From Podospora anserina (Eukaryota): a stretch of 64,000 nucleotides of DNA. Both the position numbers and the translations under genes were made by a program. The stretch is taken from the NCBI GenBank assembly GCA_017654855.1, contig CM030333.1, positions 186,001 to 250,000 of the forward strand, given 5' to 3'. Below, piece after piece: positions 1 through 64,000 of this stretch (position 1 is the stretch's first letter; each line of letters opens with the position of its first letter). The notes below the pieces were generated by a model. It had not been told where the DNA came from. It made no database searches and saw nothing but the letters and a program-made list of their open reading frames with translations.

Positions 1-1384
1 GGCGTCTTTCACCTCCTGGTAACAACACCACCCAAATTTTGATGCGGCATTTTTGTTAGTGGGTGAGAATGGCATGACCAAGTTAGAGACTTGGCATGTT
101 TGGGCGTGACCAGCCGCAAAAGTTGGACGTGTAACCTTCCTCTCCTACCAGGTATTGATTCTAAAACATTGAGAAAACCAGTCAAAAGCATTGCTCGGTT
201 TCTATCTCGTCAAGGAAGCGGGTACTTTTGGGCAGTCTAAGTGGACTCGAGTGAGCTACCACCTTGGAGAAAGTAGTGCCTCGTGATTGGCGTGGCTTAT
301 GATAGCACTCTTGCTAGACCTGGTTTTTGGGTTCTGTTTGCCTGGTCCCCGATGAAAAGCCACTGAGAACATGAATCAAACAACCCCGTAATCGAGCCTC
401 ATCACTATGAAACAGGTAACTGGTACTTCGCTACCTAAGCAGCTTCATAGCCGTCTAAATCCTGATGGTACTGTGAGGTTGGCCTGGTTCTCTCATTGTG
501 CAGCCACGTATGGGCAAAGAATATGTTCCTGGTTAGAACCATAGGCATATCACACGGCGAAGCAATATCGATACGCGCATGAAACATGAGTGTCCATTCG
601 GCACACATAACTTCTGACCAGCTACAATGTCTTGACATGCATGATGATGATCACTACCGCAGCGAAGCCACAAAGCGCGACTTGGGCGAACGCAATTCCT
701 ATACCTTACTAAATACTCGGCTACTGTGAAGCCCAACCCAAAGGAATCGATCCATGGTGCTGATTTCGGATTGCCCGAACCATCCAGCCTGACCCAACCC
801 TCTCAATTTGTGCACAAACAACGTTTACGGGGTAGAGGTATACTGGTGATGTTTGAAGCGCACCGGAGCCTGGCACATGGTCTCAACTGACGGAGGTAGG
901 TTGACCATTCACTGCAGTTTTATTTTCATCCAAGTAACCAAGGTAGACAGGTTCTGGACTTGCCAAAATTGTGTGTCACTCTTGGGCCCAAACATTATGC
1001 TTCTTCGCTGAAAAAAGGTGAAAACATAGAGTTGGGCATCCGTTTAAAATATTTTGATGGCGGTCATCTGCTTATAGATCATGGCAGCAAGGCCCACTTT
1101 CATGGGCAGCTGAATAGAAATATAACTTGGGGTATGTCTGGAATAATCTGTTAGTTATGATAGATATCGCTGCACAGTCCTGACAAGCCAGGAACGGTCC
1201 CATCTTACGCTTGAGCCCGAAAGTGTCTGCCTGCAGGAAACAATAACGACCTTGCCTGCCGCCGAGTCAGGTATTCTGCCCTTGCCAGTTCGACACTACA
1301 CGATCAGCCACTGGCTACATTCCGATTACTACCTACCTGGTACATTACTTACCTACTCAATCACTGTTTGCTATGGTCTAAAAC

Positions 1385-2633
1385 ATGAGTCTGTTCATTG
1401 TAAGATCATTCGCCGCATTTTTCTAGGAAGCTTTTAAACTGACAGAGTTTCTACCTAGGGCAGCAAATCTGCTTCTTCTCGTCAGGGTAGTCATATTTAC
1501 CGTGATAAGCACCCTTCCTTCAGCCATGGCTCCCGCAACAAGTATCGCGGTCGCGACCCCAAGGTCTCTGGTGCCACCCTAGTTGAAAATGAAGCTGGCG
1601 ATCGACCTCTCACTGGCACCTCATTCTTATTTGTGGTCAACGAACTCAACAACAACTATGAGGCTCAGACTTACGGAAGCGAGCCACTTCGGGATCAGTG
1701 GTTGAACTTCATGCCCCCTGAACGCGCGGATGAGTACTTGGATGAATGGCCGGGAATGGTATTCCGGTATCTGCAGGAACCGCAAGGCGGCGTCATCACT
1801 CCGGCTGATGGGTATCGGTGGTGTGTTACCGAAACGAGAAACCAAACAGAAAAGAAGTTTGCTGACGCAGCCACGGTATCAAAACAACAGGTACCGCCCT
1901 GGCCGAGGACACGAAGGTCATATCGTTCGAGTCGATACGGCAGGCAACATCACCGGCCACCCCATTATTTGCCGTCAAGCGACCATTTTCTCCTGTAGCA
2001 ACCACCTACCCGTGATTGTTGGGCCTGGTGACGCATCTCTTGGTAACTCGAGAGTTGTACGCCATGTCCTGGACAGCGACAACATGTTTTACTGGAGCCT
2101 CCTGCACATTAGCCGCTGGGATGATGGCTCCAACATCAGTTATGTCAACTCCGAGGGGCGAGGTGTGCCTTCTGTCGTCGGTAGAAACCCTTCTTGGATT
2201 CCCTCGCTCGTTCCTCAGGTGTATTGGAATCCAAATGCAAACCTGGTGTCAGGTGGGCTGTCTGGTGACTTGTCCGTCTTGATTGGGCTTATGGCTTTCC
2301 ACAGCAGGGTAGGAAGGGCGAGTGACGTGTTCATCTCGCAAAAATGGCATCACAATCGGTGGATTGGAAGTCAGCACGCACCGACACATGGTAAGTTCAT
2401 CGCTCTATGTGCCTCCACCCCCAACATGAAGAGTGTTTCTGAACGTCTGGCTAACGGCACAAATAGTGCCAAGAACCCAAGAGGAAAATCCGCGCGGCTT
2501 TTTTGTCCAAGTGTGTCTGGACAATCTGGTAAGGGGACTGGAGGACAGTGATGAGAACAACATCCGGGCTGAGGACTGCTTGCAGCATGTTTTGGCACTG
2601 GAATGGCACAGTGTTCTTGTCAGAGAGAACTGA
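1385..2633 (+). CDS. Hypothetical protein, 4 exons
   Basis: ATG at 1385. Three GT-AG introns with CTRAC branch sites (about 1400-1458, 1821-1890, 2391-2466) join the ORF-track pieces 1633.., 1730.. and 2433..2633 into one frame (..PADGYRW|YRPGRGHEGH..SWIPSLVPQVY..GLSGDLSVLIGLMAF..LEWHSVLVREN*). Family not recognised. Confidence 0.7.
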
Positions 2634-4801
2634 CCAAGATCAAACTAGGTACTTTCGGGTAGCTTTGCACCATTTATTCGAGCCTTATTTCATGACTCCG
2701 AGTAGAGGGCTGAGCACCGGGATACCTAGTAATCCAATATATATGGCGGTACTGGTGAATACACACATATTTTCTCTTGCATACCGAAGTCCCCAGCCGC
2801 ATCCTGATGTCCCAGATAACCAAGCCGTCATCACGATTACCTCCCCAACAGCGGGTTGGCGATGTGCCATGTGGGATAAGCTTTTTGCATATTTCGCAGC
2901 TTGGATCTCCTTGTTTGGGCTGACTTATCATTGCCACACTTTGCCAGGCGACAAGACTATTGATTCCGAGCTTTCCACCACCCTCTACATGGTTGGCTAA
3001 CGTCAAGGAGGCATTGGGTCGGTGAGTAAACACCCTTTCGGACTCGCTCACCAACATCCCGCCAAGTTCCGAGAATAAGCTATGTGATTTGTTTCCACTC
3101 CTGCAAAATATTTGGTTGGTGGCTCATGTTGGCATCCTACCTACTATCTGTAGTTGGAGCTCGGAAATCCTTTCGTTTCTCCAAGCGCCTACATTGAAAA
3201 CCACCATCCGAACATCAAGAAGCCCAGAGTGTGATATGGATACCATCTACCTGTGTCCAGTAAGCCTGAATGCTGGCGGCACTGCACTGAAAAATAGCGT
3301 GGGCGCCATGATGCTTACCTGACATGTAGCTCTTTCAATCTGGTGGGATATCAGATATTTTCTCGGCAGCGGAGAACTTTGTCTACAAGTCTGATGGAGA
3401 CAAACATCGAATCGTCGCGTTGAGCCTGGGTAGATTCACATGTGCTTATTTTTGTGTCTGGTGACTTTGGCCGAAACAGCTTCCAGAATCTTCCCTAGAC
3501 AGGAATGGCAGGCGATGTCAGAGTTCCAAAACAGGTCGACAAATTCACACACCCAGGCAACATAGCACTAATGCATCCTGCTCAGCTCACATGGATGCAT
3601 TGGGGGTCCCAACAAGAGTGTGTGTGGAGGCCCATCTGCGTCTCTGTTTCGCTACCAGCAATGGGTATTGGGATAAGGAATATCTTGATAGGTAGATCGC
3701 CAGGCTCAAACCAACCACAACAGTACCAACGGGTCCTTCGATGCATGACAGAAGTAGGTAGTGAGAAAGAGTTGCGACTGAATGTTTTGCTGGACCGAGC
3801 TTCAGCTCAACAACATCGGGCTTTGAGAACGCGGCGAGATAACCCAAAAAAAATCATACAGAGTATAAGCTACGTACCTAGGTACCCGATCAAATCTGTG
3901 CTTCAAATTCAAATACAGATGATGGAGGGGTGAGACGGATGACGTTATGACAATGCTTGGGAAGAGTAAGCAGCCTGGCACCCGACTCCTCTATGGCTTC
4001 TCCGGCTGGCGGTGTGGGAATTACGTCTCTCATTGCCGTTGCAGATAATGATCAGACCAATAGTCTGCAGGGCGAACACTTCAAGGTCATGTTCAACTAG
4101 ATCACGAGCCAGCTGCAAGAATCTGCCTGGCTCCTGGCATTCCAGTCTCGAGAGACCCATGTATCTTGACAAATAGCAGTTCTTCAATCACGTCTGACTT
4201 GCATGCTCTCCGATTAAGTGATGTGCTGAGTAAAATGAAAAAATCCAAAGTACCGAGCGGACCGATTCCCTTTTGCGATCAGGCACCCGACCCGTAGCTT
4301 GCAAGCAGCTGCGATGTGTCAGGCACCGAACAATCAGGTGTCATTGGCTTCATGCCACGCTGTTCTCTCTTGATAGGCTACCCACTGAGCATGAAGAGGG
4401 AGCCAGAGAATGGTGGCTGACCATCAATTAACCAGTTTGAGCGTAGAAACGAAATCTTACTTGCATGATCTCAGGTCAGGAACGAGAGAGCTCAAGGAGT
4501 CAAGAGCAAACGTGAACTTTCATGGAGTGTGGCGTGTGGCAGTGCAATAAATTTTACCTATTTGCTCAGCATCATTCCTAGTACCTTTTTTTTGTCCATA
4601 ACGCGGCGTCGAAAAAGATGGTGTGCCTTCTTTTGCCATATATCCAGGCAGGTGTGTCTGTGCCTGGTCTTCCAGATGTGTACTTATCCCTCAGCAAGCC
4701 CAGAAGATTTTTGAGTTGCGATTGAGTCCAAGGGCCTCCCATCTTCATCTCTCTTCCAAGTGCCTACCTCGGTAGGTACCTTGGTCAAAGTCAGGTTCAC
4801 G

Positions 4802-6493
4802 ATGGCACCCACCATCGAAGAACTATATCCCGAGTACACTCTTACTTCTTCTATCGACAAACTACGTTCCGAGCACTATGCTCACCTTGATGAGAAAAAC
4901 CATGTTTATCTTGACTATACCGGATCAGGCCTTGCCTCTGCTTTTCAGCTGACCCACTCTTCAGTTCGACTTTCATCCACGCTTTATGGCAATCCTCACA
5001 GCATCAACCCCTCCAGCCAAGCATCCACCAATGCCATCATAGCTACGCGGCTCAAAGTCTTGCAGCACCTGAATACGGATGCGGAAGAGTATGAGGTCAT
5101 CTTCACAGCCAACGCCACAGAGGCCGCAAAACTTGTTGGAGAATCGTACGCATTCACTAAGGGAACGAAGTTAGTGTTGACGGCGGATAATCATAATTCC
5201 ATCAACGGACTTAGGGAGTTTGCAGGAAGGAAGGGAAGCAGTACCGTTTACATACCCTTCTCATCTCCCGACATGAGAATCAATGACGAGGATTTCATAA
5301 AGGCTCTTTCGGCGGCACGACCGGGGCGGAAAGCTACTCTGAGTACTGGAATCAACCGGTTGGCCAAATCACTTCTGGGGTGCCAGCCTTGGAGAAGAAA
5401 AACAGGTGACGCTGCCGGCCGCGAGGATGGAATGAAGCGCTGTTCCACGTCAAATACCAATCCAAACCAGGATGCTTCTTGTGACAACCCTGCCCTTTAC
5501 AAGGCCTTTCTCCGGCCCTCTTGCCAATCGTCACTAGTACCTCCACAAAGTGCCAGCACCGCACCGGCAAGACCACTGGAAAAAACGACGCGCCATGGAC
5601 TCTTTGCTTACCCAGCCCAAAGCAACTTTACCGGCGTCCGTCATCCGTTGGCGTGGGTCACCTACGCCCAACGCCAAGGGTATGATGTGCTGCTCGACGC
5701 AGCCGCCTACCTGCCTACCACTAGGCTCGACATGTCTATTACCAAGCCCGAGTTTCTCATTATCAGTTGGTACAAACTCTTCGGGTTCCCTACCGGTGTG
5801 GGCTGTCTGGTTGTGAAAAAGGAAGCCCTGTCCAGGCTCGTAAGGCCCTGGTTCTCTGGGGGCACCATTCAAGCTGTCACGGTGGGGGTCCCTTGGCATC
5901 TGAAGGCGAGGGGGGCTGAGGGATTCGAAGATGGGACAGTGAATTTCCTGGGCATTCCTGAGGTGATGTTTGGCCTGGAGTGGATCAATGCAGTTGGCCT
6001 GCAGGTTATTGGGCTGCGAGTCAGGTGCTTGACTGACTGGTTCTTGAAGAGGTTGGCCGCCTTGAGACACTCGGACAGGACACCAATGGCTAGAATATAC
6101 GGACCAGAAAATATGGACATGCGAGGAGGCACCGTTGCTTTTAATCTGCTGGACTCTGGCGGTAAGGTTGTAGACGAGCGATTAGTCGGGCAAGAGTCGG
6201 CAGCGGCCGGAATTTCACTCAGGACAGGGTGTTTTTGTAACCCTGGGGCCGGGGAGGCTGCCATGGGCTTGACTGTGGCTTCTCTGCGTAGGCTGGCCAC
6301 GGCTACAGCGCAGATGAGAGGGATGGATGACTTTGTCGAGGTTCTTGGCTTGCCATCAGCTGGAGCTATCCGCGTCTCATTCGGGATCGCTTCCACTTCT
6401 ACCGACGTTGATAGGTTTTTCGAGTTTGTGGAAAAGACATACCGGGATCGAGTGACAACCTCTGAGGGTCTTTTCCCGAGAGAGTCCTGCTAG
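4802..6493 (+). CDS. PLP-dependent aminotransferase class V (Moco-sulfurase/cysteine-desulfurase-like, no MOSC domain)
   Basis: Motifs YLDYTGS, YGNPHS, FTANAT, LDAAAY, SWYKLFGFPTG (PLP lysine), FEDGTVNF, RTGCFCNPG; first ATG at 4802. Confidence 0.9.
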   Translation: MAPTIEELYPEYTLTSSIDKLRSEHYAHLDEKNHVYLDYTGSGLASAFQLTHSSVRLSSTLYGNPHSINPSSQASTNAIIATRLKVLQHLNTDAEEYEVIFTANATEAAKLVGESYAFTKGTKLVLTADNHNSINGLREFAGRKGSSTVYIPFSSPDMRINDEDFIKALSAARPGRKATLSTGINRLAKSLLGCQPWRRKTGDAAGREDGMKRCSTSNTNPNQDASCDNPALYKAFLRPSCQSSLVPPQSASTAPARPLEKTTRHGLFAYPAQSNFTGVRHPLAWVTYAQRQGYDVLLDAAAYLPTTRLDMSITKPEFLIISWYKLFGFPTGVGCLVVKKEALSRLVRPWFSGGTIQAVTVGVPWHLKARGAEGFEDGTVNFLGIPEVMFGLEWINAVGLQVIGLRVRCLTDWFLKRLAALRHSDRTPMARIYGPENMDMRGGTVAFNLLDSGGKVVDERLVGQESAAAGISLRTGCFCNPGAGEAAMGLTVASLRRLATATAQMRGMDDFVEVLGLPSAGAIRVSFGIASTSTDVDRFFEFVEKTYRDRVTTSEGLFPRESC

Positions 6494-6664
6494 TCACGGC
6501 CTTACCATGGTGTAGTACCTTACTGTAACTTGAAGAGAAACTTCCATCTGCTTTGGCTTTTTTTGTGTTTTGTATATGTCATGAGAGTACAACCAACCAT
6601 TTGACAAAGTCGAAACCGGCCTTCTCGATACTGGCCTTTCACCTAACAACCCATGCCCACGTGC

Positions 6665-7513
6665 CTATGCGTCACCACGAGCCAACCGCTTCCGCTTCCC
6701 TTTCCCCTTTCCAGATCCACTGCCAGTGTTCATCACGGTAATCGTATGTACAAATCTCAACGTTCCCTTCTCGACTCGGAACTCGTGACTGTCCGGTATG
6801 CCGCTGAAGCTCAAGAAAATGGAGACGGCGCCTACCGTCTCGTCAATCACATACCTCCGGTCCACCAGCTGCACACCGCTCGGGATGCCCACGTCGCACC
6901 TGTCATTTTGCCCACCGTTGCCTGTATAGGCGCCTCCCTCCAGTCTAGCACAAGGCCTGCCCCACGGCACAACGACAGACTTGTCATGAAAGATGTCACA
7001 GTACGCATCCCCAGCGGCCTTGATCACCTCTCTCGAGTCTCTATCTGCCTCGGGAATCGTCCCCCAATTCTCACGGGATGCCCAGCGCAGGGTTCCGGTT
7101 GCGTTGAAAAGCCAATCGCCCGTGGTGGTGGACAAGAGATCAACCTTTGTGATCTGTGCTGACGTGAAAAACATCTGCACGCCAATCACGTAAGGCTGCG
7201 CGCCCGTGGCCGAGATAATCTCGGTATAGGTGGCGCATTGTGTCGTGTCGAGGCTGTGGCGTGAGAAGTCGATCTTGGTAGCACGGGTCAAGGAAGAGCC
7301 TGACGTGAGGGAAGCATTGCGAAAATTCTCGTGGTAGACGGCTGAGGGAGAAAGCGGCTGTAGCAGCGCAGGGTTGCCGGCTGTCTGCGCGGCGAGAAGG
7401 CTGTCGGCTGCCGTCTTGAGGAAATCTCTGGTGCAGGCCGGCTGCGCTTGCACGCCAGACCCCTTGATCACCAAGAGGGTCGAGAGGAGGAGCGAGGTGA
7501 GTGAATGCATCAT
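6665..7513 (-). CDS. Secreted protein of unknown function, 282 aa
   Basis: Signal peptide, several Cys, single long ORF, TATA-like ATAAATA about 95 bp upstream. Confidence 0.8.
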   Translation of the reverse strand: MMHSLTSLLLSTLLVIKGSGVQAQPACTRDFLKTAADSLLAAQTAGNPALLQPLSPSAVYHENFRNASLTSGSSLTRATKIDFSRHSLDTTQCATYTEIISATGAQPYVIGVQMFFTSAQITKVDLLSTTTGDWLFNATGTLRWASRENWGTIPEADRDSREVIKAAGDAYCDIFHDKSVVVPWGRPCARLEGGAYTGNGGQNDRCDVGIPSGVQLVDRRYVIDETVGAVSIFLSFSGIPDSHEFRVEKGTLRFVHTITVMNTGSGSGKGKGKRKRLARGDA

Positions 7514-8142
7514 CAGGGTCGTGTTGGAACACCAGGCAACTGCTATCCGCGTGTAGAAAGCACGAACAGGAGAGGTGCAAACCGAGGACTTGTCTAAAAG
7601 CGCCCCTATTTATGCACTGTCCATTCGAGGCTAATGTGGTGAACGGGTAATATATCAACCCCCTGGTTCCCCAACTTCAATCAATATTGAAGGGACGTTA
7701 TGAAGAGAGGGGAGACAGTTTCGGCAGTTTGGATCACGTTGGTTGATTGGTAGGGAAGCGTTGATCCAAAATACATTCCCCCTCTGTCACCGGCCTCAAG
7801 CCGGTGTGGCTGTCTTTGGTTGACTTGTTGCCTCTTGGGCTCTTTTTGCCAACAAATCCCTGTCGTTTTCGAGGACTCCCAGCAGCCCATGAACCTTCGA
7901 TGTCGTGGAAGTAAGCTTTGGCATACATCTTCAAGCTGCCCAACTGAAAAAAAGGCAAACTCAGCGTAATAGAATGCCCAGTATTATTAAATTCGTATCC
8001 CATTTAAGTGGTCAAAGTGGCCCCCCTCTCCATCACCCAATGCCAGACACATACCGGGCCACTGTGATCCTCCTCATGTTGCTTCTAGTACCCAACTCTC
8101 TTGTACGTCAAAGGTCGTGCTGTTGACTCCGACAGGACCGAC

Positions 8143-9551
8143 TCACACGGCGTCTGGTAGTCTGACAGCAATATCTCCCGATTGCGTGATGTAACGCACC
8201 CATGGGAGTGATGGGTATTGAAGCTAATGGACGAGTCAATGAGAACACGGTCAAAAACGCAAACAAGGGCAGAGCAAGCACATACCTTGGGCTCTGTGAT
8301 CTTGAGGTAGCGCACTTGGATGCCGCTGGTGGTGAAGTAGGGAATCTCGAACTTGACCTGAATGGGTCGCTTGGCACCCTTGCCAGGAGCTCCCACGCCA
8401 CCCATGCTCCCCCCGAAGCCACCCGTCATGCCACCGCCATGCTCGTCGTCACCTCGCACACTGGGTAAGCCGAGCTCGGCACGCATGAGAAACTCCTTGC
8501 CGCCACCAAACTGCTTGATCTTCCAAACGATGGCACTCTGCTCTGGCGCATAGTGCACCGATCCGACGTTGGTTCGGAAGCGTGGTGTATCGGCGTCGTC
8601 GGGCACCGGAACAATAATCTCGACGTTGTTCGCCGTACTGCGGCGCTTGAATTGCGCCCTGGCCTTGAGCATGTATTCTATTCGCGATCCACTGTGCGAC
8701 TCGACAACACACTCGACCCAGATGAGCGGCTTGACCTGGGTGTTGAGACGATATGACATGAGCTCAAATTCTCCGTCAGGGGGGATGAAGCTGATGGTTC
8801 GGTCGTTCTCGAAACGCGACAGACGCACACACTGGTGGAATTTGACATCCTCCATCTCAATGGCCTTGCCACGCGTCGTCCGCCCCGTGCTTTCGAACAT
8901 GACCTTGTCGTTGAGGCCCAGCCGCAGCTCGGGCATGCCAGACAAGTAACACTTCATCTTGATGGCACCCAGAATTTCCGATCGCAACACATTGCCGTTG
9001 GCTGACACGAGAAGGTTGAGCGATTCAATAACATCCAGAAACACCTCGTTTTTGCGGTAGCGGATACCCTCGGAGCGCCACGACACGGCGTTGGTGACAG
9101 CAATGGGCGGACGAGCCTGAATCTCGAGCTTGTGCGACTCCTGGGTGATGTACTCTTGCAGAATCTTGGACTCGGTAGTCTGGGGGTAGCCAAAGTCCAT
9201 CATCTCGTCGAGAAGCTCGTATATAATGACAAAGTTGTCTCGAATAGACTCCTCCTCGAGCGCCTTGAAGTACTCGGTAAACACCTCAACAATCTTGTGG
9301 AGAAAAAGGAGAATCTCGGCGGCATTGGTGTTTCGTTTCGTCAGGGCGAGTAGATAGAGGTTATTGTGTCTGATGTAGAGGTAGTTGATACCCTCGTGGG
9401 AGAAACAAGGGGGGACGGCCGACGACTCTTCTTCGGCTTCGCTGAGGAGGATGGGGAACTTTTCGACGGCTGACATGGGTATATCTCCACGATAGTTTCG
9501 GGCGAGGAGGGTTTTGCCCTTTAGGTCGAGAAAGAAGATGGCTGAAGCCAT
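8143..9551 (-). CDS. APM1: AP-1 clathrin adaptor complex medium (mu1) subunit
   Basis: MASAIFFLDLKGK..RDNFVIIYELLDEMMDFGYPQ..ISFIPPDGEFELMSY; intron 8224-8285 (GTATGT..TAG) gives C-terminus LQYPSLPWVRYITQSGDIAVRLPDAV*. Confidence 0.97.
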
Positions 9552-11636
9552 AGTACAGTGACGGTATGGGGATGGCGATGGGAACGCTTCGCAGGAGCTC
9601 CCGTCGAGAGCGATTGGGGGGGATCGGTCGGGCTGAGAGACTTTAGGACGCGGATTGAATCGTAATTGTTGCTACAAGTACTCCCATTACCCAAAGCAAT
9701 GGAGTGATGGCCGTCGGTGTTGTCGTCGCTATCTTGTCGTCGCAGGCGTTGTTGTGTCGTTGAACAGCCAGCTGCTAGACACCCTGGAAGGTCCCGTCGC
9801 TATTGTCAACCAAGGAGATGCCACAGGCCACAACCCTGACGTTGCTCCATTGTGGAGCGTGCGCTGGCCAGGCTGGCCAGGAGGGTTCTGAAGCTTAAGC
9901 CTGAGGCACTGTGGCGCCAGTGTGGAAGTGCCTTCTAGGTTCTTGTGGCTTGCCGCCGGTGAAAGGCAAAACCAGGCTTCCGGCTTGGCTTTCTGTGCGG
10001 CCTGGGCATGCTTTTGAAGGTGGGGTTCATGGACATGGAGCGACAGGTGGTCAGTGCCCTTCGGCTACCCCACCAATTGGTTTTGCTCAAAAGAAATTCT
10101 CACTGCGTTTTTTTCTCCTCTTCCTTTTCCTTTCCTCAACGCGCCCATTAGACAGTGCTATCATCATGCGCACAACAAGAACCGGCATTCTGTCAGTTCC
10201 GAACCGTGCCGCCGTGGATGAATATGCGATTTCGAGGCGCGGAGATGAAGGATTTTCCGCTAACGGTTCCATAAGAACTGGCCGAGTATCTCTCTTACTG
10301 CTTGGCCGGTGTCAGAGGAACCGGACATTTTTGGCTCTTGCCAATTCTCACATGCTACAGTACATCTTGAGGTGACCGGATAACCACGCCCGGAGCCTCC
10401 TTCCACGTACACTCTCCATGCAAGGGACCCCTCCGAAATCCCAACAAAAAAAAGAGCTAGGTGAACTTTTGGGCAATCAAAGTGGGTGGCACCGTGGACA
10501 GCTAGACAGCCACACAGCCCTGGATGGCGGAGGACTGATGTCGGGCCTGATGAATGAATTCCGTCAGGAACTTTGCATGTGATGGTGGACAGTGGAGCCT
10601 TTCCTGCAAGTCTGTGACAAAGCACCTGAGCGCGTTCAGGGCCGAGAGCTGGCTCCAAGATAAAGCCGCTCTACATCTCTTCAGTCCGACATGTGCTTTT
10701 CCACCTGGAAACAGGTTCCTTGCCAGGCACTGAGTGCACCTCACTATCTGACCTTCTTCTTCGCACTCAGAACATCTGAAAGCAGCAAATTTGATGAAGA
10801 CTGTGCGTCAAGCTTCTGCCGGGCTGCACATGACGTGTGTTCGGTACCGTATGTAAAAGTAAAATACACTCCGTAAGCTATCTGCGTGTCTGCTACCCTG
10901 TCTGTGTTGCACAGGCCGTCTTCGAGAGAAGCTCAGAACCAGAACCCCGCCTTACCCACGTTTGGTGGAGCAATGGCAACGTCTTGGTTGTTTCTTTTTC
11001 GTATCTTATTCGGCTGGCTTTTCTCTTTCATTTCTATGTACCTACCTACACTATGTCCCGTGGACTATGGACGGAGGCATGCACTACTAGGTATAGAGAA
11101 GGATACGTCCACACGAGGCGCCTTCTCAGTACCCGTGACAATTCAATATGGATTTGACGTACGTGCTACATTTGCAGCCAAAAGTGCATTTTACGAATCA
11201 ACCGGAATTTGCGAATCAACGAACCTGACCATGGTGGAAGCCATGGCCAGTGCCGATTTTGAAGGCCTGACAAGTAGTGTGGGTTCAGGCACGATTGAAG
11301 GTAGCGCACCCGTGCCCGTGCCTGCGGGAGGGAGCATGTGCAAATCCCCAGGCTCACATGGAGGGAAGGAAGGGTGCGTTGCCGAAAATCCTGCCCGCTC
11401 TCTCGCCTCAACCCTTTTCCAAGAAGCAAAGAAGCCCCTCCCCAATCCGTCCCCTTCCATCCATCCAATCAATCACTCACTATTTGACTAAACCACCTAG
11501 TGTTACCTACTGCCCTTTTGCGGCTTCTCTTCCTAGCGGACACCTACCAGTCGCCTGACGCCAATTGCCAAGTGTCTAACCCGAACCCCGGTCAGCTAAT
11601 GCCGGTCTTCTTTGCCCGTGCTTGAATTGCTTGATT

Positions 11637-11661
11637 ATTCATTCATTCATTCATTCATTCA
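11637..11661 (+). repeat. (ATTC)n microsatellite
   Basis: About 6 tandem ATTC units upstream of the Opi1-like gene. Confidence 0.85.
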
Positions 11662-12069
11662 TTGATATTATCGGCCCCCCTCCCCCAACCCTCCCAGTCG
11701 CTTGACCATTATTGCTTCGTTCTTCAATCTGTTACTCTTCCTCCCCTCCCCTCCTGCCAACGCCTGCTCCCACATCACGTCCGCACGTCCGCTCCCCAAC
11801 CAGCACCAGCTCTCCAGCTATTACTACCCTGCGCTTGTAGCATCTGACACCGACGATCCAAGTTCCATCTCCAGCGAACAGGTCCCGAGCAGGCGGAGCG
11901 CTGATTCGCGGTCTGGTCTCTCTGAACCATCCAGCAAAACCTCAGCCCTGCGACTCCTCCAAATGACGACGGTCTCTTAGCAGCGAATCCGCTGAATTAT
12001 AGCCTCTGCAGTAGGAGCCCCCGGTTGTGCACCCAGGCCCGCGTTGCTGGGAAGGGCACCTCCGGCAAC

Positions 12070-14021
12070 ATGGATCACATGCTGGTGCTGCCTCCTCCGT
12101 CGCAGTCCCCGACACCCTCGCAGCTAAAATCACAAGACGCAAGTGCCGCTGCCTCCTATCCGGACTACGAGCGCCGCTCAACGCCAGCGGCGCTCCACGA
12201 ACCAACTTTGACGATGCACCCGTCCCACCTAAACAGCCTGCCGCTACCGCCCATCTCCCATCCAGGCGACCCAACCTCGCGATCCTTCCCCCACCACACT
12301 GCCGAGCTGGCCCCGATCCAGCCGCCGCACGAGAAGCCTGCCATTGGGGCCGCGCAAACTCTGCCGTCACTCTCCTCCGTCACTGGCGCGCAGACCCCTC
12401 GCCTGCCCTCGCTGTCTGCCGCCTCAGAGTCTTCGTATTCTCCCCTGTCTACGGCGAGCACATCGACAGCAATCCCCGCGACCACAAACAAGACGATCGC
12501 TTCTCCCAGTCTCCCCATCAATCATTGGCCGAGCCTGAATCCCTTCACCACATACTACACACCGAGCCACGTGCAGGGTTCCGAATCGTCCATGAACGCG
12601 GACGTGACCAGCGGCAAACCAAGTCACCACAGGGCTACCAGCGTCAGCCTCGATGACCCGGGGGTGCGTGCCGCCGCCGAGGCTCTGGGGCGCCTGCGAA
12701 CAGGTATGTGCCCGAATCTTGTACTTCAACATGTGTCAAGGCAGCGCCAGTGTGTGTAGTGTCTAGAAGCTAATTTGATCTGGTACCTGGAAAAGTGGAC
12801 ACCATGCCCCACGACAGCGACGGCCGGCGCAATCGGACTCCCGAGGCGTACCAAGTGGGCACGCCCAACTCCCAGGAGAGCTCCAGCGAGAGACAGCAGG
12901 AGCCCCTGCTGTCATTGATCACTACGTCTTACCCCAGCATCGCCCCTGTTGCGTCATATCTAGAAAGTGCCACGTCGGTCTGCAATACGGCCTATACAAA
13001 CTCCAAAAACTATTCGCCCGTCCTCAGAAGGAATGCCGAGTACATAGAGGACCGAGTCGTGAAGCCGGTCGCCAAGACTGTAGGGAGATATGGCGGCCAC
13101 GGGCTCAGGTGGTGGCTGCAGAAGCCGGGCAGGAAGCAGCGCTCACCGTCCGACTTGGAAGATGGGCGACAGGGAGTGAAGCGACGGAAGGGGGACACGG
13201 ACAGAGAATCAGCCATCGCGGCCCGCGTCATGGCCGATTTTGACATAGGTTCCAAGGATCGACGCACCTCGGTCAGCACGGTCGACACGTTGCCTGCCTA
13301 TGACGACCAGAGGTCGCCGGCCTACACCGAGAGGGCTGACGAGCAGAGGGGGCCGACCTCTCAGGATGAAGAGTCTGGGAGCTATAAGCTGTGGGTTACG
13401 ACGTCCAGTCTCCGCGTTGCCATGCAGGATGAGAGCAAGAAGCGTCTCCGGGTTCTCATCGGGGTGCTGAGCAACACCAACGGGCGGATCACTGACTTCT
13501 TCGAGAGCCTGACCAAGGCGGTGGAGGAGTATGATCGCTCCATCGCGGCAAATCGCGAAGATGTTGCCATGGATGGCCAAGACGAATACAGTCACAATGA
13601 GCTCTCGACACGCATCATGACCCTCGTTGACGGCATAACCAAGACGAGCGCAGCGACGGTCGATATGGTCAACAAATGCGCTGCGAGTGCCCTGCCAGAT
13701 AATGTCAAGGCCTTTGTGGCTCGTCGACTGATAAGCTTGCCCGCGCAGTGGAAGCTCATGGCGTCGCAAGAAGGGCCGGACGCGCCCAGGGAAGGTGGCG
13801 ACGAAGCAGCAGCAATCCGTCACAGAGCACACTCGGCATTGGCGCTGGCCAAGGTGTCTCTCCAGATTATGACGCAAATCACCGAAGTCCTCAACATGAC
13901 GCTGAACGCTGTTGAGGAATGGTGCGAGAACCAAAACAAAAACGAGAGCTCCCAGCCATCTTCCCCAATGGGTGTTCAGGGGCCGGTGGGCGTAGATGGC
14001 GACGTCAAGATGTCAGATTGA
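12070..14021 (+). CDS. Opi1-family transcription regulator (CCG-8-like)
   Basis: SLDDPGVRAAAEALGRL motif, QEPLLSL, LPAYDDQRSPAY, helical C-terminal domain; one intron about 12704-12796 (GTATGT..CTAAT..AG). Confidence 0.85.
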
Positions 14022-14963
14022 AGAGCACCGAGGGGCGGGGAGCAGGCTTGCTACCCTATCTGTACCCACAACAAACTAAAAAGAATATGGATCGAGCAAA
14101 GGCCAGGCCTCCAAAAGCATTTATCCTCATCAACCACACGTCTCCTACGTACACAATCAACATTTTTCTCTATGTATCATTCAGCCAACCCCCCACGCCA
14201 CAGACTATTCATTCCTTTACCTGAGTCATCTTTATTGTATTTATTAAGTCTTCCGAGGTTTTGATCGGTTGTTCTCTCCGCACAGTACAATCGCTTCTTC
14301 CCTTCTTGCCTCTTTTCCTTGTCGCAGACTTCTTTTGCCGATTGGTTTTCATATTTCAGGTTTCAATAGACCGACCGGATTTCTAGGAAGGAAGGCTCTC
14401 TTTGATGGCGAGAGACGCTCGGTATGGCTGGAAAACAACTTGAGGTTGACAGTTGATAAAGCACACACACGAGGGTGGATAATAAATCAGAGACCCTGTG
14501 ATAGCCTATATCCAAAATTCTTCTAGGATCAACCGCTCCGTGCCACCTTGGTGCAAAGATGCACTTTGAGAAGGGCACATTTTCGCCTTTTTGCCTGCAC
14601 AGAACATTGGCGTGGGTCAATAACCCACGCAAATACATAACACACGAAGGCGCATAAAGTGTATATCTCGCGTATTGCGTATCAAGGAGTATATTTCAAA
14701 ATCAGAGAGCACCTCCTAGTCTGCAACTATCCCAAACAGAAAATAAACGTCAAAATGAACCATTGAAATACTAGATGAGCAATCACCATATTCGGAAGGG
14801 GAAAACAGCCAGGAATGAGTAAAGAAGGAGGGAAGAGACAGTGGACAGCAAGCATTTTGAAGGCCACCTTGCAGACACCAGACATAATACCCGACAACAA
14901 TGTCGCAATAAACACCATATTTGATGATGAAAACCCCCAAGACAATGGGGGAAACAGAGAAAA

Positions 14964-16712
14964 TCAAATACAGCTCGCTGGGTCCGGGGTATAGATATAG
15001 TGCGAATATCCGTAAGGATCGCTGACCAGGTTGCTGCTCGAGCTCATGCCGTACGTCGTCGTGGTGTCCGAGACGTACGACAGAGCATTGGCGTTTGCCT
15101 GGGCATTGATCATGTTGGCAAAATGATTGGCCTGCAAAGCCTCCTGATGATCGGCATAAGAGCTTGTCAGGGAGTGGGAAGCGTCGCCATAAGTGTCTGG
15201 GTAACCTGCCCCATCGCCTTGTTCTCCCGGGGCTTCACAGCTTTCTCCAGAGTCTGGGGAAACAACGGCTTCCTCACCACCCCCGCTACCAAAATCCATC
15301 TCGCCCACGTCCTCTCCCGTGCTGGCGGCGATCAGCAGTCTCGTGAGCCCCCCAACGGCAGCCAACGCTGTCATGCCCGTCCCGACAGTCTTGAGGGTGG
15401 AGCTGTTACCTCCCCCAGACCCGGGCGCGTTGATGCCTTTATTCAGTGTGGTAGGGTCGGCGGTTGTGATCTGCTGCCATGAACCAGCTGAGGGGCCGGT
15501 GGGAGCAGGCGGCGGAAGAAATGAGCCTCCTCCACCTGATCCCCCTACCAAAGCAACAGTTGGCGCAGGCTGGGGGTGGTGCAAGTAATGTTGCTGCTGC
15601 TGCTGGTGCTGCTGCTGGTGCTGCTGGTGCTGCTGCTGTTGGTGCTGGTGCTGGTGCTGGTGCTGCTGCTGCTGCTGCTGCTGGTGCTGCTGGTGTTGTT
15701 GAAGGTGATGTCCGGGAAGTGAGTAGTGCGGCTGTGGGTGTGAGGGAAGAGACAAGGGCGAAGCTGATATCTGAGGATAGCGAAATTTTGCCAGCGGTGG
15801 TGGAGGTGAAGAGGGTGTCTGGTTTGAGGCAAAGACGTGCGGAGTTTGGCCCTGTGAGACAGGAGCAAGTGCGGCTGGGCTCTGGCTCTGGCTCTGATCT
15901 TGGCGCGCTGGCGGCACAAAAGGGATAGCAGACTGCTGGTGGGATGCCGTGTTCTGTGCGTGGTGGTGTGAAGAAGCCCAGTACTGTGGTGTGTACAGCG
16001 GCTGTGGGCTTGTCGTCTGCTGGGGGACCACAATGCCCGCCTGCCTCTGTCTTCTCTGCTCAGCGGCCCGCACCGCAGCCACCTGGGCTTTTGTCGCGGC
16101 CTCATGAGCACTCGTGGCGGCGCTTTTGAGGGCCCCGCCGAAGCGGCTTGCCGTCTTCTTGCTCCACTTGACCGTTTCTTTGCTGAATACCGAGCTGGCA
16201 AAGTCCCCGAGTTTCTGGCCTGACGAATGGCTACCAGGTATGGGAGGGGGTGATGTGGTGCTGGAGACTGACGGAGTGGGAAGACTGTGTGTGGGTGAGA
16301 CCAACGGAGCGGGTTGAGGATGGTGGGAAGCGTATGACTGAGGCCATGACGGGTAGGCGGCAGGTGTGTATACAACACCCGGAATACCAGGGGTCTGGGA
16401 CGGCGAGGGAAGACCTGCACCGACGGTGGTAGATGGCGGGCCCGCATGGGAAACTGCTGCTGAATGGGGAGCGTGCAGAGGTATCAACCCCTCATGGTCC
16501 GGTGGCGGCTCCCTCTCGACCGGAATCAGGCCCTGATCGAAATCACCACTAGCTTGAGGCCGTGGAGTCGTTGGCATCGAGCCCTCAAGCTCGGCACAGA
16601 AAGTCGGCGGCGGCGGGATGCTCGACGCAGGCCTCACCGGCTTCCTCCGAAGGGAGGATTGCACACTCAAGTTGGCCACGGCAGGTATCAGCCCGTCCAT
16701 CTCGCTCATCAT
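14964..16712 (-). CDS. Low-complexity P/S/Q-rich protein with polyQ/His tract, 582 aa
   Basis: Long single ORF with ATG start; no recognisable domain. Confidence 0.7.
   Translation of the reverse strand: MMSEMDGLIPAVANLSVQSSLRRKPVRPASSIPPPPTFCAELEGSMPTTPRPQASGDFDQGLIPVEREPPPDHEGLIPLHAPHSAAVSHAGPPSTTVGAGLPSPSQTPGIPGVVYTPAAYPSWPQSYASHHPQPAPLVSPTHSLPTPSVSSTTSPPPIPGSHSSGQKLGDFASSVFSKETVKWSKKTASRFGGALKSAATSAHEAATKAQVAAVRAAEQRRQRQAGIVVPQQTTSPQPLYTPQYWASSHHHAQNTASHQQSAIPFVPPARQDQSQSQSPAALAPVSQGQTPHVFASNQTPSSPPPPLAKFRYPQISASPLSLPSHPQPHYSLPGHHLQQHQQHQQQQQQQHQHQHQHQQQQHQQHQQQHQQQQQHYLHHPQPAPTVALVGGSGGGGSFLPPPAPTGPSAGSWQQITTADPTTLNKGINAPGSGGGNSSTLKTVGTGMTALAAVGGLTRLLIAASTGEDVGEMDFGSGGGEEAVVSPDSGESCEAPGEQGDGAGYPDTYGDASHSLTSSYADHQEALQANHFANMINAQANANALSYVSDTTTTYGMSSSSNLVSDPYGYSHYIYTPDPASCI
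15589..15702 (-). repeat. Coding CAG/CAC trinucleotide repeat (polyQ/QH)
   Basis: Encodes QQHQQHQQQQQQQHQHQHQHQQQQHQQHQQQHQQQQQH. Confidence 0.95.
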
Positions 16713-16855
16713 GTGCGGCGTGATGGAGTGGAAAGAGTATCAAGAACGGCAAATACAAAAACCCCAAGGTCGGCTCCCCGCTGCCAAGAGCCGGCTGAAG
16801 AACACGTTGATGTGCGGCTGAGGTTGGTATTTGCCTAAGTTGGTTAGGTAGGTAC

Positions 16856-19800
16856 CTAGGGATTTGTAGCGGCTGGGGGGTTTGTAGGATGTGTGGGAGC
16901 TGAGTGATCCTTGGCGTTGTAATAGGTCTGCAGGTCCTTTTGTTGCTGTTGATGCCATTTTTGACTTTTGGGAGGAAGTGCATAGCCTTTAGGAGGTTCT
17001 AGCGGGCGAGGATGAAGGAACATATAAGCATCACGGCGCGCTTGTGAAAGCCACCCAGCTTTGGGACCCGGGGGCTTGGGATCGTTGCGGAAACCGTGCA
17101 CCCATTTGTCGTGGTGAATGATCCAGTTGAATTCGTTCCAAAGGTATAACGTATATTATAAGCGAGCGACCAATATAAGCGAGCGACCACTTTTTCACAA
17201 CCTTTATATCATTATCCTCAATTACTACACAACCATACTAAGAAGCAACCATAATTACATCCGAAATAGCTGAATCAGACAATTCTATAGCCTCCTGGCA
17301 AGTGCGCGCATTATGGCCAGGCTTGCCGCACACACCACAGCACTGAACTTTCGTACGAGCCCCCCCCTGCACCACCGCTATCCGGCTGTATTTCTTCCAC
17401 TGCCTCCCCACCCACGGCCTTCTGGTCCAGTAGATCCTGTGCATCTTGCACAGTAAGTGATCCTCCGAGCCGTACACGTGTTTTTTTAGCTCTCCGGCGC
17501 TTACTTAGTGCCTCATTGGCCTTACGGAGCGAAGAGACCTCTGCCTGTAAGAGGGCCACTTGGTGCATTATAGTTATCGTACCCTTAGTAAATTGATCTA
17601 TAGCACCTAATATTAAAGTCGGGGAGCTATTTTGATGGTTGGTAATGCGAGTCTTGATAAGCGTGGAGTATAAGTTGGCTTCTCGGGGGTTTTATAGTAT
17701 TTAGAATACTTAAGGGAGTGCCGTGCCCGGCCTTAAGGATGGGGGTATTAGCGTACGAAGCTTTATATCCAGCTTAGAAAGTACCTTCTCTAGATCGTAT
17801 AATATAAAGCTAATACTTATAAAGCTACCCTATATATTCTTCTCCGTTATAAAGGCGAAAAAAGCCTCGCGGAAGGCATAAAGAAACTCGAGCTTACTTA
17901 TATAGTTAATATATATGCGCATTAAGCCCTCGATTTAGCGGCCGTACACCTATTTTAGCGGCCCAAAGCAGCCAATATCGAGTAGCTGGAGGAGGTAGGA
18001 GGAGTATAGAGGCATGTAAAGCATAATAATATTATTCTACTAATAGTAACGTTTAAATTTAATTAAGTAATAGCTTTCGTAATTATCGAGGATTAATAAC
18101 CGGTATTTACTTTTCGTACGAGACGCTATATAATAATCGAAGTACTTAATTTAATTTAGATTTACCGGATTAATAGTTTAATTATTATCGATAATTATAA
18201 TACGCTAAATAGATAGTAAATTATATTCGGTATATTAATTAGTAAAATAGTATTATATAATTAAAATAATAAAAAGTAGGATAGTTTAGCCGAAAATATT
18301 AACTCTTTAAATTACCGTTATTTACTCGCGGTTATTAAGCTAAACTAATTTTACTTTACTAAAGCCGTCCGAGATTATAACTACTATACCTACAAAGATA
18401 ATACTTATTATAAACCTAGTCTCGTCGAAGTTATAAATATCGTTATTTATAATACCGTATTTAGCCTTAGTATTCCGTACGAGCGTAAACCACTCGGTAA
18501 TAACCTTCGGATCTTTATACTTAGCCCTCTAGTAATCGTATTTATATGTAAAACGCGTATAGAGCTGTGGCTAGCATTTAACGAAGTTGTGTGCCCAGAG
18601 CTTACCAACAGGGGGCGCGTCGCGTACGCGCAGTAATTGGTTGGCCATATCTTCCACACCACGTAACTTTGGTGGAAAAGTTCGCGTAGATAGCTCAATA
18701 ATATAGTAAACAATAGCCTCCTCTTCGGATTGAGTAAGCTTCTTCGATCTGGGCGTAGTATCGCGTCGTGCAGGCCGGCCGGCGCGTCGGTGTCTAAGCG
18801 TACTGCGATCGACGTTATATATCTTGGCTGCAGCTAATACACTTAGATTTTTATCATTTCGAAGAGCCTCAAGGGCTAAGATTATATGGGCTTCCTTTGA
18901 AGTAGATGGCATTTTGGAATGTTGAGAAAATGAGGTGTTGAGGTTGAGGTTACGCGTCGCGTGAAAAAGGTGGTCGCTCGCTTATATTGGTCGCTCGCTT
19001 ATAATATACGTTATAGTCTTTACATCTTTTGGCAGCTTCCGGACAAAATTCTTCGTTGCCGGGTCTATAACATAGGAAGTCGCAAGATTACCGGCGTGTA
19101 TGTCCCGGTGGACCCAGAGCATAAAGGCAAACCTGAACACGTCCCACCTGGTCTGATCCAGTTGTTGCATTTCCTCATTCCACTCCGTTTCTGTCTGAGC
19201 CCCCCAGTCTGGAAAAGCCGATCAGCAAGCTGAGACGACACAACACAACACACCAAGAGTGGACTCACTATACAGCTGGCATGTCCGCGCAAACAATCTT
19301 TACGTAGTCATGGAAAAGAGGACGCCTATTGTCGGCGGGCCTTCCAAAGATTTGGGCTGTTACCTCACCTCTGAGGGTGTGCCAATTGTCCCTCCATGAA
19401 TGGTCGGTGTGACTCCAGCTGTTTTGCCCGTGCGCCGTGTTAAAGTTGAAGCAAATGAATTCGGCGACATTGAAATATTTTTCAATGAATTTAGCATGGC
19501 TCATCAGCTTCTCTCGGGCCGCTATGCGATTTGGACCATTTCGATTCTTGTCAGTGCGGCCATGGTGCAAGCATTCACCTGTGGTGTGGGCATTATGTTA
19601 GTTTCTGTTTGCAAGTACAGCATAAGATCTTGGTCACGAGATCACTTACGAATGTACCTGGCCTCCACGGGTTCTAGGCCATACATGGCTTTGAAGATTT
19701 GGTCGTGCACCATCTGCCAGCTCCTCTCATCCGCCGGGGGCCGTGGTGTGGTATTCATGCCGAAAACCGTTATGAAGTCCGGCCCGTTCGGGGGTTGGGG

Positions 19801-20922
19801 GGGGTAGACTAATACGGGACTGAGAGTATCACGCGCCGCTTCGCCGTGGCGATCCAGAGCCAGCTTGTCAGCTACAATTTCGCAGTCCATGAGAAAGTCG
19901 GCCCCGTGAAAGCGTCTAGATAAGGCCGTTGCGCGGATGGCAGATGTGCCTGTGGAGAACGGCTGCGGCACGACAATCTCTTGCGCGCCATCTTCTTCTG
20001 GGACCCGGTCCATACAGTCTCTGACGGCAACCCGGGCCGCTTCAGCGTTAGCATTGGCGGTATACTCATACTTCGTCTTGTTTTTCATAAACGTGATGAC
20101 GGCGCGGGTCCGGACATCAATGGCATAGCCGCGATACCTTTCAAATGAATCCGGGTTCATGGTCGCCATCACATCCTGTAGTCTCTGATTCTCCTGTCGC
20201 AACCGTTCGACCTCTTCTGTCTTTTTATGGATTCGTTTTTGCAGCTTTTCCGTTTTGCTGCCGCCTGGTGACCCAAGCGAGAGTTGTCCAAGCCCAAGTG
20301 TGCTATTTTCCAATACGGTTTCCACGGCGGTGTGCACCTGTTGCTGACTATCATGTGTTATCTTCCGGAGCTTCTTCTCGAGCAGGGCAAGTGTGCGAGA
20401 GGGGCTGATCGTAGCATCCACGTCCTCGGCAATCCTACTCCTCTCTTGATGCACCTTCTCCAGCAGGGTTTGGTACTCCTCATGCACGTTTTTAAAAACA
20501 ACGCCTTCCAAAATACGGCCCGAGTCCTCGTCCGTCCAGAAATATTTCAGATCCTCCGTTGGGGGGTTGTTAGCAGACCACTTGTACGCATCTTGGTGGC
20601 TTAACGCCACGAGGGCACGCCTCATTACGAGTTTTTCGGGTGTTATGTTGAGGTTGGCCTCCTGGTCGTACTTCGTTACAAGGGTCACGATGTTTCGTTT
20701 GTATCTCTTGCCCCATCCTGGTGGCAGCCCCTGGCTTAGACGAGTCCTGATGGGCGGGAGTTTCGCAGTGTCCAATAGCGCTTGCGCGATCGTGTCCCAT
20801 CTCGTAGAAGCTACGGTATCGGTACTGGTTGAACTCACAGAATCCCCTCTTGAACTTCTAGGCCTTTGGTAAGGGGTCTTCGGCGACACGGTCGGTGTTG
20901 GCGTTTTTGGTGTCTTCGGCAT
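16856..20922 (-). pseudogene. Orphan coiled-coil gene interrupted in its last exon by a pogo transposon
   Basis: Exon 1 20922-19650, intron 19579-19649, exon 2 to about 19270, exon 3 from about 19200. Removing the transposon and one TA joins ..RKLPKDVKTI to YLWNEFNWIIHHDKWVHGFRN..ATNP* (stop at 16856) in frame. Confidence 0.75.
17149..19011 (-). mobile_element. pogo/Fot1-type (Tc1/mariner superfamily) DNA transposon, RIP-inactivated
   Basis: About 50-bp TIRs ACGTATATTATAAGCGAGCGACCAATATAAGCGAGCGACCACTTTTTCAC, TA TSD (17147-48 and 19012-13). Transposase remnant 18912-17238 has an N-terminal HTH (AAAKIYNVDRSTL), a CENP-B-type HTH (VGKLWAHNFVK) and a C-terminal CGVCGKPGHNARTC knuckle; central part has many TAA/TAG stops. 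Confidence 0.95.
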
Positions 20923-21405
20923 TTTCGTGGTTGCTCGGTAGCGAAACTAGGTGGGCAGTGTTGCTGTTGAATCGCCGCTACGTACTACCTGACAACTTGG
21001 GGTTTATCAAGACCTTTGAACTACAAAGATACATGTGAGAGGCACGATGGCCGTGGGTCCTTGTTGCAGGAACCACGCGATTGTGTGGCCGGATTTGGAA
21101 ACCGACGCACCAAAGCTATCAAGCACGACAAAGGGACCACACAGTGCGGACAAGTACAGGCATATACAATCTATTTCGGTGTCTCCCAGCAACCCAACAT
21201 GCCCCATTCGGGCTGTCTGGGCATGAGACTATATGCATATCAATGCATGTATCTAGGTAACTAAATATGTACAACGAGAACATGAACTCTCCCTCAAATT
21301 TAAACCACCAACAAACTCTAGAAGCTTTTCTTCCACTTCATCCCGCTTGCCCAGAGCCATGCTGTCTCTCCCTCTCTCTCTCTCTTCTTCCCTTTGGAGT
21401 CGAGT

Positions 21406-22949
21406 TTAGAAAGGAGGGTTGGCGTTGGTGAGGAGCTGCTCAAAGTAGGCTTGGAACCACTGGCCGGCCTCGGGGGCAGGCTTGAGGGCATCGGCGAAGC
21501 CGCAGTGGTGATCATAGCGGGCAGCCGTGGTGTCGCTGGTGCCGTCGCACTCTCCACCGGGCTTGATCCAGACAAAGGCGTCCTCAATGTCGAGTCCAGT
21601 GTCGGTGGTCGGGCGGGGGCCGAAGCCAGTGCCGATGGCATTGCACCAGTGGCCCCACTCGAGCTGGCCGGTCGGCTGCTTTCCGGAACGGCCAGTGTCA
21701 GTAATGAAGTGGGCGGGGAAGCCGGCAGCAGTGAGGAGGGGGCTGAAGGCCTGGACAAAGCGCTTCTCGTCAAAGTTGGGGTTGGGGGTGGTGTACGAAG
21801 GAGCTGACGACAAGCTCCAGCCGTTGTAGTTGGCAACGTTGGTAGCGAGGCCGCGGAGAGAGGTGGGCCTGCCAGCGTCCTTGTAGATGCCAGCAAAGAG
21901 CTCAGCAGCGGGGCCAATGTTGGCTGGCCAGCCAAGCCAGCCGGCGTGACCGGCGTCGAGGTACATGGCGACGTTGGGCAGGTTCAGCTGCTTGAGGGCG
22001 TAGACTGTGAGCTCCTTGTAGGTGTTGGCGGCACCCTGACACTTGGGCACGTTCATGTTGGTCACCATGTTGGCGAGCGAGTCGGGCTCGATGACAAGGA
22101 TGGTGCGGATGTCGGAATACTGGACGAGATGGTGACGGATGCGGTCAATGTAAGCCTTGTACTTAGCAGCGCCGCCATCAGCGATGGCCCACTCGCCGTT
22201 GGAAGCGGCAGCAGCGCAGTCACGATCGGGGAGGTCGTAGACGACAAAGATGCCGGCGTAGGGAGGGTTGGCACCGGCCCTGTTGGCGGCACGAATGTCG
22301 GCCAGGGTGCCGGAGAAGAGAGTGTCGACCGTCACGTTCCTGTCCATCCACTGGAAGCTGGGAACCTTGGCCACGGCGGCCGCCTTGGTGGCCATGGGCC
22401 CGGTGAGGCTGGGAATCGCCAGGGTGTGCACCTCGGACGAGTAGTAGCTGTTGGCCCACTGCTGGACACCCAGGAAGGGGTTGCCCGAGTAGCTAGCCGT
22501 GGACGAGGCACCGCCGCCGGGAGGAACCGTCACGGATGCCCCCGCGCTGGTGGTGGTGGTGGGCACGTTGACAGCAGAGGTCGAGATGCTAGAGCTAGTC
22601 GGGCGGCTGGAGCTGCTGGTGGTGGTGCGGGTAGAAGAAGGGGCCTGCGCCGTGGTGGTCACCTGGCTGCCAGGAAGACACTGCGAATACCACTGGTTCT
22701 GGGCAACGCAAGTACTGCCCGAGGCGCAGCAGGTCGCGCCGGTCCAGCCTTGGCCGCCACATTGGCTCCTGTAAAGCAAAAGTGGTCAGCACAGAGTTCA
22801 TGGCTGGGGACAAGCTAGGTCGAGATTCGTTGTTTGGGAAAGGAAAGGGGTGGTTACCAGACAGAGCCGCAGTTTTGGCGTTCCTCGATGACAGGGGCTG
22901 CCAACGTGGTGGCTGCCAGAGCAGCCGTGAGAAGGAGTCTCTTGGCCAT
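21406..22949 (-). CDS. GH6 cellobiohydrolase II with N-terminal CBM1 (Cel6A-type)
   Basis: Signal peptide [14 protein letters not shown]1 [22 protein letters not shown] across intron 22769-22857; S/T linker; [28 protein letters not shown]. Confidence 0.97.
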
Positions 22950-23915
22950 TGCGATGGGTGGACGGAGCTGTTGCGGGAACTCTGACTTTGATGGATTGAG
23001 CGGTGCGGGCTGCCAAAGCTCTAGAGACAGTCCATCAACAGCGAGGAGCACCCTCTTTTATGCCAATCCAACACACACACAACTGCCTTTGGGGTCAAAG
23101 GGAACCCATTTCGGATCGACGGGAGCACGATCCTGAAGCTGGAGGGAAAATCTCCTACGCGGGCGACAAACACCCACACACGCACCAGCCCACCATCATG
23201 GCCAGCTCATCTGGGCTGGGCAACGAGGAAGATCGCTCCGAGCGACGCCACCCAAGCAAGGTCCCGTCGGTCCAGGCTCCGAAAAGAAACAAAACACGGC
23301 GGAAGGGCCATGAGATGTGGTCATCCGGGGCGCCATCTCAGGTTGCCAATGTGGAGGTGGAGCAAGTCCAGGAACGCATGGGACCGAGAGCCGAAGAAGC
23401 GTCAGGCGTTGTTTATGGGAAACCTCTGAAATCTCCGCCAACCAGGTTAGCAAGAGGGCGCGTCGAAGCGGAACCGGGTTCAGACCATCGCACTTGATTG
23501 AGGTTGGATCGACTAGATCTCGGAAGCCTCGTTCCTGAATATCCACGATGGGAAGCGCAGAGCCCTCCGTCTGCGGGGAAGATGGGGATGGGGGGACAGG
23601 GGGTGGGGGTGCGGAACAGACTTGCGATGTTCCGGCATTGTCGTGCTCTGATTGACCCGCCGTTACCACCAAGGCGACTCTGCCATCGGTGCCATGGCAC
23701 TAGCCGAGCCTGCCGAGATCTTGAGAGCGTTGCACTCTTGGCGGCTCGTCTGGGTTTCCATGCCCTCGCGGCCGAAAGTGGTCATTCCCAGATACCGGGA
23801 CGGCACTCGCACGAGGTTTGCAATGCATCCTCTCTTTGCATCCCGTCTATCCGCTGCGCTGCGCTGCCGCTGCTGACTAACAATAGGCCGGTCCTTGATC
23901 AAGGCGCTCTCACCA

Positions 23916-25418
23916 TCAAAGTGCTGCCGAGTCGAAAACAAGCTCAAGTCTGTCCGCTAACACACAGTCGACTTCAGTGCCAACGGTGTTGGCAAGATCG
24001 GTGCTATCAAAGAGTATGCCCAGCTCTTGACTTGTGTACCAGCTTGCACGGTCTAGATTGCCCGAACCAAGCACGGTATACTTGTCATCCACCATGATGA
24101 GCTTCAGATGAGAGTGCACTGGTTCTTCCTCTTTGGTATGTGTGCGCATTTTGAGACTCGGCCGGGGGCGGAAGTAAGAGATGCGTAGCCTTCCAAGGGG
24201 GACATGGCCAAGTTCCATCTCGGCGGGGAGAGACTCTGGCTTTGAACGCTCCGACTTCCGGAACCGGCGCAGCAGAGACCGAAGGCACCATGAAGTTGTG
24301 GTGCCCGCCGTCACGAGCTGCTCCAGAAGCATGAGATTGCGGCTGGTGACAATGTCAACATCAACTCCTCGCTGGAGAGCGCTCAAGACAGCGCGGAGCA
24401 CCGCTTGACAGGTGAGATTCGGTGTCTGCACGTAGATGGACCGCCGAGCCCCGTCAAGAAGCGCAAGTAGTGCGACGTTGAGGGGCGTGCCCGGGGGTTT
24501 GGGGTCCTTTTGCCAAGGAAAGGGACGGAAATGTGGGTTCCGGTGACATGACGAGGGTAGCAGAAGAGTTGGAATAGGCGACGGAGATTCGGGGAGGAGG
24601 GCGGCGCGGCGGTGGGCGGCGCTGGCAACCAAGGCAAGCCCCGCCATCCGGACATCGAACGCCGGTGGCTCGAGGAGGTGGTTCCGCTCTAGGGGTGGCT
24701 GGACACCGCCGTGCTCGGGCTCCCAGGTCCGAGAATAAAACGACAAGAGGCCGCTGACCGCCGGCCCTGTCACCTCGACGCAACCCTCGAGCCAAGGCTC
24801 CCAGCTGACATTACAGCTGGGGATAAAGGCACGCTGCCTGTCTACAATGACAAACTTGGGGTGCATCACGCTGAAGGGCAGGAGGAAGAGACTTTTGGCC
24901 TGGAGCTGAATAGCAGCGCTTTCCAACAAAACAGGGTCTGGCAGGCCCAGGGCAGCTTGCCACGACGACGGCGGGTAGATGTAGCCATCTCGTGACTGTG
25001 GATGCAGCAGCTTCTGCAGTAGAGACCGTGATGAAAAGCAGACGCGAACTCGCAAGGGTGGGGTGGGAGTGGTGCCCCTGGACCTGGCGTCGTTGAGGAG
25101 CGCACGCCGGTGGGCGGCCAGCTTGACGAGAGCGTCATGGAGGGCCGAGAGCGTAGCTGACCCGGCCCAGAAGCAAGTCACAAGAATCACCTCGCGCCGG
25201 GCGGCGGTGAGGGCGGGAATCAGCACGTCGGTGTAGATGGAGGCACCAGTGCCCAAGGTGAAGCCGCATGGCGAGCTGTGCGTGACAAGCAGCTCTCGGT
25301 CCGACGCGTCACCAATGTCGAACCAGGGAATCTCAGCATGGCGGGTGGTGTTTTCAGTTGGCTGGCCGTGTTCCAGTCGCTTGACGAAGTCGTGTACAAG
25401 ACTGGACGTGAAACTCAT
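23916..25418 (-). CDS. Phospholipase D superfamily protein with two HKD motifs
   Basis: HPKFVIVD..SCN and HLKLIMVD..GSGNLD; intronless 500-aa ORF. Confidence 0.9.
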   Translation of the reverse strand: MSFTSSLVHDFVKRLEHGQPTENTTRHAEIPWFDIGDASDRELLVTHSSPCGFTLGTGASIYTDVLIPALTAARREVILVTCFWAGSATLSALHDALVKLAAHRRALLNDARSRGTTPTPPLRVRVCFSSRSLLQKLLHPQSRDGYIYPPSSWQAALGLPDPVLLESAAIQLQAKSLFLLPFSVMHPKFVIVDRQRAFIPSCNVSWEPWLEGCVEVTGPAVSGLLSFYSRTWEPEHGGVQPPLERNHLLEPPAFDVRMAGLALVASAAHRRAALLPESPSPIPTLLLPSSCHRNPHFRPFPWQKDPKPPGTPLNVALLALLDGARRSIYVQTPNLTCQAVLRAVLSALQRGVDVDIVTSRNLMLLEQLVTAGTTTSWCLRSLLRRFRKSERSKPESLPAEMELGHVPLGRLRISYFRPRPSLKMRTHTKEEEPVHSHLKLIMVDDKYTVLGSGNLDRASWYTSQELGILFDSTDLANTVGTEVDCVLADRLELVFDSAAL

Positions 25419-26308
25419 TGTTTTGTTGTTGTTGGGTGACGTCTACTCTACTTCGCAAGAGAGAGCCAAAGCACGCCCGAATGGTGCAGGCCACCTTGGC
25501 TTGCTGATAAGATAAGAAGACCTGTGGTCATCTATCTCTCTAGTGTTATGCTGCCATGCTGACCTAATCAATAGCCCGTAATTAACCAGACCAGCCAGCT
25601 CCAAGGGTAGGCAGTGTGCTATAATATATGTTAAGGCACCCAAGGCACCCAAGGCACCCAGTACGGCACCTAGTCCCCAAAGAATAATATATACAGCATA
25701 AGCGTGGGGGTTTCAAATTCAATATCATCCACCAAAGGAGCAAACTCGCCATTTCCTGCCCCCAGTCATCCATCTCAGCCTTCTCGGCATTCCCTTAAGC
25801 GGAAAGAACTAGTGATGTCAGTGGCTACCGCCGTCATTCGAATAACTAGTTGTAACAATGGGCCTTGCGATGTCGTGATCGAGACCCCCTGTAGATGCAT
25901 AAGGCAGCGCGGGGAGGCGCCCCCCCTTTAACCAATAACAGTGGCGGATAGCATATGTCGCCATTCTAGCGGAAATGTGGCAATGGACTTGGACTCTTGT
26001 TGTGGTGATGTTGGGTATCTGGGGTTGCAGATTTTTGTCCTGCGCTTTGGCCTCTGATAGACGATGGCCGGTACCCTTTCTTATCCTCTATGCAGAACAA
26101 TGATCGCCTTTGACGAATTCAAGCCATATCTGGTTGAGACGAGCCCGAGTCCCCCACGGAGGCTCACGGCTATTAAAGAGGAGTGATGTCTTGAAAATGG
26201 TGCGATGTTTTGCCTCTTGAGCTTGTCTTCTCATCTCAGGGCACATACGTAGACACGTGCCTTAATCGCCGAGACTCTGTCCGACCTTCCCCAAGCATCC
26301 CAATTACC

Positions 26309-28078
26309 ATGACGGCCAAGCTCTCAGCAGATGCCCAAACGGCGCCTCCTACGGCTGACCAGGCAGACCAACATAATGACCAGAGTCTTCGGAAAGTGAA
26401 GGCCGAGCAAGACCCCTTGTCAGCCTCGCCGTCCATCGATGTCGAGCACAGCGATGTGGACGAAAAGTCACTCTTGCGCAAGATCGACTGGCGCCTCTTG
26501 CCCGCCGTCGGTGTGCTGTATCTGCTGTCCTTTCTCGACCGCAGCAATGTTGGCAACGCAAGGATCGAGGGCCTTACGGGCGACCTACACATGACCGGAA
26601 ATCAATACCTCACCGGCCTGACGTTGTATTTCGTAGGCTATGTCATCTTCGAGGTAAGTAGCAGCATCTAATAGCCTCTTAAAGAGGCTCTGTACTGACA
26701 ACGGGTCTTGGCCGGCGCCTTGGTTTGCTAGGTTCCATGTAACATCATCCTCAAGCGGACCACGCCTAGGTTTTGGTTGCCAACCCTGACCATTCTGTGG
26801 GGCATCGTGGCCACGCTGATGGGCATTGTTCAAGACTTGACAGGCTTTTTCATTGCCCGCTTTTTCTTGGGCGTCACAGAGTCTGGTCTCTTCCCCGGTG
26901 TGGTGTACTACTTTTCAATGTGGTATAAGCGACGGGAGAGACAATTTCGCATCTCACTTTTCTTCAGTGCCGCGGCCCTTGCCGGTTCGTTTGGTGGAAT
27001 TCTCGCCTATGGCATCGGACACATGCGAGGGATTGTGTGGGAAAACGGCTGGCGATGGATCTTTATTCTCGTAAGTCGACCAACAAGTGGCCGCGTGTGC
27101 CTCGTGGCTTGTCGGTGATGGCAGTGAACTGACACTAAGTCGATGAGCAGGAGGGCATTGCTACCGTCGTGGTTGCCGTGTTTGCGTATTGGTTCATCTA
27201 CAACTACCCAGACACGGCCGAGTTCCTGACAGCTAAGGAACGGAGTTTCATCCGGAACCGTCTTGCTGCTGACAGCGATGCCACCCATGACGAGCGTTTC
27301 ACATGGGGCAACGTTGCCAAGGCGCTCAAGGACCCAAAGTGTTGGCTCTACGGCCTCAGTTTCCACACCATGAGCCTGCCTCTCTACACCTTCTCTCTTT
27401 TCTTGGTGCGTCAAACTTGAAACCGCCTGCTGCTGTCAAATGCCAGTGTTGGAATGCTGACAAAGGCCGGCCTTTCTTGCTCGTTAGCCCTCCATCATCA
27501 GAGATCTCGGCTACACTGCAGCCAACGCCCAGCTCTTGACCATCCCCCCTTATGCTTTCGCCTTCTTCACAACCCTGACGGTGGCAACCTTTTCCGAAAA
27601 GTACGGGCAACGCGCCATTCCGCTCATCGGCTCGGCATCCTTTGCCATGATAGGCTACATTATCCTGCTGGCCAACACGGACCCCAAGAGCCGGCCAGGG
27701 CTCTCATATACGGGAACCTTCTTTGCCGCCGGAGGTATCTACCCAGCGACGGCCTTGGCGCTGTCGTGGCCGGCCATCAACGTCTCGGGCCAGACAAAAC
27801 GAGCAGTCGCCAACGGTATGCAGATCAGCATTGGAAACCTGGGTGCTGTGCTAGGAACACAGCTCTACCGGCAAAACGACGGGCCCCGGTACATTGTCGG
27901 GCACAGCTTTGCGCTGGGCTACTTGGCAGGAAACATCATTGTGTCGCTGATTCTGTACTTGATTTTGAAGAAGGAAAACACCAGGCGGGATGGCATCACG
28001 GCCGAGGTCAAGGAGGTGGGCGAGCTGCACGGGGACTGGGACGGCGACGACGACGCGCGGTGGCGTTTTCAGTACTGA
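26309..28078 (+). CDS. MFS transporter, anion:cation symporter (allantoate/nicotinate permease-like)
   Basis: LLRKIDWRLLP, FLDRSNVGNA, RFFLGVTESGLFPG, WRWIFILEG; three introns (about 26654-26731, 27071-27150, 27406-27488). Confidence 0.93.
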
Positions 28079-28144
28079 TGTACAGAGTACCGGATAATAA
28101 TTCAGAAATGTCCAGCTTTTGCTTCATAATCCGTACATTTATTT

Positions 28145-28171
28145 GTAGTGTAGTGTGGTGTAGTGTAGTGT
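28145..28171 (+). repeat. (TAGTG)n microsatellite
   Basis: About 5 tandem GTAGT units, one with a mismatch, in the MFS 3' region. Confidence 0.7.
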
Positions 28172-29096
28172 AAAGGGGTTCAGGGGCAAGGCTGCATGTG
28201 GAGATCGCCAAGTTCCAAGTTCTGAAGGATGGTGCTTGGCGGGTAAAATGTGCATCTGAAACAAGCTTTGCAGTCCTGGAAATCGAGAGTTCGTCCCGTC
28301 TGGCGTGTCTGGGTCATGCCGGCAGATCACGAGATTTGGGCTGGACGCAAAGCGTAGGGCAAGACCGGGCTATGCTTGGCTTTCCACACACACCCCGTGC
28401 CTCCCCTCCCTCCCCAAAGCAAGAGAGGCACGTAGTGTAGTGTAGGTGATTAAAAAAGCCTGCGTCGGACTTGTCAGACAGCCGCACCTCAGGTACCTGA
28501 ACAGATCATGTTGCAGCACCTGAAAGATGCCAACACGTGTCCAGGGCTTTCCGCATCGGGAAGCTGCTGGTCCAAGCGCTCCCTTGTGCGCGCGCCAACA
28601 GGGGGAGGTGGTATGGATCAACGCGGTTTCAGAAAGCTTCAGACGGTCCAGAACACACGGGACACTGCCACCGTCAGCTCAACCCCTGCGCGGCCCAGCA
28701 TCAGCAAGTGCAGCAGTGCCTGCCGCCAATTGATGGGTTGAGATTGATGATTCCTGACATTGGTTGATGAGAGCAATTGCCAATTGACATCCCGTCTCGT
28801 CTCGTCTTGTCTGTCTGTAAGATCTCGTATCCTACCTACCTATCTCCGTCCCCGATCGCCTCCTTACACCCCCCCTCCCTCCTCCCTCCATTTTTTTCCC
28901 TTTCCTCTCTCCCTTCTCTTCCTTTTCTTTCTTTCTTCTCTTCTTCTCCTTTGCTTTGGCTTTCTCCCTCCTCGCCCTTTCTCGTAGCTCCTCAGCCTCT
29001 GTGATCTAGCCATCAAAGAGACACTCACACCCTCTCGCTCACGACCGATCTTTCTCCCATTGTGGCCATCCAACTGGAACTCCAAAACCATCCGCC

Positions 29097-30825
29097 ATGT
29101 CCGACGATGGCCCTGCTGCCGGCGCCCCGGCTGCTCCTGTAGCTGAAGCTGGAGGGGCTGCCGGCCACAGCCAAGGCGGTCTTCACAGCGAGACAAGACC
29201 AAAGCGCATCAGCACCCACAGCCCCGTGATAGAGGACATTGCTTCGCTCACCTCGCCCCGGCTCTTCACCCCAAATCCCTTCAGTCGCAAGAACACATCG
29301 TTGGATATTGATGATTACTTTGTGAGTTCCTCCTGACCGGTCGGTCCCTTGGCTGTGGCGACGGAATGGCTGGATGAACCCAGGTGCTGATACTGCTCTG
29401 CAGACAGGTCCACGCGATATCCAGAAACACTCCAAATGGCCCATCTTCCTCCAGATGCATGGCAGCATCTTGCCCAAGATGATTCTGCCCTTGCTCGCTA
29501 TTGGCGCCTGGGCGTCTCTCATCACCATCCTTAGTATGAAGGTGTACATGCGTAGGTCCCTGTTGCCTTTTCTTTGTTTGCCACCGTGCGCACAACTAAC
29601 GCAATGTCTTTCCCATATAGTCGGCATAAACAGCATTCTGCTCACCGTCCTCGGTTTTGTCGTCGGTCTGAGCTTGTCATTCCGCAGCTCCACGGCCTAT
29701 GAGCGCTACAACGAAGGCAGAAAGTACTGGGCGCAGCTGATTCTGGCAACCCAGAATTTGGGTCGGATCTACTGGGTGCATGCTTCTGGCCGCAAGGATG
29801 TGCCCGAAGAGAAGAAGGACCTGGTGAAGAGACGCGAAGTGCTGGAGAAGCTGTAAGTCCCCATGCCGTGGAGAGTCTAGGCGCATGTGGGCTGACCTGT
29901 TGGCGTGACGACCAGCACCGCTATGAATCTTTTGGTGGCATTTGCTGTTGCCCTTAAGCACAAGCTGCGCTTCGAACCATACACGTGCTACGAGGACATC
30001 TCGAGTCTCATTTCACACCTGGATACCTTTGCCAAGGTGGCCACCGAGGAGGACCCCGAAAATGCGCACCGGACCTTCAAGCGCCCGAGTTTCTTCAAGA
30101 GCGTGGGCGAGTACCTGGGAGTGTCGTTTGCAGAAAGCAACCCACGCAAGTCCCTTAAGAAGGCTGCCGTCCCCCTGGGCAACCTCCCCCTCGAGATTCT
30201 GTCGTACCTTGCCTCCTTCACCGACGAGCTCGCCCTCAGCGGCCGCCTGCCCGTCACCATGCACCAGACCATGGCCTACAACAACATCATGTCGCTCAAC
30301 GACGTGCTTGTGGGCACGGAAAGAGTGCTCACCACGCCGCTCCCCATTGCCTACTCGATCGCCATCGCCCAAATCACATGGGTGTACATCCTGCTGCTGC
30401 CCTTCCAGCTCGTCAAGGTGCTGGAGTGGATCACGATTCCCGCCACAGTTGCCGCGGCGTATATCATCCTGGGCATTCTGTTCATCGGTCGCGAAATCGA
30501 AAACCCTTTTGGCCAGGACGTCAACGACCTACCCCTCGAGGCCTATGCTGCTCAGGTGGCCGCCGAGATGGACGTGATCGCCAGCCGTCCCGTCCGCCCC
30601 AGCTACGAGTGGATAGAATCCAAGGACAACCACGTCCTGTGGCCCCTGTCCCACTCGGGCTGGCCCGTGTGGATGAACCGTCCCGAAGAAAAGATCCACG
30701 AGGCCGTCAACCACAAGGTCCTGGCCACCTTTCACAGCAAACGAGCCAAGGAAGAGGCGATTGCACAAGGAAAAGTGCACTCGGAAAAGAATGGCCACAA
30801 AACGGTGAGCGTGGAGGCCGTGTAG
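29097..30825 (+). CDS. UPF0187/bestrophin-like (RFP-TM) anion channel
   Basis: GLSLSFRSSTAYERYNEGRKYW, ERVLTTPLPIAY, EIENPFGQDVNDLPL; three introns. Confidence 0.92.
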
Positions 30826-31148
30826 GCTGTGTAGGCAGAGTAAGGGGGCGTCTTGAATTTATGTATGAAGGAAAAACAGCGGGGCGAGGAAGTGTCGGGG
30901 GTTGGAAAATGGTCTGGTCATGACAAAATAAGCCAAAATGATGCATGGAATGGCGTCGAGCATTTTGGTTTCACTTTCTACAAATCTTTTTTTTCTCCTT
31001 CCTCCCTTTGCTTGTCTCATAACCACACGACAACGCTGGGGTTGTTTTCGTCACACATACCTATTAACCATCTAATAAATATTGATCATGCACATGGTTA
31101 GCTCTTCTCTGTCCCATTCTTCTCCCACCAAACTTTTTTCTTGGGCTT

Positions 31149-32538
31149 TCAACGATAGGGCAACGTGCGAGCCATCTCCTTGATGTCTCGATCCTGCTTG
31201 TACTCGGCAATGCTGTGCTTGCCGGCAACATGGCTGACCAATGTCTCCTCGGTTTTACACAACGTGTCTCGATCGCGATGACACAGACATAGGTAACAGG
31301 CGTACCCTGAATCTGGACGATGACACTTTGCCACAAACCGCGGGGTCAATATGAAGGACTTAGTATCGACCTTTTCGTCTTTGTCGCCGTAGCGACTTCC
31401 ACGTGAAGATGATCTTCCTCGACGTTCCCAGTCCCGATCCCGGTCTCGGATAACCACCTCCTTTTCGATTCGCCAGGAGGATTGACACCCCTCTCTCTCA
31501 TCTCGGCCCGCCGGGGGATTCTCTAGCTGGGTACCGCACGCCGGGCAGGTGACGTGGACCAGTGTGGGAGACGGGCTGTGCTGCAAGTCTACCGCATATG
31601 GGCAGAACAGAGGGCCTTTTCTGTTGGTACCGCTCCGCATGCCGTCATGATACAGATTGGCGGCTGCTGCAGGAGGGAGTGCTTTTCGTACAGGTGGATG
31701 GTCCCAGCCAGCCTCACTTGCTGCATCTCCTCGAAGAGAGGGCGTGGAGGACGTACGGCGGATGGGCGCTCCGGGCCTTGGCCCTCGTCTCGGGATCGGG
31801 GCGGACTGGAGGAAACGCTGATACTGGTCTTGGAGGGCGCGAATGCTGCCCTCGCGCGCAAACTCGGATGTGTTGTACAGCCTGCTCAGATCTGGCGGTT
31901 GGCCAGTAAGCAGGGCTTCCTCCAAGAGCTTGATGACGGTGCTCTGGAGTACTATGATTTGGCTCTGCAGCTGGGTTTGAGCGACCACTGGCCAGGAAAG
32001 CCAACAGTCAGCACGTCGTTCCTGGGGAAAGGTAGAGCGGGACTGGAGGTCTTACGGTCACCCCGGGCAAACTTTTGTCCCATCGTATTGTAGAAGCGGT
32101 CGTACTCTCGCTGGATACTTGGGCCGCCGTGCTGAAGAGAGCGTCGAAGATGGCGGGCACCATCATCGTCTCGGTCGTGGTCATCATCCGCATCGGAATC
32201 AGACGCGGAACCGCCACCCTTTGCTCTCTTTCTCTGACCCTGTTTGCCTTGCTCTTCCTTCAGTTTCGTCCTCTCTTCCTCGGCCGTGTTCAATCGCGCC
32301 TCGAGCTCCTTGATTCGTTTGTTTTGGCCCTTGTCCCGCTTCCTCTGCCGCCGCTGCTCGACCAAGCGGTCGTAGAGGTTGATGCCTGTGATGAATGTGC
32401 CTGCAATGGTCGAGATGAGCGTTGCGAGGACAAATGCTTGCTGCGGGAGCTGTCAGCTTTCACGTCGTCAAACGCAAGAGAGATGGATGCTCTACTTGCC
32501 TTCAACTCTTTTTTCTCAGCCAAGTTGGCAGCGTCCAT
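31149..32538 (-). CDS. Conserved fungal hypothetical protein with coiled coil and Cys/His-rich C-terminus
   Basis: Exons joined by GC-AG intron 32441-32499 and GT-AG intron 31988-32055; REYDRF..FARGD|LVAQTQLQ; FCPYA..CPACG..KCH..CYLC..H..H. Confidence 0.8.
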
Positions 32539-33370
32539 GGCTGCTGCTGGTCGGTTGTCGATGGCGGCTTCTGCACAATAGACGGTCGACAGCGACGTTT
32601 GCTGGCCAGAACTGGAGGGGAATCACGGATAATTAAAGTAGGACATCTGATCGACATGCAATACGGCCCAAGTACCGACCCTGAGCCCAAGATGGCATTC
32701 CTCGGGCCCCCTCGACATCATCCCGCATGGGCTGTCTCGGTTCTGTGGTGTGTTGTGTCACGTCGAAGATACAGGGGTTCCAACTAATGACATCATGGGT
32801 GCTATTGAAGTCACTGGCAATTGGCTGCTGGCCGCCATTGGACGGGTGGGTGCAGATCATGCATCTGGGGCTGCTATAGTACTAGGTGTCGGATCAGCTT
32901 CATCAGCATCGGTTGCATCCGAAGAACCAAGTGGCACATTTGGAAGTGCTGTTGTCTGCTAGCGTCAGCAGGTCAAGTGACCGCCGTATGATGATGATGA
33001 TGACGACGCTGCAGCAAGAGAGGTAAGAGGTAAGTAGGTAGGTAGTGTTATTCTGTAGGTACTGCGGGTCACACCGTGGCTCGTGCACTTGCCCTTCACC
33101 CTTAGGTATCGTTCACAAATAGCGAACGGGCCGCCCGCCAGCTGAAGGCGGGGGTTTAGGTAAGGGGGCTGCCCCTCACCGCCCAAGCACGGGGGCTCCT
33201 GTCCAGCTTGAAACTGCCTGTGCTGTCCATCGGTGCCTGGACCCGACGCGGGTCGGGTGCCCTTCCTCGCAGCGCGTCCCCGGCCGATTTGAACCACCTA
33301 CTCCGTAATATCCCCCGATCCAATTGAAGCTGAGCTGCAACCACCACGCGGACAGCAGGCCAACCTCACG

Positions 33371-34837
33371 ATGCTGTCGGGAATCCTCATCTTCAACCAG
33401 AAGGGCGAGAATCTAATCTTCCGTGCCTTTCGCAACGACTGCCGCCCGCGTCTCGCCGATGTCTTCCGCATTCAGGTCATCAGCAATGCCCAGGTCCGCT
33501 CACCCATCCTGACCCTCGGCAGCACCACCTTCAGCCATGTCAAGCACGAGAACATTTACCTGGTGGCCATCACCAAGAGCAACGCCAATGCCGCTCTCGT
33601 TTTCGAGTTTCTCTACCGCTTGATCCAGCTCGGCCGTGGCTACTTTGCCAAGTTTGACGAGGAGGCCGTCAAGAACAACTTCGTCCTGGTTTATGAGCTC
33701 CTGGATGGTGTGTTTGTCTTGTTTGCTTATCTGCTTGTTGTCTGCCGCGGCGGCCGCTGCTAACGGTGCTCTCTCTCTCTCCCTTTTGCGCAGAAATTAT
33801 CGACTTTGGCTATCCCCAAAACACCGAGACCGACACGCTCAAGATGTACATCACCACCGAGGGCGTCAGGTCGGAACGCGCCGTCGAGGACTCGGCCAAG
33901 ATCACCATGCAGGCCACGGGCGCGCTGTCGTGGCGCAAGGCTGATGTCAAGTACCGCAAGAACGAGGCCTTTGTCGATGTCATTGAGGATGTGAATCTTC
34001 TGATGAGCGCAACCGGCTCCGTGCTCCGAGCCGACGTCACCGGTCAGATTATCATGCGCGCCTACCTGAGCGGGACACCCGAGTGCAAGTTTGGCCTCAA
34101 CGACCGCCTGCTTCTTGACAACGACGGCATGCAGACTCTTCCGAGCGGGAACAGGCAGGGGAGCAAGGCAACCAAGGCGGCTGCCGGCAGTGTGACGCTG
34201 GAGGACTGCCAGTTCCACCAATGCGTCAAGCTGGGCAAGTTTGACAGCGACCGCATCATCTCGTTTGTGCCGCCTGACGGCGAGTTTGAGCTGATGCGCT
34301 ACCGTGCCACCGAAAACGTCAATCTGCCCTTCAAGGTCCACGCCATCGTCAACGAGGTCGGCAAGACAAAGGTCGAGTACAGCATCGGTGTGCGCGCCAA
34401 CTTTGGCTCCAAGCTTTTTGCCACCAATGTTATTGTCCGCATCCCGACCCCGCTTAACACGGCTAGGATCACGGAGCGGTGCACCCAGGGAAAGGCCAAG
34501 TACGAGCCGTCGGAAAACAACATTGTCTGGAAAATCGGCCGCTTCACCGGCCAGAGCGAGTTCGTGCTGAGCGCCGAGGCCGAGCTGACCAGCATGACCA
34601 ACCAAAAGGCCTGGAGCCGACCGCCACTGAGTATGAGCTTCAGCCTCCTGATGTTCACCAGCTCCGGGCTGCTGGTCCGATACCTAAAAGTGTTCGAGAA
34701 GAGCAACTACTCCAGCGTCAAGTGGGTGAGGTACATGACGAGGGCCGGGAGCTACGAGATCAGGTCAGTTTGCCAACCCAACTGGCTTTTAGAGGTGGGG
34801 GAAGTGTCCAAGCTAACACGGCCATGCCAGGTTCTAA
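33371..34837 (+). CDS. APM4: AP-2 clathrin adaptor complex medium (mu2) subunit
   Basis: [68 protein letters not shown]; introns about 33708-33792 and 34764-34830. Confidence 0.96.
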
Positions 34838-35349
34838 CCCCGTTTACTAATACCATGTGTTTTCTTTGGTGTGTCGCGGTATCTGCTGCATTGCATAGCA
34901 CTGGCGTTCGGCGGCGTTTGGTTATTTCAAGAGCATGCGAGAATCTAATGATACACAACTTGATCGGGAATGGGAAAAAAAGAAACACCGTCTCCCACCG
35001 TGGCAGACCAGGACATGGCAGCCCACGCCAGCGGTTCTGCACAACGGAACTTTGATGTCTCCTCGGAATCACGTACTCCCTTCGCTGTTGCATGTGCTAC
35101 CTCTTGGAGGGTGACCGGCGGGATGGCCCCCAGAGCTGACGAGGTGGCGGCGCCCCGTCTCGATCATTTCTCTGGTTCCCATAACCTTATGTTCAGATGG
35201 CTTGCTGGCAAACCACTGATAGCAGCCTGCGGACTTCCGGTTAACCCTGATCTTCTCGCTTCGTTCCGAGAGCACCCTGACACCCGCCTCCATCCTTTAA
35301 CCGCGCTCTCGTCGATGGCTTTTAGCGTAAAAGCCGCCTGGTTTTGATC

Positions 35350-36602
35350 ATGCGCTGCTCTCTCTCTCCGTCGTGGCCTCGTTCTCTGCTGCTAGGTGCC
35401 GTGGCCTTGTGTGCCCTGGCCACCGCCCAAACCTACACAAGCTGTAACCCAACGGCCAGTGAGTGCCCAGATAGCCGTTTGAGGTCCTCTCAAGGGACAG
35501 ATGGCAGCTGACCAGACTTTGTGCAGAGCGCTGTCCCCCTGATGTTGGCCTGCCCGTTCCCAAGTACAGCATTGACTTCCGCAATGGCCCGGATAACAAC
35601 CATTGGTCATCTGTTGGCACGGGGTCCGTCACGTACACGCCCAATTTCGGCGCTGCCTTCACTATCAACAAGCAAGGTGACTCCCCCACCATAGAGACAG
35701 CCTGGTACTTCTTTTTTGGCCGTGCCGAGGTGCACATGAGGGCAGCCAGTGGCACGGGCATCGTCAGTTGTGTGGTCCTAGAGTCGGATGACTTGGACGA
35801 AATTGACTGGGAATGGATCGGCGGCGAACGGAAAGAGGTGCAAACCAACTACTTTGGGAAAGGGAACACAACCACCTGGGACCGTGGCGGCAAGACCGCC
35901 ATGGGAGACACCCAAGGGCTGATACATAACTACACCATCGACTGGACCCCAAGCCTGGTAACATGGTATATCGACGGTGCCATTGTCAGAACCCTGGCCT
36001 ATCAAGATGCCCTCGGTGGCCGCAATTTTCCTCAGACGCCCATGAGGCTGAAACTGGGCATTTGGGCCGGAGGGGATTCAAATAATCCAAACGGGACAAT
36101 TGACTGGGCCGGCGGCGTCACCAACTACACCCAGGGACCGTTTACCATGTACGTAGAGAGCGTCTTGGTCACGAATCTGAATCCAGCGGCGAGCTATTTT
36201 TACTCGGATTTGTCCGGAAGCTGGAAAAGCATCTCCATGACAAATGTCACAACCGGGCCTGTGCCAAGCCAAGCCCCAAAACCGATGCCGGTAGGAGAGA
36301 GCGGCGGTGGCCAGGGTCGTGAGAAAGGGACAGACAAAAGAGACAAGGGCGGAATCACCAGTGACGAGGAGCCCTTTGTGACCCACGACGTGACCGAAAC
36401 AGCATCTGGCGTGGCTTCCTCGGCGACCGGTTTTGTCGGACATGGTGGAAACCCCATCACAACAACCACCATCGTTTCCACAGACCGCCCTACGGAGCCT
36501 GCCTACATCATTTCCGGAGGAAGTAGCTTGACGACTCGATTTGGTCTCGTGGGGATCTTGAGTGTTGCGGTGTGTACAGTGGGAATGCTGGCAGCAGTTT
36601 AA
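35350..36602 (+). CDS. GH16 Crh-family cell-wall transglycosylase, probably GPI-anchored
   Basis: Signal peptide plus QTYTSCNP, intron about 35459-35526, ESDDLDEIDWE catalytic motif, PQTPMRLKLGIWAGG, S/T-rich region, hydrophobic C-terminus. Confidence 0.92.
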
Positions 36603-37294
36603 CTTCTTTGTTGGATTCGTATGGCTGGAGTCTTTCTTATTGAAAAGTTGATAGTATGGGCACCTACCTAAGCAAACCTTTCCTTGCAAAACTCATTAGA
36701 GACATTTAGAGAATATTAGTAGTTCAAAACGAAGACCTACTACTTACAAACTGCTCGACGTAAGCTCCATTGTGAAATCGTATCCGACTGGTTGCAAGCC
36801 TCGACCAGTGGCCTTCTTATCTTGCTGTCTGCGAGCAACTAGGTGGGTGAGTATGTAAGGGTGCTCAGGGTGGAAACAGAGGTCTTGGCCTAGCTGAACA
36901 CACGATAAACCAAAGTCGAGTTAAGGTAACTCCATGTAGGCGATGTTGGAACCAATCTTGGATGGTTGGTAACAGGTTAACAAGGAACCCATAGAGCAAC
37001 CAAGTCTCCCGGCGATCATCCCGAGCCTTCTGCAACACCATAGCAAGTTTGAGCTTAGCTGCTGATCGTATCTGTTTTCTACTTGACAACGTATGATACA
37101 AACCACTCGGTGCTCTCGAGGTAGTTATATCAGTCGTACCTGTCTCTCAGTAGGTAGGTACGTGCACGAGCATCGGTGTATTTACAGCATCTCATCCAAC
37201 GATGCATTTGTCGTGACATGGCTCCTATGACACATTCACCCGCCACGGATGAATTTCCCGAGCAATTTTCACGAGAAAATCTCGAGGAACGTCT

Positions 37295-38913
37295 TCACAG
37301 GTACACCAGCAATGCCTCGGACGCGGCCAAGCTCAACGTAACACTCCCCGCTCTCACGCTAGCCTCCTCCACCTGTTCGATTCCTTGCTTCACACACGTT
37401 CCGTCTTGGAAAGTCTGACCACCAAAGGTGGCGGGACTAGACCTGTCGGATCTGGAAGTAGCACTACTCCCAGTCAGTCTTTTGGACAGGACGCTCGTGA
37501 GGCCGGAAGGCAGTCCAGTCAACGTGAAGCTTTCTCTCGATCTGGTCCCCGATTCGTAGTAGTTGGAGTTGATGAGCAAGATTCGGATGGGCTTGTTGTC
37601 CTTGTAGATGGCGTATCCCCCAAAGTTATTCGAGAAGCTATCCAACGGAGCAATTCTTTGTGCTTCTGCCAGGGCCGCCGTGATGAAGTAAGCCCCATAA
37701 TAAGGGTTTCCCATACTGAACCTGCCCCACCAACAGTACTGACAGTTTCCGATAGTTCCCTGGTGGAAGTAGATAGACTTGATGCCCAATAATAGGGACT
37801 GGGCGACATAGTCTACGATCCACAAAGCGGCGCCGAATGTTGGGCTTATGCCACCCCCTCCTGCGAGAATGCTGTCAGTAGCCGCAGAAAACACAGACGT
37901 TATATAGGACAAACCTTGGGTTGCGCTGTTTGTCTCCCCCATGATATAGTCCTTGCCAGCAGCTCTGGCTGCCGCAGCTTCAGCCTTGAAGGGCGCAATC
38001 TGTGTCGCAATCGCGCTATGGCTCATGAGTCTTGCCAAATTGTAGGTCCCTGCCCACTGTGGGTAATTATGCGAGTTGAAATTTTTGACAGCTGCCATCG
38101 CGTTTCCTTCCTCTCTGGCCAGATTCGCATTGTTGAATTTGTCTGTCCCAAAGAAGACGCCCGCGGAGATGATGCTGGAAGTTGTCAGATTGCTGGCCAA
38201 GGCCCTCTGCCATTCAACCTGACTGGCACGGTCCCGAGCTGCGTTCCAGGTGCCACCAGCGATCGGGTCGCTATTCGTGTAGAAGTTGGGTTCGTTGCCG
38301 AGCTCGATCGAGTCCAGGTTTCTCATCCTTTGGTGAGCGAGCCTTGAAGCTGCGAGAGTGTTGCCCAGATTATTCAGTCGCCTGTTGAGTCCAATTATAA
38401 CCTTCCCGGGGTATGAGGCCGCCAAGTCGAAAAATGAAGGGCCAAACGTCAGACTCATGGGTGCATCAGCGGGGTTGCTGACAGAGTAAGTGACCGCTGC
38501 CGATGATTGGGCATTATATGTTGCCCGGTCTCTGTTGATATCCATTAGAGCGTGAACCCGAGGTGTCTTCATGCAAGAAAGATATGCTTACTGCGTTGTT
38601 CCACCAACCCTTACCGGCGGCCATGAGCCGGTGAGATCTTTGAAGTTCTTCAAGCACGTCATGGTGGACGTGACATTTTCCATGTAGCCAGGGAAAGTGA
38701 AGAATTCCAGTCTGCCCTAGAATGTCAGCCAGAGGTGCCTTGAGTTTCACTCGAGAGGAGACAGGAGTTGACTTACGACACGCCCACCGGCGCCGGATCC
38801 AGGAGAGGACTGGCATTCGATGGAGGCGATGATGGCACGCTGTACGAAACAGCTGCTACTAGATGTGGTGCATAGCTTGCAAGCCACAGGAAACTCAATC
38901 TGCTCACCATCAT
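37295..38913 (-). CDS. Secreted GH79 beta-glucuronidase-like glycoside hydrolase
   Basis: Signal peptide; RVGGTTQ; ELGNEPN (acid/base); GETNSA (nucleophile); GISPTFGAALW; FHQGT; several introns. Confidence 0.9.
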
Positions 38914-39665
38914 TGTTAGATAGGAAAACCAACAGGAAATAGTATACAACTTCCAGACAACGAGTTAGTTATTGGTCATAAGGACGTCTCCATTTTATCC
39001 TATATTGAAGATCTCTGTCAACACGAGAAAGGTTGCGTTGCAATGCTTAGTTCGGGTTGCGTGTGGCATACAGGGGTTTGACAACTGGAGGTAGTAGTAC
39101 CCCTTGCTGCAAAAGCTTGGAGCCGGCAAAATACAAACATGATGCGGAGAAACTTAGTTCATTGGTGGAAATAATAGGCCGTCGAAACTGGCTTGCCATG
39201 GCTAAAAGGAAGGAACCGTTTGTTTCACAGGGACATCGGAAACAACCCAATTCAGTCTCTACGAACATGACATCGAGACTTAAGGACAATGGCTAGGAAG
39301 ACTCAGAGCTCCTGAGCTTTACGATGGGAATTTTAGCTCAACTAGCTACACAGCACTATAGTAACATAATCCCTGCATCGTTTTTCGCGCTGATCTGTAT
39401 CGCAGAACGACATGTCGGGCTGTTTAGCGAAGTGGGCAAGACATAAAGCCATTCTCATGGAAGCTAGACTCTATAGGCTGCTGGGATTTGATATGTTGAG
39501 CGGAAAACCGTCGCGTTACTGGAGGCCAATGTACACTCCAGTTCCGTGGCTAAAGGCCGCCTGAGCTTCTTCCAGTTTGTCGGGGGCTCCCTGGGTACCT
39601 AGTTATCTTACAGAGGGAAATTGTTGTAGCCTGGAAAATGCCCGGGTAATAGACTGAAGTATATG

Positions 39666-40104
39666 TGTGACGAACCCCTGTACAGAACCTCTGAAAGGGA
39701 TACGGGTTGAAGGCTACTTCTGACAATTGGTTCGGTGCAGCTAAACAGTGCACAACAAGATGTCTCAATGTAAACACAAGATGCCGTGAATACAACTGTG
39801 AAATTGCATACTGCGGAACTGTCTATCTACACCAGCCAGTTCCTCCGTATATATAGACTTCTTTTCCCAGCCGTGCTTCCTCTGATCAGTGTCCTGAGCA
39901 TACTGATCACTTACGCTCAGCCTGATCAGTGTCCTGATCATACTGATCATCCCGGTCTGGTCTGCTCAGTCTGATCAGTGCTCTGATCGCACTGATCATC
40001 GTCCCTCATTGTGATTGGCTCTCCTGGGTGTTTTCCCGATTGGTCCCTGCTCCCGCGGTTCCACAACCAATCGTTATTCTCGTCCATATACCAGGGTTGT
40101 GACA
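39666..40104 (-). mobile_element. Solo LTR, crapaud-like Gypsy family, U3 type A, almost free of RIP
   Basis: TGTGAC..GTGACA termini, 5-bp TSD ATATG on both sides; its first ~190 bp are shared with the other LTRs of this family. Confidence 0.92.
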
Positions 40105-42536
40105 ATATGCCGTAATTTAATAAGATTCTAAGTGGAAAAAAAGAAAGTAGAGCAAACACCAGATATATAAAATATATTTTAATAATGGTTTTACTTTCTT
40201 ACTTGTGGAAACTTAGCTAGCTAGGTCCCTATAGGTAAAAAGCTTGTTTATAGGGGTTAAAGTAAAGAAGTCTGGAGTTATGAGATATTTACGTTACTTC
40301 CGACGATTAATTAACCGTATTTCCTCCCGCTAACCTCGTACTATCCCGATATTATACTTTTCCCTTCCGCCCTAATCGAAAATATAACTTTGATATTTAA
40401 TCTAATTATTATATTTATTTAAAAGTGTTAAAATATATGTATATTATAAATATTTATTTAACAATTATTAACAACTGGTTTTTTAAAGGTTAGAGTATTA
40501 TAATTTTTTGGATTATATAAGTCGTTAAGCTTTTATAGTAAAATAAAGTTAAATATATTTTCTAATATAATATAATGCTTAATATACCAGTTTTTTTTTA
40601 AAAAGTATTTAATAGGGAATGATATTGTATTAATACTATATTTCTTAGTACCAATCTTACAATTTATTATATCATATGAATGTTTTTATATATTGTTTGT
40701 TAAGGGCTTACAACGCTGTTGTTTGGGATTATTTTAGTCTCTTGTTACTTGCGTTTTATTTTGCCGTTATGATAATAGGTAAAGCTACTATTCCCGTCTT
40801 TTACATTATGTTCCGGCGCTTTTTTTTATTAAATTTCTTTTTTTCATTATAGCTTTACTTACGATAATGAAACTAAAGAAAAAAAGATAATCTTTAAAAC
40901 GAAAGTTCATAAAGCTCTAGATAAAGAAAATAATTTATTTAATATATTTTAATAAAATATTATAAAATCCATTAAAAGTTAGTTTTATATATAAGCCTAA
41001 AGGCCCTATAACGGTAAATATTAATAGTTTTTATAGTGTAGTAGAATTAATTTATATAAAACCTATAGCTTACTGTCACGAATATAATATGGACACCCGA
41101 AAAGAACAACCAATAGGAAAGAGGAGGCACGGCAGCTAATTAAGAGAAAGGAGGATAGACCAATAAGAGGTGGATTATCCGGGACATAAAGGAATCATGA
41201 GCGATTTCTAGGAATCACTTATGAGCCTTAAGAGTTAGTTAAAATCCGGGAAGAAACAGAATAATCCAGGCTTAGCATTAGATCTATAATACGGAGGAAC
41301 TAGATAGCTTATAAATAGTTCCGCAGTATGTAATTCACAATTATATTTACGGTATTTTGTATTTATATTAAAATATTTTATTATATACTATTTAGCTATA
41401 CTAAACTAATTATTAAAAGTAGCCTTTAACCTATATCCCTTTCAGAGGTTCTATATAAGGGTTCGCCACACGTTATATACTTACTTTAACTCTATTACAG
41501 ATAAGTTAAAAGTATTAAATTAACGCTATAGCCGGAAATGTTAATACTTAGATAGGGATATTTACTTAACTTACTATCGATTAGCTTTTCGCTTATATTT
41601 AAAAGTTTAAAAATAAATTACGCTTTTCCCACGAGACCCTTATATAAAAAAACGCTATACTCTACTAAAAGATCGGGACTTTACGTAAGGAGGGAGAGCG
41701 TATTAAGCTTAAGGCACCCGACCGCTACGGAGGTATAAAAGGAAAGCTAGGAGGATTTCTAATCTAGCTTAAAGCTTACTTTCGGTATTACCCTTTTTAT
41801 TTTCCGGATAAGGAGTTTAAAGTTATATATATTACGTCTAGGCTTAAAGATATAATATTTATATAGTTTAAGCCGATTTTAAGAGATTACTTTGATAATA
41901 TATATAATAAAAGGAAGGATATTAGTTAAACGTATTTTAAATCGTATAAAGGCTTTAAAAAGAAAATTAAGGAGGTATTTAAAGAATATAACGAGGCTAA
42001 ACGTGCTTAAGAATAATTAATTAACCTTAAGCAGACTCGATCTACTACCGACTATACTATAGTATTTAAGATAAACGTACTCCGTAACGTAATTAACGAT
42101 AAAGGGTTAATATAATTATTTTACAACGGACTTAAAGAAAAAGTTAAGAATAAACTATATTAAATAGAGCGACCGGAAATTATTAACGAGTATATTATAA
42201 TAATAATCTATATTAATAATTAATAATATTAATATCGTAAAGAGCGTAAGGGTATACGCGTGTAAAGACCGTATTACCCGAATAATAATAATAAAAAACG
42301 GCCTTACGGGACTTACGTTTTAAGGACTACTTAAGTAAAACTTATAAAAGTCGATACTATTTAATAATAAAAGTCGTAAGGCCGGGATAAAGGTAAAAAT
42401 AATTATAAATATTTTAATTACAGTAAAATAAAATACTTTAAAAAGGACTATAGGGTATTTAAGTAATTCGGATAGAAAAAGGAGATTGCAATAATTATTA
42501 TATTGAAGGGACCGAGGGTTATAGAGATTATAGCTA

Positions 42537-44370
42537 ACGTGCGTAATAAGCGAGCGCAATAGACAAGCGAGCGTAATACTTTTTAATATCCTACTATAAC
42601 TATCCTTAATTATATAACCATAATACTAGCAAACTACAATAACTGAATTAGAAATAGATGAATCAGATAATTCTGTAGCCTCCTTGCAGGTACGTGTATT
42701 ATAGCCAGGCTTGCCGCACACACCATAGCACCGAATCTTCGTACGAGACCCCCCTACACTACTATTATTCTGTCGTATTTCCTGGGCTACCTGCTTACCT
42801 ATAGCTTTTTAATCTAGTAGATCCTGTGCCTTTTATATAGTAAGTAACCCTTTAAGCCGCATACGTGTTTTTTTTGGCTCTCCGTCTCTTACTAAGCTCC
42901 TTATTGGCCTTACGTAGCGAAGAGACCTTTATACGGAGAAGAGTTACCTCGTATATTATACTTATTACTTCCTTAGTAAATTAGTCTATAGCGGCTAGTA
43001 TTAAGGTTAGAGAGTTACCCTAATAGTTAGAAATTCGAGTTTTAATAAACATTAACTGTAAAGTAACCTCCCGAGGGTTATATAGCGTTTAAAAGACCTA
43101 AGGTAGTACTGTAGTTAGGCTCGAGGCTAGAGGTATTGGAGTCCGAATATATATATTTAGTTTAGATATTACTCTCTTTAGGTCGTACAGTATAAAGCCG
43201 GCTCTAATAAAACTACTTTAAATATTTTTTTTATAATCGAAATAAAAAATATTTCTCTAAATATATAAAGAAACTCTAATTTAGTAATATATATAATATT
43301 TATTCGTATTAATTATTTAATTTAGCGGTTATACGCTTTTTTTAATAGCGTAAAATAATTAATATTTAATAATTAAAATATATAAAAGAAGTACGGAGGT
43401 ATATATAGTATAATAATATTATACTTCCGGCAATTTTTTGAAGTAGTAACTTTCGTAGCCGTTAAAGATTAATAACCGATATTTATCCTTCGTACGAAAT
43501 ACCGTATAGAAATCGAAGTACTAAATTTAATCTATATTTTTTTTATTAATAGTCTAACTATTATCGATTATTATAATACATTAAGTAGCCGGAAGGCTAT
43601 ACTCTTAATATTAATTAATAAAATAATATTACCCGGCTAAAATAATAAATAATAAAATAGTTTAACCTAAAGTATTTACGCTCTAAATAACCGTAACCCA
43701 CTTACGATTATTAAACTAAACCTATTTAACTTTATTACGGCTATTAAAAATTATAATTATTATACCCGCGAAAAATAATACCTATTATAAACCTAATCTC
43801 GTCGAAGTTATAGATATTATTATTTACGATACCGTACTAAACCTTAATATTCTATATAAAGGTAAACCACTCTCTAATAACCTTTAAATCCTCGCATTTA
43901 GCCCTCTAATAATTATATTTACGCGTAAAACGCGTCCGAAGTTCTAACTAGCGTTTAACGAAGTTATAAGCCTATCGTTTACTAATAGGGGGCGCGTTGC
44001 GTTCGCGTAGTAATCGGTTAGCTATATCTTCTACGTAATAAAGCCGAGGATGAAATGTACGCGTATAGAGCTTAATTATATATTAAATAATCGTTTATTC
44101 CTCTAAATCGGTAAGCTTATGTAAATTAGCTAAAATATCGTATCGTGTAAGCCGGCCGGCGCGTCGGTGAAAAAGAGTTGTATGGTTAACGTTATAGATC
44201 TTAGCTGCAGCTCGCAAGCTTAGCTTTTTATTATTTTAAGGAGCCTGGAGAGCCAGATTTAATCGTGCTTCATTTGACGGCGATATTATATTAGATTGTG
44301 GAGGAAATAAGTGTTGAAGGCGAAGGTAGTACGACGCGTGGAAAGTATTGCGCTCGCTTATCACGCACGT
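42537..44370 (-). mobile_element. Second pogo/Fot1-type DNA transposon nested in gag
   Basis: TIRs ACGTGCGT(A/G)ATAAGCGAGCGCAATA, TA TSD; RIP-mutated transposase collinear with the 17149-19011 element; empty site visible in the sister retroelement at about 52455. Confidence 0.92.
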
Positions 44371-44761
44371 TATCGGGTATTAGTAAAACGAAGCGGCAAA
44401 CTTTAAGGAAAATTCTAATTAATATACTAAGTAAAAAATAAAGTTCCAGGAACTATAGGAAGTAATAGAAAGGCGAAAGGCGGAGTACGAAGAAAGGGAT
44501 CTTTAGATTTAAGTATTATAAGATTAATTAATATAAATTACTATAAAGGTTACTAAAAACGATAATCCTATATAATAGGAAAGACTAATTAAGTAAACGA
44601 TACTAGAAAAGTAGTATGGTAAGTATAGGATTACCGCTGTATAAGGATAGCTTAAGAAATCTATATATAAAAGCTAAAAAAAAATACTGGAAAGATAAGA
44701 AGGTCGTTAGTATTAGGATCGTAAAGTTATTAAGAAATATACTTACTTTTATACAGTATAT

Positions 44762-45203
44762 TGTCACAGTTAACCTAACAGCAGGCCGCGCCACATATAG
44801 GGCGCAGGACGTCCCTAGCTAATCATTAAAGAAGTTAGGAGATAGCTAATCAGGGCTGGACGAAAGTGCTATGGCGCTAAGACACACGAGCACTCTGCAG
44901 GATGCAAGATGCTACGAGTGATCAGAGGCATAGCACGACGAGCACTTTGCAGGATGCAATATGCTATGGGTAATCGGGGCCGTAGTAGGGCGAGCACCTT
45001 AGGGCCCCAGGATCTATATATACGGAGGAACTGGCTAGTGTAGATAAATAGTTCCGCAGTATGCAATTCACAATTGTATTTACAGTATCTTGTGTTTATA
45101 TTAAGATATTTTATTGTGCACTATTTAGCTGCACCGAACTAATTATTAGAAGTTACCTTTAACCCGTATCCCTTTCAGAGGTTCTGTATAGGAGTTCGTT
45201 ATA
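44762..45203 (+). mobile_element. Solo LTR, U3 type C, nested
   Basis: 442 bp, same sequence as the LTRs of the 46499-53958 element; TSD TATAT. Confidence 0.9.
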
Positions 45204-45286
45204 TATATACCCTATAAGGAAGATACGGTATAACTTTATTTTAAGTATTTAGAGTATCGGAAAGTACTTTAGTTTTAGTATATTAT

Positions 45287-45921
45287 TATTAATGTGTAGG
45301 TACTACTAAGTGCCTTACTTACTGCCCTACAAATTAATATTATAGTGGGCAGTACTGCTATAAGCAGTAATGGAACTTCCCGGCTTAGATCCCTTTAGAA
45401 TATTCTTTATAAGGGACCTTTAAAGGCTTACAGGGCTACTGTAGCCTAAGGCTTAGTTAATAGATATTAGAACCTTCTAAAGTAGCTATAAGCTTACGTA
45501 GTAAGTTGCTATAATAATGTGATTTATAGGGCATCTTTGCTACCGAAGGTTCTATGGATTTCCGTAAGTCTATACTAGACTCACCTAAGCCCACTAAATA
45601 CCCCAAAGTAGTATAAGGGCTTCCAGGGCCTACAGGACCCACAGTAGGCCTACGAAGGCCTATATATAGACCTTTCCTCTTTCCTGTAGAATAGTTCCTT
45701 TCTTTCTTTCCTTAAGGGCAAAAGTTTAAGGCTAAAGCTAAAGGCCAAGGCTAAAGACAATAAAGGTAATTCTTATTCTTTATACCTCACTGTATTACAG
45801 TGCTTTACCTTCTTTCGGTACTGCCGTCGTATCCTCCTGCTTCCGCTTACGCACTGCTGTATTTTACAGCAACCCTGTATAGGTTCTATATTATAGGCCT
45901 ATCAGGGCTTACTAGCTAACA
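45287..45921. mobile_element. Solo LTR of an unrelated family, nested
   Basis: 635 bp absent from the collinear sister element (about 51990); termini TATTAA (RIP of TGTTAG) ..CTAACA; TSD ATTAT. Confidence 0.75.
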
Positions 45922-46498
45922 ATTATATATAGATATACGGAGCACTATTAAAGCAAGTCGCAAAACGGCTACTAACCGGTACGTAAGGTAAATAAAAAAG
46001 GTAAGCTTTAATTAGTTAGAAAGACAATAGTAAAGTAGGAAAAAACTAATAAAGAATTAAACGATTATCTTTTATAAAAGACTTAAGAATTAATTTAATT
46101 AAAGAATAGCCTTTAAGTAATTTAATTTATACTTAAGAAAGTAAAGAGTTACTTCGGGTATACGGACGAAAGGTATATATTTAATAGTATAATTACGGGG
46201 TTAAGATTAGTATTATTATAATATATTATTTTAAATTATATATTATATTTACGGTAAAAGATTAAGTAATATTACCGGGATACGGAGCCTAAAGTATTAA
46301 ATAAATAACAAAAGTATTATTAGAGGTATATTCGATAAAATATTAAGAACGTTAAAGATAAAAAATAGAAGGAAGCTAAGCGGGTATAGTTAAAAGACTT
46401 TATATTACTAAATAATCCGGAGTAGGAAGATACTCTTAAACGATATAACCGTTTAGAAAACGATTTACGGCCCTTCGCGGAAACCGGTAATCTCTAAC

Positions 46499-49400
46499 TG
46501 TAACGAACCCCTATATAGAACCTTTAAAAGGGATACAGGTTAAAAGTAACTTCTAATAATTAGTTCGGTGCAGTTAGATAGTATATAATAAGATGTTTTA
46601 ATATAAATATAAAATACTGTAAATATAACTATGCATTATATACTACGGAACTATCTATCTATACTAGCTAGTTCCTCCGTATATATAGATCCTGGGGCTT
46701 TAAAGTGCTCGCCCTACTACGGCCCCGATTACCTATAGCACATTATATTCTGTAAAGTGCTCGTCGTGCTATACCTTTAATTACTCGTAGTATCTTACAT
46801 CCTGCAGAGTGCTCGTATATCTTAGCGCTATAGTACTTTCGTCCAGCCTTAATTAGCTATCTCCTAACTTCTCTAATGATTAGTTAGGGACGTCCTACGC
46901 CTTATATATAGCGCGGCTTACTATTAGGTTAATTGTAATATAATGCCCCTCCCCCTAGGTCGACGCTCCGGTAATTATATTCCTAAAATAATTACCGATT
47001 CCTATTTCTTTTATATTTCTATAGTAAGTTCCTCTCCTTTTTTATCCTAAACGTTATATCTAATTATATAAAGAATTAATTTATACGAGTATCGACTGTC
47101 GCCGTAATTAAATATGTGTCTTTAAGAAATTTAGTTTCGTTATACTTAAATATATTTATTATAAAAAGAATAACCTTAAGTATATAACTTCTCTTCGATA
47201 CGAACGGTACTTTCTGTATATTAAATCGAGTCGTTCCTATTACAACGTTTATAGTATAAATTATAAATCTTTTCTTTAAGCCTTTTTTTTCTTTTTTTTA
47301 ACTATTTATAGTCCGTCCTTTAATTAGGGAGAAGAAACGCCTGGATACCGAAAGACAGGCTACCTTAAGTAAACTCCTTCGTCTCGAAGCGTAATCGCAT
47401 ACCCTTAAGGCTCGAGCTCTAGTTGCTTTCCGTCGCGAGTCCCGGCTCCTTAATAAAGAGGAGAGAGAGTCTTGTGCGCGGCTTGCTACCCCGCATAGCC
47501 CGCTAGCGGCGAACGCCTCCGCTATTCCTTCTAACTTTTCCTTCCTAAATCCTTCTTTAGGCTTCGACTAGCTTTCCGACTTTCCTTTAGACTTTAGTAC
47601 GGCCGGTCCTTCCTTCCTAATTCCGTAAGGTGCCGCTAATAGCGTACCTTTTACTTCCTAAAGTGATTGAGACGCACGGCACTACTTGTATCTAGGTCTC
47701 CTCACACCTTCTAACCTCGTAGTGTAGTATGTAATACGTCGGCTATTACGTCGAAGGCGCAGGTTCGATTCCTACTAAGGTTCTTCTATATCTAAGTTCA
47801 TGGATATTCCTCCGTGGCTTAGGTATAGTTCTTTTTATTATTTGGGTTTTAGTCGGTCTGGGTATTGCCGGTGGAATTCTTTTTACTTGCTTAGGTTATT
47901 GAGATTTGCCTTCAGTTCTTACGAATTATTTATAATTAAATACCTTAACTAATTAATTAAATATTCTAATTAACCTCCGTTAAACTATAAATTTAGTATT
48001 TCCTTTATATCGTACTTTTCTTTTTTGTCCTCCGCTACGGCCTGCGTATTAGCCTTACTTACCGGTAGTACGGGTTCCAGAAATGAGATGCGAAAAGTAT
48101 ATAACTTTAGACGTATTATATTAGGTAGCTCCAATTCGAATACCGTCTCCGATATCTTTTTTTAACCTTAAATAAGCCTACTCTCCTATAGTTTAGCTTC
48201 TTATAAAATTTTTTGGTACGTAAATTATTTATAAAAAGGAATATTATATTCCCCCCTTTAAGGTAAGGTCCCTCGAGCTTTTTAATATTATAATATTTCC
48301 GTATCCTTTCCCTTATAAACTCCAGTTTTTACTTAAGTTTACTATAAAGTATATATAGTTTATTTACTTTAACCCTGGCCCTAAGTACTTTAACGTTAGG
48401 TCCCTACTATAAATTTATTTTATATTTAAAGTTTACGAAAAACGGTATAGCTTTAGTCGTTTTAGTTAGTAATATATTATATATTAATTATATTATAAGT
48501 AATAGTTTAACTTAATTATTTTATTCGAAATTAATATAATTCCGTAAATACTATTCTACGATTTAATTAAGCTATTCCGTTTGACTATTTATTTAAGGGT
48601 AGTAAACCGATAATACTTTACTTATTACCCCGAGCCTCGTTATTAACGCTCTTTAAAACTTCGATACGAATTTAGTATCGCGGTTTATAATAAACTTTTT
48701 TAACTATATATATATTAATATAATATACTATAGTACTATATCCGTTAATTACTTTACCGACTAAATTTTTTTATAAAGTAAAAAATATATTTATTTAATA
48801 AACTTATTAATTATTATTAATATATTATTATACTTAACGCCGGTTACCGTATTTTTTAATTTTAGTAATTTAATAATAAAGTTTATTATGATTAAACTCT
48901 ATAGTCGTTTTATTATTAATAGTAATTCCAGAAATCTATATAGTTTATACTTTATAACCTTCGTTTTCTCGTATATATAATATAATTAAATAGCTTCCTT
49001 AACGTTATTTTTAATCCTTAATTAATTAAAGTACTATTTAATCTTTTCTATAGTCTTTATAATACCTATATATCCTCCGAACTTTAATCTATAAATTTCT
49101 ATTATTAATATCGCCCTATTACCTAGCTTTATATATATTTAATTTTTATACTATAGTTTTCTTTAACTATTTTTTTAAATACTTTATAGTTTCAATTTTT
49201 CCTATTAATATTATTTCGTAATATCATTACCTAACCTCCTTTAATATTTACTAAAGATAGCCTATTTACGATACACTATAAAATACTTTTTTTATAGCTA
49301 AAATAAATATTTAAAAGCGCTATTTAGCGTCTCTTTAAATAATAGTGGTAACTCTTTATGTATATCCTTATAGTAGTCAGCTCGCCGGCTAAATACGTTT

Positions 49401-52400
49401 ACCCTAGCGTTTTCCGATCCTTTTTTATAATTAATTTAGAAATTAAATTCCGAAAGAAACTTTAATTATCGCGTCTACCGTATATTAAAGACCTTTATAG
49501 TAATAAAGTATCGTAGGTTCTTATAATCTGTATAGACCTATATTTCGTAGTTAATACTATTAAAGTATAGCTTTTATTCCTTAAACGCTTCGATAATAGT
49601 AAGTAGCTTCTTATTATAAATTAAGTAATTTTAACGTACCCCTTTTAGTTTTTTTAAAAAGAAAATTATTAAGTATAGCTTTCCGTCGTCGTTTCGCTAT
49701 CCTAATTATTCCCCGACTATATAGTCTAATATATCCGCCTCGACCTTAAATAGTCGATTAGGATTTAGTAATTTTAGTACCGGATTCTTTAAAATAACTT
49801 TTTTTAGTTCCTAAAAGGCTTACTCCTCTTCCTTCCCCTACCGGAACTCTACGTCTTTCTTAAATAAATAATTAAATAATTACGCGATTCTTATATATTT
49901 ATAAATAAATATTTAATAAAAATTTATAAACCTTAAAAATTCCCTAATATATATTTATAACTACGGCGTAAGCTAGTCCTTAATTACTATAATTTTCCTA
50001 AATTCTATACGAACCTCTCTTAACGATATTAAATATTCTAAATATACTATTTTTTATACGTAAAACTCGCTCTTTTCTTTATTAATTAAAAATCCGGTTT
50101 TATATAGTACGTCGAATATCTTTCGTACGTATCGTTTATACTTCTCTAAAGTACGTAAATAAATAAAAGTGTCATTAAGATAGTATATTATTATTTTATC
50201 GAGGTACCTCCGGATTATATAGTTAACGAGAGATTAAAATATTATAAGCATATTAGTTAGCCCGAATAGTATTATAAAATATTTAAAATAATTATAGGGT
50301 ATACGAAACGCTATTTTTTATTTATTTTTTTCCTTAATCCGTATATAGGCGTATCCAATAAGTATATTTAAGCGTATAAAGTATTATGCTTTAGTTAATT
50401 AACTTTATAATTTAAATATTAATGGTAACGGGTAACTATTTTTTACCGTCTCGTTATTTAATTAATAATAATCTATATATACTTATAAGCTATTATCCTT
50501 CTTCGGTATAAAGAATACGGGGTATTCTATTAGCGATATAAACTCCTTAATATATCCTTTCTTTAAATTTTTATTTAAATATTTCCGTAATTCCTTACTT
50601 TATTTACCGTTAGTATAATATACCTTAAATAGCCGTAATTTAGTTCCTTCCTTTAACTTAATTTCGTAATCCTACGGTCCTCGCTCTAAAAGTTCCTCTA
50701 AATATTTAACTATAAAAGCTAAATATCCTCGATATTCTACTAGTACCGCCTTTTTCTTACCTTTCTCTATATTATTATAGTAAATATATTTATTAACCTC
50801 CGATATCTCTACTAACGTTATTAACCTTACTTCTTTAATCTTACCGTTTATATTAATAAAGTACATTATTATTTTTTAGGCTCCTTACGGTAGTACCGTA
50901 GAGGGTGTTTATTCTATACTTTACTTTATATATACGCTTAATCTCCTATCGTTAATTAAATATTTTTAAGGTTCTTTTAATCGTAAATAATTACTATCCT
51001 TCTAATGGATATTGAGGTTATAATTTTTATACTATAGTTATTTTAAGATTATATCCTTCGAGGGTCCTATATCTATAATATTAAATATAATTAAAATTAT
51101 TTTCCCTTTAACTATAATATTTAAAAATAATATTTTTTATAGACTTTTTGCGTCGGAAATAGTCCTTATATAACGATCTATTCCTTTTTTTTCTTTTATA
51201 GTATTTTAATTTAATATATAAATTATAGTAAAATTAAATTTATTTCCGTATCTCCGTTTACTAATATTACCGCCTAAATATATTTTTAATATATTATAAC
51301 TTAAAGGTATTTATCTCTCTTACTTCCTCCCTATACGGTAGCAACTTCGTTAATAAATACCGGGTCGTTATCCTATACTTTCGCTTTACGCTAATACTTC
51401 CGAAAATACCGTTTGTAATCCGTTAAAGGTTACCGGCCCCCGCGAAGGGCCGTAAGTTATTTCTTAAGCGATTATATTGTTTAAAAGTATTTTTTTACTC
51501 CGGGTTATTTAATAATATAAAGTCCTTTAACTATACCCGCCTAACTTCCTTCCCTCTTTTATTTTTCTTAGTATTTTATTAAATATACTTTTAATAGTAT
51601 TTCCGTTACTTAACTAATACCCTAGGCTCAGTTATTTAATAGTATCGCTTAACTTTTTATCGTAAATATAATACGTAATTTAAGCTTAAGTACCACTATA
51701 GTACTACCCTTCCTCCCGAGATCTCGCTATCTAACGTATACCTCTCGTTTATATACCCGAAGTAGTACTTTACCTCTTTTAGCGTAAACTAAATTACTTA
51801 AAATTTATTCCTTAATTAAATTACTTTCCGTTCCTTTTATAGTAAATAATTATTTAATTCTTTATTAGTTTTTTCCTATTTTACTATTATTTTTCTAATT
51901 AACTATAATTTACTTTCCTTATTTATTTTATATACTAACTAGTAGCCGTATAGTAACTTATTTTAATAGTACTCTATATATCTGTATATAATATACTAGA
52001 ACTAAAGTACCTTCCGATATTCCGGATATTTAAAATAAAATTATATTATATTTCCTTTATAAAGTATATACTTTATAAGTATAGATATATTTCTTAATAA
52101 CTTTATAATCTTAATACTAAAGATTTTTTTATTTTTCTAATATTTTTCTTAGCTTTTATATTTAAATTGCTTAAACTATACTTATATAACGGCGATCTTA
52201 TATCTACCGTATTACTTCCCTAATATTATACACCAAGTAGGTCCTTCCTATTATATAGGGTAGTCGTCCTTAATAACTTCTATAGTAACTTATATTAGTT
52301 AATTCTATAATACTAGTATTTAAAGATCTCTTTCCTCGTACTCCGCCTTTAACCTTTCTATTACTTCCTACAGCTCCTAGAACTCTATTTTTTACGTAGC

Positions 52401-53958
52401 GTACTAATTAGAATCTTCCTCAAAGTTTATTACTTCGATTTATTAATACCCGATAATTACGACCTTTATAACTCTCGGTCCCTTTAATATAATAATTATT
52501 ATAACCTCCTTCTTCTATCCGAGTTACTTAGGTGCCCTATAGTCCTTTTTAAAGTATTCGGTTTTACCGTAATTAAAATACTTACGGTTATCTTTAACTT
52601 TATCCCGGCCTTATAACCTTTACTATTAAATAGCGTCGACTTCTATAGGCCCTATATAGGTAGTCCCTAAAATATAAATCCCGTAAAGCCGTCTCTTTTT
52701 CTTATCGTTAGAGCGGTACGGTCCTTATACATATATACCTTTACGCTCTTTATAATACTAATACTATCGATTGTTAATACAGATTACTATTACGATATAC
52801 TCGTTAATAATCTCCGGTCGCTCCATTTAATATAGTTTATCCTTAATTTCTTTCTTAAACCCGTTATAAAATAATTATATTAACTTTTTATCGTTAATCG
52901 CGTTACAAAGTATATCCGTCCTAAATGCTATAGCGTAGTCGGTAGTAAATCGAGTCTACTTAAGGTTGGCCAGTCGCTCCTAGGCACGCCTACCTTCGTC
53001 GTACTCTCTAAATATTTCCTTAATTTTCTTCTTAAAGCCTTTATATAATTTAAAATACATTTAAATAACCTCCTCCCTTTCGTTATATATATTATCGAAA
53101 TAATCTCCTAAAATTAATTCGAATTATATAAATACTATATTTTTAAGCCTAGACGTAGTATATACGACCTTAGATTCTTTATCCGGGAAACGAAAAGGGT
53201 AGTACCGAAAGTAACCTTTAAGTTAGATTAAGAATCTTCCTAGCTTTCCTTTTATATTTTCGTACCGGTCGGATATTTTAAGCTTAGTACGCTCTCCCTT
53301 CTTACGTAAAGTACTAATCTCCTAGTAGAGTATAGCGTTCTCCTACGTAAGTGTATCGTAGGAAAGGCGTAACTTATCTTTAAGCTTTTAAATACGAGCG
53401 AGAAGCTAATCGATAGTAGGTTAGGTCGAGACCCCCTAAGTACTAACGTTTCCGGTTATACTATTAATTTAATACCTTTAACTTATTTATAATAGAGTTA
53501 AAGTAAGTATATAACATATAACGAACCCCTATATAGAACCTCTAAAAGGAATATAGGTTAAAAATAATTTTTAATAATTAGTTCGGTATAACTAAACAGT
53601 GTATAATAAAATATTTTAATATAAATATAAAATACCGTAAATATAACTGTGGATTATATACTATAGAACTATCTATCTACACTAGCCAGTTCCTCCGTAT
53701 ATATAAATCCTGGGGCCTTAAGGTGCTCGCCCTGCTACGGCCCCGATTACCCATAGCACATTGCATCCTGCAAAGTGCTCGTCGTGCTATGCCTCTGACC
53801 ACTCGTAGCATCTTGCATCCTGCAGAGTGCTCGTGTGTCTTAGCGCCATAGCACTTTCGTCCAGCCCTGATTAGCTGTCTCCTGACTTCTCTAATGATTG
53901 GCTAGGGACGTCCTGCGCCCCACATGTGGCGCGGCCTGCTGTTGGGTTAACTGTGACA
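46499..53958 (-). mobile_element. Full-length Ty3/Gypsy element (inner, 7460 bp), RIP-inactivated
   Basis: LTRs 46499-46940 and 53517-53958 (442 bp, type C), TSD CTAAC, PPT complement CCCCTCCCCCT about 46946-46956; gag-pol is the reverse complement of the outer element's. Confidence 0.95.
47050..47661 (+). pseudogene. RIP-mutated antisense ORF of the inner retroelement: Zn2Cys6-like motif, coiled coil, acidic tail
   Basis: TAY codons at 47151, 47160, 47181, 47208, 47217 and 47238/47241 (x2-x6-x8-x2-x6/7); then EKKRLDTERQATLSKLLRLE..FSFLNPSLGFD*LSDFPLDF. Start position uncertain. Confidence 0.7.
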
Positions 53959-56900
53959 CTAACGGACTACGAACGGTATTTTCGGAAGTATCGGTATAAA
54001 GCAAAAGTATAGAATAACGACCCGGTACTCGTTAGCGAGGTCGTTACCGTATAGGGAGGAAGTAAAAAAAAATTCCTTTTAGGTTATAACGTATTAAAAA
54101 GATATTTAGCCGGTAATATTAGTAAATAAAGGTATAAAAATAAACTTAATTTCGTTATAGTTCGTACATTAAACTAAAATACTATAAAAGAAAAAGAAGG
54201 AATAGATCGTTATATAAGGACTATTTTCGATATAAAAAGTTTATAGAGAAACATTACCTTTAAATATTATAGTCAAAGGAAAAATAACTTTAATTATATT
54301 CGATATTATAAATATAGGACCCTCGAAAGATATAATCCTAAAGTAATTATAGTATAAAAACTATAACCCAGATATCGATTTGAGTGATGGTAGCTACCTA
54401 CGACTAAAAGAACCTTAAAAGTATTTAGTTAACGATAAGAGATTAGGCGCACGTATAAAGTAAAGTGTAAGATAAGTACCTTCTATAGTACTACCGTAAA
54501 AAGTTTAAAAAGTAATAATGTAATTTATTAATATAAGCGGTAAGATCGAAAAAATAAGGTTAACGACGTTAGTAAAAATATCGGAGATTAATAAATATAT
54601 TTGTTATAATAATATAAAAAAAGGTAAGAAAAAAGCGGTACCGGTAGAGTATCGAAGATACCTAGCCTTTACGGCTAAGTATTTAAAAGGACTTTTAGAG
54701 CGAGGACCGTGGGACTATAAAATTAAATTAAAAGAAGGAACTAAACTACGGCTACTTAAGGTTTACTATATTAACGATAAGTAAAGTAAGGAACTACGGA
54801 AGTACTTAAACGAAAATCTAAAGAGAGGATATATTAAGGAGTTTATATCGCTAATAGGATACTCTATATTCTTCTTACCGAAGAAAGACGGTAGCTTACG
54901 ACTATATATAGACTACCGCTAACTAAATAACGAAACGGTGAAAAATAATTATCCGCTACCGTTAATATCTAAGTTACGGAATTAATTAGTTAAAGCGCGA
55001 TACTTTATACGCTTAGATATGCCTGTCGGGTACGCCTATATACGGATTAAGGAAAGAAAGAAATAAAAATAGCGTTTCGTATACCCTATAATTATTTCGA
55101 ATATTTTATAATACTATTTGGGCTAACTAATACGCCCGTAACGTTCTAATCTCTCGTTAATTATACGATCCGGAAGTACCTTAATAAAATAGTAATATAT
55201 TATCTCGATAATATTTTGATTTACTCTCGCACTCTAGAGGAGTCTAAGCGATACGTACGAGAGATACTCGACGCGCTATACGGAACTAGACTCTTAATTA
55301 ATAAAGAGAAGAGCGAGTTTTATATATAATAAATAGTATATTTAAGATATTTAATATCGTTAAGTAAAGTTCGTATAGAACTTAAAAAAATTACGGTAAT
55401 TAAGGACTGGCTTACGTTATAATTATAAATATATATTAAAGAATTTTTAAGGTTTACAAATTTCTATTAGATATTTATTTATAAGTATATAAGAATCGCG
55501 CGATTATTTAATTATTGAATTAAGAAAAATATAGAGTTCCGGTAGGGGTAGGAGGAAGAGTAGGCCTTTTAGGAGCTAAAGGAAGCTATTTTAAAGGACC
55601 CGGTATTTAAATTATTAAACCCTAATTAACTATTCGAGGTCTAGGCAGATATATTAAACTATACGATTAGTAGATAATTAAGATAGTAAAACGACGACGG
55701 AAAACTATACTTAATAGCCTTATTTTCCCAAAAAACTAAAAGGGGTACGTTAAAACTATTTAATTTATAATAAAAAGCTATTCCCTATTATCGAAGTATT
55801 CGAAAAGTAAAGGCTATACTTTAATAATACTAATTATAAAGTATAGGTCTATACGGATTATAAAAACCTATAATACTTTATTACTACGAAGGTCCTTAAC
55901 GTACGGTAAATATAATAATTAAAGTTTCTTTCGGAATTTAATTTCTAAATTAACTATAAAAAGGGTTCGGAAAACGCTAGGGCAGATATACTTAGCCGGC
56001 GAGCCGACTACTATAAAGATATACCTAAGAAGTTACTACTATTATTTAAGGAAACGTTAAACGGTATTCTTAAGTATTTACTTTAGCCGTAAATAAAGTA
56101 TTACGTAATATATTATAAGTAAGTTACTTTTAATAAATATTAAAAGAAATTAGGTAATAATATTATAGAGTAATATTAGTAAGAAAAGTTAGAGCTATAG
56201 GGTATTTAAAAAAATAATTAGAAAAGACTATAGTATAAGAATCGAGCGTACGTAAAGCTAAGCGATAGGATAGTACTCATAATAGAGATTTACGGATCGA
56301 AGCTCGGAAAATATATAAATATCGTAAAGACTATAGAAAAAATTAAGTAATACTTTAACTAGCCGAGGATTAAGGACGATATTAAGGAAGCTATTTAATT
56401 ATACTATATTAACGGTAATCGATAAGCTTATTAAGTAAGTATATTTCTTACTTTATAAAGAAACCTAATCGGTAAAATAATTAACGGATATAGTATTACA
56501 GTATATTATAGTAATATATATATAACCGAAAAAATTTATTATAAACCGTAATACTAAATTCGTATCGAAGTTTTAAAGAACGTTAATAACGAGGCTCGGG
56601 ATAATAAGTAAGGCGTCTTCGGCCTACTACCCTTAGATAAATGGTTAAACGGAACGGCTTAATTAGATCGTAAAATAGTATTTACGGAATTATATTAATT
56701 TCGAGTAGGACGACTGGGTTAAACTATTATTTACGGTATAATTAATATATACTATATTATTAATAAAAATAATTAAAGTTATACCGTTTTTCGCGAACTT
56801 TAAATATAAAGTAAACTTACGGTAGGGACCTAGCGTTAAAGTACCTAGGGCTAGAATTAAAGTAAATAAACTATATATATTTTATAGTAAACTTAAGTAA

Positions 56901-57429
56901 AAGCTAAAGTTTATAAGGGAAAGGATACGGAAATACTATAATACTAAAAGGCTCGAAGGACCTAGTTTTAAGGAAGGAAATATAATATTCCTTTCTATAC
57001 GTAATTTATGTATTAAAAGACTTAATAAAAAGCTAGACTATAAGAGACTAAGCCTATTTAAGGTTAAAAAGAGGATCTTAAAGACGGTATTCGAATTAGA
57101 ACTACCTAATATAATAGGTTTAAAGTTATATACTTTCTATATCTCGCTCTTAAAACCGGTACTACGGGCGGCTAGCCTAAATATATAAGTAAAAGCTAAA
57201 AACGAGGAAGAGAAGTATAATATAAAAACTTTTTAGACTTTCGTATTAATAACGGATAACTAAAGTATTTAGTTAATTAATTAAACTACCTAGTTATAAA
57301 TAATTCGTAAAAGCCTATTACGAACCTTAATTATATTAAAAAGTTAAAGGAGTTTTATCGGAGGAACCCTAGACGATTAAAGGCAAGGAATACCGCGGAA
57401 AACCGGCTAACGGGGCTAAAGGGAAACCG

Positions 57430-58030
57430 GGAAGGACGTAAGGATCTAGGTCGCCTATAAAACTAGTACCCGCGTTAGCGGAGTCCTAAGTTAATTAATT
57501 CTATAGGATAGAAGACTAGTCGAAGGAGGGGTCGAAGGTAGGGGAGGCAGCCTTATTAGCGGCTTTTTAGCGCTTTAGTTTTTTTAATTTCTTTACGGTA
57601 TTAAGACCCCGGAATATAGCCTACGATATTTTTTTAAACTATATTTTTTTTTATTTTCGTAAGTACCGGACCTTTTCATTCATAGCTTTAACTTAACTTT
57701 AATCTATTCTCAAAAACGACGGGTATTCTTAATAATAGCCTTAATTTACGCTTTCCCTGGCTCCAGCTCCGCCTCTATAATATTATATTAAGAAATAATA
57801 TAGAGTAATTAACGAGGGGTAATTCCGAAAATATTATAGTATAGGAGACCGCGACGAACGTACTTTAAGTAACGTAAAGATTTGTTAGGCGATACGATAT
57901 AAAAGAGGTTGCGGGTAGCGTAAGTAGAATAAAGAGTGGGCATTTTAAAAGGATAATATAGGATTCTCGTCGTAAGGTCGAGACGGGTTAACGTCGGCGA
58001 GCGTTTAGGTTTACTTACGCGGTTAAATAT
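57430..58030 (-). pseudogene. RIP-mutated antisense ORF of the outer retroelement: Zn2Cys6-like motif and coiled coil
   Basis: From ATA (RIP of ATG) at 58030, TAY codons at 57931, 57922, 57901, 57871, 57862 and 57841/57838 (x2-x6-x9-x2-x6/7); later EAELE..EKVRYLRK*K..RGLNTVKEI. End position approximate. Confidence 0.7.
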
Positions 58031-61000
58031 CGTAGCGGTAGAGAAAAGATAGAGAGAGGAAGACTTACGGTAAATAAGGTTAGTTATTAGTAAAGGTTTT
58101 AAATAGAGTCGTCGGAACGTCGATTTAGGAGGGGGGGTATCGTATTATAAATATAATATAAATACCCGAAAAGAATAATTAATAGGAAAAAAGAAGTACG
58201 GTAGTTAATTAAAAGAAAGGAAAAGAGATTAATAAAAGGTAAATTATCCGGAATATATAGGAATTATAAGCGATTCCTAAGAATTACTTATAAGCTTTAA
58301 AAGTCGGTTATGATCCGGGGAGAAACAGAATGATCTAGGCTTAGTATTAGGTCTATCTATACGGAGGAACTAAATAATTTATAGATAGTTCCGTAATATG
58401 CAATTCACAATTGTATTCACGGCATCTTGTATTTACATTGAGACATCTTGTTGTGCACTGTTTAGCTGCACCGAACTAATTGTCAGAAGTAGCTTTCAAC
58501 CCGTATCCCTTTCAGAGGTTCTGTATAGGGGTTCGCCACACTTACTATTAAATATAAGCTTTTAATGTTTTTATATACTTTATAATGTAATACAATAAAT
58601 ATTAAAAATTAGTTAATCACATTGTATAACACTACCTACCTATGCCCATCGGGACAAGACCGTCTGTTTGAGCTGGCGAGCCAGCAACCAAGTTCAATGC
58701 CTAGCTAAGCCCTCAAATAGACAGGCTTCAAAAAGCCACCAAGCCTCGAGACGGAGTGGCCCCGTCTCGACAGCCAGATAGGCAAAGACGGACCGCTGCT
58801 GCCATTATAGACAAAGGAAAGGAAAGGACCGCAATATCGCAACGGCCTTGTAAAAAATTAAAAGTACCGGGTATGACGGCTTCTATAGTTCTAAGCCTGT
58901 ATTCTTTATTTATAGTGAGGTAGCTCTTAGATAACGCACTCTACTTTACTAGGTACGCTACCTTTCTATAAAGTATTTAGTTATAGCTGATAAATATATA
59001 TTTTATAGATTTTTAACCTACCTCTTTATACCATTAGTTAATGTAATAATATCTTTATACTGGCCTCAAGTTCCATACTACAGCTAAAATATTTCTATTT
59101 TAGAGCTCTCCTTATACTTTATTTTTCATTAAATAATTTATGATAATTTAATTATAACACGCTTAAAGTTACTAACTTCATCATTAATAAATAATAAGCC
59201 AGTATTATATTAAGTTTACTATCAATTTCGCAGGTAAAAGCAGAAACTTAACCCTAGTAATATTAATTTAAAAAAAGTGAATTATTTATTATATTGATCA
59301 ATTTACTTTTTACTAAATTTACTAGTCATTTACTAATCTCTAATGATTAATCTTTTTCATTCACTAGATCTTCAAAATCTACTAAATCTACTAAATCTAC
59401 TAAAAATACCAATTTCTAATGTTTTTCTAGTTACTGAATTAGCTAATATTTCTTTCTCTAAACCCTTTTAACCTTTGATTAATTAATTACTTACTAATTA
59501 TTGACTAGTTTACATTATTAATTACTACTATAGTAACTACCTTTAATTTTCGTAATCTCACTATTGTTGTATAAACCTTTTCAACCTTGAAATAATATTT
59601 TGATTAATATTATATCTATAGCAAAACCCTCTATTCTAATACTATAAATAGTTCATTTTATGGCTAATAACGTTAATTGATTTTCTATAAGTTCAATTTA
59701 TCTATACTAATGTAATTACTGGAATAATTGATTTAAATCGTTTAAATACTACATTAGTGACTATATTATTTAACCTAGCTATTAATATTTTTGTATTTAA
59801 TTATTAACCTCTAACAGCTTTTTTATAAGCGTATGACGTTACTTACATAAGCTTTATTAGCTTAAACCAAACTATATGTTAATCAAGAAAATTTGCGATT
59901 TAAAACGGCCTATATTCAAAATATTTAGTGCAATTTTATAAACAAACCTAAACTTTGACATTACCTTGAATTATCTTTAATAGAAGCTTTTTATTACTAA
60001 GCTTAATGTTTTCAACTCTGATCAAAATCTACAATAATCTGAATAAATTAAACTATACTATTAATTACTAATATATTATAAAATACAGTATTTTTTATTA
60101 ACTTTACCTAACTAAAATATTATTTTAAGAAAGCTAAAACTGAATAACAGCCTAATACCTTTCAAATCTTTTACTTGTATATAGATTTAACTAACCTGAT
60201 TAAACAAAAGTTAAATATTTTATTATATATTTAAATAAATATAACAAATTTACTAAACTCTATCTACCTTTCTACCTATGAGTTGAATGACAAAAATTAT
60301 AACTTCTATAATAACTATAATAATTATTTTATAATGAAAATAAAATAAAAGATAAAAAATCTAATAACAGCTATTTATAAATCTAACCAAAATTGATTTA
60401 ATTAATGAAATTGATATTAATAAAAGAAATAATTTTAAGAGTTTTCTAATAATATATTATATATTTCTAATAGTTTAATTTATATAAACTTTATTTATAG
60501 TCTATTATAATAAATGAATCTATAACCCTATAGTTATTTATAAAAGTAAATAAATAAAACTATAAACATGATTGTTAAGGGTAAAGTGTATATTTCTTAA
60601 ACATTATAGTAGTTTCAATGGCCCTAAATCTCTATTTATTATCTTTAGTTACGGAAGTTATAGATAGTACACCCTATTTTACCGAATACCCTACTTTTCA
60701 ACAACGTATTTAGTTATGGCTTACAAGCCTATATCTTATAAATCCTATAACCTATTTTTTATACTATTAGTTAACATAATAATACCCCTATATTAGTACT
60801 AGGTTCTTTACTATAATACCGGGGTATAGTATAAAAAGCATAATAATTTTATTTATTTTTAAAATAATAAAGTAAATATTTATAATAAAAGACCAATATA
60901 AACCCGAACAATAGTATTATAAACCCTTGAGATTCTATATCGAAAAAACTACTTTCCTATTATATATAAGGTTAATCCAATTAATATAATAAATCATTAA

Positions 61001-61710
61001 ATATTTTAAAAAATCTTTTATATATTATAAATATATACTTTATTATATTTAGTATTATACTATACTAAAGTTATATTTATTTCTATTATATAGTAAAAAC
61101 CAAATAATTTATATAATATAAAATAAAAATAAATTAGCTTTTTAAAAAGCGGTTATTAATATCTATTAAATAAATATTTATAATGAAAGTAGATTTCTAC
61201 TTTCTACTTTTCGTAAAACTTAAATTAATAATTAAAAAGAATATTACTTAAAAATATTTATTAGAATTTTAGAGTTATTTAACGATTTCTTAATATTATT
61301 ATATAGTTTAAGACTTTTAAATAAATGAAATAGTTATATTAAGTATTAAATTAATTTTTTAATTTAGGTGGAAGAAAATAGTATTATATCTGAAGAGAAT
61401 ATAGTCGGTTAATCATTAAAAATAAAATTTAAAAACATTAAAATAATAATAGATTTATTATAAAGTACAAGTTAATTTTAAAAATAATATTTTTAATAAG
61501 GTTTGATAATCTAAAGAATTAACAGATATATATTATATCTTTCTTATTATGAAAAAAAGAATTTCAATAGCCTTTTTTAGGAATAATAAACTTATATAAT
61601 CTAATGCAGTATATAAATTCAATATTGTTTTTATAAATTTATTTTCTTTATTAATAATATAATTTATAATATTTGTAAATACCTTTTAAAAATATAACCT
61701 TCTATAGTTT

Positions 61711-62148
61711 TGTGACGAACCCCTATCCAGAACCTCTGAAAGCGATACTAGTCGAAGGCACTTCTAAATAATCCTAGTTCGGTACAGCTAAGCAGTGTAC
61801 AAGAATGGCTTATCGCAATCACAATAGTCTTAATACTAATAACTGTGACTTAAATTGCATACTGCAGAACTGTCTATCTATACCAGCCAGTTCTTCCGTA
61901 TAGACCAGTGGTTTACCTAGATTATTATGCCAAGCGTGATCCTAGATCACTTCTCCTAGCGTTAGATTACTATGGATCACGGTGCTAAGAGTGATCCTGG
62001 ATCACTCTCGTCACCTTATGATCACTTGGATCACCACGCTCCCGGCGCTCCCAGGCGCTCCACTTCCTATTTAGTTCCCGTAGCAATTAGTTAGGTACAT
62101 CCCCTGCCCCACATACTATTTAACTTACCTATTGGCTTAACGGTAATA
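61711..62148 (-). mobile_element. Solo LTR, crapaud-like, U3 type D
   Basis: TGTGACGAACCCCT start, diverged shared half, distinct GTGATCC-N-RGATCAC repeats, end GTAATA, TSD AGTTT. Confidence 0.85.
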
Positions 62149-62805
62149 AGTTTTGGTTTAATTTAAAAACCTAATAATATTAAAAACTTTAAGCTTTTCT
62201 ATACGCCTATAAAGTTTCTTTTATAATATACTTAATTTAAAAAATTACTTTATTAAAGCTTTTATAAATCTATAGGGGATTTCCCTTTTTTAAATATATA
62301 TAGTTTTAAATTTCTTATAGATTTAATATCAAACTTTAAAAAATTAACTAACTTTTAAAATTATTTCTTAATAGAAAACCCATGAAATTCTTAGAACCTT
62401 CTTTCTATTATAAATTAATAATACTATAAACCTTTTTTACATTATAGTATAAATACTTTTGTAACTAAAATAATAAACTTTCTTTTCAATACTTTTAAAA
62501 ACTTTAATACCTTTATTATTATTTATTAATATATTAATATAATAAGTAATATTATTATTGAAATTATGTTTTCCCATAATAAAATTTTAAATTTAATAAT
62601 ATAGATATATAAGGTATTTTATTTTTAGGGTTTTAAAACCTAAAGTAATTTCTATATCTTTTGTAATTTTAACAGTATTTTTTCTTTTTTTCTTTATATT
62701 TATTATCTTTAATATTTTTAACTTTTTTTTTTTTAACTTTTTTAACTTTACTCTATAGCCTTAAATAATATCTTCTCTATTCTCATAAATCATTCTTTAA
62801 ATACG

Positions 62806-62992
62806 CCGTGCTCGTCGCGCTATACCTTCGATTACCTCGAGCATCTTGTATCCTGCAGAGTGCTCGTGTGTCTTAGCGCCGTAGCACTTCTGGCCTATTC
62901 CGACTTGCTACTTCCTAGCTCTCTTAATAAATAGCTGGGGGCGTCTCGCGCCCTACATACTATGCAACCTATCGTTAGGTTAACTTATGATA
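62806..62992 (-). mobile_element. Truncated LTR fragment, diverged type C U3
   Basis: GTGCTCGTCGCGCTA..CCTGCAGAGTGCTCGTGTGTCTTAGCGCC matches 53775-53958; the shared half is missing. Confidence 0.8.
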
Positions 62993-64000
62993 ATATGTAA
63001 ATATTCTATAACCTGATATTTTATTAATTTAACCCCTATAAAAAAGCCCCCTATTTATGGAGATTTAATTAGCTAAGTTATTAAAAATAAATAGAATTAT
63101 TATAGAACTAGAATAATTAAAAGTAACGGGGAAAAATGAAGTTAATGAATTAGAGGTAATAAAATTATTGAAAAGAATTAATATATGAATATTTTGATTA
63201 TTCTATACTTTCTTACTTTAACTATTATAAAAAAGCCCTCTACTCGTAAGGACCTAGCTAGCGTGATCCCTATAAGTAAAGCAATATTATTATGTAGTTG
63301 AAAATTTTTAAATAAATAAGATAATTAAAATAAAGATAAAATCCTAGATTTAAATATACTAAAACGGAAAAGTATAATTGTAAAATAAGATAAAGTTAAT
63401 GGGAAAAAATAGAATTAATTATTTTTAAATAATATTAGTAATGTTTATAGAAATTAATGTATAAATATTTTATAACCCCTAAATCTCTATACTTTAACCT
63501 CCATATTAAAGCTATTTCTTTATAAAAACCCAAGCAATTAAGTTTATATAAATAAAAGTTAGTTATAAATATATAATTTATTTGTTTAGCTTCTAAGAAT
63601 TTTTAATTTACATAGATAATTCCTTTAATATTAGAACCTTTATAGGTTTAATAGTAAGAAGTTTAGTTTATTAATATACAAATAAATCTATCTTCATAAC
63701 TAACTACTTTATTCCTAATATTAAGACTAGCTTTATAAAGCAATTGATTAATCGGTAAAGTCCTCTTCTCATATTCTTTCAACTTCTTTCTCAATAACTT
63801 TAATATAATAAAAAAAGCTTTAGACTTCCTTTTTAGTAATTTTATATATTAAATATTTTTAATAAATAAAATATGGTATATTAATTTTAAAGAGTTTTTA
63901 ATAAAAGATTTATTTTATAAAGTAATGTATAAGTAATTTATAAAAAAGACCTTAGTATTATAATATAATAAAGACCTTTATTTAGAGTCTATTATAGAGG

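What the first reader, a model, noticed from the sequence alone, without database searches (positions are those of the whole stretch)
57430..58030. Hidden antisense Zn2Cys6-like gene in a fungal Gypsy retrotransposon (outer copy), readable only after reversing RIP
Seen: between the end of pol and the PPT, on the strand opposite gag-pol, a frame starts about 110 bp from the 3' LTR and reads Y-ST-Y-ATRNLF-Y-IVSPNKSLR-Y-LK-Y-VRRGLL-Y-Y-NI. Known: RIP converts TpG to TpA, so Cys codons TGY become Tyr TAY. The restored spacing C-x2-C-x6-C-x9-C-x2-C-x6/7-C matches the GAL4-type binuclear zinc cluster. A coiled-coil-like stretch (EAELE..EKVR.LRKQK..RGL.TV.E) and a tail with acidic and aromatic residues follow. 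Internal control: the gag knuckle at 42410-42451 shows the same decay (YFNYSKIKYFKKDY from C-x2-C-x4-H-x4-C). Inference: the element encodes its own small transcription factor, transcribed antisense from the 3' LTR, analogous to retroviral antisense regulators such as HTLV-1 HBZ. I do not know whether this has been described for this family.
Basis: partly seen in the sequence, partly recalled or inferred. Interest (0 to 1): 0.85.

Follow-up and report, generated by a model that had tools for sequence, protein, structure and literature searches.

The report
Hidden antisense zinc-cluster gene in retrotransposon
A mutation-scrambled fungal jumping gene carries on its reverse strand the wreck of a small gene for a Gal4-like zinc-cluster protein, which intact relatives in many fungi still encode and which may let the element regulate itself.

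Summary
On the minus strand, 58030 to 57327, lies a RIP-destroyed gene. An unmutated relative in the public protein collection (P0003, 205 aa) has Cys at all six proposed sites, with spacing C-x2-C-x6-C-x9-C-x2-C-x7-C. Of 201 aligned window codons, 112 are the same as P0003, 74 differ only by C>T or G>A, and 15 differ otherwise.

The Tyr pattern alone was not above chance: 40% of shuffles gave at least one hit. The proof comes from homologues.

The gene belongs to a large unannotated family. It has 313 cluster representatives at E<=1e-3, and the only invariant columns are the six Cys. In 12 of 15 related metagenome loci it sits antisense between pol and the 3' LTR, overlapping the chromodomain end of pol. 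It is under purifying selection in its own frame.

Predicted models retrieve only Zn2Cys6 DNA-binding domains, with low scores. The Pfam Zn_clus threshold is not reached and the canonical DNA-contact lysines are missing.

A regulatory, Gal4-like dimeric function is inferred, not shown. Antisense transcription from the LTR was not tested. An antisense gene (brtn) is already known in Botrytis Boty elements; whether it is homologous is unknown.

The parts
57327..58030 (-). RIP-inactivated antisense gene (aORF) of the outer Gypsy copy. About 234 codons; start ATG>ATA at 58030-58028; 14 in-frame stops; one 1-nt frameshift near 57690-57716; stop at 57329-57327.
   Evidence: tblastn of P0003 onto the window. 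Codon-by-codon comparison: 112 same, 74 RIP-type and 15 other among 201 codons; 13 of 14 stops sit at Q, W or R codons of P0003. Start position from the alignment with P0002.
57836..57931 (-). Six-Cys (now Tyr) binuclear-cluster-like module. The codons begin at 57931, 57922, 57901, 57871, 57862 and 57838.
   Evidence: All six are TAT/TAC where P0003 has Cys. These six columns are the only invariant ones in a 124-sequence alignment.
57546..57817 (-). Long helix / coiled-coil region, with the family's most conserved motif (RLRKQKK.W.EK..RA..RG....EELE).
   Evidence: AF2 helices at 43-111 and 117-133 of P0003 with pLDDT above 90. Profile hit on 57692-57504, i-Evalue 2.9e-7.
57327..57545 (-). Low-confidence acidic/aromatic C-terminal tail. 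Its last 134 nt (57327-57460) overlap the 3' end of pol on the other strand.
   Evidence: tblastn alignment. pLDDT 52-60 from residue 150. The pol frame 57311-57460 ends with a stop at 57458-57460.
56640..57460 (+). C-terminal part of pol of the outer copy (integrase C-terminus, SH3-like domain and chromodomain), convergent with the aORF.
   Evidence: tblastn with the pol C-terminus of L001. That query carries Pfam SH3_Tf2-1 and Chromo.
58128..58138 (+). Polypurine tract of the outer copy, next to the 3' LTR.
   Evidence: Read. Aligned with the conserved GCCCCTCCTC block of the related loci.
58143..58548 (+). 3' LTR of the outer copy. Its partner 5' LTR is at about 41081-41478.
   Evidence: Direct repeats and self-BLAST. 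The inner edge is placed by alignment with the loci.
47151..47577 (+). Remnant of the same gene in the nested inner copy, which lies on the minus strand at 46501-53954. The Tyr motif is at 47151-47243 and the coiled-coil remnant at 47332-47577.
   Evidence: Pattern hit. tblastn outer against inner, E 6.7e-5 in a very small database. Profile hit with i-Evalue 0.0097.
42410..42451 (+). gag CCHC knuckle of the outer copy with Cys and His turned into Tyr (internal control).
   Evidence: Translation. The unmutated relative L001 has Pfam zf-CCHC in gag.

Best explanation
SHOWN: 57327-58030 (minus strand) is a copy, destroyed by repeat-induced point mutation, of a real protein-coding gene. That gene is a regular component of a clade of ascomycete chromodomain-bearing Ty3/Gypsy elements. 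It lies antisense between pol and the 3' LTR. Its ATG is 113-131 nt inside the LTR edge, and its 3' end overlaps the end of pol.

The protein has about 205-235 residues and five parts:
- a basic N-terminal arm of about 40 residues;
- a six-Cys module with Zn2Cys6 spacing and predicted fold;
- a helix of about 70 residues;
- a short return helix;
- a disordered acidic/aromatic tail.

INFERRED (my odds about 45%): the protein is a nuclear, dimeric, Gal4-like regulator made by the element from an antisense transcript. It would bind nucleic acid, most simply the element's own LTR, to tune the element's transcription. The window copy itself is dead.
For: Identity of the gene:
- P0003 has Cys at all six sites and an open frame of 205 aa.
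- The window differs from P0003 mostly by C>T/G>A: 74 RIP-type against 15 other changes in 201 codons.

Size and shape of the family:
- 46 relatives at E<=0.01.
- 313 representatives at E<=1e-3 and 80 at E<=1e-10.
- 137 of the 187 proteins fetched by then have the full motif.
- The only invariant columns are the six Cys.

The gene belongs to the element:
- It is convergent with a pol C-terminus in 12 of 15 loci. Pfam finds SH3_Tf2-1, Chromo, gag, RT and integrase in L001.
- aORF identity tracks pol identity: Spearman 0.78 over 10 loci, which are related and so not independent.

Selection:
- Outside the pol overlap, dN/dS is 0.10-0.31 in 3 pairs, with dS saturated.
- The aORF frame has the lowest pN/pS of six frames in all 3 pairs: 0.31-0.57 against 0.47-2.14.

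Fold:
- Full-length model: pLDDT 83, and above 90 over residues 1-130.
- Every row that Foldseek listed for both models contains a Zn2Cys6 domain.

Other:
- UniRef labels two members 'Zn(2)-C6 fungal-type domain-containing protein'.
- The N-terminal arm is basic, mean +4.5 over about 41 residues.
Against: Sequence tests for Zn2Cys6 fail:
- Pfam Zn_clus is not reached: P0003 scores 10.8 bits against a cut-off of 21, and the match aligns the wrong half. Only 4 of 42 members match at E<=1, best 0.1.
- A profile of the family finds no Zn2Cys6 chain among PDB sequences.

Structural scores are low:
- Foldseek best E is 0.33-0.35; nothing reaches 1e-3.

The DNA-contact residues differ. The basic R-x-R-K-x-K stretch between Cys2 and Cys3, which contacts DNA in Gal4-type proteins (recalled, not from a call), is replaced by E-x-R-G-L-x. 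Position 4 is mostly Gly. 20 of 145 members have no K/R there.

No CGG-N-CCG site is conserved in the LTRs of 6 loci.

Nothing here shows zinc binding, dimerisation, nuclear location, DNA binding, an antisense transcript or its promoter.
Confidence: 0.72

Rival explanations
1. The gene is real and element-encoded, but the protein is not a DNA-binding transcription factor. The zinc module and coiled coil would serve protein or RNA binding. Examples are acting on Gag or integrase, targeting integration, packaging RNA, or blunting host silencing.
For: The canonical basic DNA-contact residues are missing, and the module is only mildly basic, mean +1.6. Pfam Zn_clus is not reached. No conserved CGG-N-CCG site was found in the LTRs. 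The most conserved part of the protein is not the zinc module but the RLRKQKK...RG....EELE helix.
Against: The whole architecture copies that of Gal4-type factors: basic arm, zinc cluster, linker, long helix, acidic/aromatic tail. All solved structures that the models retrieve are DNA-binding domains.
Confidence: 0.3
2. The Tyr spacing is a chance product of TA-rich RIPed DNA, and there is no gene.
For: The pattern alone is not significant: 40% of 300 shuffles give at least one hit.
Against: P0003 and hundreds of relatives have Cys at these sites in open frames. The window copy aligns to P0003 over 201 codons.
Confidence: 0.01
3. The frame is a host gene or gene fragment captured by this one copy, or a host gene into which the element inserted. 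It would not be a component of the element.
For: The two nested copies in the window do not align at the DNA level in this spacer.
Against: The same gene sits at the same place and in the same orientation in 12 of 15 independent loci. A remnant of it is also present in the inner copy. Its divergence tracks that of pol. A single ancient capture at the root of the clade is not excluded.
Confidence: 0.03
4. The conservation reflects a cis-acting RNA or DNA signal of the sense strand (the 3' untranslated region before the PPT), not a protein.
For: A conserved hairpin and other conserved blocks lie next to the PPT.
Against: Those blocks lie upstream of the ATG, not in the frame. Inside the frame, substitutions are mostly synonymous for this frame only. 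The invariant columns are Cys codons.
Confidence: 0.02

Closest known systems
Fungal Zn(II)2Cys6 binuclear-cluster transcription factors (Gal4, Ppr1, Put3, Hap1, Leu3, Pho7; Pfam PF00172)
   Same: Six Cys with the family's spacing. The predicted fold retrieves only these domains. The cluster is followed by a linker and a long helix, as in the solved Gal4, Hap1 and Put3 fragments, and by an acidic/aromatic tail. UniRef gives this label to two members.
   Different: Below the Pfam cut-off. The R-x-R-K-x-K contact stretch is missing. The protein is very small, about 215 aa, and I saw no middle-homology region (a feature I recall, not from a call). It is encoded by a retrotransposon, not by a host locus. 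DNA binding is untested.
brtn, the antisense gene of Boty-like Gypsy retrotransposons of Botrytis cinerea and Sclerotinia (Zhao et al. 2011, Virology 417:248)
   Same: An extra gene in a fungal chromodomain Gypsy element, antisense, between pol and the 3' LTR (passages in PMC7264820, PMC8365987 and PMC4227169). A Monilinia transcript matches both truncated Pol and BRTN, which suggests the two lie next to each other, as here (PMC5987419).
   Different: Homology was not tested, because the paper and the brtn sequence are not held. None of the 15 named source species of my hits is a Botrytis or Sclerotinia. The passages I saw mention no zinc cluster.
Antisense additional ORFs between pol and the 3' LTR of plant LTR retrotransposons (Grande, RIRE2, Retand, PvRetro13)
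   Same: Same position and orientation, conservation within families, and unknown but presumed regulatory role (PMC7264820, passages).
   Different: Different kingdom and different Gypsy lineages. No sequence relation is known. The window's family has a recognisable domain type.
HTLV-1 HBZ, an antisense-encoded bZIP regulator (recalled, not from a call)
   Same: A small dimerising nuclear regulator encoded on the minus strand near the 3' LTR of a retroelement.
   Different: bZIP fold, not a zinc cluster. It is a vertebrate retrovirus. This is an analogy of layout only, and nothing was tested here.

Membership tests
Zn(II)2Cys6 binuclear cluster (PF00172) | Six Cys spaced C-x2-C-x6-C-x5-12-C-x2-C-x6-8-C | tested here: met
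   P0003 has C-x2-C-x6-C-x9-C-x2-C-x7-C. 137 of 187 fetched proteins match a slightly wider regular expression; the commonest spacings are x2, x6/7, x8/9, x2, x6/7. The six Cys are the only invariant columns among 124 sequences. In the window all six are TAY.
Zn(II)2Cys6 binuclear cluster (PF00172) | Score at or above Pfam's gathering cut-off for Zn_clus | tested here: not met
   P0003 scores 10.8 bits, E 0.56, against a cut-off of 21, and the match is to the wrong half of the model. 4 of 42 members match at E<=1, best 0.1.
Zn(II)2Cys6 binuclear cluster (PF00172) | Fold: two short helices, each starting at a C-x2-C, packed around the cluster | tested here: met
Zn(II)2Cys6 binuclear cluster (PF00172) | Basic residues between Cys2 and Cys3 that contact the CGG half-site (C-x2-C-R-x-R-K-x-K-C; recalled) | tested here: not met
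   The commonest residues are E, R/S, R, G, L, S. Position 4 is Gly in 31 of 89 x6 members and 41 of 48 x7 members. The number of K/R there is 0 in 20, 1 in 56, 2 in 51 and 3 or more in 18 of 145 members.
Zn(II)2Cys6 binuclear cluster (PF00172) | Dimerising coiled coil after a short linker | tested here: inconclusive
Zn(II)2Cys6 binuclear cluster (PF00172) | Binds two zinc ions and sequence-specific DNA | not testable with these tools
   This needs purified protein.
Antisense additional ORF between pol and 3' LTR (aORF-3R class of PMC7264820; includes Boty brtn) | Lies between pol and the 3' LTR on the strand opposite gag-pol | tested here: met
   In the window the aORF is at 58030-57327, the pol stop at 57458-57460 and the LTR from about 58143. 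12 of 15 loci show the same layout.
Antisense additional ORF between pol and 3' LTR (aORF-3R class of PMC7264820; includes Boty brtn) | Present in most copies of the family and conserved as a protein | tested here: met
   12 of 15 loci carry it. 4 of 15 loci hold an intact frame; the others are RIPed or cut. dN/dS is 0.10-0.31. The aORF frame has the lowest pN/pS of six frames.
Antisense additional ORF between pol and 3' LTR (aORF-3R class of PMC7264820; includes Boty brtn) | Sequence homology to brtn | not tested

The most novel reading that the evidence does not exclude
A whole clade of ascomycete chromoviruses carries its own miniature Gal4-type dimeric transcription factor. It would be made from an antisense transcript that starts in or next to the 3' LTR, and would be used to switch the element's LTR promoter, and perhaps host genes beside solo LTRs. 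This would be a fungal counterpart of retroviral antisense regulators, and a possible route of exchange between transposons and the large host Zn2Cys6 repertoire.
Probability: 0.35. Interest if true: 0.8.

Novelty: new variant of a known kind. Interest (0 to 1): 0.62.

Why it matters
Accessory genes of LTR retrotransposons are rare and almost all lack a known function. This one has a recognisable domain type, so its function can be tested directly. The tests are zinc content, DNA or RNA binding, LTR reporter assays and knock-out in an active copy.

The family is large but invisible to standard annotation. It has no Pfam family, genome records call its members 'hypothetical protein', and RIPed copies are unreadable. 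Its copies are probably annotated as host genes in some genomes and missed in others.

The case also shows that RIP can hide a Cys-rich gene completely, and that an unmutated relative can recover it. If the protein does regulate LTR transcription, it would be the first transposon-encoded zinc-cluster regulator that I know of in fungi. My searches found none. They cover open-access papers and bioRxiv only, and the one directly relevant paper (Zhao 2011) could not be read.

Tried and rejected
- Whole genome of the window: not held, so family copies from the same genome could not be collected.
- Tyr pattern as evidence in itself: rejected, because it is not above chance.
- DNA alignment of the outer and inner pol-LTR spacers: no convincing alignment between the LTR and the end of pol. 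The relation between the copies shows only at the protein and profile level.
- Pfam on the window's own frame (P0001) and on the RIPed relative P0002: no family.
- Profile of the family against PDB sequences: 10 weak matches, none a Zn2Cys6 chain.
- ESM Atlas: only unnamed ascomycete clusters, scores 0.90-0.91.
- CGG-N(0-20)-CCG or CCG-N-CGG sites in the LTR pieces of 6 loci: none at a conserved place. A seventh locus had no recognisable edge.
- tRNA-like fragment in the inner copy: ARAGORN finds no tRNA in 39000-64000.
- RNA evidence: no RNA holder is listed. Two runs that the tool only guesses to be RNA each gave one contig, laid on 57347-57407 with 12 of 61 letters different. Contigs show neither strand nor expression, and the sense genomic RNA would cover this place anyway.
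- Dimer prediction with zinc: the job was never accepted because the queue was full, so nothing is known from it.
- brtn: the paper is not held. Three cluster look-ups covering 30 proteins named no Botrytis or Sclerotinia, which does not exclude homology.
- I built no de-RIPed consensus. A natural unmutated relative made it unnecessary.

Full report
SETTING. The last 24 kb of the window are AT-rich (GC 0.19-0.38 per kb) and bear the signature of repeat-induced point mutation (RIP). TpA/ApT is 1.5-1.6 and (CpA+TpG)/(ApC+GpT) is 0.15-0.39 in the elements, against 0.71 and 1.26 in the genic 39 kb.

Self-comparison shows two copies of one Ty3/Gypsy family.
- The outer copy lies on the plus strand, with LTRs at about 41081-41478 and 58143-58548.
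- It is split at 46498/53955 by an inner copy on the minus strand (46501-53954; LTRs 46501-46936 and 53519-53954).
- The two copies are about 80% identical over gag and pol.

The pol of the outer copy ends in an SH3-like domain and a chromodomain. The last pol frame is 57311-57460, with its stop at 57458-57460.

THE OBSERVATION. The minus strand reads exactly as reported.
- The frame lies in a stop-free run of 111 codons (57812-58144). This is the longest of the 25 frames of 40 aa or more listed for 53900-58600.
- The gag knuckle control is also as reported, in both copies.
- The Tyr spacing is not in itself above chance. It occurs twice in the six-frame translation of 40000-64000. In 300 dinucleotide shuffles the mean was 0.51 hits; 40% had at least one and 8.7% at least two.
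- Both hits lie at the equivalent place of the two copies (57931 minus, 47151 plus), and they align with each other. The two copies share ancestry, so this counts as one event.

THE DECISIVE RESULT. A search of the public protein collection with the window's 111-aa frame found one relative, P0002. It is a mutated copy that still has Tyr at the sites but Arg where the window has the first Tyr of 'YY'.

A second search, for longer proteins, used the alignment of the two. It found P0003, 205 aa. P0003 begins MPTPCSACATRNLSCIVSPTESSRCLECVRRGLSRCDV, so it has Cys at all six proposed sites, with spacing C-x2-C-x6-C-x9-C-x2-C-x7-C.

P0003 aligns to the window over 201 codons in two frames, which implies a 1-nt frameshift near 57690-57716. 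Codon by codon:
- 112 codons encode the same residue;
- 74 can be derived from a codon of the P0003 residue by C>T and G>A alone;
- 15 cannot;
- all 7 Cys of P0003 are TAT/TAC in the window;
- of the 14 in-frame stops, 8 stand at Gln, 3 at Trp, 2 at Arg and 1 at Pro.

The family's first Met corresponds to ATA at 58030-58028.

THE FAMILY.
- P0003 has 46 relatives at E<=0.01 in the word-indexed search.
- It has 313 cluster representatives at E<=1e-3 in the exhaustive search, 80 of them at E<=1e-10.
- The names that sources give are almost all 'hypothetical protein'. They come from 15 species: Fusarium (three species), Pyricularia, Gaeumannomyces, Cordyceps, Colletotrichum, Apiospora, Camillea, Parathielavia, Podospora, Triangularia, Canariomyces, Cryphonectria and Aureobasidium.
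- By my own knowledge, not checked in a call, all are Sordariomycetes except Aureobasidium, which is a Dothideomycete.
- UniRef labels two members 'Zn(2)-C6 fungal-type domain-containing protein'.
- 137 of the 187 proteins fetched have the complete motif. The 50 others are the window's own frame, N-terminally cut fragments, and mutated copies with Tyr at Cys sites.
- In an alignment of 124 full-length members, the six Cys are the only invariant columns.
- Asp follows the last Cys in 138 of 145 members.
- No Pfam family covers the protein, and the ESM Atlas gives only unnamed ascomycete clusters.

THE GENE BELONGS TO THE ELEMENT. A scan of metagenome contigs gave 15 loci.
- In 12 of them the gene is followed, on the other strand, by a pol C-terminus, and in most of these the two overlap. 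L006 and L008 show no pol in the roughly 500 nt that remain, and L015 is rearranged.
- In L001 the neighbours carry Pfam SH3_Tf2-1 and Chromo, and further on gag with a CCHC knuckle, RT, RNase H and integrase.
- 4 of 15 loci hold an intact frame (L001 and L002, which are identical, L004 and L006). The others are RIPed, with mixtures of Cys and Tyr at the six sites, or are cut.
- The ATG lies 118-131 nt inside the LTR edge in 6 loci, and 113 nt in the window.
- Identity of the gene to L001 tracks identity of pol: Spearman 0.78 over 10 loci, which are related and so not independent. The gene is the more divergent of the two.
- This divergence explains why the two window copies, 80% alike in pol, do not align in this spacer.

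SELECTION. For the part outside the pol overlap (155-158 codons):
- The three pairs of intact genes give dN/dS of 0.10, 0.31 and 0.18, with dS saturated.
- As a control, the gene's frame has the lowest pN/pS of all six frames in each pair: 0.31, 0.57 and 0.51, against 0.47-2.14.
- Only three sequences with DNA were available for this test.

WHAT THE PROTEIN LOOKS LIKE. With 124 sequences, AlphaFold2 gives pLDDT 83, above 90 for residues 1-130. The model has:
- two short helices at the two C-x2-C pairs (6-10 and 26-31);
- a helix of 69 residues (43-111);
- a return helix (117-133);
- a low-confidence tail.

A wide search with the whole model was swamped by coiled coils, so I folded the module alone: 46 residues of L001, pLDDT 80.
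- Foldseek again listed only Zn2Cys6 proteins, best E 0.35.
- The absolute scores are low, as they must be for about 35 residues. The argument rests on specificity.

WHERE IT DEPARTS FROM THE FAMILY.
- Pfam Zn_clus is not reached.
- A profile of the family finds no Zn2Cys6 chain among PDB sequences.
- The stretch between Cys2 and Cys3 carries the DNA-contacting Arg and Lys in Gal4-type proteins (recalled). Here it reads mostly E-x-R-G-L-x(-S).
- The module is only mildly basic (+1.6), whereas the N-terminal arm is basic (+4.5 over about 41 residues).
- The most conserved stretch of the protein is RLRKQKK.W.EK..RA..RG....EELE, in the long helix.
- I found no conserved CGG-N-CCG site in the LTRs.

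MECHANISM. What is shown: a conserved, element-borne antisense gene for a small Zn2Cys6-like protein with a long helix. What is inferred: the architecture is that of a minimal Gal4-type factor, with a basic arm, a cluster, a dimerising helix and an acidic/aromatic tail.
- The most economical reading is a dimeric nuclear regulator that acts on the element's own LTR. I give this about 45%.
- A role in protein or RNA binding (integration, packaging, counter-silencing) is the main rival, at about 30%.
- The promoter is unknown. It must lie in the 113-131 nt before the ATG or, in antisense orientation, in the LTR.
- No RNA evidence could be obtained.

WHAT IS KNOWN.
- Antisense extra ORFs between pol and the 3' LTR are known in plants. 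One is known in fungi: brtn of Boty-like elements of Botrytis and Sclerotinia. Its function is unknown.
- I saw this in passages of PMC7264820, PMC8365987, PMC4227169 and PMC5987419. The original paper is not held.
- Whether brtn is homologous to this family could not be tested.
- Seven full-text searches found no paper that describes a zinc-cluster protein encoded by a retrotransposon. Subscription journals are largely outside that library.

VERDICT. The gene is a new, or at least unrecognised, variant of a known kind of accessory gene. Its function remains to be shown.

Noticed in passing
window 58107-58125 (minus strand); L001 about 5790-5810; L003, L004, L005, L007, L008, L010 and L012 at the same place: A hairpin directly inside the polypurine tract is conserved with compensatory stem changes. 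The forms are CTTTCG-TCC-CGAAAG in most loci, TCGACG-TCC-CGACGA in L001/L002 and the window, and CCTTTG-TCCT-CAAAGG in L006. The TCC loop is kept. It could belong to the sense RNA (plus-strand priming) or to the leader of the antisense transcript.
   Followed up: partly
window 58031-58068 (minus strand); loci, the 60-70 nt before the aORF ATG: GTGAGT (GTAAGT in the window) is conserved, followed 45-55 nt later by GCTGAC right at the ATG. This looks like a fungal splice donor and branch point, so there may be a short intron in the leader or around the start. An acceptor AG is not consistently present.
   Followed up: no
window 57941-57943 (minus strand); family alignment A3: 105 of 114 full-length members have a Met 2-4 residues before the first Cys. 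The window keeps this ATG although the upstream start is mutated. It may be a second initiation site giving a form without the basic arm.
   Followed up: partly
window about 47720-47780 (plus strand), inner copy, pol-LTR spacer: A stretch resembles the 3' half of a tRNA (GGTTCGATTCC T-arm-like). ARAGORN calls no tRNA in 39000-64000.
   Followed up: partly
window 44754-45210, 42527-44369, 39659-39858, 61711-61902, 62808-62996: Further debris of the same family. There is a solo LTR inserted in the outer copy (44754-45210). A 1.8-kb stretch of the outer copy has no counterpart in the inner copy (42527-44369). LTR fragments lie on both sides of the nest.
   Followed up: no
LTR U3 of L001, L003, L004 and L005 (alignment A4, columns about 60-115): Two ATTGG boxes (CCAAT on the sense strand) are conserved near the inner edge of the LTR. 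Some loci have a TATA-like CCTATATGG about 20 nt inside the LTR edge on the antisense strand.
   Followed up: no
window 57347-57407; runs X23 and X24: In two further runs with the same species label, one contig each matches this stretch at 80% and continues on both sides in GC-rich sequence unlike the window. The differences are A>G and T>C. A less mutated relative of the element therefore exists under that species label.
   Followed up: partly
proteins P0048, P0058, P0090, P0118, P0148, P0165; loci L003, L007, L008, L010, L012, L013: Public collections hold many other RIPed copies of the gene, with Tyr at some or all of the six Cys sites. They form a natural series of the decay seen in the window.
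   Followed up: partly
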